A stretch of 63,021 bases of DNA, filler included. It is 7 parts of 7 records of this genome, joined end to end, with 100 filler letters (N's around TTAATTAATTAA, not from the genome) between each part and the next. Parts side by side here need not be neighbours in the genome. Positions count along the whole stretch, not along the records: positions 43,568 to 63,021 come from SRR20825019_2692; 6 more parts are not named here. The stretch is one strand, 5' to 3'. This document shows positions 1 through 63,021 of the stretch, one piece after another; the first letter of the stretch is position 1; each line of letters begins with the position of its first letter. The notes beneath the pieces are model-generated. The model searched no databases. It was not told the DNA's origin and saw nothing but the letters and a program-made list of their open reading frames with translations. The position numbers were made by a program, and so were the translations under genes.

Positions 1-1
1 G

Positions 2-898
2 CAGAAAGGCCGCCAGCGTCAGTTCCACCAGATCGGCGTCGAGCTGATCGGCGTACCGACGCCGCAGGCCGATATCGAAGTGATCACGGTCGGCGCCGAT
101 ATTCTCGACGCGCTCGGTATCTTCGACGGCATCGTTCTGCAGCTGAACACCCTCGGCGACACCGAAAGCCGCCAAGCCTATCGTGGCGCGCTGGTCGAGT
201 ATCTGATGGGGTACAAGGACAGTCTGTCCGAAGACAGCCTGCGCCGGCTGGACAGCAACCCGCTGCGCATCCTCGACAGCAAGGACGAGGGCGACCGCAA
301 GATCGTCGCGGATGCGCCCTCTTTTGGTCATTACCTCAATGCCGCTTCCGAAGATTTCTATGGCACGGTGAAAGCCGGGCTTGATGCGGTCGGCATTCCC
401 TATCAGCAGAACGACCGGCTGGTGCGCGGCCTCGATTACTATTGCCACACCGCCTACGAATTCGTCACCGACCGGCTTGGCGCCCAGGGCACCGTGATGG
501 GCGGCGGACGTTATGACGGACTGGTCGAGACCATGGGCGGTCCGTCCACGCCGGGTGTCGGCTGGGCCGCCGGGATCGAGCGCATCGCCATGATGATCGA
601 CGCACCCGCCATCCCGGCACGGCCGCTGTCCCTGATCCCGGTCGGCGAGAATGCCACCATCGCGGCGATCAAGCTCGCGCACGACTTGCGCAAGGCGGGC
701 CACTCTGTCGAAATGGGTTATTCGGGAAATCTCGGAAAGCGCATGAAACGGGCCAACAAACTCAATGCCAGCCACGCCGTCATCATCGGCGAGACGGAAC
801 TCGAAAAGAGCGTAGCGACGATCCGCGACCTGGATACAGGCGCGCAAGTCGAAGTCGCTCTGGACAAGATCGGGGACCATCTCGGCGCCGAGGCCTAG
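2..898 (+). CDS. hisS: Histidyl-tRNA synthetase (5' truncated)
   Basis: Frame is open from the window edge (QKGRQRQFHQIGVE, motif 2); LVRGLDYY, GGGRYDGL and C-terminal anticodon-binding domain present. Confidence 0.97.
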   Translation, partial: QKGRQRQFHQIGVELIGVPTPQADIEVITVGADILDALGIFDGIVLQLNTLGDTESRQAYRGALVEYLMGYKDSLSEDSLRRLDSNPLRILDSKDEGDRKIVADAPSFGHYLNAASEDFYGTVKAGLDAVGIPYQQNDRLVRGLDYYCHTAYEFVTDRLGAQGTVMGGGRYDGLVETMGGPSTPGVGWAAGIERIAMMIDAPAIPARPLSLIPVGENATIAAIKLAHDLRKAGHSVEMGYSGNLGKRMKRANKLNASHAVIIGETELEKSVATIRDLDTGAQVEVALDKIGDHLGAEA

Positions 899-909
899 CG
901 AGGCGCGCG

Positions 910-2202
910 TTGGCGGACCGCTCCGCTTCCCCGCTTTTTCAGGATCTGCACCGCTTCGCCGTCGTCGGCGTCAACCACCGGACCTGTCCCGATGCGATCC
1001 GTGAGCAACTCTTCGTCGCCGACGAGGAACTGCCCGTCGTGCTCCGCTCGCTCCGGGTGTTCGGTGTCGAGGAAGCCATGCCGCTCTCGACCTGTGACCG
1101 TGTGGAAGTCGCCGGCATCTTCCCGAACCCCGAAGAAGCCCGCAGCATCATCGCGAAAATCCTCTGCGCTCCGGTCGATCTCGATCCGGCATTGCTGGAG
1201 CCATTGCTGTACCGCCATGTCGGCGGCGATGCGGTGAGCCATCTGTTCCGCGTCGCCGCGTCCCTCGACAGCCAGGTCATCGGCGAGCCTCAGATCCTCG
1301 GCCAGATGCGGGCAGGACACCGGCTGGCCCGCAACCGGAAATCCTCGGGTCCATTGCTCGATGCAACCATGAGCGCCGCCTTCGAAGCCGCCCGCCAGGT
1401 GCGCCGGGAAACCCGTATCGCAGAGGGGCCGGTTTCCATCGCCGCCGCCGCCCTTTCCGTCGCCCGCGACGTGCATGGCGCGCTGGAACGGACCCGCGCG
1501 GTGCTGCTCGGCACCGGCGAGCTTGGCCTCATTCTGGCGGAGCAGCTCCACAACACTCACGGCACACCTGTCACGGTGCTTGACCGCATTGATCGGCGTG
1601 CCGAAGCAACGGCCAAATCCATCGGCGCTCACCATGGCACCATGGACACACTTGCGGACGCGCTCGTCGATGCCGATATCGTCATCTCCGCCGTCGGAGA
1701 AGGCCGCACCCAGCTGACTGAGGACATGATCGGGCGCGCACTGGTGAAGCGCCGCTACCGGCCGATCTTCCTGGTCGACCTCTCGATACCCTGCGATATC
1801 GATCCGGCGGTCAACAGGGTCGACGAGGCTTTCCTGTTCGACCTGGAAGATCTGGAGCGGTCGGCTACTGAAGGAAAAAACGCCCGGCGCGCCGAAGCGG
1901 AAGCAGCCCGCGAGATGATCGATGTCGCCGTCGCCCGGTTCCTTTCGGATCAGAGCGGGCGCATCGCCGCCCCCTCCATCGCGCGGCTTCGGGCGCATCT
2001 CGAAGGCATGCGCGACATTCTGCATGCGGAGCAGCCGAACCTTTCCGCAGAAGACGCGACCCGCCTGCTGCTGAAACGCATCATGCATGGCCCGTCGGAA
2101 CATCTCCGGCGCCTGGCGGCAACGGACAATCTGGACGACCGGACACTCTCCACCCTGGAGGAACTGTTCGGTCTCGACCAAGAACAAGGAGACGACCTGT
2201 GA
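910..2202 (+). CDS. hemA: Glutamyl-tRNA reductase
   Basis: [16 protein letters not shown] (TCNR-like catalytic Cys), [26 protein letters not shown] motif, [10 protein letters not shown]; overlaps prfA. Confidence 0.93.
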
Positions 2203-3254
2203 GCTTGCAGGCAAATCTGGAACGCGTGCTGGCCCGTCACAAGGAACTGGAAGCCATTCTGGCCTCCGGGGACAGCTCGGACATAGCCAGGCTGTCAAAA
2301 GAACTGTCGGAACTCGCGCCCATCGCCCAGAAGGTGGTGGAGCTGAACGACATGCGCCGCGAGCTGTCCGAGGCCCGCGAGCTGCTCGAAGATCCGGACA
2401 TGGCGGACATGGCCGGTGAGGAGATCCAGCGGCTGGAAAAGGCACTGCCGGCTCTTGAGCACGAAGTCCAGATCCTGCTGCTGCCGAAGGACGAAGCGGA
2501 CGAGAAGAACGCCATTCTCGAAGTCCGGGCCGGTACCGGTGGAGACGAAGCGGCGCTGTTTGCCAGCGACCTGTTCGGCATGTATCAGCGCTATGCCGCT
2601 CTGAAGGGCTGGAAGTTCGAGGTCATGGAAGTCTCCGAAAACGATATCGGCGGCTACAAGGAAGCGACCGCCGAGATCACCGGCCGCTCCGTCTTCGCGC
2701 GCCTCAAGTTCGAGTCCGGTGTGCACCGGGTACAGCGGGTGCCTGTGACCGAGTCCGGCGGCCGTATTCACACTTCCGCCGCGACCGTCGCGGTGTTGCC
2801 GGAAGCCGAGGATGTCGACCTCCATATTGAGGACAAGGATCTCCGGGTCGATGTGTTCCGGGCCAGCGGCGCAGGCGGACAGCACGTCAACACCACGGAA
2901 AGCGCGGTCCGCATCACCCATATTCCGTCAGGCATCGTGGTCTCCCAGCAGGACGAGAAGTCGCAGCACAAGAACCGGGCCAAGGCGATGAAGATCCTGC
3001 GCGCCCGGCTCTACGATCATGAACGCCAGCGCCTTGCCAGCGAACGGGCGGCAGACCGCAAGGACCAGATCGGCAGCGGCGACCGGTCGGAACGTATCCG
3101 GACCTACAATTTCCCGCAGGGCCGGGTCTCCGATCACCGCATAAACCTGACTCTCTACAAGATCGAGAAGGTGATCGCCGGGGAGGCCCTGGACGAGCTG
3201 GTCGACGCTCTGACGGCTGAAGACGAGGCCGCCCGCCTCGCCACGATGAGCTGA
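2199..3254 (+). CDS. prfA: Peptide chain release factor 1
   Basis: GAGGQHVN (GGQ), RVPVTE (PxT of RF1), [16 protein letters not shown]. Confidence 0.98.
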
Positions 3255-4123
3255 TGACACCGGAGCAACCCAAAGAAGCGGCAACGGTCGGTGATTTACT
3301 GCAGGCTGCAACGCGCCGTCTGACGGCGGAGGGCAACGACAATCCCCGGCTTGATGCCAGGCTTCTGCTCGCGCACGCGCTTGGCGCGGAAGGGCGGCTG
3401 CATGGCCAGGAAGAGGATCCGGTTACGGCCAAGGAACGCAGCCGCTTTGCCGCCTTCCTGGCACGCCGGATCGGCGGGGAGCCGGTATCCCGCATTCTTG
3501 GAACCCGCGAGTTCTGGAGTCTTGAATTCGCACTGTCCCCCGCGACCCTAGACCCGCGTCCGGACAGCGAGACCGTGATCGACACCCTTCTGGAGCTGCG
3601 TCAGGACCGTAACCGGGCCTACCGCATCCTCGATCTGGGCACCGGAACAGGCTGCCTCCTGCTGGCCGCCCTCTCCGAATTTCCGCATGCAGAAGGCATC
3701 GGCGTGGACATCAATGCGGATTGCATCGAAGTTGCCCGTCAAAACGCAGAGAAACTATGTCTTTCCTCTCGCGCACGAATGATCCTTTCCCGGTGGGCGG
3801 ACAATGTGAACGGACCATTCGATATCGTGCTTTCCAACCCGCCATATATTCCCACAACCGACATCGCATCCCTGCAACCAGAAGTAAAATCACACGACCC
3901 GATGCAAGCGCTGGACGGTGGTCCGGATGGGCTTGACGCCTATCGCAACATCGCGGAATGCCTGCCTTCCCTACTCGGTGAAGACGGCCTCGCAGTGCTC
4001 GAATTTGGAGAAGGCCAGGGACCGGATATTTTCCATATCATGGAAAGGTCGGGCCTCACCGTGGAAGGGTTTCGAAAGGATCTGGCGGGCATCGAGCGCT
4101 GCATCATGGTCCGCCGGACATAG
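3254..4123 (+). CDS. prmC: Release factor glutamine methyltransferase
   Basis: LDLGTGTG SAM motif, SNPPY, PRPDSE; directly follows prfA. Confidence 0.97.
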   Translation: MTPEQPKEAATVGDLLQAATRRLTAEGNDNPRLDARLLLAHALGAEGRLHGQEEDPVTAKERSRFAAFLARRIGGEPVSRILGTREFWSLEFALSPATLDPRPDSETVIDTLLELRQDRNRAYRILDLGTGTGCLLLAALSEFPHAEGIGVDINADCIEVARQNAEKLCLSSRARMILSRWADNVNGPFDIVLSNPPYIPTTDIASLQPEVKSHDPMQALDGGPDGLDAYRNIAECLPSLLGEDGLAVLEFGEGQGPDIFHIMERSGLTVEGFRKDLAGIERCIMVRRT

Positions 4124-4388
4124 CCCATCCCCCTCCTCGCGGCACATGGCGGCGGGGGGAATTAGAACTTGGAATGCCGCGCCCAAACCGGTATTCTCCC
4201 CTGTATGCAATGGATGCCGGAGGGGGCATGTCTGTTGCAGGAAACCATCCTGGTTATGAGACGTAAGCATCGGCTTGGGCAAAGCTCGACCGATTGCTCC
4301 GGATGTTTCGATCACACACGCGGTGTGGATCGGTGTTTTGGCACGGGGCCATACGTGGCGCCCTTTAAAAACGGCAAAGTAATCAACC

Positions 4389-5153
4389 ATGAGACAGGGT
4401 CCACATCAGAAGCGTGGGCGGGGCCGCGGCGGAAATAATAATAACCGTCGCCCGAATGTCCCCAACAGGAACCAAACCTTTGACAGCAACGGCCCCGATA
4501 TCCGGATCCGTGGCAATGCGCATCAGGTGTATGAAAAATACCTGACCCTCGCGCGCGATGCCTCGACTGCCGGTGACCGGGTTCATGCCGAGAGTTTATT
4601 CCAGCATGCGGATCACTATTTCCGCATCTACAGCGCCTATAACGAAGAGAACGAGGCGCGCCGGAATACCTCCCAGCAGGACAACGGCCAGAATCAGGAT
4701 CAACCGTCGCGCGGCGACGATGATTTTGAAGCGGGCAGTCATGGTTCCAGGGAAGGTCATTCAACCCAGCCCTCTGCCCCCCAGGCGCAATCGCAATCAG
4801 ACGAAGGCGATGCTCCATCCCGAAAAACGCGCAGCGAGCGTCGGCAGGATGCGGAAGCGGCCGAGCAGACTGAACAGCCTGCCGAGCAGCCTCAGCAGGA
4901 GCGTCCTCCCCGTCAGCCTCGCCGCCGTCGCAGCCCGGCAGCGGCGCAGGAAGCCGCAGCTCCGGCAGCGGATGATTCCGCACTAAGGGCAATGCTCGGT
5001 GCCAGTGAAAGCGGCGCACCGAAAGCCGCCGCTGAAGCCGCTCCGGCGGCCAGCAGTGAAGAGCCGGAAGCAAAGCCGGTTCGGCGCCGAGGCCGTCCGC
5101 GCAAGGTCGTGGAACCGGTGGAGCAGGCTCTTCCGCTCGCCGGTGAAGACTGA
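4389..5153 (+). CDS. DUF4167 domain protein with long low-complexity C-terminus
   Basis: N-terminal FDSNGPDIRIRGNAHQVYEKYLTLARDA...QHADHYFR; typical alphaproteobacterial position between prmC and clpB. Confidence 0.88.
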   Translation: MRQGPHQKRGRGRGGNNNNRRPNVPNRNQTFDSNGPDIRIRGNAHQVYEKYLTLARDASTAGDRVHAESLFQHADHYFRIYSAYNEENEARRNTSQQDNGQNQDQPSRGDDDFEAGSHGSREGHSTQPSAPQAQSQSDEGDAPSRKTRSERRQDAEAAEQTEQPAEQPQQERPPRQPRRRRSPAAAQEAAAPAADDSALRAMLGASESGAPKAAAEAAPAASSEEPEAKPVRRRGRPRKVVEPVEQALPLAGED

Positions 5154-5191
5154 TCCGGCAAAACTGGCCGACGGACCATCAATCGCTATTG

Positions 5192-5225
5192 AAAACCGGT
5201 CGTCAGAAATGACGGCCGGTTTTTT
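5192..5225. terminator. Bidirectional intrinsic terminator
   Basis: AAAACCGGTCGTCA-GAAA-TGACGGCCGGTTTTTT between convergent DUF4167 and GNAT genes. Confidence 0.8.
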
Positions 5226-5237
5226 AATGCGGAGATA

Positions 5238-5690
5238 TCAGGTCCGCCCCTGGATCTGCTTTGTGAAGAGATAGGAGCGTGACGACGAGCGCTCATACCC
5301 GATGCGCTCGTAAAAGGCATGGGCACCGGTCCGGCGCTCATTCGATGACAGGGTAATGCTGGAACAGCCAAGCTCACGGGCCAGCCTTTCCGCCTCGGCC
5401 ATGAGCTGCCGCCCGGCCCCGCTGCCCCGCGCCTGCTCATCCACGACAAGCGCCTGCACACGCAGCATCACGCCCCTGTCGATCGTGACCGCTCGATAGC
5501 AATGCAGATATCCGAGCAGGACATCCCCGGCAAATGCACCGAAAGCGCGGTGGCCGGATGTGCCGAGAACCGCCGCAATACGGGTGACGGCCTCTTCCGG
5601 CCCCAGCTCATATCCGAGCTGCACCGTGAGGCCGGCGACTTTCACCGCATCCCCGGTTGTCAAATTCCGCAAACTCAGGTGATCCGCCAC
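5238..5690 (-). CDS. GNAT family N-acetyltransferase
   Basis: LVVDEQARGSGAGRQLM acetyl-CoA motif A; AHAFYERIGY. Confidence 0.9.
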   Translation of the reverse strand: MADHLSLRNLTTGDAVKVAGLTVQLGYELGPEEAVTRIAAVLGTSGHRAFGAFAGDVLLGYLHCYRAVTIDRGVMLRVQALVVDEQARGSGAGRQLMAEAERLARELGCSSITLSSNERRTGAHAFYERIGYERSSSRSYLFTKQIQGRT

Positions 5691-5724
5691 CAGAATACGC
5701 CGCTTTCTTGGTCAGTCTGGTGGT

Positions 5725-6486
5725 CTAGAGAACCGTGATCCCGTCACCGACACTGATCGTGCCGCCGCCGGTCACATCGACATAGATGCCGCAATCGGTA
5801 TGGCCGAACCCGTTCTGCAGGTCCCTCGGGATCGTAAGATCGCGCTGGGCCGTGGCCGGATCGACATTGGTCGCCGGGCAGCGGCCGATCCGTTCGGCAA
5901 CGCGGATTTCGGCCGCACCGATTTTCACCGTCTTTCCGACCCAGGTGAATTCTTCCCAGGCCGGCACGCCCTCAATCAGGAGATTGCCCCGGAACCGCAG
6001 CGGATCGACCGGCTGGCCGACAACGCGTTCGAGATCGCGGACACTTTCCAGATTGATGATCGAGACGAAGGGAACCTTCACGTCGGAATAGGGCTGATCG
6101 CCACTTTCGACAATGCGCGGCTGTCCCCGGCTTTCCTTCGTCATGAAGGCCGCGAAGAACTGTTCAAGCACCGTCCGTCCATTGACGTCGGTCAGCTTGC
6201 CGCTGGCGACGTTACGGCCCTTGCGCCAGATCTGCAGGATCTCGCTCTCATCGTCGAAACGCGCTTCCAGTTGAGCGAGTTTCTCGGCCTGGGCCAGTTG
6301 CAGGAAATTGGCTTTCGCCTTCCAATCCCGGTCTCCGGCCTCCGCCCGCCGCGCTGCCGCGCCATGCAGAATGCCGAAACGACGGTCGTTCGGGAGCATG
6401 CGCCCCGCTTCCAGCGGAACGCTCTCCAAGGATTCTCCGGTCATACCCTTGACCGGGAACCTGTATATCGCACTGATTTTTCCCAT
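5725..6486 (-). CDS. MOSC domain protein (YcbX/YiiM-like)
   Basis: [27 protein letters not shown] motifs; ATG at 6486 chosen over the longer ORF start. Confidence 0.9.
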
Positions 6487-6539
6487 ACTGCACCGCACAA
6501 TAAATGGCTTCGAAAGCCTGTCAACTCGCATTCCCGCCA

Positions 6540-6567
6540 CTTGCGATACCCCGCCCACTCCCCATAT
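6540..6567 (+). promoter_or_regulatory. RpoH (sigma32) promoter of clpB
   Basis: CTTGCG-N14-CCCCATAT upstream of a heat-shock gene. Confidence 0.7.
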
Positions 6568-6736
6568 CTGGGATGTGGGTTCCGGATGCCACAATCGGGT
6601 CCGGCCCCCTTCCAAGACGGAACGCAATCGGCGATGCTGTAATGATCGTCCGCGCATTCCGGAAAGAGGCTCACGTGCCGCCATATTGGGGCACACGGAG
6701 CTGTATCGGCAACCTTGCGGTACGAAGGAGACGACC

Positions 6737-7933
6737 GTGGATTTCGAAAAACTCTCGGAGCGCCTGCGCGGCTTTATTCAATCGGCGCAGACTTACGCAA
6801 CCGGTGCAGGCCATCAGCGCCTGACCCCCGAACACCTGCTGAAAGTCCTGCTCGACGATAAGGAGGGCATGTGCGCCAAGCTTATCGACGCGTCGGGCGG
6901 CGATGCGAAAGCGGCCCGCCTCGCGGTCGAGGCCGAACTCGGCAAGCTGCCCACGGTTGAAGGCAGTGGTGCCGGGCAAGTTTATCTCGCCCCCGAAACC
7001 GCCCGTCTGCTGACCCAGGCGCAGGAAGTCGCCGAAAAGGCCGGTGACAGCTTCATCACGGTGGAGCGGCTTTTGCTCGCCATCACCATGGCGGAAGGCA
7101 CCGCTGCGGCCCGTATCCTGAAGGATGCAGGCCTCACCGCACAGGCCCTGAACCAGACCATCAACGACGTCCGCAAGGGCCGCAAGGCGGACAGCGCAAC
7201 GGCCGAGAACTCTTACGAAGCGCTGGATAAATACACCCAGGACATGACCGAGGCGGCCCGCGACGGCAAGCTTGATCCGGTGATCGGCCGGGACGAGGAA
7301 ATCCGCCGGACCATCCAGGTACTTTCCCGCCGGACCAAGAACAACCCGGTGCTGATCGGTGAGCCCGGCGTCGGCAAGACCGCGCTGATCGAGGGACTGG
7401 CGCTGCGCATCGTGAATGGTGACGTGCCAGAGCCGCTGAAGCAGAAGCGGTTGCTGACGCTCGACCTCGGCGCGCTGATCGCCGGAGCCAAGTTCCGGGG
7501 TGAGTTCGAGGAACGGCTGAAAGCAGTCCTTCAGGAAGTCTCCCACTCCGAGGGCGATATCATTCTCTTCATCGACGAGCTGCACACGCTGGTCGGTGCC
7601 GGTGCGGCGGAAGGCGCAATGGATGCCTCCAACATGCTGAAGCCTGCCCTCGCCCGTGGCGAGTTGCACTGCGTCGGCGCCACCACGCTGGACGAGTATC
7701 GCAAGCATATCGAAAAGGACGCGGCACTGGCCCGGCGCTTCCAGCCGGTCTTCGTGGAAGAGCCGAATGTGATCGACGCAATCTCGATCCTGCGCGGCCT
7801 GAAGGAGAAGTACGAGCTGCACCATGGTGTGCGGATCACCGACAGCGCGCTGGTCTCCGCTGCAAACCTCTCCAACCGCTACATCACCGACCGGTTCTTG
7901 CCGGACAAGGCCATCGACCTGATGGACGAGGCG
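6737..7933 (+). CDS. clpB: ATP-dependent chaperone ClpB (3' truncated)
   Basis: GTG start after [52 protein letters not shown]. Confidence 0.96.
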
Positions 7934-8033
7934 NNNNNNNNNNNNNNNNNNNNNNNNNNNNNNNNNNNNNNNNNNNNTTAATTAATTAANNNNNNNNNNN
8001 NNNNNNNNNNNNNNNNNNNNNNNNNNNNNNNNN
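7934..8033. other. Artificial contig linker
   Basis: N-run, TTAATTAATTAA (stops in six frames), N-run; 100 bp. Confidence 0.99.
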
Positions 8034-10867
8034 CATCATCATCATCATAGTCGTCGTCGTCGTAATCAGAATCACCATGACCGCTGTCACCACTACTGAC
8101 GTCCTCTTCACTATCCATAACTGGGAGATGGCCAGATCTCCGCCTAAATGAGTAGCAAGACTCGCATATCTTCATCATGGACCCATCTTCTTGGTGGTTG
8201 TACCGCCGGTAGCCCTTGCCTCGCCGTTCACTAAACTCCCGCTCACAATGTTGGCACCGCTCATCTGGTACCTCGTCACCATCGTCCGAATCAACATTTT
8301 CGTCCTCAGCCTCACTGTCAACATCATCACTAACATCGCTACCAAGACGATCTTCTGAAGAATCGTCCCCAGGCAGATGACCCTCCAGATTCCGGAATGA
8401 GTAACACGCTCTACATATCTTGATAGTGTTTCCGTCCGCCATCACATGGTTGTATCGCCGCAAGCAGGGAGTCTTGCGCCCCGGCACAACCGAGCGCGAG
8501 AATTCACTCTCGCAATGCTGACAAACACTATTACTGCCATCCTTGGAGCCATGACCGCCTCCCTTCCCTCCCGCTCCGGCTTCTTGCCCAGGCAGATGGC
8601 CTTTCGATCGCCTGAATACATAACAAGCACCGCAAATCTTAATAATCTCTCCATGGGCCGTCTCGTGGTTGTATCGCCGCACGCAGGGACTCCGCCTCCC
8701 CGACAACAACGTGCTCTCGAATTTTCTCTCACAATGCTGACAATTTCGGACCAATGGGTGATCTTCAACATCATCACTTGCGTCCTTGGAGACATGACCG
8801 TCTCCCCTCCCTTCCCCTCCGGCTTCTTGCTCAGGCAGATGGCCATTCAACCGCCTAAATTCATAGCAACCACCGCAAATCTTCATAACCTCGCCCCGGG
8901 CCGTCTCATAGTTGTAACGCCGGAAGACATTACTACTACCCCTGACAGGGAATGCCCGATCACAGTGCTGACAATGCGAGATAACTTGAGAACTACCACC
9001 GCCGGCAGAATGTTTTGCCTCAATAGCACCATTGTCATAGCTCTGTTGTTTTCCATTGTCGGGGAGGCGGCCCTTTGCCTGTTTGAACAGGTGACAAGAC
9101 TCACAGATCTTAATCACTTCCCCGCCCTTCATCTCGTGACTGTAGCGCCTGATACGGTTCCCCCGCGTCTGAGTAAACTCCTGCTCACAATGCTGACACA
9201 AAGGCAGCGGCTCGGCGGCAGCAGCTTCGGCGGGGCTAGCTTGTTCGGCACGCCCGTCTTCGTCGCAATGTCCAACATTGTCCGGCCGCCTGATTTCGTC
9301 CCCTGCTGGGATTCTGCCGTGTTCGCACTTGAAAAGGTAACAGCGATCACAGATTTTGATGACAGTGTCATCCTCCAGGCGGTGGTTGTATCTCCGGAAG
9401 AATTCCGATGCATTACCTTGTTTGAAATAACGGCTGGCCTTACGGACAAACTGGCAATTGCAATTCTGGCAATATCGCGGGAGGTTATCGCTTTGGGAAC
9501 GGGGGCCTTCAGCACCCAAGTCGCGCAGGCACCCATTGTTGCGTACAGACACATAACACTTAGTGCAGATCTTGATGATCCTCCCATCCTTCGATTCATA
9601 GTTATATCTCCGGGGGGCCTTCCCTGGCCTCGGTGAAAAGCTCGTGCTACAATGCTCACAGCGCGATGGAAGATGCTGGCCGCCATCGCGCCCACGCCCC
9701 TGGTCCTCGCCTTCACCGCGGCCCTCGCAAGCACGATCAGGGGACACATCCGGGAGATGTCCGTTCGCACGCTTAAAAGCGTAGCAGAGGTCACAAATTT
9801 TGATGCTCCCTCCTCCACTCCCAACGTGATTGTACCGACGCAGGGCCCCATTGCTACACTTCTTCCTGAAAGAACCACAACAGTGGTCACACCTGGGTGG
9901 ACCATCAACCACGTTTCCATTCTCATCGTTATCAAGATTTCTGACGCCATCATCAGCCGTCTTTCGTGACTCCGTTAAGACCCAACCTTGGCTGCGGCCA
10001 TCTATGCAAACAACGGGTTCAACAATACTTGAGAGCTTCGACTTGTCGTTCCGCACTTGATCAAGCTCCTGGAGATGGCCATACTTCAGCACGAACGCAC
10101 TACAACGCCCGCATATCTTCAGGGCCTCCCCTTCCGTCACATGGTGATCATGGATAATCTTGCACCCGTTGTCACCATGCGCAAAAGGCCTGTCGCAGTG
10201 GTCGCAATGCGTGGGGCTATCTTTGGTCTGGAAAGGCGGCCCGGCCAGCGGAAGGCTGTCGCAACCGGTGTCGCCAGCACTAGGAGAACGTTCAGAGTCT
10301 CTCTCTGGAAGATCCACTTGCATCGCCCCGGGACTGTTCGCCGCGATTTGCGACTCCGAGCCCGAGTCGCGCGGGTCGGCCCCGCCATCACTGCTGCTAG
10401 AAATCTCCTCGACTATCACACGTTTCCTCTTCTTGGCGACAATGGTGTGGCTCACGCAAGGTGTTCCTGCGAGCAACGTTATAAATCTCACTTCAAAAAA
10501 TCACATAGAGAACACAGCAGGACATTGAGCCGCTAAGATCGACACAGATCACGAACTGGCGGTTGGAAACGAAATATCAAGAAGTGGGAGGCTTGAAGAG
10601 ACGTATTGTGGCGGGGAGAATGGTGGTTTGACTCTAGACTGCCGTGCGAACCGGCCTACCTTTCCCTCTAGGAGGGGACGCGAGCGCTTCGTCCTCGTCG
10701 GTCTCGTCCTCCACAACAACACGACGCCTCTTGCGGGCAACAGGCTGCGCCCCGACAACCTCGGTATGAACCCTTGCATTCACTTCAGCGGCACCACCGT
10801 GGCCGCGTCTGCCATCTGCCTCCCGACCTTGGTGCTGAGTGAGCCTGGCCCTGCCACGCAAAGGCAT
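8034..10867 (-). CDS. Eukaryotic protein with nine tandem GATA-like C4 zinc-finger repeats; spliced (intron 10467-10659), 3' truncated
   Basis: Nine repeats C-x-[HN]-C...RRYNH...[IM]KICxxCYxF[RK]xxxGHLP; GT-AG intron is phase-consistent (AAAG|GTAGG ... CTCGCAG|GAACA); NLS-like ARKRRR and KKRKR; acidic tail; start ATG 10867 tentative. Confidence 0.75.
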
Positions 10868-11089
10868 CCGGATACCCTTAAAAGCCTGCAGGCTATCAGT
10901 CGGTGACAGCTTCGGAGTGAAGCAGGGATACTTCACCGGGGTGAGTGCGTCGGCCCATGGAGGCTTGGATTGGCCTTACCCAAGTGGACCAATAGGATCA
11001 GACCGAGCCGTTGGCGTTGCGTCGTTTCTCCAACGAACTGGTCCGGGCGAAAGGAACTTGGGAGACCGGAAGAGACCTCGCCTGCGATC

Positions 11090-11510
11090 CGCTCGAGGGC
11101 GCGGCCGAGCGGCAACCACCAGTCCTCCACATCACCTGGCCGCGAGCTACGTAGGGGCCATTCAAGGCCGGCCCCGGGCGGGCACCCGGCCGCTCGCCGC
11201 ACCGGACGCACGCCCGCCCATCGAGTCTGCCCGGCCGGCGCCCCCTCGGCGGGCGGGCCGCGCCGTCGCGGCGCGGGCCGGCGGGTCCGGGCCGGTCCGG
11301 CGGGCCAGTCCAGCGGGCCCGGGCAGTGGCCGGGATGGCCCCGAGCGGATGGGACACGACGCCCTGGCGGGGCCCCGCCGGGCTCACTGGCTCGGCGGCC
11401 GGCGGTTGGCTGGCGGGGGGGGCGCCCGGCCGCGGCCGCGGCCCGCACCGCGGGCCGGATGGCGCGTCCGGCCGCGACGGTTCGGACCCGAAAGCCCGCC
11501 TCCGGCGGAG
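11090..11510. other. Extremely GC-rich low-complexity tract between divergent genes
   Basis: Near-continuous GGCC/CCGG/GCGG runs; only Arg/Gly/Pro/Ala-rich spurious ORFs. Confidence 0.6.
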
Positions 11511-12139
11511 ATCGAATGGGGGATAATAATGGACATGTATCCACTAAAAGGAATATATCCAGCGATGGACATCTGACAATTATTGCTGTCGGTGGTAATG
11601 CCACTGGGCGGGTCCGATGACGTCGGGATCGGAGTGCCGCCACGTGGCGCAGCCGGGCACCCACCAGCACGACCGGCCGCAGCGGGCTTGACGTCCTGCG
11701 GCGGTCCATCCGTCGGAGCAGAGTCCGCTAACCCGGAGGAGCTGTTCCGCACCAAATCCGCTGCTGACGATGGGCAGGCCTTGGGCTGTGCTCGGTCACT
11801 GCTCTGTGCGTGATAGAGCGCCATTTTTCAGAATCAACCACGGGACCGCGTCGCTCAGGCAGGCCACGGTCAGGTTGACCAGTCAGGTGGGCCCGGCGGG
11901 AATGAATGCAGACCAGCGGGGCCTGGGGCCGGGAAGTGAGCGGCCCCGCAACCTCAACGTGGTTCCACTTCAGTTGCGGTCGCGCGGGCTGGTGGCTGCC
12001 GGCCCCAAGATGCACCGCTAGTGTGCACACTCGCCTTGGTGCCCAGTGCCCGTCCCAGGCTGGCGCACCGAGTTAATTTATAATTTCTGTGGCTTCCATG
12101 ACATGAATTATTTAGAATTAGGGGAGTACTCCTGAAAAA

Positions 12140-14492
12140 ATGTGTCAGCCGGGACCATGCCGTGTCATATCAAGCAGGCACTCCAAAGAGAACACTGGGT
12201 ATCCGTTTTACGCCAAGCCTGCCAGTCACGTCGACACAGCCGCTCCTAAGCGTCCCACTCGGAGCCGCAGCAAGTCTGAAGACTCCTTCATGGCCTTGAA
12301 GATGGAGGTTCACGAGACGAAGACTCAACTAACGGCCGGTCGCGAACTGGAACCACCCGTGTCCGCGCTGCACGCTGCCGCACAGAATGGCACCCTGAGA
12401 CCTATGATGGATTTTTCCGAAATCAATTTTGTGAACGATGTCGGCGCAACCCCGCTTCACCTTGCCATTGCGGCAGGAGACACCTCCGCGGTCAGCGTTC
12501 TTTTGGAGAATGGAGCCGACATCAGACTTCTTGAAATATTGGTGCCTGGCGCGCCCCACCCCGTTACTGTCGCTTGTAGGCACGGAGGGCTGACCATCTT
12601 GGCGCTATTGATCAAAGCAGGCGCAGATCTGTCCGTGGGGCTCCCAGCCGGATGGGCGTCGGTCCCCGCTTGGCCGTCCTCAAAGCGCTGCCCCAACACC
12701 AGAGCATGGATGGTGAAGATACGCGAGCTCGTGTCCGCCCCGCAAGAACAGGTATGCCCATGTTGAAAATGTGTACATTCGAAAAGATTTAGATTCCTTA
12801 TAGCAAATCGAAATGGCTCATGCTCTGTTGGAAAAGGCAGCGATCTGGTTGGCCGCTGCAGCAGGAGACGAGGTCAGACTGGCATCTCTCCTTGCTGAAG
12901 GGCCCAGCCGTGATTCACTGAACTTCCGAGAGAGGTATTTGGGTGCGCAGCGACCCTCCGGGAAACAGCGCCTATGGGTGGAACACACCCCGCTCCACGT
13001 CGCCATCTCCCGTGGCTACCCAGAATGCGCCGAAATGTTGATCCGGGCCGGCGCTGACGGCGGACTCACGGCAGTCCACGCCTATACCTGGGCTGACCGC
13101 CGCCTCTCAGCACAAGAGCATCCTGCTTACACGGATGTGACCTGGACGCCATCACGGAGCCGTCAGTGCCCTGCTCAAACACGGGTCACGGAGGAATTCT
13201 GCACTGCATTGCACCTGGCTGTAAAACTCCAGGACCCAGTCAGGGTTGTGACGGCGCTCCTTGCATCAGGGTGCGTTGATGTCGAAGGGACTGACCACCG
13301 TGGACAAACGGCGCTTCACCTTGCCGCGCGCTTGCGGAAGAAGGAAACCGTCGCAGTGCTCATCCAGGCCGGGGCGTGCGCACATCACAAGGACAAGATC
13401 GGTATGCGCCCTCGCGACAGATGTAGCGATCCCAATATTCTGGCACTAATGCCATTACATGAGGGTGGCCGGGCACTCACGGACCAAGAGATGAGAATGG
13501 AAAAAAAGCGGAAACGTATTGTCCACAGGATGGTCAAGAGCCTTGCATACGCCACGCCAGGGTCGGGGGCTGCTAGCGACGATGAGAACGCGAGTGTCGC
13601 GACGGATGCAACGGACATCGGCTCCAGCCTCGACGTCCAGTCCCCCTCGCATCCTCTACCATCACCTGACCGCGGTGCAGCCTCAGTGGTGCGTCGTGAG
13701 TCATCACAGACCACACTGACAATCGCCCCAGCAGACCGGCGGCATGGCGCGGGTATGATTGAATGCACACAGATATCAGCAATTCTGACGGGCCTGGACT
13801 CGCCTGTCACGACTTTGATCAAGACGCTTGAAGATGGCCTTGAGCGGGCGGCCACAGACCTGGAACAAATTGCTCGGTTGCATCACCAGAGCGCGCATGA
13901 AGATACGACGGATGAAGTGACTGGTGAAGAACCGTCCCGTGAGGAACCTACGCCGGAGACAGTGGTGGGCGAGGATGACAAGAGCGATGGCCCTGATGAT
14001 ATGTACGCGGAGCCATCGAGCCAAGAAGAGGAACCGCTCGCTCTAGCCGAAGAAACTCCGTGGCAGCAGGACGACCCAACAACATCTGATGACGAAGAGA
14101 CCATGACCATCAGCCCGCCTGCATGTGGCGAACCCGTTGAATGCCCGGACCAACCGCTTGAGGTCTCATCGCCGCGTGAGAATATGCATTCGTCGACCGA
14201 TACCGAGACTGACGACTCCGAATGCCCGGTTCTGTCCTTGTCATTCAAAGGTTCTCTATTCGGAGATGACACGACCGGGTCCAGCGAAGGTGAGGCTACC
14301 CCAACCAAAGCAAAACCGGAATTCTCGAGGGTGGACGTCAGCCCCATCCAGATCGGTGCGCTCGGGTATTCCCGGTTTGCCTCAGTGTCTGTCGGCGGCC
14401 TCTCACTCCGCCCAAGATCCCTTGCAGCTCCCCTCCAGGCCGCGGCTGCCGGCCCGCTCGGCAGTGGCGGCCTTCCGAATGATTTCGCGCCG
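12140..14492 (+). CDS. Ankyrin-repeat protein with acidic disordered C-terminus; two ORFs joined by intron 12752-12803, 3' truncated
   Basis: Ankyrin motifs GATPLHLA, HTPLHVA, CTALHLA, GQTALHLAA; CAG|GTATGC ... TTCCTTATAG|CAA is a 52-nt phase-0 intron fusing ORFs 12140..12766 and 12813..14540. Confidence 0.8.
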
Positions 14493-14592
14493 NNNNNNNN
14501 NNNNNNNNNNNNNNNNNNNNNNNNNNNNNNNNNNNNTTAATTAATTAANNNNNNNNNNNNNNNNNNNNNNNNNNNNNNNNNNNNNNNNNNNN
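14493..14592. other. Artificial contig linker
   Basis: N-run, TTAATTAATTAA, N-run. Confidence 0.99.
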
Positions 14593-14900
14593 CCCCCCCC
14601 CCCCCCCCCCCCCCCTCGGCGCCCCCAGCGGCCCGGCCTGACTGCGCGGGGACCGCGCCGCCCGGCCCCAGGGGCCTCCACTGTCAGCGGCGGCCGCGCC
14701 CCCCGGGCGGCCGGACCGTGCCCCGGGGGTGCCCGGGCCGGGGGCCCGGCCGCCACGCTCAGCAGGCCGGCCGGGCGGCGCTTGAACCGGCGGGGCGGCC
14801 GGCCCGGCCGGCGCGCCGGACGCCGGCGAGGCCACCGGCCGCGGCCGGCGCGCCGGACCGCGCCGGCGAGCCCGGGGGGGGCCCAGCCGACAGGGTCGCA
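14593..14900. repeat. Poly-C run followed by a GC-rich low-complexity tract
   Basis: C23 at 14593-14615, then GGCC/CCGG-rich sequence resembling 11090-11510. Confidence 0.7.
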
Positions 14901-15461
14901 CCGTGATTGCAATCTCACTCATGAGATTTACAGAGATTACAAAACACATATGTTGGTTGCAACTTGAATCCCAACGGACCCAACCGCGACCCGACCCGCT
15001 CGGCAGCCGGTGAAGCGGGCCCCCCGCAACAGTCCATCCTCTGATCACGGATATCCGATCCAACTTACGCTCGTGCCGCGCCGAGGGGGCAGGGAGCCTC
15101 GCGAGGCCCTCTGGCCGCCCTCAGCTCCGGCATCATCGCGTGCGGCGCCGCATGACGCGGTCATTACCATCAACCAACCAACAATGTGGGTGTTACCGTG
15201 TGATGATTACCGTACAGCCCTCGGCTGCGTGGCGCAGTGGCGCGCCGGCAGCGTCCCACGGCCGGACACGCAACCACAAGTGTGGTATGGAGCATGGGAT
15301 GGGATGGGGTTCGGTTTGCAAGGAAGGTTCCTGCGGCCCAAACACCAGCCTCCACGCAAGGGTCGGTCCATGGGGGGCCCAACCTCCGCCCGCGATCAGC
15401 AATCACAGCAGCATAAACAAATCCACACCTCCCCCAACGTAACTCCATAACTCTCTTAAAC

Positions 15462-16713
15462 ATGACTACAACCGGTTGTAACTTCACCTGCCGTTGCGGC
15501 GAGGTCAAGGTGTCCATCACTGGAGAACCCAAGGCCGTTTGTTTCTGCCACTGCAACGAGTGCCGTAAGCTCGCTGGTGCTCCCTTCATTGAGGGCTGTG
15601 TCATGGGCCCTGACGATGTCAAGGTCGAGGGACCCGTGAAGGATTCTGTTGTGATCGAGCCCCACGACGACGGCAAGGGCATGATCGCTCGCCACTGCGA
15701 GAAGTGCCACGAGTTTTTGGGTAGGTATGTTGTTGGTATCTCCATGCCCTACTGATCCCTTTTTCTAGGCAACTTCAACAAGTTTGGCCTCCTCAACATT
15801 CCCGCCCACAAGATTCGTAGTGTGAAGGGCTTCTCTGGCGTCAAGGCTGGCATTCATATTTTCATGAAGGAACGCCGTGTTGACGTCGACGACACTCTCC
15901 CTAAGTTCAAGGACCTTCCCGAGGGTAAGGCACACCTGCAGACCGGATCTCTTCGCTAATCCTTCTTTCAATGACAGCCTTTGGTGGAACCAACGAGATG
16001 CATGATGGCTCCTCCCTCGAGGCCACCACTCCGATTGCCGAGGTGTCCGGATCTCTGGCATGCTACTGTGGTGAATCCAAGGTCACCATCAAGGGTGAGT
16101 TGAAGGCTGCCTGCTACTGCCACTGGTGAGTTCTACGGCGTTGTATTAGTGTCAAGTCACAAACCCATTGCTTTCCACACAGCGTCGAGTGCCGCGCCAT
16201 AAGCAACCAGCCTATGGTAGAGGGATGCGTCATGGCCCCCGACTCGTGCACCTTTGAGGGACCTATCGTGGAATCTGTGGTTAAGGACCCCACCATGAAG
16301 ATCAAGGCCTGCGAGAAGTGCCACTATGTTTGTAAGTTGCTGGCTGGCCGTATTCCTGTACATAACTAATTGGTGGTTTCTCAGTCTGCAACACCAACAA
16401 GTTCGAGCTCTGCAACTTCCCCGAGGGCAAGATCAAGTGGGATGAAGGCGTCAAGTTTGCCCCAGCCGTCCACCTGTTCTGGAAGGAGCGCTGCCTCCCT
16501 GGCACGAAGGATGACAAGCCCAAGTTCCTTGACCTCCCCGAGGCCTTCGGTGGGTCCAACAAGATGTTCGAGGCCGGTGCCACCACTCCCCGCCCCGAAT
16601 ATGCCCGTGCCGAGGCCTTGGGTATCCCCATCAAGAATGCGGACGGCACTCCTCGCAGATATCAGGAAATTTATGAGGACCTGCTCCGCAAGCTCTCCGA
16701 CCTCCAGGCATAA
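15462..16713 (+). CDS. Tandem two-domain GFA/CENP-V (Mss4-like zinc) protein; introns 15721-15768, 15925-15977, 16126-16182, 16332-16384
   Basis: Two copies of CxCG...CxCHCxECR...CEKCH...H[IL]F..ER....D..PKF.DLPEAFGG; four GT-AG introns of 48-57 nt restore one frame ending in TAA at 16713. Confidence 0.85.
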
Positions 16714-17018
16714 ATGAAACGTTGTATATCGTCACGCGCTACGTAATTTTTTGCCTTAGTTTAGATGTTCCTGAGCTAGTTAGAGGAACCCCCATGTAAG
16801 GAAAACCCATGGAATTTATTGCAGAGTTGAGACTTGCCACCAGCCACAAACCAGGTGACTTCAGCGCACATGAATCGCCTAGCCATTTTTACAGCGGTGC
16901 CAAACGCCCAATGCATATTTTCAACTGACTCAAGATCTTAACCATTATAGCTGACTACAATATGGAAAGGTGTAAGGTGTAAAGGGAAAAGGCGACTGAT
17001 CGATTGAACGGGCCTACA

Positions 17019-20000
17019 TCAAGACGAGGGCCCTTTGTTCTTAGCTTTCTGAGAGCACATCACGCATCTCATCTGAGCCCGCAACAAGAACGCCTTGTCA
17101 CCCTGCACACCAACTCCCCCAGAGTCGCCCCCGCTCTGAAGCTCGGACGCACTCATGTGCGTCGTATCGCCACCAGCACCCATGCACTGACTGTGGTATA
17201 CGTGGCCACAGAAGAACACCAAGAGAGAAGCAGATGTGTCTAAAAATAGAAACAATGTAAGCTCTGAACTTGGGGAGTCAACAGTTCACGGATGGGTTAC
17301 CTGTCGTGAGAACAGCGCCACCACAAACCGCGCAAGCGGAAGAGTTCTCGTTGCCGACGCACACCGACCGACGCTGCATGCGGTTCAACCTAGATGCCAT
17401 CTCCTTACAATCCACTTGTAGCAACTGCGACTAGAGTCAGGTCCGATCTATTCAAACATGGGATAGGTATACACACATGATTGCATCCCTCACGCAAGCT
17501 CATCTGCAGAAGATAATCCGAAATGATCTTCACCAGCTTATCCCGCAACCCTGGGATTTCCATGCCAACAGGAATTCGCTGAATCACACCAATTGGGTCC
17601 ACAATATGTGCACCAATGTCTGCAAGGTAATGTGAATAACCAACTATTGTCGCCCGAACGCCGCCTAACCTGACGCCAACAGCACCGAAACATGCGCCGG
17701 GTTCTTGAGACAGTGAGTAATCAAATCTTCCCAAAGATCTTCGTCGTTTTGACTCTTGCAAAACTCAATTCCCTGCTCCACATCTTCTAGCTTCCTCATG
17801 ATCAATTCCAACGCCTGCCTCGCATTCCCCATTCGTCCCAGGATGAACACCATCTCGGCATACAAAGACCTTTCCTTGCACAACTGGTACGCTTTTTCAA
17901 GTGGATAGTTATTGCTCTGCTTCAAAAAAGGGAGGAGCTGCTCCGGTGCGTAGTCAGCATACAGGGAGACCTGCAATAAATGATACTCGGCTGAAAAGAA
18001 AGGAACTAAGAACCACAACACCAACAACTGTATCATGGATAGAATACCTCCAAGCCTCATATCCATTCTGAAGATAGCGTCAAGGTAAAGGTGCTGGAAC
18101 TCTGGTTTGCCATCCAGATGCTTCACCACAGTAGCCACAGGAACAACATCCGTGTTTTCAGTAAATAGTGAAATGGCCCGTTCGCGATCAAACGAGATAA
18201 GTTCTACCCGGTATACACGAGTCAATTGAGATCATCAAGCTACTGCCTCGGGTGTCTTACCTGCGCATTTGTCTGCGGCTGATTGGAACAAGTTGTGCTG
18301 AACAATCATTTCAAACACGTTCGTCCTCCCAAGCTTCAAAAACACGTGCAGGGCTTTGTTGTATTGCTTGTCAAACATGTACAGCTGTCCAAGCAATGAG
18401 TGTGAGCAGGCAGCGATTAATATCAGGGCACAATAATTCCCATACCGTGGCAAGGGCTTCCATCAAGATGGGTGACTCGTTCTGCTTGAGCTTATCTAAT
18501 ACAGCAGTAAGGACATTCTGCACGCTGTATATCTCTGCCGGCCACTCCTTCACAGTCTGCAGGAATCTGTCGGGCTCAGAACCTTCATGGAAAGTCAGCT
18601 AGTTCACGCACAAAGGGCCACCAACACAGCATACCAAGGAAATAGTTCAAGACCATCTCGTACACGGTATCGCTAAGATGAAGATCCTTCACGGGGATAT
18701 ATTTTCCTATGACAACTAGCTGCTTGATTTTCGCAAATATGAACACCCACTTCTCCCACAACCGTGCGTCATTCTTGAATATTTTGGGGCACAGTGACGC
18801 CGCACGCTCATACTGCTTTTGTTCAAGGAGGCTCTTCAACAATCTGTTCGCGCACGATAAGTCAGTGCAGCACAAACCCGCATAGGCAAGCCGGCATACT
18901 TTTCTCCGACTTCATAAAGCTTATGGCCCTTGAGCTCGCTCTCGTACGCACAAGCATCATTGAGAGCCTCTTCATAGCGGCCGCGCTGCATCAACCAGGA
19001 AATGTGATCATCATGATCCCTGCGCCTTGCCACGACTACGTCTTTAGGCGACACAACATAGAAAACGTCGCTACCCGGTAGACGCTAAGGAGCATTAGCT
19101 CAAGCGCGGATGGAATTGATGGACCATACTCACCTCTAGCATGTAGTCGTTGGCAGTGAAGTGTTCAAAGCCGTGGATGCTCAGGGCATCGGATACTATC
19201 TCGTCATTCTGCTTTGTTAGAATGCGTAGCTCGGGGCGTAGGGCCTTCATTTCCTTCTGGCTCCCCCCAGCGCCCTAGCCGCGTAAATCAAAAATCCGAG
19301 CCTTGGCCAACAATACCACACTGTTACTCACCTCCCCACTTTCTTCCTCCGAGTCGTCAGTCTCTCCGTCGATATATGCCAGCGCGAGCAAGTACTCTCC
19401 AAAGAATTGGACCCCACTGATGAAATAATCGGTCTGAAACATGGCTACGATCTCCACAAATCTGTTGGGTTGGGTCGCAACGGCGGGCGAGTTTGCCTCG
19501 GTAGGTGCCAGGGTCTTCTTCTCGCGAATAACTCCGACTTTTACAAAGTCCGCCCAGCCGATAATCAGCGTTGTATCATTCTCCCACGTGAGGTGAGCAC
19601 GATACTGCTCCGGGGGGGGGCTACCCTTCGGTCTATCGATGTATGAAATACGCTGGTTGGTTCTGCAGTCGTAAATTTTCACCCCAGAGTCGTTTGCCCA
19701 TGCGATAAGAGATCCTTGCCACCGGATGGTATGAACGGGTCCCTCACCTGCGTGGAGAATGAAGTCCTTGGAGCTGAACCAACCCTTCGTATTGATCACC
19801 AGTTGCCCAGCAACACCGCCACAACAGAACATCCTGTTGGACTTACGACCAAAAGCCGGGTCCAGAACAACAGACTTCAAAGGTCTATTGTAATTATACT
19901 CAAGAACTTCTGGGCTGTAAAGTCCGTGAATAACCACTTTCCCATCGTTCGAACAGGACGCTACGTAGTCTCCCGAGTTGTCAACACTCAGTCCGCTCAC

Positions 20001-20208
20001 CGTTGAACTGTGGGCACTCAGTCTTCTAATTTCGTTCCCGCTGAAGTCAAATATATAAACAATTCCTTGAAATGTCCCCAAAGCGATGAATTTCTCGTGA
20101 AGAGCCAAGCACGTGGCGTTGTCACGACGTAACGCCTCCGCAACACCGCCACCAAGACGTTGATACTTCAGTTTTGGCTCCTCCTCTTCCTCCTCTTCCT
20201 CCTCTTCC
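17019..20208 (-). CDS. VPS41: Vacuolar protein sorting 41 (HOPS subunit), multi-exon, 5' truncated
   Basis: Acidic N-terminus then EPKLKYQRL; WD40 region (IAWANDSGVKIYD); clathrin-repeat region (EMVFILGRMGN, QNDEDLWEDLI); C-terminal RING-H2 (CAVC...FFCGHVYHSQC...CVMC); many short GT-AG introns. Confidence 0.93.
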
Positions 20209-20308
20209 NNNNNNNNNNNNNNNNNNNNNNNNNNNNNNNNNNNNNNNNNNNNTTAATTAATTAANNNNNNNNNNNNNNNNNNNNNNNNNNNNNNNNNNNN
20301 NNNNNNNN
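20209..20308. other. Artificial contig linker
   Basis: N-run, TTAATTAATTAA, N-run. Confidence 0.99.
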
Positions 20309-20348
20309 GCGCAAAGCGCCGGGGGCAGCGCCCCCCCTGCAAGGGACG

Positions 20349-21254
20349 CTATTTGCGCGCCGGCCCAACCAGTGCCGCACCCGCAACCAACACTCCGGAC
20401 ACCGTGGCGATCATACCCGCCGCACTGACCGAATCCTGCGCGCCCAGCCACAGCGGGCCATAGCCGGCCAACACATAACCGATCACGGCTGCGAGCGTCG
20501 CAAACAACACCGACCACGCGATCTGAGTCTCCAGCCGGTTGGTCATCAGCCGCGCCGCCGCGGGCGGGCAGATGAACATGGCGATCACGATGATACTGCC
20601 AACCGCGTCAAATGCCGCCACCGCAGCCACAGCCGCCACCACCACCAGCGCCAGCCCCAAAGGCCCCGTGCGCAGGCCCATCGTGCGGGCAAAGCCTTCG
20701 TCGAAGGTCGAGATTTTCAGCGGCCGCCAGAACACCGCGACAAACAGCGCCACCACCACCAGCGCCCCGACCATCCGGGGCAGCTCAACCGGCAGATAAG
20801 CCAGCGCCTGCGGGTCCCACAGCGACGACCAGCCGGTCGCATCCAGCCAGATCAGGCTTTCCAGATTGCCGTACAGCGCATGTTCCACGTCCAGGTGCAC
20901 GCTAGAGGTGTCCGACATCTCCAGCAACAGAACACCGCCTGCAAACATGGTGGTGAACACCACACCCATGGCCGCGCCCGGCTCGATCTTGCCCAGCCGC
21001 CGGATCGTCTCGATGGCCGCCACGGCCACCAGCGCGGCCCCCGCAGCACCCAGCAACATCGGCACGCTGGCCACCAGTCCCGTCACCAGAAACGCCACCA
21101 CGATCCCCGGCAGCACCACATGGCTGATCGCATCGCCGATCAGCGCCTGCCGCCGCAACAGCAGGAAATTCCCCGGCAAGGCACAGGCAACAGCCACACA
21201 GATGCCGATCAGCATCGGCACCAGCGACAGCGGGACAAATTCGGAACCGGTCAT
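20349..21254 (-). CDS. Mn/Zn/Fe ABC transporter permease (TroD/MntD-like)
   Basis: GDAISHVVLPG ABC-3 motif, hydrophobic, last gene of operon. Confidence 0.92.
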   Translation of the reverse strand: MTGSEFVPLSLVPMLIGICVAVACALPGNFLLLRRQALIGDAISHVVLPGIVVAFLVTGLVASVPMLLGAAGAALVAVAAIETIRRLGKIEPGAAMGVVFTTMFAGGVLLLEMSDTSSVHLDVEHALYGNLESLIWLDATGWSSLWDPQALAYLPVELPRMVGALVVVALFVAVFWRPLKISTFDEGFARTMGLRTGPLGLALVVVAAVAAVAAFDAVGSIIVIAMFICPPAAARLMTNRLETQIAWSVLFATLAAVIGYVLAGYGPLWLGAQDSVSAAGMIATVSGVLVAGAALVGPARK

Positions 21255-22456
21255 GGTGTTACCCCTTGCGGCGCGGGCAAACGCGCGTCGATGTCTCTCA
21301 ACTGATCGGGGGTCAGGACGCTGCTCATCTCGGTCAACCCGTCATAGCGCAAGGCCGCGGCGGCATAGGCCTGATCACTGCGCACCACCTGCCAGCGGGC
21401 CTCGTCCAGCAACGCCTGGGCCGCATGGGCGCGCCCCTTGTCGGTCGCCACGCCATCGCCCCGCATCAGCCCGCCCCGCTCCATCAGCCTCTGCGTCAGG
21501 CGTTCATAGATCGGTTGCCCCTGGGCCAGCGCCAGCAATCCCTGTCGCAGATGCACACGGCGCTGGTACTGACGGTGCTGTACCACCGATGACACCACGC
21601 CCCGCCCCGGCGCGCACAGCAGCGAAATCATGAACAGGGCAAAACTGACCAGCACGATGATCGGCCCCGTCGGCACATCAGGCACCGCCGCCGAAATCGC
21701 AGCGCCCACATAGCCCGACAGCCCGCCGACAATCCCCGCCCCCAACAGCACACGGTCCACCCGCTCGGTCCAGAACCGTGCGGTGACGGGCGGGATGATC
21801 AGCAACGCCACGATCAGGATCAGCCCAACAATCTTCAGCCCCACAACCGTTACGGCCAGAACGATCCCCATCATCGCAAGATCAATCCGGTTCACGTTCC
21901 GCCCGGTCGCCAGGGCAAAGTCGGGATCAAAGGCCACCAGCGTCAGCGGTCGCCGCAGGATCAGCACCAGCGCCAGTGTCAGCGCCGCCGCCAGAACCAG
22001 CACCAGCGCATCGGATTGCAGCATGCCTGCGGTCGAGCCCAACAGAAAGCTTTCCAGCCCCGCTTGTCGACCGCTGGACATGGTCTGGATATAGGTCAGC
22101 ACCACGATGCCAAAGCCAAAGAACACCGACAGCACCGCCCCGATCGCCGCATCCTCGGCCAGCCGCGTGCGGGTGCTCAGCCAGTTCACGCAAAGCAACC
22201 CGATGGCCGCCGAAACCGCACCCCCTGCCAGCAGGCCGATCAGGTTGCGTCCGTCCCCGCCCATGGCCACCATCAGCACAAAGGCCAGCCCGACCCCGGG
22301 CAGGGTGGCATGGCTGACCGCATCGCTGACCAAGGCGCGTTTGCGCAGGAACAGGAACGATCCGCCCACGCCACCCGCGATGCCCAGAATGCCCGCACCC
22401 AGCGTCACCAGCGTCGCGTTATAGCCCAGCCCCAAAAGCAGCGCGTCCCAGATCAT
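21251..22456 (-). CDS. Mn/Zn/Fe ABC transporter permease (TroC/MntC-like) with soluble C-terminal extension
   Basis: SDAVSHATLPG motif; about 110-aa soluble tail. Confidence 0.92.
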   Translation of the reverse strand: MIWDALLLGLGYNATLVTLGAGILGIAGGVGGSFLFLRKRALVSDAVSHATLPGVGLAFVLMVAMGGDGRNLIGLLAGGAVSAAIGLLCVNWLSTRTRLAEDAAIGAVLSVFFGFGIVVLTYIQTMSSGRQAGLESFLLGSTAGMLQSDALVLVLAAALTLALVLILRRPLTLVAFDPDFALATGRNVNRIDLAMMGIVLAVTVVGLKIVGLILIVALLIIPPVTARFWTERVDRVLLGAGIVGGLSGYVGAAISAAVPDVPTGPIIVLVSFALFMISLLCAPGRGVVSSVVQHRQYQRRVHLRQGLLALAQGQPIYERLTQRLMERGGLMRGDGVATDKGRAHAAQALLDEARWQVVRSDQAYAAAALRYDGLTEMSSVLTPDQLRDIDARLPAPQGVTP

Positions 22457-23286
22457 CGCGCGGCGGCCCCGGTCCCTGTACCGATCAGCGTATCAGCCAG
22501 CGCATCCATCTGCGCCCCCGCCAGCCGCCCGCCATAGGCGGTTTGCAGGTTCGTTTGGGTAAAGGTCGTCGCGACCGGCCCTTCGGCAACGGCCTGTGTG
22601 TTGATCAGGAACACATCGTCGAAATAATCACGCACTGTGCTCAGGTCATGATGCACCGCCACCACCGTCTTGCCCGCATCGCGCAGGCCCTTCAGCACGT
22701 TGATGATCGCCTGCTCTGTCGCCGCATCGACCCCGGCAAAGGGTTCGTCCAACAGATACAGGTCCGCCCCCTGCGCCAATGCACGCGCCAGGAACACCCG
22801 TTGTTGCTGTCCGCCCGAAAGCTGTCCGATCTGGCGCGTGGCGAAATCGGTCATGCCTACACGCTCAAGGCAATCCATGACCTGCGCGCGATGTTTGGCG
22901 CGGACCCGTCCCAACAGGCCCAACTGGCCGTACATGCCCATCAACACCACGTCGATCACACGCGTCGGGAAATCCCAGTCGACGCTGGCCCGTTGCGGAA
23001 CATAGGCGATGTGGTCCCGCTGCCATGCCATCGGTTGTCCCAGGACAGTCACCGTACCCGCAAGCGGTTTCAGGATACCCAAGGCGGCCTTGAGCAGGGT
23101 CGACTTGCCCGCACCGTTCGGTCCGATGATTGCCGTCATATGACCTGCGCGCACGGTCATATCGACAGAAAACACCGCAGGTTTCTGCCCATAAGACACC
23201 GTCAGCCCGCGTATCGCCAGCGGGCTGGCCAGACGGCGTTCGGCGTCGGTGGGCGCGTCCTTGTCCCGTGCCAATGTGATTGTCAT
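22453..23286 (-). CDS. Metal ABC transporter ATP-binding protein (TroB/MntB-like)
   Basis: GPNGAGKS, LSGGQQQR, LLDEP, VHHDL. Confidence 0.95.
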   Translation of the reverse strand: MTITLARDKDAPTDAERRLASPLAIRGLTVSYGQKPAVFSVDMTVRAGHMTAIIGPNGAGKSTLLKAALGILKPLAGTVTVLGQPMAWQRDHIAYVPQRASVDWDFPTRVIDVVLMGMYGQLGLLGRVRAKHRAQVMDCLERVGMTDFATRQIGQLSGGQQQRVFLARALAQGADLYLLDEPFAGVDAATEQAIINVLKGLRDAGKTVVAVHHDLSTVRDYFDDVFLINTQAVAEGPVATTFTQTNLQTAYGGRLAGAQMDALADTLIGTGTGAAAR

Positions 23287-23289
23287 GGC

Positions 23290-24276
23290 TCAGGCTCCCT
23301 GATTCAACTGACCGGACATCCCGCCAGCGGGCACGTCGGCACCCAGCGCACGGGCAATGGTGGTCACGTTGTGGTCGATCATGCCGATATACGTCCCCTC
23401 ATAGGTGCCATCCTGCCCCATGGCGTCACTGAACAGCTCGCCGCCCACGCGCACGTCGTGGCCACGGGCCGCAGCCCCCTCGACGAGCGCACGCATGTTG
23501 CGATCCGACACCGAGCTTTCGACAAAGACCGCGCTCAGCCCGCGTGTCACGATGGTGTCAACCAGCGCACTGACGCGGTGCAATCCGGCCTCGCTTTCGG
23601 TGGAAATCCCCTGAATGCCGATGACCTCGAACCCATAGGCACGTCCAAAGTAGCCAAAGGCGTCATGGGCCGTCAGCAGCACCCGCTGTTCGGGTGGCAC
23701 CTGTTCCAGCGTGTGGCGGGCATAGACATCCAGCTCCCCCAGTCGCGCGGCATAGGCCTGCGCATTGGCGGCAAAGACATCGGCCATCTCGGGGCGCACC
23801 TCGCCCAGCACGCGGCCGATCTCGGTCACCACGCCTGTAAACAGCTCCGGTGCCATCCAGACGTGCGGGTCATAGCGGTTTTCATAATCTGCATGGGCCA
23901 GAAGCTGCTCTTTCGGCAGCGCCTCGGCCACGGCAAAGACCTGACGTTGACGCGCGAGGGTGTGGAAGAATTCCTCCATCTGCGCCTCAAGATACAGACC
24001 ATGCCACAGGACCGCGTCGGCCCGGGTCATGGCAACGATGTCGCTGCGGGTCTGGCGGTACGAATGCGGATCGACCCCCGGCCCCATCAGCGCCTTGACC
24101 GTTACCGCATCGCCGCCGACTTCGCGGGCGGCGTCTGCGATCATGCCAGTGGTGGCAACCACGCTCAGCGGGGCTGCGGCAAAGGACGGGCGGGCCAGCA
24201 CGCTGGCGGTCAGGGCAGCGAAACCACCCAAGGCTGCACGGCGGGACATGGAATGTGTGTATGTTTTGTGTGTCAT
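23290..24276 (-). CDS. Metal ABC transporter substrate-binding protein (TroA/MntA-like), possible Tat signal
   Basis: VDPHSY, DPHVW, TAHDAFGYF, FSDAMG; SRRAAL signal; ATG at 24276 follows GGAG. Confidence 0.93.
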   Translation of the reverse strand: MTHKTYTHSMSRRAALGGFAALTASVLARPSFAAAPLSVVATTGMIADAAREVGGDAVTVKALMGPGVDPHSYRQTRSDIVAMTRADAVLWHGLYLEAQMEEFFHTLARQRQVFAVAEALPKEQLLAHADYENRYDPHVWMAPELFTGVVTEIGRVLGEVRPEMADVFAANAQAYAARLGELDVYARHTLEQVPPEQRVLLTAHDAFGYFGRAYGFEVIGIQGISTESEAGLHRVSALVDTIVTRGLSAVFVESSVSDRNMRALVEGAAARGHDVRVGGELFSDAMGQDGTYEGTYIGMIDHNVTTIARALGADVPAGGMSGQLNQGA

Positions 24277-24287
24277 GGCTCCAAATA

Positions 24288-24332
24288 TGAGAATCATTCG
24301 CAACAAGTCAAGCTAATTGAGAATGGTTCGCA
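24288..24332. promoter_or_regulatory. Tandem Mur/Fur-type boxes upstream of the metal ABC operon
   Basis: TGAGAATCATTCGCA (24288-24302) and TGAGAATGGTTCGCA (24318-24332): 7-1-7 imperfect palindromes 30 bp apart. Confidence 0.8.
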
Positions 24333-24357
24333 ATAAGGCACCCAAAGTGCCTGTTTT

Positions 24358-25308
24358 TCAGTCGAAAGAGATCACGAAAGCCGCCCCTCCTGTGGCGTTC
24401 TGGTCGTCCAGCGTGATCCGGGCACCATGGGCAGACAGCAGGGTTTGCACGATTGTCAGACCCATACCCGTGCCGCCCGCATCGCGGCGGGTGGTAAAGA
24501 ACGGATCGAAAATGCGCCCGGCGTTGCCCGCGCCGATGCCGCGGCCATCGTCCACGATGTGCAACGACTGCCCCCGGCAGGCCAGCATCAGCCGCCTGGC
24601 CCCGTGGGCGGCGGCATTCTGTGCCATCTGGTCTATCACCACGGTCAGATCGCTCAGCGACAGGGGTAACGTGCCATCCTGTTCGACAATGATCTGTACG
24701 TCGCCAACCTTGGCAGGCAATGCCTGCAGCTGCGTCTGCCCCGGTCCGCTGCTTTGGCTGGCCGCGGCATGGCGCTGCAATTGTGTCACCAGAGCCTGCA
24801 TCCGCGCGGCAGACGCTTCGATCGTGTCGATCAACTGGGCCTGATCGCGTGCAGGCAGGTCCGATTGCAACAGCTCTGCCGCGCCACGCAGGCTGGTCAG
24901 GGGCGATTTCAGCTCGTGCGTGACATGATCGGCATAGGCCCGCAGGCTGGCCGCCCGCGATTGCAACGTGTCGCCCATGGCGATCACACTGGCCCCCAGC
25001 GCGCCAAACTCGGGCGTGCCGAAATGCGTGGGCGGAGTGGCGTCGCTGCGCCCCTCGCGCACAGCGCGCGCATAGGTGGTCAGCCGCGCCACAGGCCGCA
25101 GCACCAACCGCCACAGCAAAAACGCCAGAACGGCGGTCGACACCACCGCCATCCAGAACAGCAACCACCCGGTCTCGCCCCAGCCCAGAATGTTACCTGC
25201 CAGCCGGAACCACACGATCCCGATCAGCGGCAGACAGAGAACCGCCGCCAGCGTCCCGCCGATGACAAAGGCCAGCGGCGGACGCCACTTTGCCTTTATC
25301 CGCGACAT
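24358..25308 (-). CDS. Sensor histidine kinase (2 TM, HAMP, HisKA, HATPase; CreC-like core)
   Basis: THELKSPL H-box, DDGRGI, FDPFFTT, GTGMGL. Confidence 0.93.
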   Translation of the reverse strand: MSRIKAKWRPPLAFVIGGTLAAVLCLPLIGIVWFRLAGNILGWGETGWLLFWMAVVSTAVLAFLLWRLVLRPVARLTTYARAVREGRSDATPPTHFGTPEFGALGASVIAMGDTLQSRAASLRAYADHVTHELKSPLTSLRGAAELLQSDLPARDQAQLIDTIEASAARMQALVTQLQRHAAASQSSGPGQTQLQALPAKVGDVQIIVEQDGTLPLSLSDLTVVIDQMAQNAAAHGARRLMLACRGQSLHIVDDGRGIGAGNAGRIFDPFFTTRRDAGGTGMGLTIVQTLLSAHGARITLDDQNATGGAAFVISFD

Positions 25309-25982
25309 GGGCCCATCCGCACGCCAACGCCATGCACCGTCTCGACCGCATCGGCACAGCCTGCTTCGGACAGCTTGGACCGCAGATTGCGCAGGTGGCT
25401 GTCCACGGTCCGGTCGCTGACATGGATGTTGGCCCCATACATCGCATCGGTCAGCGCGGGCCGCGAGGCGACCTGTTCGGGCCGTTGCATCAGGTGGTCC
25501 AGCAGCGCCATCTCGCGGTTGGTCAGCGCCAGTGGCACGCCGGCAACGGCACAGTGGTGGCGGGCCGCGTCCACCTCCAGAACACCCCGCGTGCGTGTCG
25601 TCCCCTGCTGCACAACGCTGCTGCGGCGCAGGATGGCACGCACGCGGGCCACCAGTTCGCGGGGCGAGAACGGCTTGGTCACGTAATCATCGCCGCCCAG
25701 TTCAAAGGCCAGCACGCGGTCGATCTCGTCCTCGCGCGCGGTCAGGAACAGCACCGGCGTCTGGGTGGTTGTGCGCAGTTCTCGGCACATCGCCAGCCCG
25801 TCCATCTCGGGCAGGCCGATGTCCAGCACGATCAGGTCAAATCGCCCGGTGCGGCCCTTGGCCAACCCTTCAGCCCCGTCGCCTGCGGCCTCGGTGCGGA
25901 ACCCGGCCTGTTCCAGTGCGATGCGCAACACATCGCGGATTTGCGCATCATCATCGACAATCAGAATGGTCTGGGTGCTCAT
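25296..25982 (-). CDS. OmpR-family response regulator (CreB-like)
   Basis: LIVDDD, LDIGLPEMDG, KPFSPREL, winged-helix TVHGVG. Confidence 0.95.
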   Translation of the reverse strand: MSTQTILIVDDDAQIRDVLRIALEQAGFRTEAAGDGAEGLAKGRTGRFDLIVLDIGLPEMDGLAMCRELRTTTQTPVLFLTAREDEIDRVLAFELGGDDYVTKPFSPRELVARVRAILRRSSVVQQGTTRTRGVLEVDAARHHCAVAGVPLALTNREMALLDHLMQRPEQVASRPALTDAMYGANIHVSDRTVDSHLRNLRSKLSEAGCADAVETVHGVGVRMGPCRG

Positions 25983-27481
25983 TGGGTCAACTGCTTTGCT
26001 TCAATGGCCTGCAAGCTACGGCGCAGCCGCGCGTTGCGAAAGCCCCATTCCCGCCAGTCCGCAGGTTCGAACAGCTCTGGCCCGATGCCCGGCTGCAGCA
26101 TCGGACACAACGGATACCCTGTTTTTGCCTCGTGTCTGGTGACGGCAGGCAGGGCCCCTTCACCCAAGTAACGGCAGATATACCAGGAATCCTTTACCAC
26201 CTCTTGCGTCAGATTGTGGCGCGCGATGATCCCGTCAAAGTTGATGAAAGCACAGACATAGAGGGTCACCACGCCAATGCCACCCGAGCGCAGCAGCATC
26301 CAGCCGGTGTCCTTGCGCGCCGCAACCTGCCAGACCACGACACCCAGCCCCGCAGCGACCACGCCCATCCAGATAAAGGCCGACACCCGCAGCCGCGTCA
26401 GTCCGAACACGTCGACATAGGTGTCCAACCGCACCACCGACGCCAGCACCAGCGCCAGTGTCTGCGCCAGCCATGCCAGCAGCAACACCCGCAACAACGG
26501 CTTCTCCTCGGCAAAGGGGCGCGCCATCACCGCAAACAACCCCGCCAGCAGCGCGGTCACCAGCAACGGATAGGCGCCGCGATGGGCATATGTCGCATGG
26601 CTCATCCCCTCGGGCAGGCCTGCGTCACCGTACAGCATGACAATGTCCATCAGCGTCTGCACCGCGAACATCGCGTTGAACAGCACCAGCGACCGCGCGA
26701 CCGAGCCTGCATTGATCACACCGACACGCCGCACCGTGTGGCGCGCGGGGGCGGGCATCAGCCTGCTGTGCAGGCGCGCAATCACCAGACAGGGCCAGAT
26801 CAGCAGCGCCATCAATCCCCAGAACACCCCGCGCCACAGGTTCACATCGGGCAGGCGCAGATCGTTCAAGCTTTGCGACCAGCGATCCAGCACCGGGTTC
26901 GCTTCCAGCAGCAGCAAGGCAAAGACACCGCCCAGGATCACCGGCACGGCCCAGGCCATGACCAGTCGCTCCAGATCCCAGCCAGACGGCTTTACCGACA
27001 CCATTTGCCGCGCGGCCTGCGCCCCGTCGCGCACCGTGGCCACAGGACCGACCCACCACAACCGCAGCGCACTGCGGATCACCGCGGCACGCCTGATGCC
27101 CGCGACAAAGACCACAACCAGCGACAGACCGACCATGCTGATCACCACCGACAGCGGCTGCACCAACTCGACCAGCGGCAGCACCGCCAACGCCACGCCA
27201 CCGCCTGCCTGCCATGCAACCCGCGCGGGCACATCTGCCAGCCAGATCGCCACACCGCCCAAAATCGCGCAGAACAGCGCCAGCGACACACCCGCCGACA
27301 CCTGCCAGACCAGCGCATCCGACAACGCGATCAGCGCCACCAGCAGCGCCAGCCGCACCGGCCCCGTGCGGTCGCCTTGCCACCCGATCTTCTTGCGTGG
27401 TGCGGGCTGGTTGCTGCCTTCCAGCCACCAGCCATCGTTTTGCATCGCCAGCGGCACGCCGCGCATGATTGCCGTTTTCAT
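25979..27481 (-). CDS. DUF4153/DUF4173 multi-pass membrane protein
   Basis: ANPV, YAHRGAYPL, YVDVFGLTRLR, DWREWGFR motifs; many TM segments; overlaps the RR start. Confidence 0.8.
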   Translation of the reverse strand: MKTAIMRGVPLAMQNDGWWLEGSNQPAPRKKIGWQGDRTGPVRLALLVALIALSDALVWQVSAGVSLALFCAILGGVAIWLADVPARVAWQAGGGVALAVLPLVELVQPLSVVISMVGLSLVVVFVAGIRRAAVIRSALRLWWVGPVATVRDGAQAARQMVSVKPSGWDLERLVMAWAVPVILGGVFALLLLEANPVLDRWSQSLNDLRLPDVNLWRGVFWGLMALLIWPCLVIARLHSRLMPAPARHTVRRVGVINAGSVARSLVLFNAMFAVQTLMDIVMLYGDAGLPEGMSHATYAHRGAYPLLVTALLAGLFAVMARPFAEEKPLLRVLLLAWLAQTLALVLASVVRLDTYVDVFGLTRLRVSAFIWMGVVAAGLGVVVWQVAARKDTGWMLLRSGGIGVVTLYVCAFINFDGIIARHNLTQEVVKDSWYICRYLGEGALPAVTRHEAKTGYPLCPMLQPGIGPELFEPADWREWGFRNARLRRSLQAIEAKQLTQ

Positions 27482-27650
27482 CTGTCCTGCCTCTCAAGTC
27501 ATTTTTTCTGCCTCTTCAATGCCAAAGCATTCGCGCAAGCCCCGCGTGCCGTTTGTGCAGTTTTTGCGCAAAGGCTGACGCCGCGCCGCATCTTGCGCTT
27601 GAACCACGCCCGTGCCAGTTTTCAGACCTTGTTCCTTTGAAGGTGACCCC

Positions 27651-28076
27651 ATGCTTCAACCCGCCACCACATCGCAGGACGCGCACCTGCCGCAGCTGAC
27701 CCTGACCCGCAATCCGGGCATGGATCTGGACATGAACTGGGTCCGCGCGGTGCAGGCCAACACCTCGGCCATCGAACGCCGTGCGGCAACATTGCCCGCC
27801 CGCCGGTCGGTGAAAAAGGACTATCAGGCGGCATGGCTGCTCAAGGCGGTGACCTGCATCGACCTGACCACCCTGTCCGGCGACGACACCGCCGCCCGTG
27901 TCCGCCGCCTGTGCGCCAAGGCGCGCCATCCGGTCAGCGCGCAGGTGCTGGCGGCGCTGGATATGCCGGGTATCACCACGGGCGCGGTCTGTGTTTATCA
28001 CGAGATGGTTGAAACCGCCGTGACCGCGCTGGATGGCTCGGGCATTCCGGTCGCCGCCGTGTCCACCGGCTTTCCT
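27651..28076 (+). CDS. deoC: Deoxyribose-phosphate aldolase (3' truncated)
   Basis: IDLTTLSGDDT, RLCAKA, GAVCVY, VAAVSTGFP; long-type DERA N-terminus. Confidence 0.93.
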
Positions 28077-28176
28077 NNNNNNNNNNNNNNNNNNNNNNNN
28101 NNNNNNNNNNNNNNNNNNNNTTAATTAATTAANNNNNNNNNNNNNNNNNNNNNNNNNNNNNNNNNNNNNNNNNNNN
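28077..28176. other. Artificial contig linker
   Basis: N-run, TTAATTAATTAA, N-run. Confidence 0.99.
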
Positions 28177-31100
28177 CTACATGCGGTGGAGGGCAATGGG
28201 TCTGAGATCGACACAGATATGGGGGGACTAGTGGAGGATGCTGTAGTAGCACATGGTGGAGAGAATGGGGCCGCCGCGCCCATATCCATCTCTGAGGTAC
28301 GTCAGCAGTTAATAGGGATGCTACAGTGTTATCGACTGCCAGAGGGGGATTGGCTGGACGATATGCAGGCCCCTCCCCAACCAGAGGACGGTGGGGAGGA
28401 GGACGACTCCCCCAGGTATCAAAACCGTGGAAGGGGCACATCGCCACAATTCGCCGACCCCTATGCACAACATGATGAAAAAGATGATGATTTTGAGATT
28501 CCTGTGCTACCTGATGGGTGGGAGGAGCAGATAACCGACGATGGTCGCCCCTACTTTATCGACCACGATACACGCACCACGACATGGATCGACCCCCGTG
28601 GACCCAAAGCTGCTGCAATCCTCGCCCAACGCCGACGACGAGTTGCTGGCCTCGATGACGATCAAAACGACGAGGACAACGAGCTGACAAGTGGAACGCT
28701 CCCCCCTGCTCATGGCGATGAAGATGACCAGCGTCACTCCCAGCTCGGCTCCAGGTATGCTGCATCCTCCGAGGGCCGTCGGGTAATAGTCGCAGGAGAC
28801 ACCTCAAAAGATATCGACTTCACAACCCTTGGCGATGGTCGAGACAGTGATGAGGAGGAGGATGGTAGTGGTCCGGACCTTGCAAACAGTACCCTCCCCA
28901 TGGATCACCACCACCTCCAACACATCAACAAGCAACGTGCCAAGAATCGTCTACGCCCCGCTGATGTGGGTCTCATCATTCACGGCGTCTTTAAGGGGCA
29001 GAAGATGGTAGTGGTACAACCCCCTACAGGACGTGAAACAGGAGATGGTGAATCCTCACATGAAGACCATCAGGAAAGTGAAGAGGAGGAGGATGCCGAG
29101 AGTAGCAGCAATCAGCCAGATGCCCTCGAAGACGATGACGAGTCCTCCCCACCACATCACCAAAATGCCACCATCACATCAACATCTGGCGCAGTGGAAG
29201 AAGAAACTACTAAGAACGACAACAACAATAGCACGCACAATGTTGTTGCTGCTACTAATGTTGATATTGGCAATAGACAAACTGGTAGTAAGCTACTCGA
29301 GCTACTTACCCGTGAGTCGGGCCTCTGTCCCCGCCCCGCCTCAGCATCTGCCCTGTACATGGAGTACTTCCAAGTAGCTCCCGCAACCGAGTACATCACC
29401 CCCATCTCCACCGCCCCCATCACTACTAAAATGAAGCACTCCAAGGGTGGATCTATTAACCCCTCCGAGGCTGCTGAAATGGAGATGGAAGCTAACGTCT
29501 CCCAACAACGGCACAGGCAGTCACTATCCGATGTGGTGGAGGTGTTGGCCACAAGCCCACACTCTACCCCTCGAGGCTCCCGGACTGGAAGTCGTCGTTC
29601 TTCTTTATCATCATCCTCTCATCATAATATCGAGGGTGGTGGTATTCAAGCAAAGCCCCCACAGCGCGTTAGCAGTGGGAGGGGGGAACCTTCGGAGCTA
29701 GGGGAGGATGAGGAGTATGCCGAGGTGCCACAGCCATCTATGGAAGATAAGGCACTATGCTACTTTGCAGAGAAGGACGAGGTGGTATCCCTCCTCGCCG
29801 AATTCGAAATGATGATGTGGCGATCAGTAGCATGTGAACAGATGCTCCAAAAAGTGGCAGCAGGAACCACCGACCAGCAACTAGAGAACCCGAAAAGGCA
29901 ACAACAACAATCTACAGATGACGTTGATATTGCCGCCAATGCGGAGCAACAACTACCAGTGGAGGGAACTTCCATCATCACGGAGGAGGAGGTTACTGAG
30001 AGGGTGAACGCAGCCGTAGCAGCATGTCGTACTAGATATGAGGGGAGTCTCAAAGAGGCAGCGGCCGTCATCGAGCAGCTACGAGAGCGGGCTACCCTCC
30101 TCCAGGAGGAGGTGGATGCGGGGCTCGACACCCGCCAAGGCATGATGTCTGAATATGAAGTATCCCGCAAGGAAACTGCCTTACTCCACCAGAAGGCCCT
30201 GGATAATGTCAAAATGGAAAACTCTCGACTCACGGACGTATTACAGCTCATACAGTCTACATTAGTAGTCGTTGAGGAGGAGACGTCTGTAAGGCGGGAA
30301 GTTGTAACACAACAGGAGGAAATGGGACGCATCGACATCTTCTGCAGCTTCATAGCCGAAATGAACCAGCTCGTTACGATCGCTGCTGAGAAGAATACAG
30401 TAGTGGGTCCAACCGAGGAGGAGCTTCTCGCTAAACAACAGCAGGAGGCAGACGACGAAGCCAAAAATATCACCAGTGCCGAGAATGAGAAGCTTCTGGC
30501 CGAGAAGTGTGAGGAGGTGGATGAACTCAAACGGCAAATGGAGTCGCTACAATCAGAGGTAGATGCTATTTGTGTCGCCAAGCGTGCGTCTGCGGAACAG
30601 CAACTCCTGTACCACCTCAACCAACCCGAAACACCAGAGAGGACTCCATCACCTGTTGTTAACGTAGCGGAAACCCAGTGCAGCCCAGCGATGATAGCCA
30701 CAGCCGATGTATCACCTTCTATAACTGAAGAGGAGATCCAGGCACGTATTGACAATGCTGTTAGGGAGGCAGTTGGGGAAGTACGCAAGGAGTGCTCCGC
30801 CCAACAGCAAGAGTCTGTCGATGCGATGGAAGTAAAATTATCATCCAAGCATACCCAGGAAATTGCCAACAAGGCAACGGAACTTGGCACATTGCGTCAG
30901 GAGAAATCAGCCCTAGAAGGACAGCTTGACTCCACTCAAGCGAACCTTGAAATTGCGACAGCCAGTGTAGACAGCAAGAATCAAGAGCTTGAAGCATTGA
31001 AAATTGAACTTGCGAATGCCGTCCGCCTTGCTCAAGACGCCCAAGAAGCTTCTAAGGCAGCAGCGGCACCACCTCCAAGCGTCACTGTTGTCGAACAGGA

Positions 31101-32199
31101 GCATCAGCCCTCAGCAAGCGAACATCAAGCACTAGGAGAGCGTAATGAGCGACTCCAGAAACGTATTGTACAACTACTAGATAACCTCGAACTGTGCCAG
31201 AAGGAGATGGCCCAGGCACAACAGCTCCAAGCTCACGCCGAGCAAAAGCTTGAGGCCAACATTCAACAACAACATCAACAGCAAGATGTCGCCACGATTA
31301 CGTCCCCTAAGAATCACCAACATGGCAGTTCCCCATCAGCAACCACCCCCAGAGGATTCCAACATTTCAAAGATACAATGGTATCGGCGATGGAGAATTC
31401 TAACGCCGAACTGCAACGAGACAGCACTCGGTTTAAGACACCTCCTGTTGGTAGCGGTGCCGCCACTAATGGCAAGGCCCGGCCTGCACCGCCACAATCT
31501 TCCTCTACTAGTAAAAATGCTACTACTACTGGTGGTGTTGGAGGAGGGGGTGTGTTGTCCTTCCAGGCGTTAAAGGAACAAGAGGTGGATCAACTACGAG
31601 CCTTTTACAAGGATAAACATGAGCAAATATTCAGGGCACTTTGTACTAAGCAGCAGGAGCTGGTTAAGAGGATGTATGTCGACTTTGAGGGGCGCGTTCA
31701 ACGCGAGAGGAGTAGGGCTAATGAGTTGGAGGAGAAGCTAGCAGATGTTACCTCTGGATATGTAAAGAGGGATCACAACAACAACAATAATATCACTAGC
31801 CCCTCATCATCAACCATCAGCAGCAGGAACATCGCACAACCTCCTGCTGCTAGTGGAACGGGGGGTAAAGCCTCGACCTTTATGACCAGGCCTTCGTCCG
31901 CCTCGGCAACTCAAAGGCGACCCGTAGTACAGCCCTCACATATCACAACCCACCACCACCTACCACCCTCCTCCTACAACCACCCCCACTCTCCAACGAC
32001 CCTTGCCACCCCCACTAAGGACCCCACACACCTCCGTGCCGTGAACCCAAATCGCGGTAAATCAAGCCACGATCGCAACCCCATCACGGCGATGCAGGGG
32101 CTCTCTGGCTCATCCCTTCCCACTGATCACGGCGCCAACCGGTACCACTCAGAAGACGAAGCGTTCTCTGGTAAGCACAACAATCATCAACAACGCTAG
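28177..32199 (+). CDS. Large eukaryotic WW-domain, coiled-coil, low-complexity protein (probably 5' truncated)
   Basis: [32 protein letters not shown] domain; heptad-rich E/Q/K region; open frame of about 4 kb with no introns. Confidence 0.85.
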
Positions 32200-32724
32200 A
32201 ATTGTACGGCTTAGGCAAACCCACTCACCCACATCACACCAATCCCCCTATCGCAGTCAACGAGACACAACATTCACATTTTTACACACAAATTGTATTT
32301 ATTTATTTAAAACTATTGGAGTCGTGGGAGATACAGTTTTATCAAAACTGTTCATCACAGGGCACATCACACACTACACAAAAATACAAGAGAAATCACG
32401 AACTACACAGTTTATGTAGATCGCATGTGTTTAGAGGGTAGATAGATATGATGTGCGTTGTACCCAAACCCCCCTCCCTGAGTTTTAAGAAGAGAAGGAA
32501 AAGGAAGGAGAGAGATTTTATTGACAGAGATATCCGTGACATCTACATGTGGCTCATATTGCCCTTTTTTTGATCAATTTGTTCAGAAACTACCCCGTAT
32601 CCTCTTTCTATTGTCACATTTTGAATAAAGTTTCGTACACTGTTTATTTAAATATCTTCTGTTTTTTCTCTGCTCATTTTTTCCAATTTTTTTAAACAGT
32701 TTGTAAAAAAAGAGTGGATTTAAC

Positions 32725-33555
32725 ATGGTATTCCTACACATTGTGCGATCCCTGCAGTTCTACCTTCGCGGCCGCTTTGCTCATGCGCTGATGAAGGCCG
32801 AGGAGTTTGAGCGACTCCGCATCACCCCCGCCCACTACGACACCCTGGACTCCAACGCCGCCCCTAATGCCCCCGCGTTTGTGACAAAAGAGTGCCTGTG
32901 TCTCTCTCGCGATGTGGTTGTCCCCATCTACGTCGGTCTCCGCCTTATCGATGGCTTCGGACACATGAACAATGCGAGCTACCTCGAGGCCTTCGAATTT
33001 GGCCGTTGGTATCACTTCTCTTACACCCGACTAGATAAGCGTATGTGGCACGCTGCCGTGTACCCTGTTGTCAGCGGTATCAACATCCAGTACCTCAAGG
33101 AGATCAAGCCCTTCCAGACCGTCAACTGTCGTATCCGCGGCCCCCTCATCGCCGACGATCGCACTATGGTGATCTTACAGCAGCTGGAGAGCAAGGACGG
33201 TAAGACTGTCTATGCGACCGCTACCATGCAGGTGGCTGCCCTCAACTTGCCCTTCAAGAAACCCGCTACCAAGGAGGCTCGCAGTCTGGTGGTGACCAAG
33301 AGGGGTGCCATGCCCGTGGAGGAGTTCATGAACCGTGTTTACTACTCTGCTGATGAGCGTAGGGCCGCACGTGTGTACCTCAAGGAAGATGCTGAGGACA
33401 CCCTCTCTGCTGCCAACGACCCCGTCAACACTAACTCTGTCTTCGGAGTTGAGGCAGTCAGGGCTCTCACTGAGGTGTCTCTTGCTTGGCGTGGTGACAC
33501 CATCCGTCGTGGCAAGGCCATCCGCGCCGCCGCCACTACTCCTGCTACAAACTAA
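32725..33555 (+). CDS. Hotdog-fold acyl-CoA thioesterase (4HBT/YbgC/THEM6-like)
   Basis: DGFGHMNNASYLEAFEFGR motif. Confidence 0.85.
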   Translation: MVFLHIVRSLQFYLRGRFAHALMKAEEFERLRITPAHYDTLDSNAAPNAPAFVTKECLCLSRDVVVPIYVGLRLIDGFGHMNNASYLEAFEFGRWYHFSYTRLDKRMWHAAVYPVVSGINIQYLKEIKPFQTVNCRIRGPLIADDRTMVILQQLESKDGKTVYATATMQVAALNLPFKKPATKEARSLVVTKRGAMPVEEFMNRVYYSADERRAARVYLKEDAEDTLSAANDPVNTNSVFGVEAVRALTEVSLAWRGDTIRRGKAIRAAATTPATN

Positions 33556-33923
33556 CAAATAATAAGGATAGGCAGGAACAACAACACAAATCTTCAAACC
33601 CAACCAAAAATGTACGAAGCCCACCATTTTCTATTTCCAATCAACATCTTCCAAAAAAAACATGTTGCTCAAACAACTGCAACACTTGATTATCACCCGT
33701 TTTTACAACACGCGCTCAGAAAGACAACTATCAAATAGGGCATGTGTCTCTTATTTCTGAAGTTTGCGCAGGATCAAGAATATTTTTAGTTGCCCTCCTC
33801 ACCATCATCAAATTGTCCCACCATTGTTTCTGTTTCCCTATATCCCCTTGATATATGTTTTCATTTTGAATACGTTTGTAAATTCCATCTCCCTCAAAAG
33901 TTACTCTTTTAAAAACACTAAAA

Positions 33924-34778
33924 ATGGCCGTTTTGCATATGATTCGCGTCATGCGTTTCTTTGCCAGGGGCAGGCTGGATCGTGCCAGACTAGATGCCGC
34001 CGAGGCCCTAGCCCTCCAAGGCACGCCTGTAGCTACCACTGGGGCCGGAGGCAATGAGGTGGTCCCCGTGGAGAAACAACCCGCTTTTGTTAAAACCAGC
34101 TTCTCATGCGCTCCCGATTCAACCGTCACTATGTACATGGGTTTCCGTCTCACTGACGCCTTCGGACATGTTAACAACTCTAAGTATTTAGAAATGTTTG
34201 AGTTTGGGAGGTGGTATGAAATGGCGTATACTGGTCTAGATACCCGGGCCTGGCATGCGGGTATCTACCCCGTTGTACGCGGCGTCAGTATTCAATACAT
34301 CAAGGAAATCAAACCGTTTCAAAAGGTAGTTGTTCGAACACAGTTCCCCATGAACACCGAGGATGGACGCACTGCCATTATCGCCCAGCAAATTGAGAGC
34401 CTGGATGGGAGGACAGTGTTTGCGACTGGGGTCGTAAGAGCCTCCTTCCTTAACATGCCCGTCAAGGAGCCCAGCGACGCCCTTGGTAAGTCTCTCAAGA
34501 AGACCCGTAAGGGCATCATCCCCATCGACGAATTTATGGACCGGGTCTTCTGCTTTAAGGAGGAGAGGGAGGCTGCGAACAAATACAAGAAGGGCGTGGA
34601 GAATAAGACAGCTGCCTCCACATCTACTACTGTAGCAGGGCCGGGTATGGACATGTTCAACCCCTCCTTCATTGTGCCTCTGAACACCGTCGATGAAGCC
34701 TGGAGAGGCGACGTGATTCGGCAGCTCAAACTCAAGAACGGGGTTACAACATCATCATCAGATAAGACTAAAAAGTAA
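33924..34778 (+). CDS. Hotdog-fold acyl-CoA thioesterase, tandem paralog
   Basis: DAFGHVNNSKYLEMFEFGR; shares WHA..YPVV..IQY.KEIKPFQ with the preceding gene. Confidence 0.85.
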   Translation: MAVLHMIRVMRFFARGRLDRARLDAAEALALQGTPVATTGAGGNEVVPVEKQPAFVKTSFSCAPDSTVTMYMGFRLTDAFGHVNNSKYLEMFEFGRWYEMAYTGLDTRAWHAGIYPVVRGVSIQYIKEIKPFQKVVVRTQFPMNTEDGRTAIIAQQIESLDGRTVFATGVVRASFLNMPVKEPSDALGKSLKKTRKGIIPIDEFMDRVFCFKEEREAANKYKKGVENKTAASTSTTVAGPGMDMFNPSFIVPLNTVDEAWRGDVIRQLKLKNGVTTSSSDKTKK

Positions 34779-34837
34779 AATATATAGGAAAACGAGAAGA
34801 CGTCATAAATATGCAACTAACCAATCCTAGCAGTTCT

Positions 34838-34861
34838 TCACACACACATACACACACACAC
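34838..34861. repeat. (CA)n microsatellite in 3' UTR/intergenic region
   Basis: CACACACACATACACACACACA. Confidence 0.8.
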
Positions 34862-35237
34862 CTTCTTCACCACACGATGCAATCAGTATATAAAATTGTT
34901 TATCACACACACAGAAGATTGACAAAAATGTCATTCACAAATTAATATTGCTACCACTTTGTTTTATTGCTCACAAAATTAACTTTCACAAGTCAACCGT
35001 TGGAAATATTGTATGTTGTCCATTTGACATTTTCATCGCTGTCACCTTTTAAAATTTCTCTTTTTTAATCTTCAAGTATTTTGTTTTCACAACGGAAACG
35101 CGAGACCTACTTCAAACAACACTTTTAAACATATAAGATTTAAACTATAACAATTTATTTTTCGAATTTATATTGAAAATTTTAGCACCAACAAGCTCAT
35201 CACACAAACAAATTTACAAAGACAATCAAACGGGACA

Positions 35238-35813
35238 ATGACGCTATTATTGTACATTGTATCCCGCATACATCAAATCGTCATCGACCCCTGTATGATA
35301 GACGGTGACCCCTACTCCCTCCAAAGCCGGAAACTGTTCGTAATCGCCTTCTCGGCCATCTCCTTCAATGCGTTGTTTCTAGGTGTACCACTTGTTGTTT
35401 TGAACAGTATTTATGACCCGACGGTGGGGGGATACATCGCTGGGGCTACCTACTTCCAAGTAGCCACTACCGCCTCCATCGTACCCTATGTGTACCTCCG
35501 CATCACCAAGACGTTGCCACAGTGGGTACCCGATCTCCAGATCTGGTCAACTATCCCTGTAACCCTTGCATTTAATCTCGTCTCCCATCAGGGGTCTGTG
35601 ATCGTCATTACAGGTACGGTATCGCTAGTGGGTATCATTTTGCAAATACGTGGTTGGTTCGCGATGCTCATGTACAGCATTGGAATCATCATCTTCCACG
35701 CCCTCATCAACGACTTCGCCGACGAGATCCCCATCCTGCATGAAACCTTCTACTCCACCCAAATACTTCCCTGTAAAGCCATTTATTTACTGGGAACGGT
35801 TGTAACACCACTA
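35238..35813 (+). CDS. Multi-pass membrane protein (3' truncated), function unknown
   Basis: Several hydrophobic segments; follows an AT-rich intergenic region. Confidence 0.65.
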
Positions 35814-35913
35814 NNNNNNNNNNNNNNNNNNNNNNNNNNNNNNNNNNNNNNNNNNNNTTAATTAATTAANNNNNNNNNNNNNNNNNNNNNNNNNNNNNNN
35901 NNNNNNNNNNNNN
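35814..35913. other. Artificial contig linker
   Basis: N-run, TTAATTAATTAA, N-run. Confidence 0.99.
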
Positions 35914-37119
35914 GATGTAGCGCAGGAGATCGGCGATCTCGAACTCACGGCCTTTCGGGGCGGCATTGTCGCCATTGGCGATGGCTTCGATCCTGTCACC
36001 ATCAGGCACCACGAGGCCGATCGGCATGTCGGCGGCAATGACCTTCCATGTGGCGCGGGAGTTGGCGAGTTCGCGCTTCAGCCAGCGGATCTGCTCGTCA
36101 CCAAGGAAGCGGGTTTCCTCGCCGGCGGCTTCCTGGAGGCCTTCCGAATTGGCGGCACGGTAGGAGCGCATGTCCAGGAAAAAGACATCGAGCATCGGCC
36201 CGTAGGCGATCTTGCGATAGACGCGGCCGGGCTCTGCCGGGGTGTAGCGGATCGGCGTCATTTCGTGGAAAGCGCGCGCCGCACGCGCCTGCAGCAGCGC
36301 TACCGATTTTTCGGTGTAGCGATCGTCTTCCGAAAGATCCTTGGAGGCCGACCAGTTGTTGACCACTTCATGGTCATCCCACTGGAAGAAGGTCGGGCAG
36401 ACGGCGTTCAGCGCGCGAACGTGATCGTCCATCATGTTGTATTTCCACTGGCCGCGGAACTCGTCCAGCGTTTCGGCGACCTTGCGCTTTTCGTCGATGA
36501 GTACGGTGTTTTTCCAGACACTGCTGTCCTTCAGCGTAACCTCATCTTCCATCGGGCCATCGGCATATATGGTATCGCCCGAGTGGAGGAAGAAATCCGG
36601 GCGGTGCTTCGCCATGGTGGCATAGGTCTTCATGCCGGTCTCGTCGATGCCCCAGCCCTGACCGGCCGTATCGCCGGACCAGGCAAAGCGGATGTCGCGG
36701 CGGGCAGACGGAGCCGTGCGGAACTGGCCGATAATCGGCTCGGAACCAGCCGAGACGTCGTTCAGGTCAACGGCCCTCATCCGGTAGAAAACTTCCTGAT
36801 CGGAAGCGAGGTTTTCGAGCAGCCGCTTTACGGTGAAGTCGCTCTCCGGCAGCGCGTCCATGGTGGGCAGCCGCACGGGACTGGCAAAGCTCTCGGTGGT
36901 TGAAATCTCGAACTCGACCCTTGCCGGTCGATCGGTGCGGGTCCAGATCATGCCGCTTGTCGTATCAACATCACCAGACTGGACGCCGTGTGTGAACACG
37001 GGGCGTGAAGAAGCACGCGAGATGGCGGGCATGGCAAGCCCGCTCACGGCTGTGGCAAGTGCGGTTGCGCCGGTTCCAAGAAGGAATTTGCGGCGGGTAC
37101 TCACTGCAAAGGACGTCAT
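35914..37119 (-). CDS. phoD: Alkaline phosphatase D family protein, Tat-exported (3' truncated)
   Basis: STRRKFL Tat signal, HGVQSGD, HSGDTIYAD, WDDHEV, LDMRSYR. Confidence 0.92.
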
Positions 37120-37171
37120 GACAGTCTCCCTCAATCTGGTTGATTCTCGGGAGGCAATCTGGTGCTTCAAT

Positions 37172-37211
37172 GTTGCAGTGAGTTATCGCTCACATGACAC
37201 ATCCGTGACTG
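37172..37211 (-). promoter_or_regulatory. PHO box array upstream of phoD
   Basis: Minus strand CAGTCAC-GGAT-GTGTCAT-GTGA-GCGATAA-CTCA-CTGCAAC: 11-bp periodic CTGTCAT-like half-sites. Confidence 0.65.
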
Positions 37212-37223
37212 TCAAAAGCTCTC

Positions 37224-39278
37224 TCAGGAAAGCCCCTTCTTCTCCATCATGGCTTCCGGGGTGGGCATGCGGCCGCGGAAGGCCCTGTAAAGATCTTCGG
37301 GATCCGCCGAGCCGCCTGCAGAATAGATGTACCGACGCAGCTTCTCTGCCGTTTCCGGATCGAACGGATCGCCCTTTTCCTCAAAAGCGCGGAAGGCATC
37401 GGCATCGAGAACTTCGGACCACATATATGAATAGTAGCCGGCTGAGTACCCGTCGCCGGCAAAGACATGGAGGAAATGCGGTGTCCGATGGCGCATGGCG
37501 ATGGCATCGGGCATGCCAAGCTTTGCCAGTGTTTCTGCTTCAAAGCGCAGCGGATCGTCCGGGGCCTCGGCCAGACTGTGAAAGGCCATGTCGACCAGTG
37601 CGGATGCGGTGAACTCCACTGTGGCGAAGCCGGCATCGAAAGTGCGGGTAGCGCGCATCTTCTCCACCAGGTCCTGGGGCATGGGTTCGCCGGTCTCGTG
37701 GTGCAAGGCAAACTTGCGCAGCACCCCGGGCACGGTGAACCAGTGCTCGAAGAGCTGTGAGGGTAGTTCCACGAAATCACGCGAGACCGATGTGCCGGAA
37801 ATGGAAGGCCAGGTAACATCGCTCAGGAGACCATGTAGCGCATGACCGAATTCATGAAACAATGTGCGTGCTTCATCCACGGATAGCAGGGCTGGCCGAC
37901 CCTTGGGCGGCTTCGCGAAATTCATCACGTTGTAGTTGATTGGCGATTTGCCTTCACCCAGACGATAGCCGGATTGAAGTGCGCTCATCCATGCGCCGGA
38001 ACGCTTGGACGGGCGATTGAAATAATCGGCCAGGAAAAGACCACGCGTCGTGCCATCGGGATTGCGCACGGCAAATGTGCGCACGTCTTCGTGCCATGCG
38101 GGCACCTCTTTCAACTCCTCGAAGGTGAGGTTGAACAGCCGGTGTGCGACGTCAAACGCAGCCGCAATCACATTGTCGAGCACAAGGTAGGGCTTCAACG
38201 CGGCTTCATCGAAGGCAAAGCGTTCAGCGCGCCTCTTTTCGGCATAGTATCGCCAATCCCAGGGCGCAATGGGCTGGTTCTGTCCTTCCCGAGCGGCGAG
38301 GCGGGCCAGATCCTTCTCATCCTCGGCGGCCTTCTCGCGCGCTTTCTGCCAGACAGGCTGCAACAGATCCTGCACGGCTTCTGGTGACTTGGCCATGGTG
38401 TCGTCAAGTTTCAGCGCGGCATAGGACGCATAGCCAAGCAGCCTGGCTTTCTCGGAGCGTAGCTTCAGGGTTCTGGCGATCACATCCGTATTGTCTGTTT
38501 TTCCGCCGTTCTCGCCCCGCTTCGCAAAGGCTTTGAACACCTTCTCGCGCAGGTCACGCCGTTCCGATGAGGCAAGAAACGGTTCGGCAATGGAGCGTGA
38601 CAGTGTTGCAGCGTAACGTCCTTTTTCGCCGCGTTCTTCCGCAGCTTCGGCCATGGAGCTCTTGAGGGCCTCTGAAAGCCCGTCCAGGTCGCGTTCCTCG
38701 AGAAACAGGGCCCATCCGCTTTCGTCGGCGAGCACGTTTTGCCCAAATTGCGCGCCGAGCCCAGCCAGATCCTCGTTAATCGCTGCAAGGCGGTCCTTTT
38801 TGTTCTGGTCAAGCTGTGCTCCGCCACGCACGAAGCGTTTCCAGGTCTTCTCAAGAACGCGGCTCGTTTCGGTATCGAGACCCAGTGTCTCACGATCCTG
38901 ATAGAGCCGGTCGATGCGGGCGAAAAGCGCCTCGTTCATGAAGATCGCGGAAACGTGCCGGGCCATGCGTGGCGAAATCTCACGCTCCAGCTCCTGGATG
39001 GTTTCATTCGTATGCGCTCCGGCGCGGCACCAGAAAATGGCAGAGACCCTGGAAAGCGCTTCGCCGGCCAACTCCAGTGCCACCAGCGTGTTTGCAATGT
39101 CGGGGGCTTCGGGACTGGAAGCTATTTTGGTGATTTCGGCTTCGTGCGCGGTCAGGGCAGCTTCGAATACGGGGGCAAAAGCCGCGTCGTCGAAAGCGGT
39201 GAAATCCGGCAGGCCGTGCGGGCCTTTCCAACTCGTCAGCGGATGCGTTGCAAGGTCAATGGGAGCGGATTTCTGCAT
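37224..39278 (-). CDS. dcp: Peptidyl-dipeptidase Dcp (M3 metallopeptidase)
   Basis: FHEFGHALH zinc motif, RDFVELPSQ, GYSAGYYSYMWSEVLDAD. Confidence 0.93.
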   Translation of the reverse strand: MQKSAPIDLATHPLTSWKGPHGLPDFTAFDDAAFAPVFEAALTAHEAEITKIASSPEAPDIANTLVALELAGEALSRVSAIFWCRAGAHTNETIQELEREISPRMARHVSAIFMNEALFARIDRLYQDRETLGLDTETSRVLEKTWKRFVRGGAQLDQNKKDRLAAINEDLAGLGAQFGQNVLADESGWALFLEERDLDGLSEALKSSMAEAAEERGEKGRYAATLSRSIAEPFLASSERRDLREKVFKAFAKRGENGGKTDNTDVIARTLKLRSEKARLLGYASYAALKLDDTMAKSPEAVQDLLQPVWQKAREKAAEDEKDLARLAAREGQNQPIAPWDWRYYAEKRRAERFAFDEAALKPYLVLDNVIAAAFDVAHRLFNLTFEELKEVPAWHEDVRTFAVRNPDGTTRGLFLADYFNRPSKRSGAWMSALQSGYRLGEGKSPINYNVMNFAKPPKGRPALLSVDEARTLFHEFGHALHGLLSDVTWPSISGTSVSRDFVELPSQLFEHWFTVPGVLRKFALHHETGEPMPQDLVEKMRATRTFDAGFATVEFTASALVDMAFHSLAEAPDDPLRFEAETLAKLGMPDAIAMRHRTPHFLHVFAGDGYSAGYYSYMWSEVLDADAFRAFEEKGDPFDPETAEKLRRYIYSAGGSADPEDLYRAFRGRMPTPEAMMEKKGLS

Positions 39279-39378
39279 GACGGTTCCGGAACGTTGGAAG
39301 GGAAGCTCTTAGCGATGTAAGCCTTGCTCACCTGCGGCGCAATGGCCGGCGTTGACGGTCATCGATCATGACTGTATG

Positions 39379-39403
39379 TAAGGCTTATATTAAGCTTGCC
39401 TTA
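39379..39403. promoter_or_regulatory. Possible MarR operator
   Basis: TAAGGC...GCCTTA inverted repeat with internal GCTTA-TAT-TAAGC just upstream of marR. Confidence 0.4.
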
Positions 39404-39420
39404 TAATAAGGGGTCCAGTC

Positions 39421-39888
39421 GTGACACATTCTGTCAATCCCGATTCCTTCGGCTTTCTGGTCGCAGATATCCATCGCTTGATCCGCGGTACGATGGACCG
39501 CGCGATAGCGGAAGCCGGTATCGGTGTAACACCTGGTGAGGCGAGAACTCTGGTGCATGCGGCACGCGCGGGGGCTGTTCGGCAGAACGTTCTGGCTGAG
39601 CGCATGGGTGTGGAGGCCATGACGTTGAGCGGTTATCTGGACCGGCTTGAAGCGCGCGCGCTCGTCCGCCGTTTGAATGATCCGAAGGACCGTCGTGCCA
39701 AACTGGTCGAACTCACCGACGCAGCCGACGGCGTTCTGGAAGCAATTGGTGCGGTTGCTGCGGAAATGCGAAAGAAGGCAGCGGGTTCGCTCAGCCAGTC
39801 TGAATGGGAAAGCCTGCTGGAGCAGCTCAAGCTCGTTCGCTCCAATCTCGCTGTGTTCTCTCAGAAGCCGGCGGAGGGACGTTTATGA
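39421..39888 (+). CDS. MarR family transcriptional regulator
   Basis: LAERMGVEAMTLSGYLDRLE...DPKDRRAKLVELT. Confidence 0.93.
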   Translation: MTHSVNPDSFGFLVADIHRLIRGTMDRAIAEAGIGVTPGEARTLVHAARAGAVRQNVLAERMGVEAMTLSGYLDRLEARALVRRLNDPKDRRAKLVELTDAADGVLEAIGAVAAEMRKKAAGSLSQSEWESLLEQLKLVRSNLAVFSQKPAEGRL

Positions 39889-41147
39889 ACCTGCGCGCCG
39901 ATACGTCGGACGAGGTTGTCTCACCACCGCTGATGAGCGAACGGCGCGTCAGCATCATCGGGGCGATGCTGGTGGCGCTCGGACCGATTTCGATGGCGCT
40001 TTTCACGCCAGCCATGCCGCAGATCGTCGAGGCGTTCGGCACCACCGAAGCAGCGGTCAAGATGACCATATCGATTTATTTTGCCGGCTTTGCATTGGCG
40101 CAGCTCTTCTGCGGACCTCTCTCGGATGGGCTGGGGCGCAAGCCGGTCACCTTCGGCTTTATCGGTATCTACGTGGTGGCAAGCTTTGTCGCGTTGATGT
40201 CGCCCAATATCGAGACGCTTATCGCAGCGCGCTTCCTGCAGGGGTTTGGAGCCGCCGTAGGGGTTGCGGTGTCGCGGGCGGTCGTACGGGATCTCTTCAC
40301 GCATGAGAGCTCTGCCCGGATCATGAACCTGATTGGCATCATCCTCGCGATCGGGCCGGCATTTGCTCCGACGCTCGGCGGGCTGACCATGCAGCTGGCG
40401 GGTTGGCATGCGATCTTCGGACTGATGCTTGCAGCAGGCGTTGTGATTTCCCTCGTCATTCATTTCTGCATGCGCGAAACGGTCGAACGCGACCTGTCGC
40501 GGATCAGTCCGAAAGCCCTGATCCATTCCTACGGTCTGTTGCTCCGCAGCGCCTATTTCATGCTTTCAAGCCTGGTCATCGCAGGTGCGGTTGGGGCCCT
40601 CTACACCCAGGCGTCCGTACTGCCCTTCATCCTGATGAGCCGGGTTGGTCTTACCCCGGCTGAATTCGGTATCGGCATGCTCGCGCAGTCGGGCATGTAT
40701 TTCGTGGGTGCGCTCGCGGCGCGTTATCTGATGAGGTCGCTAGGAGCCTACAGGCTCGTGCCTATTGGCCTCGCCGCCATCGGGCTAGGCAGTCTTCTTC
40801 TGATCGTTTCGCTGACCCAGTTCGAGCCCAGCTTTATCGGAGTTATGGGCCCTGTCGGAATCTATGCGTTCGGTATCGCCTTTGTGATGCCGGCGATGAT
40901 GACAGCCGGCCTGGCGCCGTTTCCGCGCATTGCGGGTTCAGCATCGTCGCTCACCGGGTTTTTGCAAATGGGCACCGGGCTTGCCGGAGGCACCATCGCG
41001 GCATTGATCGGCGACCCCGTGCTCGCAATGGTGATTATCATCCCGACGCTTGGAACCGCCGCGATCCTCGCGTGGCTTATCTGGAACAGGCTGCCGGAAC
41101 CGGCATTGGCGACGGCGCTAAGGCCAAGTCCGCCGGGGCCGGTTTAA
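39885..41147 (+). CDS. Bcr/CflA family MFS multidrug efflux transporter
   Basis: GPLSDGLGRKPV motif A, ARFLQGFG, multiple TM segments; ATGA overlap with marR. Confidence 0.92.
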   Translation: MNLRADTSDEVVSPPLMSERRVSIIGAMLVALGPISMALFTPAMPQIVEAFGTTEAAVKMTISIYFAGFALAQLFCGPLSDGLGRKPVTFGFIGIYVVASFVALMSPNIETLIAARFLQGFGAAVGVAVSRAVVRDLFTHESSARIMNLIGIILAIGPAFAPTLGGLTMQLAGWHAIFGLMLAAGVVISLVIHFCMRETVERDLSRISPKALIHSYGLLLRSAYFMLSSLVIAGAVGALYTQASVLPFILMSRVGLTPAEFGIGMLAQSGMYFVGALAARYLMRSLGAYRLVPIGLAAIGLGSLLLIVSLTQFEPSFIGVMGPVGIYAFGIAFVMPAMMTAGLAPFPRIAGSASSLTGFLQMGTGLAGGTIAALIGDPVLAMVIIIPTLGTAAILAWLIWNRLPEPALATALRPSPPGPV

Positions 41148-41156
41148 CAAGGCTCG

Positions 41157-41801
41157 TTAATCAAGCTGCGGCCGCTCGAAATCGCCGGTCTGAGGATTCA
41201 TCACCCACAGCTCGCCGCTTGAAATATCGAACCAGGCACCATGCAGGGAGAGCTTGCCTTTGTCTTCCAGAATTTTAACGCATGGAAAACTACGCAGGTT
41301 CTGCACCTGATAGCGGATGGAAATGCGCTCAAGCGCTGTCTGACGCTCAGACGGAGTCATCAGCTTGTTGCCTGCCACAGCTTCGGCTGCCGGCGCTACA
41401 AGGCCCATCCATTTGCCGATGAAATCGCCGGGCGAAAGCGGCTCAGCCGACGGGTTGAGCGCGGCACCTATACCGCCACAGCGCCCATGACCCATCACAA
41501 CGATGTGTTTCACTTTGAGGCTTTGCACCGCGAATTCGAGCGCTGCCGAAGTGCCGTGATGGTGATCGTCTGGCTCATAGGGCGGTACAAGATTGGCCAC
41601 ATTGCGCACAACGAAAAGTTCACCGGGGCCGCAGTCGAAAATCGTTTCCGGTGCCGCGCGTGAATCGCAGCATGCGATGACCATGGTTTGCGGTGACTGG
41701 CCTTCTTTGGCCAGTTTGCGGTAGCGCTCACTCTCGGAGCTGTATCGGCCCGCCATGAAATTGCGGTAGCCGGAGATAAGGCGTTCTGGAAGGTGCGTCA
41801 T
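41157..41801 (-). CDS. Beta-class carbonic anhydrase
   Basis: ACCDSR, FVVRNVANLV, GHGRCGG zinc ligands. Confidence 0.95.
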   Translation of the reverse strand: MTHLPERLISGYRNFMAGRYSSESERYRKLAKEGQSPQTMVIACCDSRAAPETIFDCGPGELFVVRNVANLVPPYEPDDHHHGTSAALEFAVQSLKVKHIVVMGHGRCGGIGAALNPSAEPLSPGDFIGKWMGLVAPAAEAVAGNKLMTPSERQTALERISIRYQVQNLRSFPCVKILEDKGKLSLHGAWFDISSGELWVMNPQTGDFERPQLD

Positions 41802-41962
41802 GGGTTTTCGAATAGCGAGAAAATGCGTGGCGCGCAATCCGGTTTGATCCGTCTGCAACAGTGCTGTGCACCGTTCTCGAACGCTTAATCGACGCCCGGA
41901 CTTCAAACTTGCAGTAATGACATGGTCCCGTGTTTTCAACTATCCGCGGAACGCTGAAAGCT

Positions 41963-42847
41963 TCAATGTGAAGCGGAAGCGGGTTCTGCGACACGCTCGA
42001 TGTCGATCCTCATTTGTGGTCGTGTCAAAATCTGCCGGTCGGTTTCCAGCATCAGCTCATCCGACCCGCGTTCGATCGCCCTGTTGAGGATTGCGACTAC
42101 CGAGCCTGTGGTTTTGGCGAGAGCTTCTTCCTGGTTCTCGCCGGCGAGCAATCGGGCAAGGTAAAGTGCCGCGGTGAGATCGCCGGTACCGTTTGGAGCT
42201 TTGGGAATGCTGTCATGGGCCGCGCGCAGGACTTCCGTCTTCCCAACCAGCAGATTTGCCAGGCGGTCGGGGCTGCTCGCGGGAGCGGATGTCACCATCA
42301 CTTCGGCAGGGGGTGCCTTTCGGGCGGCATGTATCGCAGAATCGGTACCGTCAATATGGACGCCTGTGAGCCAGGCCAGCTCATAACGGTTTGGCGTGGC
42401 GATATCGGCAAGTGGCAACAGTCTGTCGCGGATGGCTGTAGCCGTTGCCTCAGGCACATACAGGCCGCCCCGGTCTCCAAGCACCGGATCGCAGACGTAG
42501 CGCGCTTCTGGATTGCGGCTTTTCAGGGTTTCCACCAGGCCAGCTATCGCATCCGCCTGTTCGGGACCGCCCAGATAGCCGGATAGAACTGCAGAGACTT
42601 CGCCGAGCCATGGCGCGTTTTCGAGATCGTTCATGAAACGCGCGAACTGGTCGGGTTCAGGGACGATGCGCGTCGCGGGACCGTGGCCCGGGTGCCAGGG
42701 CAGGATGACTGTGGGCACCGCCCAGACGGGAAACCCGAGGGCCTCCAATGTAAAGACGGCGGCACGATTTCCCACGCTGCCGCGCGCTACATGGCTGGAT
42801 ATGACAATAACGGCACGGGTTTCGCGCCGGTGTTCTTCTCTGGTCAT
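41963..42847 (-). CDS. pdxY: Pyridoxal kinase
   Basis: ISSHVARGSVGNRA, LSGYLG, CDPVLGD, TPNRYEL, PNGTGDL. Confidence 0.9.
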   Translation of the reverse strand: MTREEHRRETRAVIVISSHVARGSVGNRAAVFTLEALGFPVWAVPTVILPWHPGHGPATRIVPEPDQFARFMNDLENAPWLGEVSAVLSGYLGGPEQADAIAGLVETLKSRNPEARYVCDPVLGDRGGLYVPEATATAIRDRLLPLADIATPNRYELAWLTGVHIDGTDSAIHAARKAPPAEVMVTSAPASSPDRLANLLVGKTEVLRAAHDSIPKAPNGTGDLTAALYLARLLAGENQEEALAKTTGSVVAILNRAIERGSDELMLETDRQILTRPQMRIDIERVAEPASASH

Positions 42848-42855
42848 GCTGTCAT

Positions 42856-43104
42856 TTACCCGCCGATGATTCCGAAAACGTAAAGGAGGATCCAAAGGAT
42901 GAGGGCGGTCAGGGTGATTACCGCGATGGCTCTGCCGATCCGCGTTCCCCATAGTTCGATTGGATCGTCCTGTACCGCATCCCTTGCCGAAATGTGATCG
43001 CGCGCGCGGGTCATCATGGAGCTGCCTTCGCTTTCACGGCTGACCCGGTCAAGGATCCGCCGCGATTCTGCTTCTGCCTGCTCCACCCGCTTCCGTGCTG
43101 TCAC
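42856..43104 (-). CDS. Small single-TM hypothetical protein
   Basis: ESRRILDRV...DDPIELWGTRIGR followed by a TM helix; start uncertain. Confidence 0.65.
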   Translation of the reverse strand: MTARKRVEQAEAESRRILDRVSRESEGSSMMTRARDHISARDAVQDDPIELWGTRIGRAIAVITLTALILWILLYVFGIIGG

Positions 43105-43231
43105 TTTGCAAAAACCTGATGCCGTTGTTGAGGCACGACCGTACATCAAGGATCCATCGTTCGGAATTGGTTTCCTATCAGTGGACCATGTTCTAATGTC
43201 GAGAGAACCAATTTCCCGGAGGTGCTCCTTC

Positions 43232-43467
43232 ATGTCGATTGCCAAACCGCTCGCCGCCACACCCGTACGCGGCCTTCTTACCCTACTGGGGCTCTGCCTG
43301 ATGCTGCCGTTGCTGTCGGCTTGCGGTTTCAACACCATCCCAACACGCGAGGAGCAGGCAAAAGCGGCCTGGAGTGAAGTGCTGAACCAGTATCAGCGCC
43401 GTGCCGACCTGATCCCCAATCTGGTCGAGACCGTAAAGGGCTATGCCGCTCAGGAACGCGAGGTGCT
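43232..43467 (+). CDS. lemA: LemA family lipoprotein (3' truncated)
   Basis: Lipobox LSAC; AWSEVLNQYQRRADLIPNLVETVKGYA. Confidence 0.93.
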
Positions 43468-43567
43468 NNNNNNNNNNNNNNNNNNNNNNNNNNNNNNNNN
43501 NNNNNNNNNNNTTAATTAATTAANNNNNNNNNNNNNNNNNNNNNNNNNNNNNNNNNNNNNNNNNNNN
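43468..43567. other. Artificial contig linker
   Basis: N-run, TTAATTAATTAA, N-run. Confidence 0.99.
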
Positions 43568-43570
43568 TCA

Positions 43571-43596
43571 GCTACACCACACGCTGGGACACGATC
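43571..43596 (+). mobile_element. IS terminal inverted-repeat-like end (IS256-family-like), left contig edge
   Basis: GCTACACCACACGCTGGGACACGATC; 22/26 identical to the reverse complement of 62996-63021; family call from recollection only. Confidence 0.6.
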
Positions 43597-43698
43597 ATCG
43601 TGGGTCCGCCAATGCGGTCCCATCACAACGCCGATCGCCAAATGCGCATTTGGTCCGACGTCATTCAATACCCTTGCGGACATTTCATGGTCGCACTG

Positions 43699-44673
43699 TC
43701 AGGACATTTCAGCCAGCAGACACGCCGTATCGCCGTCGACGATGAGTGTTTTGACGATGCCACTCTTCAGAAGGGCAAGTGTTGCGTCAGCCTTCTCCAA
43801 ACCACCCGAGAGCAGGACCGTATGGGTCCCGCGCAGCGTTTCGAAATCAACGGCAAGCGTGCGATGATTCAACTCATGATCCACCGGCGTTCCATTCTTG
43901 TTGAAGAAAATGCCGTTCGTGTCGCCGACCGCTCCGGCGGCGTGCAACTCGTCGAGCTCGGCCTGGGAAATCATGCCGGATTGCCGCAGGAGCGAGCGCT
44001 TCGTGAGTTCGCCCACGGAAATGATCGCCAGATCGGGCTGACGCGCCATGTTCAGCACGGATTGCACAGTGGTTTGAGACAATAGCACGTCGCGGTCGCG
44101 CGGGGTGTTGGCAATGAAAGGCACCGCGAGGAAATAGCCCTCTGCGCCGGTGGCGCGGGCGAGCGCCTGCACCACTTCAAAAGGATTGAACGCGCTGTTG
44201 GCGGTCAGAGATCCCATCAGGCTGACAAACCGCGCATGCGGCGCACTGACGCCTGCCAGATTGCGGGTGATCTGGTCCAGCGTTCGTCCCCATCCCGTGC
44301 CGATTATCGCTTTGGGATGGCGATGAAGATACTCGCGCAGAAGCCTGGCGGCGAGCGAGCCAACGGCCCGGCGCGGATAGTCCACGAAATGTCCGGGCAA
44401 TGCATCGCTGCCGGAAAGACCAAGCGTTGGCGAACAGATGCAGCGTTCAAGCGCGAATCGCTGCCGGAGCTTGTTTTCGATCTGCAGAAGGCCGGTGCTC
44501 CCGGGATCGATCGAAATTGAGACAATGCCTGCGTCCTTGGCTTCCTGCAGCAGCTTGTTGACGCGGGCGCGAGTCGTGCCAAGGCGGCTGGCCGTCTCTT
44601 CCTGGTTGAGCCCGCCGACATAGTAGAGCCACGCTGCACGGCCCATCAGTTCGTAATCATCATTGTCCTTCAT
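43699..44673 (-). CDS. SorC/DeoR-family (LsrR/CggR-like) sugar-phosphate-binding repressor
   Basis: RAAWLYYVGGLNQEETASRLGTTRARVNKLL HTH; GTGWGRTL; GAVGD; LIVDGDTA. Confidence 0.93.
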   Translation of the reverse strand: MKDNDDYELMGRAAWLYYVGGLNQEETASRLGTTRARVNKLLQEAKDAGIVSISIDPGSTGLLQIENKLRQRFALERCICSPTLGLSGSDALPGHFVDYPRRAVGSLAARLLREYLHRHPKAIIGTGWGRTLDQITRNLAGVSAPHARFVSLMGSLTANSAFNPFEVVQALARATGAEGYFLAVPFIANTPRDRDVLLSQTTVQSVLNMARQPDLAIISVGELTKRSLLRQSGMISQAELDELHAAGAVGDTNGIFFNKNGTPVDHELNHRTLAVDFETLRGTHTVLLSGGLEKADATLALLKSGIVKTLIVDGDTACLLAEMS

Positions 44674-44725
44674 GCTTCGCTTTTAGCCGTTGTCTCCAAC
44701 TCTGACAATCGAATGAATGGCCAAT

Positions 44726-44760
44726 AATTACATTTGTATCGAAGCTTGACAAAAGTAATT
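44726..44760. promoter_or_regulatory. Probable operator overlapping the -35 (TTGACA) of the catabolic operon
   Basis: AATTACATTTGT-N11-ACAAAAGTAATT inverted repeat (11/12 match) containing TTGACA at 44746-44751. Confidence 0.65.
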
Positions 44761-44837
44761 CAGAGACGCAAACTTGCCAGGTGGACGCGGTTAGGAGGAC
44801 TGCGCACACGTCAATTCCGAAGAGGAGGGAATAGAAT

Positions 44838-45785
44838 ATGTCCAGATACATGTCCGCCTATGTCATGAGCGCCACGCTGTTTGCCGTCGGTTCCGGCGCA
44901 GCCATGGCCCAGGACAGCCTTGATGTCGCCTGGGTGCATTCCAATGCCGCGGCACAATCCGAACAGCGCGTGAAGGCCGGCTTTGAGGAATGGTTGGGCG
45001 AGAATGGCTATGACTGGAATGTGAGCTTCCTGGACAGTCAGGGCTCGGGCGAGGCGACGGCATCGAATCTGCAGGACGCGGTTTCGCGCGGGGTCGACGC
45101 TATCATCATCACCATGTCGGATCTGCGCGCTTCGAAGGCTGCAATCGACGTTGCCCTTGAGGCCGGCGTGCCGGTTTTCTCCGTCGACAGCGGCTATATC
45201 GACGGCGTGCAGGTGGATGTGACGACGAATAACTGGGCCATGTCCGCTGACGTATCGCCCTATCTGCTCGATCAGATGGGCGGCGAGGGCAACCTGATCT
45301 TCCTGCGCATGGCCGAGCATCACGGCACACGCAAGCGCGGCGATGTCATGCAGATGGTGCTGCAGGAATATGGCGATGTGAATGTGCTTGCTGAACACAA
45401 TATCGACTATACCGCCTTCTTCGAGGACACGACGTCCACGATGCAGGACTATGTTGCTCGCTTCGGCGAGGATATCGATGCTGTATGGGCGCCGTGGGAC
45501 GAGCCGGCCCAGGCCGCGATCAATGTGATGAAGGCCGCCGGCCTGACCGACGTAAAGGTGATCGGCATCGATGGTCACCCGCAGGCTCTTGCCGAGGTTT
45601 GCAAGCCTGACAGCATGATGATCGCAACCGTCAGTCAGCCGTTTGAAGAAATGGGCGCCCAGGTCGGCGACTGGATCGAGCAGATAGTCGGCGAGGGCAA
45701 GGCCCGCGAGGATGTGATCCCCAGCGACATCGTCTATCTCGATGCGCCGCTCGTGACCAAGGCGAACTGCAAGGACTTTATGTAG
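44838..45785 (+). CDS. Sugar ABC transporter substrate-binding protein (RbsB-like, CUT2)
   Basis: Signal peptide, GVDAIII, VIGIDG, ATVSQP; type-I periplasmic binding fold. Confidence 0.92.
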   Translation: MSRYMSAYVMSATLFAVGSGAAMAQDSLDVAWVHSNAAAQSEQRVKAGFEEWLGENGYDWNVSFLDSQGSGEATASNLQDAVSRGVDAIIITMSDLRASKAAIDVALEAGVPVFSVDSGYIDGVQVDVTTNNWAMSADVSPYLLDQMGGEGNLIFLRMAEHHGTRKRGDVMQMVLQEYGDVNVLAEHNIDYTAFFEDTTSTMQDYVARFGEDIDAVWAPWDEPAQAAINVMKAAGLTDVKVIGIDGHPQALAEVCKPDSMMIATVSQPFEEMGAQVGDWIEQIVGEGKAREDVIPSDIVYLDAPLVTKANCKDFM

Positions 45786-45797
45786 TCCGGTTCCTCC

Positions 45798-45836
45798 CCG
45801 GCAGGCGGGCCGCGCTTTGTTTTCGCGGCCTGCCGG
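45798..45836 (+). other. Intra-operonic stem-loop after the SBP gene
   Basis: CCGGCAGG..GCCGCG / CGCGGCCTGCCGG bulged hairpin, no U-tail. Confidence 0.45.
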
Positions 45837-45878
45837 CTGCCAGATATCCCAATCCAACACTTCGACAGGAAGGCACGC

Positions 45879-47399
45879 ATGTCCGTGCATCTCTCCGATA
45901 TCGTTATGGAATTTCCCGGTACGCGGGCGCTTGACGGCGTGAATGTAACCTTCGGCTTCAACGAGGTTCACGGGCTTGTGGGCGAGAATGGCGCGGGCAA
46001 AAGTACCTTCGTCAATATTCTTGGCGGTTCGCTTCAGCCAACTGCGGGCGGCGTCTCCATCTCTGGAAAACCCGTCATTCTCTCCAGCCCGCGCGCCGCA
46101 TTGGCGCATGGCATTGCCCATGTCAGCCAGGAGGGCAGCCTTGTTCCCTCGCTGACGGGGGCAGACAACATCATGCTTGGCAGCGAACCGAAACACGGTT
46201 TTGGTATTCTTCATCGCAGCGCCCTGCGCGCCGAGGCCCGGCGCCTGCTCGCGGAGTGGTTTCCCGGTGTCGAGATCGATCTCGACCGTCCGATCACCGA
46301 CCTGCCGATGGCGGAGCGCAAGGTCATCGAGATTGTACGCGCGCTCAGGGGCGATATCCGGCTTCTGATCCTCGACGAGCCGACGGCAACGCTTGAGGCG
46401 CGCGAAAAGAAACGGCTTTGGGACATTATCCGCCTCCTGCCGCAAAAGGGGGTCGGTGTTGTCCTGATTTCCCATTTCCTTTCGGAAGTCGTCGCGCTTT
46501 CGGACAGGGTGACTGTTTTGCGCGACGGAAAGCATGTCGGCACGCTTGATGGCGCGGATGCCAGCGAGGCCACGTTGACGGATATGATGCTCCGTCGAGA
46601 AGACGCGCAGGATGCGCCGACCGCAACCACGCCGGTCGCGACACGATCTCCGGCAGGCGAGGGCAGCGTCGTCCTGTCCGTTTCTGATTGGCGTGCTGGA
46701 TCAATCCAAGTGGATCGGTTCGCGTTGCAGGCCGGAGAAATTGTCGGCCTTATCGGGCTGACAGGGGCCGGTCATTTCGGCTTTGCGCGTTCGCTCTACA
46801 CGCGGCACGGTGTTGTGAAGGGTAAGATTGCGGTCGCCGGAACAGAGGTTCGTCAGTCCGGTGTGCGGGCGATGCAGCGCGCGGGTGTGGCTTTCGTGCC
46901 GGACCACCGCATAGAAAACGCACTGGCGGGTGACGGAACCGTGGTCGAGAACCTCACCATGGTTCATTCCAGTTTCGCTGCGACGAGCGGTATTCTGAGC
47001 CACGGCAAGGAGCGTCGGGAGGCCAGCCGCATCATCAAGCTTCTGAACGTGAAGACGCCCAATCAGAGACAGCTTATCCGCAATCTGTCCGGCGGGAACA
47101 AGCAGAAGGTTTCGATCGGAAAATGGCTCTACGGAATCGGGAATCCCTACAAGGTCCTGATCTTCATCGAGCCCACCGAAGGCGTCGATATCGGCGCGAA
47201 AATGGAGATTTATGCCCATATGCGCAGGCTTGCGGCCGATGGCGCCGCAATCCTGATCGCGTCTTCCGATCTCGGGGAAATCGCGCAGGTCTGTGATCGG
47301 GCCATTCCCTTCGTCCATGGCCTTCCCGGCGCCGACATTCCGGCATCCGAATTCTCCGAAGGCCGGTTCATTCAAGCCATTTCTGGAGATGCAGCATGA
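45879..47399 (+). CDS. Sugar ABC transporter ATP-binding protein (two NBDs, RbsA-like)
   Basis: GENGAGKS, LILDEPT, ISHFL, LSGGNKQK. Confidence 0.94.
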   Translation: MSVHLSDIVMEFPGTRALDGVNVTFGFNEVHGLVGENGAGKSTFVNILGGSLQPTAGGVSISGKPVILSSPRAALAHGIAHVSQEGSLVPSLTGADNIMLGSEPKHGFGILHRSALRAEARRLLAEWFPGVEIDLDRPITDLPMAERKVIEIVRALRGDIRLLILDEPTATLEAREKKRLWDIIRLLPQKGVGVVLISHFLSEVVALSDRVTVLRDGKHVGTLDGADASEATLTDMMLRREDAQDAPTATTPVATRSPAGEGSVVLSVSDWRAGSIQVDRFALQAGEIVGLIGLTGAGHFGFARSLYTRHGVVKGKIAVAGTEVRQSGVRAMQRAGVAFVPDHRIENALAGDGTVVENLTMVHSSFAATSGILSHGKERREASRIIKLLNVKTPNQRQLIRNLSGGNKQKVSIGKWLYGIGNPYKVLIFIEPTEGVDIGAKMEIYAHMRRLAADGAAILIASSDLGEIAQVCDRAIPFVHGLPGADIPASEFSEGRFIQAISGDAA

Positions 47400-48391
47400 C
47401 GCCGCACCGCTCTTCACCGTCCGAGCCGGTCAAAACGCCCGCAGGCAGACCCGTCCGATCGGACTTCATTCAGCGTTATTCCACGCTGGGCGTTCTCATC
47501 CTCATGTTCATCGGCTTTTCGCTGTTCGTGGACAGGTTCCTGACGCCATTCAACCTGACCAATATCCTGCAGCAGATCGCGATCCTGACGATCGTCGGCT
47601 CGGGGTTGACCATTGGCTTTGCGGCGAAGGAGATCGATCTTTCGGTGGGCTTCACCGTGGGGCTTTCCGGCATCCTCGTTCCCCTTCTCCTGACGTCCGG
47701 ATATTCTATCGCAGTGGCGCTTCTGGCGGGGCTGGCGGCGGGCGTTCTGGTCGGCGTCGTGAACGGCTTTCTCATCACCAGGGTGGGGATACCCTCGCTG
47801 ATCGCGACGCTTGCCATGGGATCGATCCTGTTCGGGATAAACTTCCTGATGACCGGCGGCCGCGCAATCTATGGCGGTCTGCCCGATGCCTATCTCGCGC
47901 TCGGCCAGGGACGCATCTTCGGTATTCCGAACCTTGCGTTCTTCATGGTGATTGCCGTGGCGATCGCCTGGTTTGTGATGGAGCGGACGGTTTTCGGACG
48001 CTACGTCTATGCCGTCGGCGGCAATCAGAAGGCGGCCGAGCTTTCGGGGGTGCGCATCACCTTTTACCGGATGGCCGCACTGGTGCTTGTCTCCGTCTTT
48101 GCGGTCGTTGCCGGCGCGCTTCTCGCCTCGCGGTTGGGTTCGGGCCAGCCCAATGTGGGCGAACGCTACCTGCTCGACGGGCTTGCCACCGTCTTTATCG
48201 GGATGACGATGTTCCGCCCCGGCACGGCTACCGTGCTCGGCACGCTTTGCGGCGCGCTCTTCATCGGCGTGATCAATAACGGGCTGAACCTGATCGGGAT
48301 GGATACCTACATCCAGAACATCGTGAAGGGCGTCATCATTCTAATCGCGGTCGCGATCGTCTCGCGCACCACCAAACTCAATCTTCTCTGA
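47396..48391 (+). CDS. Sugar ABC transporter permease (RbsC-like)
   Basis: IDLSVG, IPSLIATL, FGRYVYAVGGN..AAELSG. Confidence 0.94.
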   Translation: MTPHRSSPSEPVKTPAGRPVRSDFIQRYSTLGVLILMFIGFSLFVDRFLTPFNLTNILQQIAILTIVGSGLTIGFAAKEIDLSVGFTVGLSGILVPLLLTSGYSIAVALLAGLAAGVLVGVVNGFLITRVGIPSLIATLAMGSILFGINFLMTGGRAIYGGLPDAYLALGQGRIFGIPNLAFFMVIAVAIAWFVMERTVFGRYVYAVGGNQKAAELSGVRITFYRMAALVLVSVFAVVAGALLASRLGSGQPNVGERYLLDGLATVFIGMTMFRPGTATVLGTLCGALFIGVINNGLNLIGMDTYIQNIVKGVIILIAVAIVSRTTKLNLL

Positions 48392-48401
48392 GGATGCCAT
48401 C

Positions 48402-49457
48402 ATGACTGCACCCAGCGATACCGTCGTATCGGACAAGGCGCCGCGTTCGAACACCGAGCTTCTCCCGCTTTACACGGAAATGCGCCGTGTCCGGACTTTC
48501 GAGGAACGTGTCGGCGAACTCTTTGTGCGCGGCCAGTCCGCGGGCTCCATGCTTCACCTGTCGATTGGCGAAGAAGCTGCCGCCGTTGGCGTTGCCTCGC
48601 TGATGCGCGATGGCGACACGTTCACAACCCATCACCGCGGTCACGGCATTTTTCTGGCCCGCGGCGCGGATCCGAAGCGGATGATGGCGGAGATCGGAGG
48701 CAAGGAAGAAGGCTATTGCCGGGGCAAGGGCGGTTCGATGCACATTGCCGATATGGGGCTTGGCCATCTTGGCGCCAATGCCATCGTCGGCGGCGGCATT
48801 GCCGCTGTGGTCGGCGCCGGCCTGGCCTCCAAACGGGCCGGGAAGGGCGCCGTCTCCGTTGCCTTCTTCGGCGATGGCGCGATGCAGCAGGGGATTCTCT
48901 ACGAGAGCATGAATATGGCCGCGCTCTGGGATCTGCCGGTTCTGTTCGTCTGCATCAACAATCAGTATGGCATGGGAACACGCATCGAGCAGGCCACCAA
49001 GGGTCGCGCCTTGCATGAGCGCGGACTGGCTTTTGGACTGAACGCGGAAACGGTGGACGGCCTCGACGTTCGCGATGTCCGCTCCGCGGCAGCCCGTTTC
49101 ATCGATGAAGCGCGCAACGGCAAGCCGGGCTTCCTCGCGATCGAGTGCTACCGTTTCTTCGGACATGCGCGAATGGACAAGAGCCCGTATCGCAGCGAAG
49201 AGGATGAAGCCAGGGGGCGGGCCAAGGATCCGGTGCTTCACGCCCGCAAGGCCCTGCTTGAGCATGGCGAGGCCGATGAAAAGGCGCTCGATGTGATCGA
49301 CGCCGAAATCGCACGCGAGATGGACGCAACCATCGACTTTACCGTCGCAAGCACCGAGCCGCCGCTCGGATCGATGTTCCGGGATGTCTATGCGCCTGGC
49401 GAGCCCGAACCGGAGCCGGTGGCCACGCGTATTGACCGAATTCTGGCAGGGGAGTGA
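48402..49457 (+). CDS. ThDP-dependent dehydrogenase E1 alpha subunit (AcoA/PdhA-like)
   Basis: HLSIGEEA, HHRGHG, GKGGSMH, GDGA...NN ThDP motif, YRFFGH. Confidence 0.93.
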   Translation: MTAPSDTVVSDKAPRSNTELLPLYTEMRRVRTFEERVGELFVRGQSAGSMLHLSIGEEAAAVGVASLMRDGDTFTTHHRGHGIFLARGADPKRMMAEIGGKEEGYCRGKGGSMHIADMGLGHLGANAIVGGGIAAVVGAGLASKRAGKGAVSVAFFGDGAMQQGILYESMNMAALWDLPVLFVCINNQYGMGTRIEQATKGRALHERGLAFGLNAETVDGLDVRDVRSAAARFIDEARNGKPGFLAIECYRFFGHARMDKSPYRSEEDEARGRAKDPVLHARKALLEHGEADEKALDVIDAEIAREMDATIDFTVASTEPPLGSMFRDVYAPGEPEPEPVATRIDRILAGE

Positions 49458-49461
49458 GCCA

Positions 49462-50451
49462 ATGGTCGAGATGACTTACAGAGACGCGCTCAAGCAGGCG
49501 TTGATCGATACGATGACCGAGGACGACAGCGTCGTCGTGATCGGCGAGGAAGTCGGACGCTATGGCGGGGCCTATGGCGTGACCAAGGGGCTTTACGAGA
49601 CCTTCGGCGCGGAGCGCATGATCGACACCCCCATTTCCGAACCGGCGATCGTCGGCGCGGCCGTCGGGGCGGCAATGTCGGGCATGCGGCCGGTTGCGGA
49701 ACTGATGTATGTCGACTTCATCGGCATGACCATGGATCAACTGGGCAACCAGGCTGCCAAGATCCGCTATATGTTCGGCGGACAGATCGGCGTTCCGATG
49801 GTGCTGCGAACCCAGGGCGGGACCGGACGTTCGGCCGGCGCGCAGCATTCCCAGTCACTGGAAGCCTATGTCATGCATACGCCGGGCCTCCGGCTGGTCA
49901 TGCCGGCAACGGTTTCTGACGCCTATCACCTCTTGCGTCAGTCCCTGAAGCAGCCGGATCCGGTCGTGTTCATCGAGCACAAGGCGCTTTACACCCTGAA
50001 AGAGGATGTCGATCTGAGCGCGCCTGCGCCGGACTGGGGCAAGGCCGCCGTGCGTCGTATGGGCGATGACCTTGTGATCGTGACCTATTCCCGCCAGGTC
50101 CATAATGCCATGGCGGCGGCCGAGGCCCTGGCGAAGAATGGAATAGAAGCAACGGTGATCGATCTGCGGTCGCTCAACCCCCTGGATTTCGACACGGTGC
50201 GCGCGCATGTTGAGCGGGTCGGGCGGGCGATGGTCGTCTCCGAAGGCGTGATGACGGCCGGGGTCGGCGCGGAACTCTCCGCGCGCATCCACGAAGAGTG
50301 CTTCGACTTCCTTGCCGAACCCGTCATCCGCGTCTGCGGTGAAGATATCCCGATCTCCGTGTCGGTCGAGCTGGAGAAGAATTCGGTCCCGACGGCGCCC
50401 TTCATTCAGGATGTGGCTCAACGGCTGTTCGCGGACAGGAGAGTAGCATGA
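49462..50451 (+). CDS. ThDP-dependent dehydrogenase E1 beta subunit (AcoB/PdhB-like)
   Basis: GEEVG, DTPISE, AAKIRYMFGG, GAQHSQSLE, FIEHK, IDLRSLNPLD. Confidence 0.94.
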   Translation: MVEMTYRDALKQALIDTMTEDDSVVVIGEEVGRYGGAYGVTKGLYETFGAERMIDTPISEPAIVGAAVGAAMSGMRPVAELMYVDFIGMTMDQLGNQAAKIRYMFGGQIGVPMVLRTQGGTGRSAGAQHSQSLEAYVMHTPGLRLVMPATVSDAYHLLRQSLKQPDPVVFIEHKALYTLKEDVDLSAPAPDWGKAAVRRMGDDLVIVTYSRQVHNAMAAAEALAKNGIEATVIDLRSLNPLDFDTVRAHVERVGRAMVVSEGVMTAGVGAELSARIHEECFDFLAEPVIRVCGEDIPISVSVELEKNSVPTAPFIQDVAQRLFADRRVA

Positions 50452-52001
50452 CAACTGTCACCCTTTCCATGCCGCGCCTGGGTGAAACCATGGAAGAAGG
50501 CACGGTCTCGGGATGGCTTGTTGCCGAGGGCGAGGAATTCGCGCGCGGCGCGGCGCTGATCGAGTTCGAGACCGACAAGACGGCGGTGGAATATCCCGCA
50601 CTTGGCGCGGGCCGGCTGGTGAAGCAGCTTGCCGCCAAAGGCGATCTGATCCGTCTTGGCGAACCGATCGCGGAAATCGACCTCATGGGCGGTGATGACT
50701 GGGTCAGCAGCGGCGATGCGACGACGGATACAGCCGGTCAGGCTAAAGGTTCGGCCGAGGGAAGGCAGGGCGATACCGTCGTCATCGACCTGTTGATGCC
50801 GCGTCTCGGAGAGACGATGGAGGAAGGCCGGATCATGGGCTGGATGGTCGCCATCGGTGTGCATTACGAACGCGGCGCCTCGATCATCGAGGTCGAAACG
50901 GACAAGACCGTTGCCGAGTTTCCCGCCCTTGTGCCAGGCCGGATTGTCGAAACCCTCGTCGAACCCGGCGATATGGTCAAGGTGGACATGCCGATCGCGC
51001 GTATCGAGGTTGCGCGATCGGATGCGCCGCAAGCTGATGAAGCCGGAGAGGCGAAGACCTCTGCCCCCGAACATCAAACCGCAGACCGGCAGCCCGCCGC
51101 TTCGGCCCAGGCGCGCGCGGGAGGTCCCGTGCGGGCAACGCCGCTTGCCCGCCGTGCTGCACGCCGGGCCGGTCTCGATATCGCTTCGGTCAGCGGGACG
51201 GGACGGCGCGGACGCATCGAGCTTGCCGATGTCGAACGCGCGCTAACCGGCCACGTGGGCGCCTTGGCGTCCAAGAGCTGGGGCCCTGCTTCGGGCGCGC
51301 CGGTCCTGCTGGTCCATGGTTTTGGCGGAGACCGGTTGACCTTCGATCAGTTGGGCAAGGTTCTTGGACGGACTGGGCTTTCCGTGCGCGCGGTCGATCT
51401 GCCCTCTCACGGCAAGACCGACGTTCAGGCCCGCAATTTCGAAGATATCGTCACCGCGCTGACGGGCGAGCTGGACCCACAGCGCCCCGTGCATCTGGTT
51501 GGCCATTCACTTGGCGCAGCCGCATGCGTTGCCGCAGCCGCCCGGCATGGCGGCGCGGCGTCATTGACGTTGATCGCGCCCGCCGGGCTCGGCCTGGGTA
51601 TCGACGCGGAGTTCATTTCCGGCATGGCGCGGGCTGAAAGCGCGGGTGCTGTCGGGCATTTGCTGCGGCGTCTGTCCTCACGCGCGGAGACGTTCTCTCG
51701 CGAGATTGTTTCCGAGATCCATGCGGAATTGGCAAAGGGGCGTCTTGCGGATCTTGCGCAGGATATCTGCAGAGGCGGTCAGCAATCCGTGAATGTGCGG
51801 ACCGATCTGGCGCAGCTTGCCGGCGAGATCCCGGTGCGGACCCTCGTCGGCATGCAGGACCGGATCGTGGACTGGCGCGACGCCATCGACGTTTCATCGG
51901 CCATAGCGGTCCATGTTTTCCCGCGTGCCGGCCATATGCCGCATTGGGATGCCCCCGCCGAGGTCGCTACAATCCTGGAGAAGGAACTGAACCATGTCTG
52001 A
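50448..52001 (+). CDS. E2-like fusion: two lipoyl domains, peripheral-subunit-binding domain and alpha/beta hydrolase (AcoC-like)
   Basis: ETDKTAVE and ETDKTVAE lipoyl-Lys sites; ATPLARR...GTGRRGRIELADV PSBD; HGFGG, GHSLG, QD and AGH hydrolase triad; no HxxxDG acyltransferase core. Confidence 0.9.
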   Translation: MTTVTLSMPRLGETMEEGTVSGWLVAEGEEFARGAALIEFETDKTAVEYPALGAGRLVKQLAAKGDLIRLGEPIAEIDLMGGDDWVSSGDATTDTAGQAKGSAEGRQGDTVVIDLLMPRLGETMEEGRIMGWMVAIGVHYERGASIIEVETDKTVAEFPALVPGRIVETLVEPGDMVKVDMPIARIEVARSDAPQADEAGEAKTSAPEHQTADRQPAASAQARAGGPVRATPLARRAARRAGLDIASVSGTGRRGRIELADVERALTGHVGALASKSWGPASGAPVLLVHGFGGDRLTFDQLGKVLGRTGLSVRAVDLPSHGKTDVQARNFEDIVTALTGELDPQRPVHLVGHSLGAAACVAAAARHGGAASLTLIAPAGLGLGIDAEFISGMARAESAGAVGHLLRRLSSRAETFSREIVSEIHAELAKGRLADLAQDICRGGQQSVNVRTDLAQLAGEIPVRTLVGMQDRIVDWRDAIDVSSAIAVHVFPRAGHMPHWDAPAEVATILEKELNHV

Positions 52002-52332
52002 GACAGCATTTTCCGATAAGCTGAAAACCGCAAAGTCCCGCATGGGCGGATTCGCCAAATCGGCGCCGGAACTGATGCGTGGCTTCGCCGCCGTTTCCGG
52101 TGCAGCCACGAAAGCCGGCCATTTTTCCGCGGCCGACCGGGAACTGTTCGCCGTATCGATAGCGGTTGCAACACGCTGCGAGGACTGCATCCTCTATCAT
52201 GTGGAGGCCGCAAAGCGCCACGGCGCCGAAGAGGCCGTTCTTGTCGAGGCGCTGGAGGTCGCGGTCGAGATGGGCGGCGGACCGGCGGTGATGTATGCGG
52301 GAAAGGCGCTGGAGGCTTTCCGCGTTCTGTGA
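51994..52332 (+). CDS. CMD/AhpD-family protein with CxxC
   Basis: RELFAVSIAVATRCEDCILYH AhpD core; MGGGP; overlaps the E2-like gene. Confidence 0.9.
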   Translation: MSETAFSDKLKTAKSRMGGFAKSAPELMRGFAAVSGAATKAGHFSAADRELFAVSIAVATRCEDCILYHVEAAKRHGAEEAVLVEALEVAVEMGGGPAVMYAGKALEAFRVL

Positions 52333-52362
52333 ACGGTGCAAGCCGCAACAAGGGAGGAGACC

Positions 52363-53850
52363 ATGGTCTATTTTTTGACAGCCGATGGCGGCACTGAAAG
52401 TCTGCGCGCGCGGGTCTACGATCTGAAAGGCAAATGTCTCGGGACGCAGGCTGTTGCCTATCAGACGGATTTCAAACCCGGACGGGTTGAGCAGAACCCT
52501 GAAGACTGGTGGGCGAATTTCGTCGCCGCCGCGCGCGGCGCGATCGCGCAATCGGGCGTAAATCCGCCTGAGATAGAGGCGATCTGCTATGCCACAACCT
52601 GTTGCACCGTTGTCGCGCTCGATGAAAATGGACGCGCTCTGCGCCCGGCGATCATGTGGATGGATGTCCGGGCTCATGATGAAGCGCAGGCCGTGTTGGC
52701 GACGGGCGATGCCGCGCTGGAACTGAATGGCGCTGGCCACGGGCCGGTCTCGGCGGAATGGATGATACCGAAAGCGCTCTGGCTCAAGCGCAACGAACCA
52801 CACATCTTCGGCAAGGCGCATCGTATTTGTGAGTATCAGGACTTTTTGACCTACCGCCTGACCGGTGAATGGGCCGCGAGCCTCGATAATGCCGGCTTGC
52901 GCTGGCACTACCGCTCCCGCCAGGGCGGTTTTGCCGCCGGGCTTTTGAAGGCGCTCGACCTTGGAGAACTGAAGGGGAAATGGCCGAACCGGGTGGTCGC
53001 GCCCGGCGATGTGATCGGGACGCTGAGCTCGTCGGCCGCCAATGAGCTCGGTCTTTCGACTTCGGTCAAGGTGGTGCAGGGCGGCGCCGACGCCCTGATC
53101 GGAATGATCGGCCTCGGCGTGCACAAGCCGGGCCAGCTGGCAATGATTACCGGTTCGTCGCATCTGCAGTTCGGCGTGACCGAAAACCCGATTCATGCGC
53201 ACGGCGTTTGGGGCAGTTATGCCGATATCGTCTATCCGGATCGCTGGATCGTGGAAGGCGGGCAGACCTCGACGGGGTCGATCATCAACTGGCTTTCGCG
53301 CCTGACCGGCGGTCCCCTGAATTTCGAGGAACTTAACCGGAAGGCGGCGGCGCTTGAGCCTGGATGCGACGGGCTGCTGGTGCAGGATCATTTTCAGGGC
53401 AACCGCACACCCCATACCGATCCCCTGTCGCGCGGGGCCATTGTCGGGCTGACGCTGGGCCATGAGATGCACCATATCTTCCGTGCTGTGATGGAAGGGA
53501 TCGGCTTCGGTACGCGCGCCATTCTGGATGCATTCGGGGCCGCCGGCTATTCCGGCGAGGAAATGACGGTCGGCGGCGGCGCGGCGGCCTCCGATCTCTG
53601 GCTGCAGATCCACGCGGATACGGCGGGCATTCCCGTAAGCATTCCCGCATCAGCGGATGCGCCATCCACCGGCTCCGCGGTGCTTGCCGGCGTCGGCGCA
53701 GGCCGGTTCGCATCCATTGATGAAGGTATTGGAGCGATGGTGCACAAGGGTCGGGTAATCGAGCCTCGCCGCGAGAATGTCGAAAAATACAATGAAATCT
53801 ATGCGCGCTATGTTGCCCTCTATCCGGCGCTCAGGGAGATTCTCGCATGA
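52363..53850 (+). CDS. FGGY-family carbohydrate kinase (ribulokinase/xylulokinase-like)
   Basis: ADGGTES, EQNPEDWW, IMWMDVRA, GGADA, QGNRTP, GGGAAS..WLQIHAD. Confidence 0.92.
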   Translation: MVYFLTADGGTESLRARVYDLKGKCLGTQAVAYQTDFKPGRVEQNPEDWWANFVAAARGAIAQSGVNPPEIEAICYATTCCTVVALDENGRALRPAIMWMDVRAHDEAQAVLATGDAALELNGAGHGPVSAEWMIPKALWLKRNEPHIFGKAHRICEYQDFLTYRLTGEWAASLDNAGLRWHYRSRQGGFAAGLLKALDLGELKGKWPNRVVAPGDVIGTLSSSAANELGLSTSVKVVQGGADALIGMIGLGVHKPGQLAMITGSSHLQFGVTENPIHAHGVWGSYADIVYPDRWIVEGGQTSTGSIINWLSRLTGGPLNFEELNRKAAALEPGCDGLLVQDHFQGNRTPHTDPLSRGAIVGLTLGHEMHHIFRAVMEGIGFGTRAILDAFGAAGYSGEEMTVGGGAAASDLWLQIHADTAGIPVSIPASADAPSTGSAVLAGVGAGRFASIDEGIGAMVHKGRVIEPRRENVEKYNEIYARYVALYPALREILA

Positions 53851-54590
53851 CCGTGTGGGACAGGTTCTCCCTTGCCGGTCAGACCGCACTCGTCACCGGC
53901 GGCGCGAAAGGCATTGGCGCGGCGATCTCGAAAACCCTTGCCGAAGCTGGTGCAACTGTCACGATTGCCGATCTCGACATCGTTGAGGGCGAGGCGCTGG
54001 CCGGTCGACTTGGCGGTCACTTCATCCACCTCGATGTCTCGGATTTCGACGCTTGCGCTGCTGTCGCGCAAAGCATCACGCCGGATGTTCTGGTGGCAAA
54101 TGCGGGGATTGTTCACAACGCGCCAACCGCAGAGATCGATCCTGCCGACTGGCGGCGCGTGATCGACGTCAACCTGTCAGGCGTCTTCAATACGCTACGG
54201 GCTTTCGGTCCGGCAATGGTGGCGCGCGGATCGGGCGCCTGTGTCTGCACCTCGTCCATGTGCGGCGAAGTATCGGTGTGGCCGCAGCCGCAGGCCGCCT
54301 ACAACGCGGCGAAGGCAGGGGTAAACCTGCTCGTCAAGTCGACCGCGGTCGAATGGGCGCGCTCGGGCGTGAGGGTCAACGCGATTGCGCCCGGATATAC
54401 CGCTACGGAGCTCACGCTTGCCGGGCGTTCCAGGCCGGAATGGTTCGAAGTCTGGATGGACCGCACGCCGATGGGTCGTCTCGGCGAACCGCGGGAGATT
54501 GCAGACAGCGTGCTGTTCCTGTGCTCCACCGCTGCAAGTTTCATCACCGGCACGGTTCTGACCGTCGACGGCGGCTACACGGCCCTATGA
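53847..54590 (+). CDS. SDR oxidoreductase, polyol-dehydrogenase-like
   Basis: TGGAKGIG, ANAGI, PQPQAAYNAAK, VDGGY. Confidence 0.9.
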   Translation: MTVWDRFSLAGQTALVTGGAKGIGAAISKTLAEAGATVTIADLDIVEGEALAGRLGGHFIHLDVSDFDACAAVAQSITPDVLVANAGIVHNAPTAEIDPADWRRVIDVNLSGVFNTLRAFGPAMVARGSGACVCTSSMCGEVSVWPQPQAAYNAAKAGVNLLVKSTAVEWARSGVRVNAIAPGYTATELTLAGRSRPEWFEVWMDRTPMGRLGEPREIADSVLFLCSTAASFITGTVLTVDGGYTAL

Positions 54591-54604
54591 GAATGGAGGA
54601 GAGA

Positions 54605-55357
54605 ATGACGGAAACAAGAACGGCGCTTGTTACGGGCGCAAGCCGGGGCATTGGCGCCGCCATCGCGACGGGGCTGGCAAAGCGCGGCTATGATCTCGTT
54701 CTTAACGATATCGAGCGGCAGAAGGCCGATCTGGAGGCGGTCGCGGAAAACATTCGCGGCATGGGGCGGCGGGTCGAAATCGTATTCGCCGATGTCAGCG
54801 ATAAGGCTCAGGTGGAAGCGATGGCTCGCAAGGCGCTCGACGCCTTCGGCCAGATCGATGCTCTGGTGAACAATGCCGGCATTCTGATCGCGGGTGAGGT
54901 TGACGGCCTTCCCGAAGCCAGTTGGGATGCTGTGATGGACATCAACGCCAAGGGTTCGTTCATGGTCATTCAGTCGTTTTTGCCGTCGATGAAGAAACGC
55001 GGTTACGGCCGGATCGTGAACATCGCTTCGATCGGGGGCAAGCATGGCGCCCCGCAACAGGCGCATTATTCCGCGTCCAAGGCGGCGGTCATGGGCTTTT
55101 CCCGCGTCCTGGCGCAGGAGGTCGGGCCGCTCGGCATCACTGTCAACTGCGTTTGCCCGGGCATTATCCTGACGGATATGGGCCGCGTGAACCTTGACGA
55201 CCCAGCGGTGCGCGAGGCCTGGCAGGAGAAGACCGCCATGGCAAGGATCGGCGTTCCCGAGGATGTCGTCGGCCCCGTCGCCTTCTTCGCATCCGACGAT
55301 GCGGGCTTCGTGACCGGTCAGACTTTGAATGTCGATGGCGGTATCGTGTTTTCTTGA
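54605..55357 (+). CDS. SDR oxidoreductase (FabG/diol-dehydrogenase-like)
   Basis: TGASRGIG, NNAGI, YSASK, GQTLNVDGG. Confidence 0.92.
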   Translation: MTETRTALVTGASRGIGAAIATGLAKRGYDLVLNDIERQKADLEAVAENIRGMGRRVEIVFADVSDKAQVEAMARKALDAFGQIDALVNNAGILIAGEVDGLPEASWDAVMDINAKGSFMVIQSFLPSMKKRGYGRIVNIASIGGKHGAPQQAHYSASKAAVMGFSRVLAQEVGPLGITVNCVCPGIILTDMGRVNLDDPAVREAWQEKTAMARIGVPEDVVGPVAFFASDDAGFVTGQTLNVDGGIVFS

Positions 55358-55647
55358 GAAGGGTAACTGGCCCAACGCCGACGGCTCGGGTTTAAAGTCT
55401 TCGAACGAACAGTGCCATAAGCACGGATATCGGCGGGCGAGGTTGGAAACCGGTCTTCGCTCGTTCATTTCCGCGCGCGCTACGGATCCAGTGTTCGTGA
55501 GTCATGCGTGCGTTCATGTCAGACCGTTCCCATTACAGTGTCCTCGCCAGGGGGAGGCTTCGGCGCGGTGTCAAAAGGCGTGGAGAATTCCCCGCCTCGA
55601 AGTGACCCCACGAAATGATGATCTTAACCCCACCGCAACCAGAACAG

Positions 55648-55666
55648 GATTGAAGTAGCTTCAATC
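55648..55666. promoter_or_regulatory. Auxiliary LacI-type operator-like palindrome
   Basis: GATTGAAG-TAG-CTTCAATC. Confidence 0.55.
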
Positions 55667-55781
55667 TTCGAGGGGTGGAGTATTTTGTTCTAATAATTCC
55701 TATTAAAATTCTATCCTGAAGGGAGAAATCTCCGAACTTTGGAAGAAAATTCCTTTGCCTCTGATAGAATTTCCCACCTAG

Positions 55782-55799
55782 AATTGAAGCGCTTCAATT
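55782..55799. promoter_or_regulatory. LacI-type operator
   Basis: Perfect 18-bp palindrome AATTGAAGCGCTTCAATT with central CG, immediately upstream of the LacI-HTH gene RBS. Confidence 0.85.
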
Positions 55800-55812
55800 T
55801 GGAGTGGGAACA

Positions 55813-57000
55813 ATGAACAAGCGGCCAACGATTGCCGATGTAGCAAAAGCAGCCGGCGTATCCACCGGCACGGTCTCGAATTTCCTGAACGAGACCCGGC
55901 CGATAAAGCCGGCTACCGCGGAGCGAATCGAAAACGCTATCCGCAGCTTGACCTATCGTCCGAGCGCCTTTGCGCGGGCATTGCCGCTGCGTGCAGCCCG
56001 CCATGTCGAAAAATCGGATGACCTACCTCGGCTGCTCGTTGTTGGTCATATCTGCGTCGATTATCTCTGCCGCGTTCCCGTTCTGCCCCATCGCGACGAC
56101 CGCGTCAGCGCTGACGTCATAGAAAAAGCCATGGGCGGCCCCGGCGCAAATCTTGCGGTGGCCGCTGCCGGCCTTGGCGAACCATACGGTTTAAACGTCG
56201 ATCTTGCCACCGCGGCGGGCGACGACGCAGACAGTGAATGGGCGCTCAACTGCCTGAACCGGTGCGGCGTCGACACCATTCCCCTCAGAAAGCCCAAAGC
56301 CAACCGGCTGCCCAAGGCGATGGTAATGATCGAGGCCAATGGCAGTCGAACGATCGTTGCAGAAACGTTCGAACTCACCGAGATCGACCTGACCGGAAAG
56401 ATCGATATCGAAGCCCCCGAGCATCCCTCATGCCTCCATATTGAAGGGTTTCAATATGAGAATATGCGTTCTTCCATCGAAATGTTCCGTGAGGCCGGAT
56501 GGCGGATAAGCCTCCATGGCGCAGGCTTGCCGGCAAAGGCCAGAACGCCGGAAGCTTTCGCGAGACTGCTCGAGCGCATCGACATGACGTTCGTGAATGA
56601 TGAAACCGTCCGCGCGATCTTCAGCATCAATGCGCCGCTTGCCGCGATGATCGATGAGTTCGCACGTGTCCTGTCGCGTATCAAGCAGCGCGGCGATGTT
56701 GTGCTGACGCTTGGTCCTTTCGGCGCGGTCGTGTTTCCGCGCAAGGCCATGAGCTACATCGAAGTGCCGGCGCTCGCTGTTGAGCCGATCGACGTCACCG
56801 GCGCAGGCGATGCCTTTGCAGGAATTTTTCTCAATCTCTGGCTTCACGGCGAAACGCTCGAACAGGCGGCGCGCTACGCCACGATCGGCGCCAGCCTTTC
56901 GACAACGGCGGTCGGGGCGCAGGTCCGCATTTCGTCCACCTCTGAGATTCAGGCCTTGCTGCCGTCGCTGTCGTTAAAGCCGACCCGCGCGGTCTCATAA
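55813..57000 (+). CDS. LacI-family HTH fused to a PfkB/ribokinase domain
   Basis: PTIADVAKAAGVSTGTVS...YRPSAFARAL; MGGPGANLAVAAA, LTLGPFGA, DVTGAGDAF. Confidence 0.9.
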   Translation: MNKRPTIADVAKAAGVSTGTVSNFLNETRPIKPATAERIENAIRSLTYRPSAFARALPLRAARHVEKSDDLPRLLVVGHICVDYLCRVPVLPHRDDRVSADVIEKAMGGPGANLAVAAAGLGEPYGLNVDLATAAGDDADSEWALNCLNRCGVDTIPLRKPKANRLPKAMVMIEANGSRTIVAETFELTEIDLTGKIDIEAPEHPSCLHIEGFQYENMRSSIEMFREAGWRISLHGAGLPAKARTPEAFARLLERIDMTFVNDETVRAIFSINAPLAAMIDEFARVLSRIKQRGDVVLTLGPFGAVVFPRKAMSYIEVPALAVEPIDVTGAGDAFAGIFLNLWLHGETLEQAARYATIGASLSTTAVGAQVRISSTSEIQALLPSLSLKPTRAVS

Positions 57001-57041
57001 CTCCGCCCATTGCGCGAACACGAAAAGACAAGGGAACAGAT

Positions 57042-57818
57042 ATGCCATCGAAAAAAATACTATTGGTCGGCGAGAGCTGGGTCACGTCCGAAACCCACTA
57101 CAAGGGTTTCGATCAATTCGGCAGCGTTCACTTCCATCTGGGCGCAGAGCCGCTTGTCGCCGCGCTGAAGGCAAAGGGCATCGAAGTCGACTACATGCCC
57201 GCGCATGAAGCGGCCGAAGCATTCCCCTTCGAAAAATCCGGCCTCGAGCCTTACTCGGTCGTTATTCTCTCAGATATCGGCGCCAATACCCTGCTTCTGC
57301 CGCCATCCGTCTGGATCCACGGAAAGCCCGTTCCCAACCGCTTGAAAATGCTGCGCGAATGGGTCAGTGAAGGCGGCGGCCTGTTCATGGCCGGTGGCTA
57401 TTTCAGTTTCCAGGGCATCGACGGCAAGGCGCGTTGGCGTTCCACGCCGGTTGAAGACACGCTGCCGGTCAACTGCCTTCCCTATGATGACCGGCTCGAA
57501 GTGCCGGAAGGTTTCCGCCCGGTTCTCGCCAAGGGTCAGTCACACCCAATCTTCCATGGCCTGGAAGGCGAATGGCCAATCCTGCTCGGCGCCAACGAGG
57601 TTGTCGCCAAGGCGGACGACAGCGTCGAGGTTCTGGCAACGCTTCCCGAGGGTGACGGCGGCCATCCCCTTCTTGTAACCGGCCAATACGCCAAGGGCCG
57701 CACGGTCGTCTGGACCTCGGATATCGGCCCGCACTGGCTGCCGACGCCATTCGTCGAATGGTCCGGTTACGGTGTTCTGTTCGCCAACATTCTCCGCTGG
57801 GCGGCGCGCGAGATCTGA
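57042..57818 (+). CDS. Class I glutamine amidotransferase-like protein (DUF1355/GATase1_like)
   Basis: LLVGESW..HYKGFDQF, ILSDIGANTLL, GGGLFMAGGYFSFQG, WTSDIGPHW. Confidence 0.85.
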   Translation: MPSKKILLVGESWVTSETHYKGFDQFGSVHFHLGAEPLVAALKAKGIEVDYMPAHEAAEAFPFEKSGLEPYSVVILSDIGANTLLLPPSVWIHGKPVPNRLKMLREWVSEGGGLFMAGGYFSFQGIDGKARWRSTPVEDTLPVNCLPYDDRLEVPEGFRPVLAKGQSHPIFHGLEGEWPILLGANEVVAKADDSVEVLATLPEGDGGHPLLVTGQYAKGRTVVWTSDIGPHWLPTPFVEWSGYGVLFANILRWAAREI

Positions 57819-57846
57819 CCGGCCGGATTAGTCGAGGGATTTGATT

Positions 57847-58620
57847 ATGAAAGAACCGCTGGTCAGGGCGAAAGGCCTTTCAAAGCGATTTGGCGCATTG
57901 GCTGCTCTCGTCGACATCGATCTCGACATCTACCGGGGCGAAGTGCTCGCTCTGCTGGGAGACAATGGCGCGGGCAAATCGACGTTCATCAAGACGCTGG
58001 CCGGGGCGCATCAGCCAAGCGGCGGCGAATTGATCGTCGATGGCGATAGCGTTTCGTTCAGCTCACCCAAACAGGCGTCCGATGCGGGTATCGCAACGAT
58101 CTTCCAGGAGCTTGCGCTTTCGGAAAATCTGTCGATCGCCGAGAACGTCTTCCTTGGGCGCGAGTTGAGCCGCTCTTTCTTCGGCATCCCGGTCCTGCGC
58201 CGCTCGGAAATGCGCAAGATCGTGGATCGCCTGATCGACGAGTTGAACGCCCATATTTCCGATCCGAACGCCCCGGTGGGATCGCTTTCCGGCGGTCAGC
58301 GCCAGACCGTTGCGATCTGCCGCGCGCTGAACATGGACGCAAAGCTGGTGATCATGGATGAGCCGACGGCGGCGCTGGCGGTCGCCGAAACCCGCAAGGT
58401 TCTCGAACTGGCGCGCACACTCGCTGAACGCGGCTGCGCCGTCCTGCTGATTTCGCACAATATTGCCGATGTCTTCGCGGTCGCCGATCGCATGGCCGTC
58501 TTCCGCCGCGGTCGCAAGGTTGCTGAACGCACCCGTGACGCCACCGACCCGGAAGAAATCGTCTCCCTCATAACCGGTGCTCATCCCGACGTGCGGGCAC
58601 TGGAACAACAAAATCAATAA
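57847..58620 (+). CDS. Sugar ABC transporter ATP-binding protein (single NBD)
   Basis: GDNGAGKS, LSGGQRQ, IMDEPTAAL, ISHN. Confidence 0.94.
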   Translation: MKEPLVRAKGLSKRFGALAALVDIDLDIYRGEVLALLGDNGAGKSTFIKTLAGAHQPSGGELIVDGDSVSFSSPKQASDAGIATIFQELALSENLSIAENVFLGRELSRSFFGIPVLRRSEMRKIVDRLIDELNAHISDPNAPVGSLSGGQRQTVAICRALNMDAKLVIMDEPTAALAVAETRKVLELARTLAERGCAVLLISHNIADVFAVADRMAVFRRGRKVAERTRDATDPEEIVSLITGAHPDVRALEQQNQ

Positions 58621-58650
58621 AGCACGCTACCTTCAGAGAGGAATTTCAAG

Positions 58651-59637
58651 ATGCATGGAAAGTTCAGAAAACTCCTTGCAGCGACAGCGGTCGTCTCGGC
58701 TCTGGCAGCAAGCGCAATGGCTCAGGACAAGCCACAGGTGGCATTCGTCCCGCAGTTGATCGGCATTCCCTATTTCAACGCCATGGAGGAGGGCGGCAAT
58801 GCTGCCGGACAGGATCTGGGCGTCGAATTCATCTATGCCGGCCCGGTCGACACCAATCCGGTCGACCAGCTTCAGATCGTGCAAAACCTGATCAATCAGA
58901 GCGTCGGCGCGATCTCCGTCAGTGTTCTCGACGCCTCAAGCATCGCACCGGTTGTTGAAGAAGCCGAGAAAAAGGGCATCAAGCTGTTCACCAGCGACAG
59001 TGACGCTCCCGACAGCGGCCGGGCGGTTTATGTTGCACAGGCCACGGATGAGGGTCTTGGTTCGACGATCATCGACGAACTCGTCGCCCGCGTTGGTCCT
59101 GACGCCAAGATCGGTATCGTCTCCGGCGAGGCCACGGCATCCAATCTCAATGCATGGATCGGCTTCATGCAGAAAACGGCCGAGGAAAAATACCCGGACC
59201 TGACGCTACTCGCCCCGCAATATGCCGGCGGAACCGCTGAACGGGCCGCGCAGATTTCCGGCGACCTGATGACCGCCAACCCTGATCTGAAGGCAATCAT
59301 CGCGGTTGCCTCCTCGACATGCCCGGGCGTTGCCCAGGCAATCGAAACCGCAGGCAAGGTCGGGCAGGTGATCGGCACAGGCTATTGCAGCCCGAACACG
59401 GCGCGCTCCTACCTGAAAAGCGGCGCCTTCGGCTTCACCGTTCTCTGGGACCCGGCCAAGCTCGGATACCTTACGGTATGGGCCGGCAAGCAACTGATCG
59501 ATGGAACCCCGTTCCAGGCTGAAAACGAAGTTCCGACCTTCGACGAGCCCGTCGCCTACGATGCCGAGACCGGCATTCTTCTGCTGGGGCCGCCGGCGGT
59601 TTTCACTGCCGACAATGTCGATAATTACGACTTCTGA
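58651..59637 (+). CDS. Sugar ABC substrate-binding protein (LsrB/RhaS-like)
   Basis: Signal peptide; FVPQLIGIPYF, TSDSD, NLNAWI, LWDPAKLGY. Confidence 0.88.
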   Translation: MHGKFRKLLAATAVVSALAASAMAQDKPQVAFVPQLIGIPYFNAMEEGGNAAGQDLGVEFIYAGPVDTNPVDQLQIVQNLINQSVGAISVSVLDASSIAPVVEEAEKKGIKLFTSDSDAPDSGRAVYVAQATDEGLGSTIIDELVARVGPDAKIGIVSGEATASNLNAWIGFMQKTAEEKYPDLTLLAPQYAGGTAERAAQISGDLMTANPDLKAIIAVASSTCPGVAQAIETAGKVGQVIGTGYCSPNTARSYLKSGAFGFTVLWDPAKLGYLTVWAGKQLIDGTPFQAENEVPTFDEPVAYDAETGILLLGPPAVFTADNVDNYDF

Positions 59638-59645
59638 GGCAGATC

Positions 59646-60632
59646 ATGAATGCGATCCGACCGTGGCTCCGGCTGGGCCGACTGCTTAACGCACGCGAAT
59701 GGTCATTGTTGATCGCGGCGCTGCTGGCCATCGCCCTGTTCACTGCCGGGTCGCCCTACTTCGCGACCGCCGACAACGCGACCACGATATTGCGCAACAG
59801 TATCGAACTCCTGTTGGCGGCGCTCGGCATGACGTTGCTGCTCGCCATGGGGGGCATCGACATCTCGGTGGGCGTCGCCATGGGGGTCGCCGCCATCTTT
59901 GTGGGAAGATTGCTTCAGGCCGATGCTTCGCCCTTGATCGCGGGCCTCTCGGGGCCGATCGTCGGGGCGCTGCTCGGCATTCTCACCGGGGCGGTCGTTG
60001 TGCTCGGCCGCATTCCCGCGATCGTTGGCACTTTGGGCCTGTTCGGCGTCTACCGAACAGCCGTCTTTGTCCTGCTCGGCGGGCAGTGGCTTTCCGGCCT
60101 TCCCACAAGCCTGACTGAGGTGATGGGATTGCGGATCGCGGGTATTCCGCTTTCGGCTGTGATCCTGATCCTTACCTATGCCGTCGTCTGGTTCCTGTTT
60201 CGCCGCACGCCGTTTGGCACCCACCTTCTGGCGATCGGACATTCCGAGGAGAAAGCCCGCCTTTCGGGGGTGGCCGTCACCCGCGTTCGCATGGCTGCCT
60301 TTGTTTTCTCCGGGGCGCTCATCGGCCTGGCAGCAACCTTCTACATCGCCAACTACCGCAATGTCGCAATGACGGTCGGCGGCTCGCTGGGGCTGGATGC
60401 GGTTGCAGCCGTGGTTCTCGGCGGCACCAGCATTCTTGGCGGCAGGTGCAGTCTCGTGGGAACAGTGCTCGGCGTCCTGCTTCTGCGCATTTTGCAGAAC
60501 GGCCTGCTGTTGATCGGCGTCCCGTCGCTTTGGCAGACCGTGGTAACCGGCGGCCTGCTGATCGCTGTGCTCACTCTCGAAGTTCTTGGTAATCGATTGA
60601 ACCTCGCCAAAGCGGGGTGGATGAAAAGATGA
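59646..60632 (+). CDS. Sugar ABC transporter permease
   Basis: GGIDISVG, IPAIVGTLG, AAVVLGGTSILGG. Confidence 0.93.
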   Translation: MNAIRPWLRLGRLLNAREWSLLIAALLAIALFTAGSPYFATADNATTILRNSIELLLAALGMTLLLAMGGIDISVGVAMGVAAIFVGRLLQADASPLIAGLSGPIVGALLGILTGAVVVLGRIPAIVGTLGLFGVYRTAVFVLLGGQWLSGLPTSLTEVMGLRIAGIPLSAVILILTYAVVWFLFRRTPFGTHLLAIGHSEEKARLSGVAVTRVRMAAFVFSGALIGLAATFYIANYRNVAMTVGGSLGLDAVAAVVLGGTSILGGRCSLVGTVLGVLLLRILQNGLLLIGVPSLWQTVVTGGLLIAVLTLEVLGNRLNLAKAGWMKR

Positions 60633-61582
60633 ATCTCCGCAAACTCGAGGGACCGGCGCTGGTCCTGACCATTCTTCTGGCCCTTTGGGTCGTTGTTCTG
60701 GTTATCCTGCTATTTGCCCGCCCATCCTTTTTCAGCGCATCGACGCTGACGACGATCCTGCAGTTCTCGACGATCCTGATGCTGGTCTCGATGGGGCAGG
60801 CGATCGTGATCCTCTCGGGCGGCGCCTGTATCGATTTGTCCGTTGCCGGCAATGTATCGCTGACGGCAGTCTGTGCGATGCTTCTGGCGAAGGCGGGCAT
60901 GCCGTTCACCTTGCTGCCCGTCGTCTGCATTATCATTGGCCTTGCGCTAGGCGCTCTCAACGGCGTCATCGTTACCCGTCTGTCGCTGCCGCCGCTGATC
61001 GTGACCCTGGCAACTTTATTTGTCTATTCGGGTCTGGCGCTTGCGGTGACCGGCGGCGCGGCCCAATCCGGTGTTCCAGCCTGGCTGACAGGCTGGGGAC
61101 GCGGGGTTGTCGGAGCTTTCCCGATGCCTTTCATAACGCTGGCCCTGCCGGTGGTGATCGTCATCGCAGCGCTTCTCTCGCTGACGTCCTGGGGCCGCTG
61201 GATCTATGCCATGGGCTTCAACGACCGCTCCGCCCGTCTCGTCGGCATCCCGGTCGAGAAGACGAGGCTTGTCCTTTACATGGTGAGCGGCATGCTCGCC
61301 GGGCTTGCAGCTCTCGTTTCTCTCGCCTGGCTGGGCAGCGCGCGCCCGAACATCGGCCAGAATCTCGAACTCGATTCTCTGACCGCGGCCATGCTTGGCG
61401 GCATCGCCATCACCGGAGGACGCGGCGGCGTTCTGGGCGTGGCGGCCGCCGTCATCCTGATCGTGACGCTCAAGACCGGGCTATTGCAAATGAACGTCAA
61501 TACCGTCTGGCAGATCGGGATCGTCGGCGCGCTTCTGATCGCCGTCCTGCTTGCCGAACGCCTTTCCGAACGCTGGAGCTAA
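60629..61582 (+). CDS. Sugar ABC transporter permease
   Basis: IDLSVA, PPLIVTLAT, GRWIYAMG, LGGIAITGGRG. Confidence 0.93.
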   Translation: MNLRKLEGPALVLTILLALWVVVLVILLFARPSFFSASTLTTILQFSTILMLVSMGQAIVILSGGACIDLSVAGNVSLTAVCAMLLAKAGMPFTLLPVVCIIIGLALGALNGVIVTRLSLPPLIVTLATLFVYSGLALAVTGGAAQSGVPAWLTGWGRGVVGAFPMPFITLALPVVIVIAALLSLTSWGRWIYAMGFNDRSARLVGIPVEKTRLVLYMVSGMLAGLAALVSLAWLGSARPNIGQNLELDSLTAAMLGGIAITGGRGGVLGVAAAVILIVTLKTGLLQMNVNTVWQIGIVGALLIAVLLAERLSERWS

Positions 61583-61588
61583 TGCCAA

Positions 61589-62905
61589 ATGCCTTCCATA
61601 GAACAAATCATCGCTCAAAAAGTCGAAGACAGCGCCGACGACATCGTCAAAACGCTTAGCGATCTCGTGTCGTTTCCGTCGATCGTCAAATCCGACCCGA
61701 CTACCGCCGGACCGGGCGAACGCGATTGCCAGCACTATCTCAAGGGGCGCCTGGAAAAGCTCGGCTTCGAAGCCGACCTCTGGGATCCGGACGGACCGGC
61801 GCTTTATGAGAAATACAAGGGGCGTCCGGGTGCCAACAAGGGCCGCACCTTCGAGGGCCGCCCCAATCTAGGCGGCGTGCTGAAAGGGAGGGGCGGTGGC
61901 CGATCTATTATGCTCACCGGTCATATCGACGTCGTGCCGCCGGGCGCTGTAGAGCACTGGAAGAGCGATCCGTTTACGCCGGTCGTCGACAACGGCTTTG
62001 TCCGTGGTCGGGGCACGGTCGACATGAAAGGCGGCGTCGCCTGCATGCTGATGGCGGTCGAAATCCTGAAGACGCTCGATATTTCGCTCGCCGGCGACAT
62101 CGTCTTCACCACCGTGGTCGACGAGGAGATCGGCGGCATGGGCTCGCTGGCCATGGTTGATCGCGGTTTCAAGGCCGACGCCGGCATCATGACCGAGCCG
62201 ACGGCCAATCGGATCGCACCGCTTTGTCACGGCATTCTCTGGGGCCGGATCATCGTCGATGGCGTTGGTGGTCATGCGGAATTGACCCCGAATGCCTGGT
62301 ATTCAAGCGGCCCCGTGGATGCCGTTCAGCTCACCCGCCAGATGCTCGATGGCATCGACATTCTCAACCGCCGCTGGATGTACGATCCCCGCAAGAACCA
62401 CCCTTTGATGGACCTTCCGAACCAGATCATCGTTACCCAGGTCAATGTTGGCGAGCATCCGTCGTCAATGGCAGGTCGCGGTGAAATCGTCATCGACGCA
62501 CAATATCTGCCCCATGAAAAGGACGAGTTCGGCCTTGGCGGCACCGTCAAGCGCGAGATCGAAGAGCATGTCGCAAATATCTGCCGGGCAGACCCTTATC
62601 TGCGCCAGAATCCCGCACGGGTTGAATGGATTCTCGACGCGGACTGCGCGGAAATTCCGGCCGACAGCCCGTTTGTCAAAGTCTTCCAGGAAGCAACGGA
62701 AGCCTCAAGCCTGTCACCGGCGCTTTCTGGCTTCGGTGCGCACAGCGACATCGGCCTGCCAACCTCGCTCGGCAACACGCCGACAGTGAACTTCGGCCCC
62801 GGCGACCCGGCCCAGTCGCATCAACCCAACGAACAGGTTTCGATTCGTGATCTGATCGACTGCACCAAGGCCATCGCCATCGCCATCGCCAAGTGGTGCG
62901 CCTGA
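61589..62905 (+). CDS. M20 family ArgE/DapE-like deacylase/peptidase
   Basis: GHIDVVP, GRGTVDMKGG, DEEIG, TEPT, SHQPNE metal ligands. Confidence 0.92.
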   Translation: MPSIEQIIAQKVEDSADDIVKTLSDLVSFPSIVKSDPTTAGPGERDCQHYLKGRLEKLGFEADLWDPDGPALYEKYKGRPGANKGRTFEGRPNLGGVLKGRGGGRSIMLTGHIDVVPPGAVEHWKSDPFTPVVDNGFVRGRGTVDMKGGVACMLMAVEILKTLDISLAGDIVFTTVVDEEIGGMGSLAMVDRGFKADAGIMTEPTANRIAPLCHGILWGRIIVDGVGGHAELTPNAWYSSGPVDAVQLTRQMLDGIDILNRRWMYDPRKNHPLMDLPNQIIVTQVNVGEHPSSMAGRGEIVIDAQYLPHEKDEFGLGGTVKREIEEHVANICRADPYLRQNPARVEWILDADCAEIPADSPFVKVFQEATEASSLSPALSGFGAHSDIGLPTSLGNTPTVNFGPGDPAQSHQPNEQVSIRDLIDCTKAIAIAIAKWCA

Positions 62906-62995
62906 GACCGGCAATGCCGGACCTCTCAGCCGCACAGGCTTCCTGGCGTTGCACGAGTGGAAGTTGATCGGTTGGCACACCCAATCGATCGCTGC

Positions 62996-63021
62996 GATCG
63001 TGTCCCGTGGCGTGGTGTAGC
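62996..63021 (-). mobile_element. IS terminal inverted-repeat-like end (IS256-family-like), right contig edge
   Basis: GATCGTGTCCCGTGGCGTGGTGTAGC; inverted relative to 43571-43596. Confidence 0.6.

Follow-up and report, generated by a model that had tools for sequence, protein, structure and literature searches.

The locus lies between positions 43699 and 55357 of the window, by which we mean the whole stretch of DNA analysed (63,021 nucleotides, filler between its joined parts included). A gene for a sugar-phosphate-sensing regulator of the SorC/DeoR(Bacillus) type (43699–44673, minus strand; PF04198, 189.6 bits) diverges, across a 164-bp gap, from ten co-directional plus-strand genes. These encode an RbsB-like (CUT2) periplasmic solute-binding protein (SBP, 44838–45785; PF13407, 110.6 bits), an ABC transporter ATPase with two nucleotide-binding domains (45879–47399; PF00005, two stretches) and its permease (47396–48391; PF02653, 143.2 bits), a ThDP-dependent E1alpha (48402–49457; PF00676, 213.7 bits) and E1beta (49462–50451; PF02779 and PF02780), an AcoC-type E2 (50448–52001), an AhpD/CMD-family thiol-disulfide protein (51994–52332; PF02627, 66.7 bits), a pentulose-kinase-like FGGY carbohydrate kinase (52336–53850; PF00370 and PF02782) and two SDR oxidoreductases, SDR1 (53847–54590; PF13561, 210.8 bits) and SDR2 (54605–55357; generic SDR subfamily models). 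The intergenic gaps within the operon are 93, -4, 10, 4, -4, -8, 3, -4 and 14 bp. The probable E1beta start at 49462, within an ORF of 49384–50451, was picked by alignment with 990-bp orthologues. All genes were found at the positions given by the initial annotation (ORFs, Pfam, NCBIfam), which had also listed aldolase, isomerase, transketolase, E3, acoX and acoR as absent; indeed, Pfam and NCBIfam detect none of these families (sigma-54 regulators in the case of acoR) among the 11 products.

The arrangement of the 11 genes is far beyond chance. The gene order is repeated in Tritonibacter, Nitratireductor, a record labelled Roseateles and Sinorhizobium, and in 80 surveyed loci. The genomic flanks vary between these genomes, and thus the module has its own borders; in the window, a LacI-type gene follows SDR2 after a 446-bp gap. 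Among related loci with at least 4.6 kb of downstream sequence, 69 of 70 have E1beta, E2 and the FGGY kinase after E1alpha, and linked loci span Rhodobacterales, Hyphomicrobiales and some Gammaproteobacteria. When 401 alphaproteobacterial genomes were sampled for kinase orthologues, three carried one (60–70% identity) and all three had E1/E2 adjoining. Of the 64 fully covered loci, 63 have a SorC-family gene of at least 45% identity next to E1alpha; in the 64th (L052) the match is 40%. The kinase and the ThDP/lipoyl complex thus make up one functional unit, conserved across genomes and controlled by a regulator of the SorC type, and the linkage on whose conservation in other genomes the initial annotation had staked its reading is indeed conserved. 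The AhpD/CMD gene is an accessory part, present between E2 and kinase in 44 of 69 loci; its product exceeds the TIGR00778 cut-off (38.9 bits; cut-off 27.8) and its CxxCxxxH motif (here CEDCILYH) is kept in 45/45 orthologues. A literature search found no paper on this cluster; the operon is real, uncharacterised and widely conserved in bacteria.

A putative operator (44728–44758) was read from the sequence of the divergent gap as two palindrome-like boxes, TTACATTTGTA (44728–44738) and TTGACAAAAGTAA (44746–44758), 19 nt start to start. In related loci, 27 of 63 intergenic regions between sorC and the operon contain the related pattern T[TG]ACAnnnGT-N5-15-ACnnnTGT[AC]A, for which 200 shuffles gave a mean of 0.0; in the window, the second box deviates from the strict pattern, with AGT instead of TGT. 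The regulator scores below equivalog cut-offs (DeoR, 163 vs 420 bits), as do the SBP (RbsB NF007936, 85.6 vs 337) and the AraG-like ATPase (373 vs 689). The nearest solved relative of the SBP is 3L49 (E 1.9e-23), and the SBP is without a close liganded relative among solved structures.

What reaction does the ThDP/lipoyl complex catalyse? The E2 has a pair of lipoyl domains (ETDKT occurring twice), an E3-binding domain, and an acyltransferase domain of the alpha/beta-hydrolase fold that carries GHSLG at 352; it exceeds the cut-off of the AcoC equivalog NF011457 (367.2 bits vs 307); Pfam detects no 2-oxoacid_dh domain in it. E1alpha falls under the cut-off of the PDH E1alpha model TIGR03182 (317.7 vs 393.85 bits), and models of DXS and transketolase give weak matches. 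The motifs HRGHG, GSMHIAD and GANxIVGGG are common to FGGY-linked, canonical acoX-linked and DXR-II (DRL)-linked E1alpha, whereas PDH E1 has YRDHGH, GSMHMFS and GGHGIVGAQ at these positions. On the evidence of Pfam, NCBIfam and the E1alpha motifs, the complex is thus, as initially proposed, of the ketol-cleaving acetoin type; it is not a 2-oxoacid dehydrogenase. E1beta exceeds the cut-off of NF006667, a PDH-beta subfamily model (351.8 bits vs 321), an observation that we count against our preferred reading.

The complex resembles the acetoin dehydrogenase system (AcoA/AcoB/AcoC, in some cases with AcoX and AcoR/AcoL) in its heterotetramer-type ThDP E1, in its E2 domains and in the expected non-decarboxylating cleavage of alpha-hydroxyketones. 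It differs in several features: (i) FGGY-linked E1alpha sequences form a single clade (support 100/99) apart from canonical acoX-linked acetoin E1, in a tree whose polytomy places this clade no nearer to the DRL-linked than to the canonical Aco clade; (ii) acoX, a sigma-54 regulator and E3 are missing, although a complex without E3 or acoX nearby is not in itself unusual for function; (iii) the FGGY kinase and SorC regulator are always present, usually with a sugar ABC transporter; (iv) E2 often carries two lipoyl domains (29 of 75 loci, and one in 46); and (v) the active-site loop of E1alpha is basic (GHARxDKSPYR in the FGGY type, as in GHSKSDRNRYR of the DRL type) rather than acidic (GHFEGDaqtYR, canonical Aco type). 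The basic loop, compared at the level of sequence, may be a hint of a phosphorylated substrate.

The initial annotation had E2 release the C2 unit as free acid through its "hydrolase" domain or transfer it to CoA. The domain is present, but it is the standard AcoC catalytic domain, with Ser, Asp and His positions kept in 75/75 related loci, and gives no special reason for free-acid release. Because E2 carries a normal AcoC acyltransferase domain with this triad intact, transfer to CoA is, by sequence, more likely than hydrolysis.

We propose that the operon, repressed by its SorC-family regulator, is a self-contained unit for the catabolism of a small compound resembling a sugar, and give the following steps a probability of about 0.5. 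The RbsB-like ABC transporter would import the compound, and the two SDRs would convert it to the right ketose, a task that would elsewhere fall to a ketose 3-epimerase, an aldo-keto reductase (AKR) or both. The FGGY kinase would phosphorylate a terminal hydroxyl of the ketose, and the acetoin-dehydrogenase-type E1alpha/beta would then cut the C2–C3 bond, freeing an aldose phosphate and leaving a C2 unit on ThDP. Oxidation would load this unit onto the lipoyl arm of E2 (AcoC-type), from which the Ser-His-Asp domain would hand it to CoA, the arm being reoxidised by the general E3 of the cell. In its general form, in which oxidative ketol cleavage coupled to a kinase turns a ketose into an acyl-CoA, the proposal appears probable. 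The more specific version, in which a 1-deoxy ketose phosphate (a methyl ketone), for instance a 1-deoxy-pentulose 5-phosphate, would yield acetyl-CoA and glyceraldehyde 3-phosphate, is tentative; if true, it would mirror the DXP synthase reaction in oxidative form. Products needing no more dedicated enzymes would be consistent with minimal loci that contain SorC, E1, E2 and kinase (L010, L031).

The SDRs had been assigned the oxidation of a polyol to the ketose. This is one option for them but hardly an obligatory step: SDRs are missing from 18 of the 64 fully covered loci, at least one is present in 46, an AKR is found instead in 12 and both in none, and a ketose 3-epimerase occurs in nine. 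SDR2, the better conserved of the pair, is the sole SDR in 9 of 64. Among solved structures, the epimerase found in the other variant hits a D-tagatose 3-epimerase (E 7e-141), and the linked AKR is far closer to ketone-reducing AKRs (4XK2, E 9.5e-102) than to L-GAP reductase (E ~1e-37 to 1e-39). Because the pair can be replaced by a ketose 3-epimerase and/or an AKR, it probably adjusts a ketose, and ketose interconversion fits this pattern better than entry from a polyol. SDR1 scores under every equivalog cut-off (BudC, 192 vs 270 bits), and SDR2 passes only generic SDR subfamily models (BudC, 214 vs 270; acetoin reductase, 196.8 vs 304).

Which acyl group is formed? A paralogous operon with Aco-type E1/E2 and a SorC-family regulator is headed by DXR-II, a full-length match to the Brucella enzyme (PDB 3UPL; E 8e-217 and 7e-195), and DXR-II is co-operonic with Aco-type E1/E2 in six of nine DXR-II loci examined (L112, L113, L145–L147, L149). 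DXR-II converts DXP to MEP; DXP is a methyl ketol, from which ThDP-dependent cleavage gives a C2 unit and GAP. Since an Aco-type E1/E2 shares its operon with a true DXR-II, the paralogue points, by analogy, to cleavage of a 1-deoxy-ketose phosphate to acetyl-CoA and glyceraldehyde-3-P. The analogy is one of paralogy and context. Like the operon described here, the DXR-II-linked one, for which we found no characterisation in the literature searched, encodes uptake and phosphorylation alongside (ABC transporter and PfkB kinase, or PTS components); it differs in its E1alpha, 43–45% identical and in a clade of its own, and in entry by DXR-II rather than by FGGY kinase and SDRs. Stereochemical reasoning argues against the 1-deoxy version where 1-deoxy-pentuloses derive from 5-deoxyribose or AI-2, which would give L-, not D-glyceraldehyde-3-P; the low similarity of the linked AKR to L-GAP reductase counts against it too.

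The initial annotation also allowed a glycolyl unit; the DXR-II-linked paralogue favours acetyl instead, derived from a methyl ketone (1-deoxy sugar). An "oxidative transketolase" would start from a ketose phosphate whose C1 bears a hydroxyl, for example L-xylulose-5-P, L-ribulose-5-P or some rare or branched ketose phosphate, and split it into glycolyl-lipoyl, hence glycolyl-CoA or glycolate, and an aldose phosphate. The kinase is nearest to xylulo- and ribulokinases (XylB, 292.4 bits vs a cut-off of 380; ribulokinase, 263; nearest solved relative 3GG4, E 5e-58), the solved D-tagatose/L-ribulose 3-epimerase relatives of the alternative epimerase suggest ordinary free ketoses, and the SDR pair or 3-epimerase could interconvert ribulose and xylulose via arabitol. 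However, the query set used found no linked gene for handling glycolyl-CoA or glycolate in the 80 loci surveyed, glycolyl-CoA would be stranded in the minimal loci, the two related E1 clades, that of canonical acetoin E1 and the DXR-II-linked one, handle methyl ketones, and no such route is needed for Xu5P or Ru5P, all of which makes glycolyl formation unlikely. ThDP chemistry at C2–C3 of a ketose phosphate is shared with DXP synthase, for which the bond is the reverse one, and with split transketolases of sugar catabolism such as apulose-4-phosphate transketolase of D-apiose catabolism; these move C2 units to an aldehyde or from pyruvate, whereas here the unit would go onto lipoate and become an acyl-CoA. 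Alternatively, the kinase could act after cleavage, E1/E2 cutting an unphosphorylated ketose and the FGGY kinase (with DhaKL in variants B/C) phosphorylating the product or its reduced form, such as glyceraldehyde or glycerol. The canonical acetoin E1 substrate is an unphosphorylated ketol, DhaK-type kinases phosphorylate glyceraldehyde, glycerol kinase belongs to the FGGY family, and DhaKL and AKR lie beside the core in 17 and 18 of 80 loci. This order seems rather improbable given that the kinase scores 136 bits on the GlpK model vs 292 on the best pentulose-kinase model, that FGGY-type and DRL-type E1 have extra basic loop residues, and that phosphorylated pathway intermediates are the usual ligands of SorC-family regulators (PMC12632272).

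Both phosphorylation and a SorC-family repressor are features of the lsr operon (LsrR, LsrACDB, LsrK, LsrF, LsrG), which also has a CUT2 ABC importer and an FGGY kinase and whose end products are acetyl-CoA and a triose phosphate. DPD, a methyl diketone, could accordingly be imported, possibly reduced by the SDRs, which resemble diacetyl/acetoin reductases, phosphorylated and destroyed by E1/E2 instead of LsrG/LsrF; the SBP of variants B/C matches LsrB at 111–113 bits, and BudC and acetoin reductases are the nearest named equivalogs of both SDRs. Yet all scores on Lsr equivalog models are far under the cut-offs (LsrR, 114.8 vs 486; LsrK, 171.5 vs 528; LsrB, ~113 vs 384), LsrF thiolase and LsrG isomerase are missing, cleavage here would be oxidative and lipoyl-dependent, (S)-DPD phosphate would by stereochemical reasoning yield L-configured C3 products, and Sinorhizobium presumably already has a classical lsr-type system. 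We regard an AI-2 system as improbable. The 5-deoxyribose/methylthioribose DHAP shunt (MtnK/DrdK, MtnA/DrdI, Ald2/DrdA, MtnR) directly adjoins the core in L060 and lies close by in L020 and L055; in variants B/C, its MTR-kinase/isomerase/aldolase genes, or DhaKL/aldolase genes, adjoin the core, a point in favour of our preferred reading. The shunt acts on deoxy-pentoses and has a repressor described as DeoR-family (PMC12632272, PMC6079011). Its class II aldolase produces DHAP and an aldehyde without ThDP or lipoate, and the window holds no shunt genes.

Finally, AcoABC and butanediol dehydrogenases could serve ordinary acetoin/2,3-butanediol catabolism beside unrelated sugar genes, consistent with an E2 that passes the AcoC model and with BudC-like SDRs. 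Co-operonic kinases in 69/70 loci, with frames overlapping or nearly abutting, argue against this reading, as do the distinct E1alpha clade, the lack of acoX and a sigma-54 AcoR, regulation falling instead to a sugar regulator of the SorC type with an operator-like motif that is conserved, and the 18/64 loci that do without SDRs; it is very improbable. In genomes G001, G002 and G005, one AcoC-type E2 and no more exceeds the cut-off, which also speaks for acetoin, and because of this the complex could serve acetoin as well in these three genomes.

Every gene named in the initial annotation was recovered by ORF listing and profile searches. The SorC-family regulator gene (43699–44673, minus strand) is divergent from ten co-directional plus-strand genes, which encode, in order, an RbsB-like binding protein, a double ATPase, a permease, E1alpha, E1beta (best start 49462), E2, an AhpD/CMD protein, an FGGY kinase and two SDRs (the second starting at 54605). 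E2 comprises two lipoyl domains, an E3-binding domain and an alpha/beta-hydrolase domain, and the AhpD/CMD protein has 112 residues and the motif CEDCILYH. The gaps between the ten genes are 93, −4, 10, 4, −4, −8, 3, −4 and 14 bp. The divergent gap is 164 bp, and the 3' border is formed by a 446-bp gap followed by a LacI-type gene. Profile searches of the eleven genes found no aldolase, isomerase, transketolase, E3 or AcoX, in agreement with what had been read from the sequence alone. Beyond the sorC side lie a LemA fragment, a Phos_pyr_kin-family kinase, a carbonic anhydrase and an MFS transporter, all unrelated to the operon. The kinase gene (41963–42952, minus strand; Phos_pyr_kin/PfkB family, pyridoxal or HMP kinase type) stands 750 bp past the SorC gene; in the other inspected genomes, it is not a conserved neighbour of the cluster.

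The sorC-operon spacer contains two palindrome-like, TTACAAATGTAA-like boxes 19 nt apart, TTACATTTGTA (44728–44738) and TTGACAAAAGTAA (44746–44758). A strict form of the box pattern was found in 27 of 63 equivalent spacers, against a mean of none in 200 shuffles; box 2 of the window is one base off this pattern. A promoter and terminator scan of the operon gave counts no higher than the shuffled expectation (5 versus 3.2 and 13 versus 10.1).

Is the linkage of E1/E2 to the kinase conserved? The whole cluster is 75–76% identical in DNA to Tritonibacter mobilis plasmids, and the gene order is repeated in Nitratireductor sp. OM-1, in a record labelled Roseateles sp. XES5 (UNVERIFIED_ORG) and in Sinorhizobium meliloti Ak57, with different flanks in each of these genomes. 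Scanning one genome per species, we confirmed at least 545 E1alpha relatives, fetched the best 80 of them (71–88% identity) with 10-kb flanks and placed the eleven window proteins on these loci by tblastn, which we preferred because longest-ORF calling gave spurious antisense ORFs in GC-rich loci. Where at least 4.6 kb was available downstream of E1alpha, E2 was found in 69 of 70 loci and the FGGY kinase likewise in 69 of 70. Among the 64 loci covered on both sides, a SorC-family gene of at least 45% identity was present in 63 (the 64th has a 40% match), the window-type ABC transporter in 48, at least one SDR in 46 (36 with both, 9 with SDR2 only and 1 with SDR1 only), an AKR in 12, never together with an SDR, and a ketose-3-epimerase-like gene in 9. 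Approached from the kinase, orthologues of 60–70% identity occur in 3 of 401 sampled alphaproteobacterial genomes and adjoin E1/E2 in all three, in one case preceding E1 rather than trailing E2. One of the sampled genomes (G245) is unpublished, and no result depends on it. The linkage anticipated for other genomes is thus borne out. From these counts, the core of the cluster consists of SorC, E1alpha/beta, E2 and the FGGY kinase; the transporter, the oxidoreductases and AhpD are a variable shell.

The next-best kinase match (52%, in sampled genome G115) does not adjoin E1/E2. Its neighbours are DUF2332, 6PGDH-like dehydrogenases, PhyH and an RTX protein, and they gave no substrate hint for this closest homologue outside the cluster. 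Carriers belong to the Rhodobacterales, several Hyphomicrobiales families, a few Rhodospirillales-like MAGs and the Granulosicoccaceae; the cluster, often plasmid-borne, is found frequently among marine Roseobacter-group bacteria and plant-associated rhizobia. A cluster this common implies a substrate with some ecological importance. At 73% identity or more, 120 E1alpha protein clusters are listed, under generic database names.

A few loci deviate from the general pattern. The sole exception of the 70, in Aliiruegeria lutimaris (L032, ~12000–14100), has E1alpha/beta and SDRs, E2 and the FGGY kinase not being found there, and may be a deletion variant. In Nitratireductor sp. OM-1 (L002, 16926–19136), a single SDR follows the kinase, with an IS6-family transposase ~700 bp further; two other Nitratireductor loci (L005, L006) have SDR2 only. 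In S. meliloti Ak57 (L084, 10985–12303), the annotation splits E2 into two separate ORFs, a 438-bp 'hypothetical protein' and, after a gap, a 747-bp alpha/beta hydrolase; this E2 may be broken or mis-assembled.

What kind of complex is encoded? E2 passes the NCBI equivalog model of acetoin-dehydrogenase E2 (NF011457, 367.2 bits, cut-off 307), and its Pfam domains are Biotin_lipoyl (twice), E3_binding and Abhydrolase_6. In this combination of lipoyl and alpha/beta-hydrolase domains, which is that of AcoC from Cupriavidus and Pseudomonas, E2 agrees with the AcoABC system. In the initial annotation, the hydrolase domain would either release the C2 unit as free acid or transfer it to CoA. The serine of x-H-S-x-G, the Asp and the histidine of G-H-M are all present in 75/75 FGGY-linked, 4/4 DXR-II-linked and 14/14 canonical (acoX-linked) loci and, since the AcoC model is passed as well, the domain is an ordinary acyl-transfer domain. 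We also considered a 2-oxoacid dehydrogenase complex (PDH or BCKDH). The best solved relative of E1alpha is human PDH E1alpha (E = 3e-54), and E1beta does exceed the PDH-beta subfamily model NF006667 (351.8 bits, cut-off 321). We rejected such a complex because E1alpha falls below the equivalog cut-offs (TIGR03182, 317.7 against 393.85 bits; TIGR03181, 199.6 against 411), because its motifs differ from those of PDH E1alpha in the same genomes and because a Pfam search found no 2-oxoacid_dh catalytic domain (PF00198) in E2. In a clade consensus comparison of E1alpha (83, 6, 14 and 3 rows), HRGHG, GSMHIAD and GANxIVGGG are common to the FGGY-linked, DXR-II-linked and canonical proteins, and PDH reads YRDHGH, GSMHMFS and GGHGIVGAQ at these positions.

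An ordinary acetoin dehydrogenase fits less well than these common Aco-type motifs suggest. We searched 401 alphaproteobacterial genomes for AcoC-type E2, found one above the cut-off in 38 of them and fetched 20 loci, some of which (L159, L160) carry an NAD-kinase-like AcoX gene directly before E1alpha, the canonical acoXABC form. Canonical systems have acoX and/or the sigma-54 regulator AcoR as companions, whereas profile searches of the eleven operon genes found neither AcoX nor any sigma-54 regulator. In an IQ-TREE phylogeny of 55 E1alpha sequences with a BKD outgroup, the FGGY-linked proteins form a clade of their own (26 rows, support 100/99, stem 1.81) apart from the canonical clade (15 rows, 100/99), so that E1alpha does not group with acoX-linked acetoin E1. 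The DXR-II-linked group (6 rows, 80/97) and the PDH group (3 rows, 100/97) are also separate; the tree leaves the mutual order of the four without any sister relation, and the long-branch rows L166 and L092 have an uncertain place. The loop after the catalytic GH reads GHARxDKSPYR in the FGGY type, GHSKSDRNRYR in the DXR-II type and GHFEGDaqtYR in the canonical type, and the extra basic residues would, judged from the alignment, fit an anionic substrate. A side role of the complex in acetoin use may nevertheless exist in some carriers, several of which have no other AcoC-type complex. In one canonical locus (L159, 10142–12807, plus strand), the genes after E2 encode an aldo-keto reductase and an AMP-binding (acyl-CoA synthetase-like) protein.

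The best-scoring named model for the FGGY kinase is XylB (TIGR01312), at 292.4 bits against a cut-off of 380.25, so that the kinase is no member of this xylulokinase family. The models of the autoinducer-2 system lsr scored far below their cut-offs (LsrR, 114.8 versus 486; LsrK, 171.5 versus 528; LsrA, 293.5 versus 586 bits), and profile searches found no LsrF or LsrG family member among the operon genes. Searches against solved structures gave no close liganded relative of the binding protein, E1alpha or the kinase.

The AhpD gene overlaps the E2 stop by 8 bp. Its product belongs to the AhpD/CMD family (TIGR00778, 38.9 bits, above 27.8; PF02627, 66.7 bits), an alignment of 24 sequences shows no variation at C62, C65 or H69, and CxxCxxxH is kept in 45/45 orthologues. 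Of 69 loci, 44 have the gene, placed between E2 and the kinase; the C-type loci described below all lack it. In mycobacteria, the lipoyl arm of PDH E2 reduces AhpD; by analogy, the AhpD-like protein of the operon may tap the dihydrolipoyl arm or shield it. A complex prediction of this protein with the second E2 lipoyl domain returned 'no answer' (score 0.00, mark 0.32), which speaks neither for binding nor against it.

The core is embedded in three recurring architectures. Architecture A, that of the window, combines the ABC transporter, the core and the SDRs. In architecture B, the SorC gene is directly upstream of the core and an AKR follows, with an operon for a RhaS/LsrB-like binding protein, an ATPase, permeases and an ATP-dependent DhaK/DhaL kinase on the opposite strand. 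In architecture C, a single operon holds a second SorC type, a ketose 3-epimerase, the core and the kinase; its neighbours are a DhaKL/ABC operon and a pair of genes for a FucA-like class II aldolase and an AKR. The linked epimerase closely matches the solved 'D-tagatose 3-epimerase' (7DZ2, 7DZ5; E = 7e-141) and the linked AKR matches 4XK2 (E = 9.5e-102). The idea that this AKR is an L-glyceraldehyde-3-P reductase is weakened, as other AKRs (4XK2, DepB) are the solved proteins closest to it and the YghZ-type/L-glyceraldehyde-3-P reductases reach only ~1e-37 to 1e-39. The SDRs, the AKR and the epimerase look like alternative ways of presenting the right ketose.

The epimerase gene (L021, 9159–10007, plus strand; also in L036, L048, L058, L060, L070, L072, L073, L077, L081 and L083) is co-operonic either with the E1/E2/kinase core or with DHAP-shunt genes. 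In L060, an operon (3962–8869, plus strand) of a SorC-like regulator, the ketose 3-epimerase, MtnK (469 bits, cut-off 275), MtnA (482.8 bits, cut-off 271) and a class II aldolase adjoins the core's SorC gene back to back; upstream are the genes of an ABC transporter whose binding protein is RhaS/LsrB-like. MtnK, MtnA and the aldolase are described as genes of the 5-deoxyribose/methylthioribose DHAP shunt in PMC6079011 and PMC12632272; the L060 operon is this shunt with an added epimerase. Two A-type loci without SDRs (L020, L055) have MtnK and/or MtnA a few kb away. The window itself contains none of the DHAP-shunt, epimerase, AKR, DhaKL or aldolase genes of the other architectures. Overall, the neighbourhood leans to deoxy-pentose or rare-ketose metabolism.

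A paralogous system offers a further comparison. Two genomes with the FGGY-linked cluster, those of Brucella pseudogrignonensis (G003) and Paracoccus alkanivorans (G004), contain an additional AcoC-type E1/E2 set that has a SorC-family gene to itself. Immediately upstream of this second E1alpha is a gene whose product has a Pfam 'DRL catalytic domain' and can be matched end to end with 3UPL, the solved DXR-like oxidoreductase of Brucella (E = 8e-217 and 7e-195). The family account in PMC3847144 separates true DXR-II from two look-alike families; by this level of similarity, the G003 and G004 proteins are true DXR-II. Among nine DXR-II loci (54–100% identity to the query), E1/E2 adjoins DXR-II in six (L112, L113, L145, L146, L147, L149) and is missing beside it in two (L144, the second, 77% identical copy of G003, and L148); the ninth is a 5-kb contig. 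In L112 (9147–13860, minus strand), and likewise in L113, L145, L146, L147 and L149, DXR-II is co-operonic with E1alpha, E1beta, an AcoC-type E2 and a SorC-family regulator. Uptake and phosphorylation are supplied interchangeably, by a CUT1 ABC transporter with a PfkB kinase in L145–L147 and by glucitol- and galactitol-type PTS components with an EI-HPr fusion in L112. On the simplest reading, methylerythritol would be converted to MEP and DXP, which ThDP-dependent cleavage would split into a C2 unit and GAP, and the operon thus suggests a catabolic route from methylerythritol to acetyl-CoA and GAP. What the context itself shows is no more than the joint use of Aco-type complexes and a methyl-ketose phosphate. 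Our search of the full-text literature returned nothing on methylerythritol catabolism, utilisation or degradation.

How might the FGGY-linked complex work? A sugar-like compound would be imported, adjusted as a ketose by the SDRs and phosphorylated at a terminal position; E1 would then cleave the C2-C3 bond, and the C2 unit would be oxidatively transferred to lipoyl-E2 and from there to CoA. We favour an acetyl unit from a 1-deoxy-ketose phosphate, because both related E1 clades handle methyl ketols, because the products of the minimal loci (L010, L031) have to feed into central metabolism without further help and because pentulose kinases accept 1-deoxy-xylulose. Several points caution against over-reading this model: the E1alpha tree has no sister relation between the clades, the kinase might act after the cleavage rather than before it, the complex may have the side role in acetoin use mentioned above and, by our own stereochemical reasoning, 1-deoxy-pentuloses derived from 5-deoxyribose or AI-2 would give L-glyceraldehyde-3-P. 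With a probability of roughly one in three (0.35), Aco-type E1/E2 radiated into lipoyl-dependent 'deoxy-ketose phosphate dehydrogenase complexes', the DXR-II branch serving methylerythritol via MEP/DXP and the FGGY-kinase branch of the window serving free 1-deoxy/5-deoxy sugars, with an AhpD-like protein that taps or protects the dihydrolipoyl arm; the pathway would also give the ketose 3-epimerases of the D-tagatose 3-epimerase family a physiological role that they have lacked so far. The family reaction would be 1-deoxy-ketose phosphate + CoA + NAD+ -> acetyl-CoA + triose phosphate + NADH, DXP-synthase chemistry run backwards and oxidatively, and candidate sugars for the FGGY branch would be 1-deoxy-pentuloses and rearranged by-products of SAM metabolism (5-deoxyribose, AI-2).

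We found no paper describing the FGGY-linked cluster in the full-text literature. If true, this tentative reading would add a new mode of sugar breaking, oxidative lipoate-dependent C2-C3 cleavage directly to acetyl-CoA and triose phosphate, beside aldolases, transketolases and phosphoketolases. It would also account for DXR-II genes co-operonic with an 'acetoin dehydrogenase' and hint at a link between AhpD-type thiol proteins and lipoyl carriers outside mycobacteria. The co-operonic position of epimerase and core may hint at what the industrially used ketose 3-epimerases do in nature, and the same reading would provide a testable function for them.

Elsewhere in the window, a separate plus-strand unit (55804–62905) encodes a LacI-type regulator, a GATase1-like protein (PF07090), another CUT2 binding protein and further proteins, with an M20 peptidase last. 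A 1337-residue ORF (28186–32199, plus strand), whose sole Pfam match is a WW domain (47.1 bits), sits in a low-GC stretch (~28000–36000; 44–52% GC versus ~60% elsewhere) that may be foreign DNA. More low-GC stretches lie at 8–10 kb and 16–20 kb.

Follow-up and report, generated by a model that had tools for sequence, protein, structure and literature searches.

Which protein draws on the dihydrolipoyl arm of a lipoate-dependent enzyme complex in whose operon no gene for dihydrolipoamide dehydrogenase (E3) is found? This question is raised by a 63-kb window (the whole stretch of DNA analysed, 63,021 nucleotides), in which a gene for a small AhpD-like protein of the CMD family directly follows that of an AcoC-type E2 component. 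A preliminary description had placed this protein where E3 would be and proposed it as a possible alternative reoxidant of the lipoyl arm. The locus comprises the following features.

43699..44673, minus strand: divergent sugar-binding regulator of the SorC/DeoR type (PF04198 Sugar-bind, 189.6 bits)
44838..48391, plus strand: sugar ABC transporter of three genes
44838-45785, plus strand: binding protein of the transporter (Peripla_BP_4)
45879-47399, plus strand: ATPase of the transporter, named after its syntenic counterparts in L001 and L002, both annotated
47396-48391, plus strand: permease of the transporter, named via synteny with L001 and L002
48402..49457, plus strand: alpha subunit of the ThDP-dependent E1 (PF00676 E1_dh, 213.7 bits)
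49462..50451, plus strand: E1 beta subunit (Transket_pyr, Transketolase_C; NF006667, 352 bits), its start taken as the first ATG past the E1 alpha stop in a frame open back to 49384
50448..52001, plus strand: AcoC-type E2, 517 aa, with two lipoyl domains, PSBD and alpha/beta hydrolase
51994..52332, plus strand: CMD/AhpD-core protein, 112 aa, with E50, C62-E-D-C65 and H69 in translation
52336..53850, plus strand: FGGY carbohydrate kinase (FGGY_N, FGGY_C; XylB-like, below cut-off)
53847..54590, plus strand: first SDR oxidoreductase (adh_short_C2, 210.8 bits)
54587..55357, plus strand: second SDR oxidoreductase (adh_short_C2, 223.3 bits)

The plus-strand genes form a sugar or polyol catabolic operon around a complex that depends on ThDP and lipoate and lacks E3. 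Megablast against plasmids gave only four partial matches, of use solely in annotating L001 and L002. With its E1 alpha, its E1 beta and an AcoC-type E2 comprising lipoyl, PSBD and alpha/beta hydrolase domains, the complex resembles the acetoin dehydrogenase acoABC(L). In contrast to the latter, it belongs to a sugar operon that also encodes an ABC transporter, FGGY kinase and a pair of SDRs, its E2 features two lipoyl domains, a CMD gene comes next, and there is no acoL/E3, which is the last gene of classical aco operons in Bacillus and Klebsiella.

Assignment of the upstream E2 to the AcoC type is based on NF011457 (367.2 bits, cut-off 307) and on its lipoyl, PSBD and hydrolase domains, for which Pfam reports Biotin_lipoyl twice, E3_binding (45.1 bits, residues 228-263) and Abhydrolase_6. 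The PSBD, mentioned in the preliminary description, is thus indeed present, and the overlap of the CMD gene with the E2 stop, likewise pointed out there, holds as well: the CMD gene begins with the ATG at 51994, within the final codons of the E2 ORF, and both genes share the 8 nt ATGTCTGA. Such an overlap recurs in 60 of the 67 loci passing the filter, while E2 stop and CMD start are at most 12 nt apart in the remaining 7. When the CMD protein was modelled together with residues 112-270 of AcoC, which span the second lipoyl domain, the linker and the PSBD, two runs both scored 0.00, which speaks neither for nor against a contact.

The 112-aa product was correctly recognized beforehand as an AhpD-like CxxC protein, since it matches both Pfam CMD PF02627 (66.7 bits, cut-off 23) and NCBIfam TIGR00778 ahpD_dom (38.9 bits, cut-off 27.8), the latter being the only one of six NCBIfam matches above its cut-off. 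Translation of the ORF also yields the motif that had been given as E-x11-CEDC-x3-H, namely E50-x11-C62-E63-D64-C65-x3-H69. In the alignment of the clade, whose members share 62-96% identity, none of the 83 members deviates at E50, C62, D64, C65 or H69, and the motif is hence a family property and no chance match. An AF2 model (pLDDT 92.8) predicts six helices, with C62 directly preceding helix 63-75 and C65 within its first turn, and thus conforms to the small CMD/AhpD-like fold, which is all-helical, comprises about 110 aa and carries the CxxC at a helix start.

Among proteins of solved structure, lpg0406 of Legionella pneumophila (PDB 5dik/5dip) is 42% identical across 105 residues (phmmer E 2.2e-21) and is the top Foldseek match (5dik VIA Z 11.4); it belongs to the same length class, likewise combines a CxxC followed by x3-His with a six-helix fold, and differs in carrying C-P-G-C instead of C-E-D-C. 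To our knowledge its gene lies apart from any E2 operon, as is assumed here. The best structural matches are to TM1620 (1vke/1p8c; Z 12.9, for 1vke, and 12.8), and RclX of P. aeruginosa (7y4r) follows with a Z of 7.9; both contain the CxxC-x3-H motif, and TM1620, with C-D-D-C, has Asp at the same place as Asp64. We know of neither TM1620 nor RclX in any lipoyl-enzyme operon. A paper title cited in PMC7950407 connects lpg0406 with a possible antioxidative response, and PMC7950407 itself describes RclX as modelled as a homohexamer, controlled by RclR and induced by HOCl and HOSCN. The CMD gene product is predicted to act as a small dithiol-disulfide oxidoreductase of AhpD type and to belong to the CMD subfamily around lpg0406 and TM1620, which is probably hexameric.

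AhpD of M. tuberculosis, part of the Lpd-DlaT(SucB)-AhpD-AhpC chain, displays the corresponding spacing Glu-x11-Cys-x2-Cys-x3-His, with E118, C130, C133 and H137 in place of E50, C62, C65 and H69. It has a length of about 177 aa. In contrast to the CMD gene, its gene is under the same promoter as ahpC and adjoins no E2, and its donor E2 comes from a housekeeping complex with its own E3. Structural similarity to the CMD protein is weak (1gu9, Z 4.2), which we do not take to indicate a different fold. According to PMC3141380, mycobacterial AhpD is a trimer with C-terminal catalytic helices, and the AhpD-like relay consists of Glu, Cys, Cys and His, corresponding to E50, C62, C65 and H69, plus a fifth residue inside the CxxC, which is His132 in M. 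tuberculosis AhpD and Tyr50 in PA0269. Since an Asp occupies this fifth position in 83 of 83 clade members (Asp64 here, His132 in AhpD), the relay of the CMD protein is not identical to that of M. tuberculosis. The traits of the mycobacterial type, i.e. a larger protein with C-terminal catalytic helices and a gene together with ahpC, are not found: the CMD protein has 112 aa, and the annotation of the 21-kb loci L001 and L002 lists no peroxiredoxin. What mycobacterial AhpD offers is a precedent for a lipoamide-bearing E2 as reductant, with Lpd and NADH (Bryk 2002, cited in PMC8945050; also PMC3141380).

An indication of a tie to the lipoyl arm comes from the distribution of the CMD gene over 82 loci. 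In 67 of these it takes part in the arrangement E1a-E1b-AcoC-CMD-FGGY, whereas 6 are clusters in which lipoyl protein and E2 catalytic domain are both free and accompanied by E1ab, 3 show the order E1ab-transaldolase-AcoC-transketolase-HAD-CMD, and one reads E1b-E2-SDR-thiolase-ACAD-APH-CMD. All four architectures have ThDP-E1 and lipoyl/E2 components in common. Because the CMDs from the different architectures form one clade (SH-aLRT 94), the gene has moved between operons sharing only these E1, lipoyl and E2 parts. Both the CMD tree, which comprises few columns and many unresolved forks, and the E1-beta tree were computed with IQ-TREE in quick mode and carry no support values beyond SH-aLRT; the latter places CMD as an add-on. 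CMD occurs in 5 of the 18 genomes carrying an E1-alpha orthologue, while among 13 related clusters 12 contain the E1-E2-FGGY set and no CMD. CMD is dispensable for the AcoC-type complex. Two of 20 sampled loci of an independent, distant CMD lineage (42-49% identity) place the gene directly behind a classical E2, whereas the other 18 do not adjoin lipoyl enzymes; neighbours of the distant homologues are rhodanese/ArsR, DsbB, GFA or epoxide hydrolase genes. Single loci depart from the common pattern: in L063 CMD is paired with an FGGY kinase only, and tblastn with the E1 and AcoC proteins of the window gave no match in L070 (20 kb), where the Pfam scan covered three neighbours.

The reading that we favour, with a probability of about one half, is that the CMD protein acts as an accessory AhpD-type dithiol oxidoreductase drawing on the operon's own dihydrolipoyl E2. 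It is based on the observed family, fold, motif, translational coupling, recurrent E1/E2 neighbourhood, absence of E3 and dispensability, while where the electrons come from, where they go and what purpose this serves in the cell are our inference. E1 would cleave a phosphorylated ketose or acyloin and load the acyl group onto the lipoyl arm, which acyl transfer would then leave as a dithiol. Bulk reoxidation of the arm would be accomplished by housekeeping E3 recruited via the PSBD, while a share of the reducing equivalents may pass to the C62/C65 pair with the assistance of E50 and H69. From there electrons could reach peroxides or disulfides, either because the CMD protein is a weak peroxidase itself or through a peroxiredoxin encoded elsewhere. 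The outcome would be protection of a complex that is devoid of a dedicated E3 and prone to reduced arms and reactive ThDP intermediates, with CMD as an accessory rather than an obligatory subunit. The CMD protein is probably an optional aid drawing on the reduced lipoyl arm and does not stand in for E3. A protective role fits this accessory nature, since only 5 of the 18 genomes mentioned above carry the gene.

Weighing against this reading are Asp64 in the relay, the deviating loci L063 and L070, the 18 distant homologues away from lipoyl enzymes and the lack of an annotated peroxiredoxin in L001 and L002. Moreover, seen from the neighbourhood alone, direct use of the lipoyl arm and mere co-expression look alike. 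The CMD protein could accordingly be a general antioxidant or thiol-stress protein that has no direct tie to the lipoyl arm, receives its electrons from thioredoxin, glutathione or housekeeping systems and is co-expressed only owing to reactive aldehydes or peroxides arising from the pathway. The stress association of the closest solved relatives, lpg0406 and RclX, is in line with such a function, as are the genes found beside the distant homologues and the dispensability of CMD in related clusters. We nevertheless consider it unlikely, though worth serious attention, because it leaves unexplained why the clade tracks E1, lipoyl and E2 parts through four otherwise different operons and why the overlap with the E2 stop is conserved. 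If it applied, the finding would be an ordinary one.

Less probable still is a non-redox enzyme of the CMD superfamily, which, as decarboxylase, isomerase or tautomerase, would convert an intermediate derived from the sugar. True decarboxylases do exist in this superfamily, and the gene resides between E2 and the FGGY kinase, which is its sole partner in L063. The score against the PcaC equivalog model TIGR02425 is, however, only 21.5 bits with a cut-off of 155.7, and the invariant CxxC, Glu and His characterize the redox branch, the decarboxylase branch being devoid of them according to PMC3141380. Moreover, the four operon types have no obvious small-molecule step in common, and the E1-E2-FGGY set persists without CMD in nearly all related clusters.

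The proposal from which the question started, taken to mean that CMD is a true E3 substitute and the main NAD-independent reoxidation route for dihydrolipoyl arms, finds its premise confirmed and its conclusion undermined. No dihydrolipoamide dehydrogenase is indeed encoded nearby: for the window's own organism, in which this statement covers the 63-kb window, none of 29 ORFs of at least 330 aa has a pyridine-nucleotide-disulphide oxidoreductase domain, and tblastn with three real E3 proteins gave no match at E<=1e-5. E3 is likewise lacking within about 10 kb in all 82 CMD loci, no PSBD was seen in the ORFs scanned for the architecture with free lipoyl protein and free E2 domain, and by analogy the AhpD precedent would render the chemistry possible. 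On the other hand, E3 is equally absent from all 13 closely related sister clusters without CMD, and the four CMD-less AcoC clusters on plasmids have neither an E3 nor a CMD gene alongside. When 301 alphaproteobacterial genomes were sampled evenly, 32 AcoC-type E2 genes came to light, 29 of which lack both an E3 within 5 kb and an adjoining CMD homologue on the same contig. Since these CMD-less clusters and sampled E2 genes do without a neighbouring E3 as well, no E3 gene is expected behind an AcoC-type E2 in the first place, and the alternation of lpd and ahpD between clusters, which had been suggested as a test, is not seen in the loci covered. Every genome checked has housekeeping E3 genes: in each of 5 host genomes, two to three above cut-off lie elsewhere, and a separate check gave 29 of 29. 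The E2 of the window retains its PSBD, and a CxxC relay would need a stoichiometric terminal acceptor, for which peroxide would hardly suffice at catabolic flux. Substitution for E3 is therefore very improbable; what endures of the original idea is the tie to the lipoyl arm, for which the four E1/E2 architectures and the two distant loci behind E2 provide comparative support, and not a role as alternative reoxidant in place of E3. Just as improbable is a structural or regulatory partner of E2 (assembly factor, redox sensor of the lipoyl state or occupant of the PSBD), which could account for the translational coupling and for the very high conservation at 112 aa, with 62-86% identity across orders as opposed to 39-68% for AcoC in the same loci, but has nothing further in its favour and would, as a pure scaffold, have no need of a fully conserved redox motif.

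A bolder extension of the favoured reading, which the comparative data make conceivable yet which we regard as improbable, is that in alphaproteobacteria the ThDP complexes that depend on lipoate but have no E3 acquired an AhpD-like CxxC protein for themselves. It would bind to the E2 or the lipoyl carrier and provide an NAD-independent outlet from the dihydrolipoyl arm to peroxides or cellular disulfides, maybe even the main route of arm recycling where the lipoyl protein is free and no PSBD was seen. If so, catabolic carbon-carbon cleavage would be wired straight to thiol or peroxide reduction. The only well-studied case known to us of an AhpD drawing electrons from a lipoylated E2 is the mycobacterial/corynebacterial antioxidant chain, which borrows a housekeeping complex. 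Here, in contrast, an AhpD-like gene is built into catabolic E1/E2 operons of several designs and translationally coupled to E2. Were the link real, it would define a family of dedicated lipoyl-coupled thiol oxidoreductases and help to understand how lipoyl complexes devoid of E3 deal with reduced arms and with reactive intermediates of ThDP. The locus also points to a widespread sugar or polyol pathway with an acetoin-dehydrogenase-like complex, and among open-access papers and bioRxiv no paper describes the operon or a CMD/AhpD gene in aco-type clusters.

Two simple correlates of CMD presence were rejected. The gene does not track a second AcoC lipoyl domain, as one- and two-domain E2s both occur with CMD; in the CMD-less clusters past the filter (n=11), E2 aligned from about residue 96-115 (one domain) in 10 and from residue 4 in one. 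Nor does CMD need two SDR genes, with L019, L038, L043 and L073 as examples of CMD without an SDR match. Scans of positions 43500-57200 returned 5 promoter-like sites against 3.5 expected and 13 terminator-like sites against 11.5 expected, both corresponding to background. As for the gene that follows CMD, the sequence makes the ATG at 52363, which comes after GGGAGGAG, the likelier start of the FGGY kinase.

The gene in question (CMD gene) lies directly behind that of a lipoyl-carrying E2:

50448..52001, + strand: AcoC-type E2 (NF011457, 367.2 bits against a cut-off of 307)
51994..52332, + strand: CMD/AhpD-core protein of 112 residues

As the preliminary description had stated, the two frames overlap, the ATG of the CMD gene being placed 8 nt within the 3' end of the E2 ORF. 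The E2 comprises two lipoyl domains, the previously noted E3-binding domain (PSBD, residues 228-263) and an alpha/beta hydrolase; among close orthologues, the number of lipoyl domains is one or two, without a strict tie to the presence of CMD. E1 alpha (E1a), E1 beta (E1b), a sugar ABC transporter and a divergent SorC-type regulator are located 5' of the E2, while an FGGY kinase and two SDRs follow 3' of the CMD gene. The kinase ORF begins with GTG at 52336, and an in-frame ATG at 52363 is preceded by the ribosome-binding-like stretch GGGAGGAG (window 52336-52365); therefore, the kinase start probably lies 30 nt past the CMD stop. The operon as a whole (window 43699-55357: SorC regulator, ribose-type ABC transporter, acetoin-dehydrogenase-like E1ab and AcoC, FGGY kinase, two SDRs) appears to encode a not yet described pathway for a sugar or polyol; its gene order is retained in Rhodobacterales, Hyphomicrobiales, Azospirillum and further groups. 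Our guess at a candidate substrate would be a phosphorylated ketose or 1-deoxyketose, its cleavage yielding acyl-CoA and an aldose phosphate.

The CMD protein is an ordinary member of a known family, matching Pfam CMD (PF02627) with 66.7 bits (cut-off 23) and the AhpD-core domain model TIGR00778 of NCBIfam with 38.9 bits (cut-off 27.8), while the PcaC decarboxylase model gave 21.5 bits, far under its cut-off of 155.7. The AhpD-like motif recognized earlier is borne out by the translation, E50-x11-C62-E63-D64-C65-x3-H69, and its spacing is that of Glu118, Cys130, Cys133 and His137 of Mycobacterium tuberculosis AhpD, as given in PMC3141380. In the clade of 83 close CMD sequences E50, C62, D64, C65 and H69 are invariant; the Asp occupies the site at which, according to the same source, M. 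tuberculosis AhpD has His132 and PA0269 has Tyr50, whereas TM1620 likewise features Asp. An AF2 model built from 45 sequences comprises six helices (mean pLDDT 92.8) and places C65 in the first turn of helix 63-75, with C62 directly ahead of it. The sequence-nearest solved structures are 5dik (apo-lpg0406 of Legionella; 42% identity, E 2.2e-21) and 7y4r (RclX), and structure comparison ranked TM1620 first (1vke, Z 12.9; 1p8c, Z 12.8, 69 residues at 1.0 A), with lpg0406 at Z 11.4 and M. tuberculosis AhpD at only Z 4.2. Since lpg0406, TM1620 and RclX lead these matches and M. tuberculosis AhpD is weak, the protein belongs to the branch of small CMD/AhpD-like proteins and is not of the mycobacterial type.

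A scan with the CMD protein, restricted to a single genome for each species, left 80 loci, which together with two annotated plasmid loci gave 82 (handles beginning with L), typed by tblastn and Pfam. The window order of regulator, transporter, E1a, E1b, AcoC, CMD and FGGY, usually followed by the SDRs, recurs in 67 of them. The script's filter retained 67 loci; in 60 of these the CMD gene begins within the end of the E2 gene (an overlap of 8 nt in 40, of 4 nt in 15), and in the remaining seven the E2 stop and CMD start are at most 12 nt apart. A second cluster type (6/82: L061, L011, L015, L020, L077, L008) is complete in L061 (417-10330), encoding E1a, E1b, a separate lipoyl protein of 80 aa (Biotin_lipoyl, 71 bits), a GlpD-like dehydrogenase, a free-standing catalytic domain (2-oxoacid_dh, about 221 aa) in which no PSBD was seen, a 488-aa Fe-ADH_2 protein, an FGGY kinase (31% identity), a HAD-like protein and CMD; E2 is thus divided among separate proteins. 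Class II aldolase is additionally encoded in L011, L015 and L020, the E1a orthologue of L020 lies about 2.2 kb past the locus edge, and the coordinates of L077 match this arrangement provided that contig C28 is its contig. The third type (3/82: L059, 3199-10330; L078, 2554-10330; L051) consists of E1a, E1b, transaldolase, AcoC-like E2, a full transketolase and CMD in last position; L051 and L078, in which a HAD phosphatase precedes CMD, are two copies within one genome (Rhodophyticola sp.). Single loci are L056 (E1b, classical E2, SDR, thiolase, acyl-CoA dehydrogenase, APH kinase, CMD), L063 (CMD-FGGY alone amid housekeeping genes) and L070, where tblastn found neither E1 nor AcoC and the Pfam scan covered three neighbours; in three further loci the contigs were too short for typing. 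A quick tree groups the 83 CMDs in a single clade (SH-aLRT 94) separate from distant homologues, with the second and third types in a common subclade (93) and L056 and L063 nested within the first type. Because the CMDs of several operon types constitute one clade, one CMD gene has evidently been placed into operons that have just E1, lipoyl and E2 parts in common.

More distant homologues (E<=1e-12) occur in 30 genomes of an even sample of 301 alphaproteobacteria, being 32-48% identical, the centre genome aside. In two of 20 such loci fetched (L107, L118), a CMD lineage of 42-49% identity stands directly behind a classical E2, in the order E1a, E1b, E2 (lipoyl, PSBD, catalytic), CMD and GlcD-like FAD-linked oxidase; a GntR regulator adjoins the L107 cluster. 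By our own rough estimate, chance would account for roughly 0.04 such placements, so that two in 20 is far above expectation. The other 18 have varied neighbours, including SecA/epoxide hydrolase, rhodanese/ArsR, DsbB, ABC exporters and GFA; the wider family is for the most part unconnected with lipoyl enzymes.

The reported absence of dihydrolipoamide dehydrogenase (E3) was confirmed for the 63-kb window, as none of the 29 ORFs of at least 330 aa carries E3 domains and tblastn with three E3 proteins gave no match. The same search yielded none in the roughly 10-kb flanks of the 82 CMD loci or in the 20 distant-homologue loci. TIGR01350 scores above its cut-off two or three times per genome in five cluster-bearing genomes, always far from the cluster. 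An E1-alpha orthologue (64-81% identity) is present in 18 of 251 genomes of one order, with CMD beside it in just five; the 13 CMD-less regions encode neither CMD nor E3, and in 12 of them an FGGY kinase adjoins E1-E2. In a quick E1-beta tree, whose CMD-bearing rows were drawn by a CMD-based search and whose proportions are hence biased, CMD-less clusters form a basal grade and one clade of six nested in a 70-row clade (97), the other 64 rows of which have CMD. By this topology, CMD seems to have been gained once and perhaps lost once. Four CMD-less AcoC clusters on plasmids also have neither gene alongside. Among the 32 AcoC-type E2 genes in 29 genomes of the 301-genome sample, E3 lies within 5 kb of two (3.7 kb away, opposite strand), CMD beside one (the centre genome, itself selected for CMD), and 29 have neither nearby, so far as contigs reach. 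Since CMD loci, CMD-less clusters and most AcoC genes are all without E3, an E3 gene behind AcoC is not expected in the alphaproteobacterial group sampled, and the check put forward earlier, whether homologous clusters alternate between lpd and ahpD, turns out negative by gene content.

Three features, the redox motif, the coupling to E2 and the clade's habit of accompanying E1, lipoyl and E2 parts from operon to operon, point to the dihydrolipoyl arm as the most likely partner of the CMD protein. This agrees with the mycobacterial AhpD precedent related in PMC8945050 (citing Bryk 2002), and comparative data favour this part of the preliminary proposal. Rival explanations would make the protein a structural partner, a co-expressed general antioxidant or a non-redox pathway enzyme. 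That it were a true E3 substitute, as the proposed role of alternative reoxidant implied, is opposed by three points: related clusters do without it, the E2 keeps its PSBD, and housekeeping E3 genes are present elsewhere in the genomes checked. On these grounds we argue for an accessory protein. As such, the CMD protein would provide a protective shunt to a complex without its own E3, using reduced lipoyl arms to remove peroxides or disulfides, with both acceptor and role putative.

In the open-access literature, we found no description of the window operon, nor of a CMD/AhpD gene within catabolic E1/E2 operons, whether aco-type or other. That such a gene is built again and again into lipoyl operons without E3 appears new, on comparative genomics so far. 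Directly 3' of the operon, and not conserved with it in other loci, window 55804-57000 encodes a LacI-type HTH (residues 9-54) joined to a PfkB/ribokinase-like domain that replaces the usual periplasmic-binding-protein fold. Elsewhere, in window 6308-10491, a ClpB-like ORF (Clp_N, AAA, AAA_lid_9) stops at 7981, past the first ATPase module; the 2.5 kb beyond contain long ORFs on both strands without Pfam match at 1e-5, and no second ClpB module came to light. Finally, a 1337-aa ORF whose sole Pfam match is a WW domain (window 28186-32199; residues 108-137) and a 575-aa ankyrin-repeat protein (window 12813-14540) are unusual for a bacterial chromosome.
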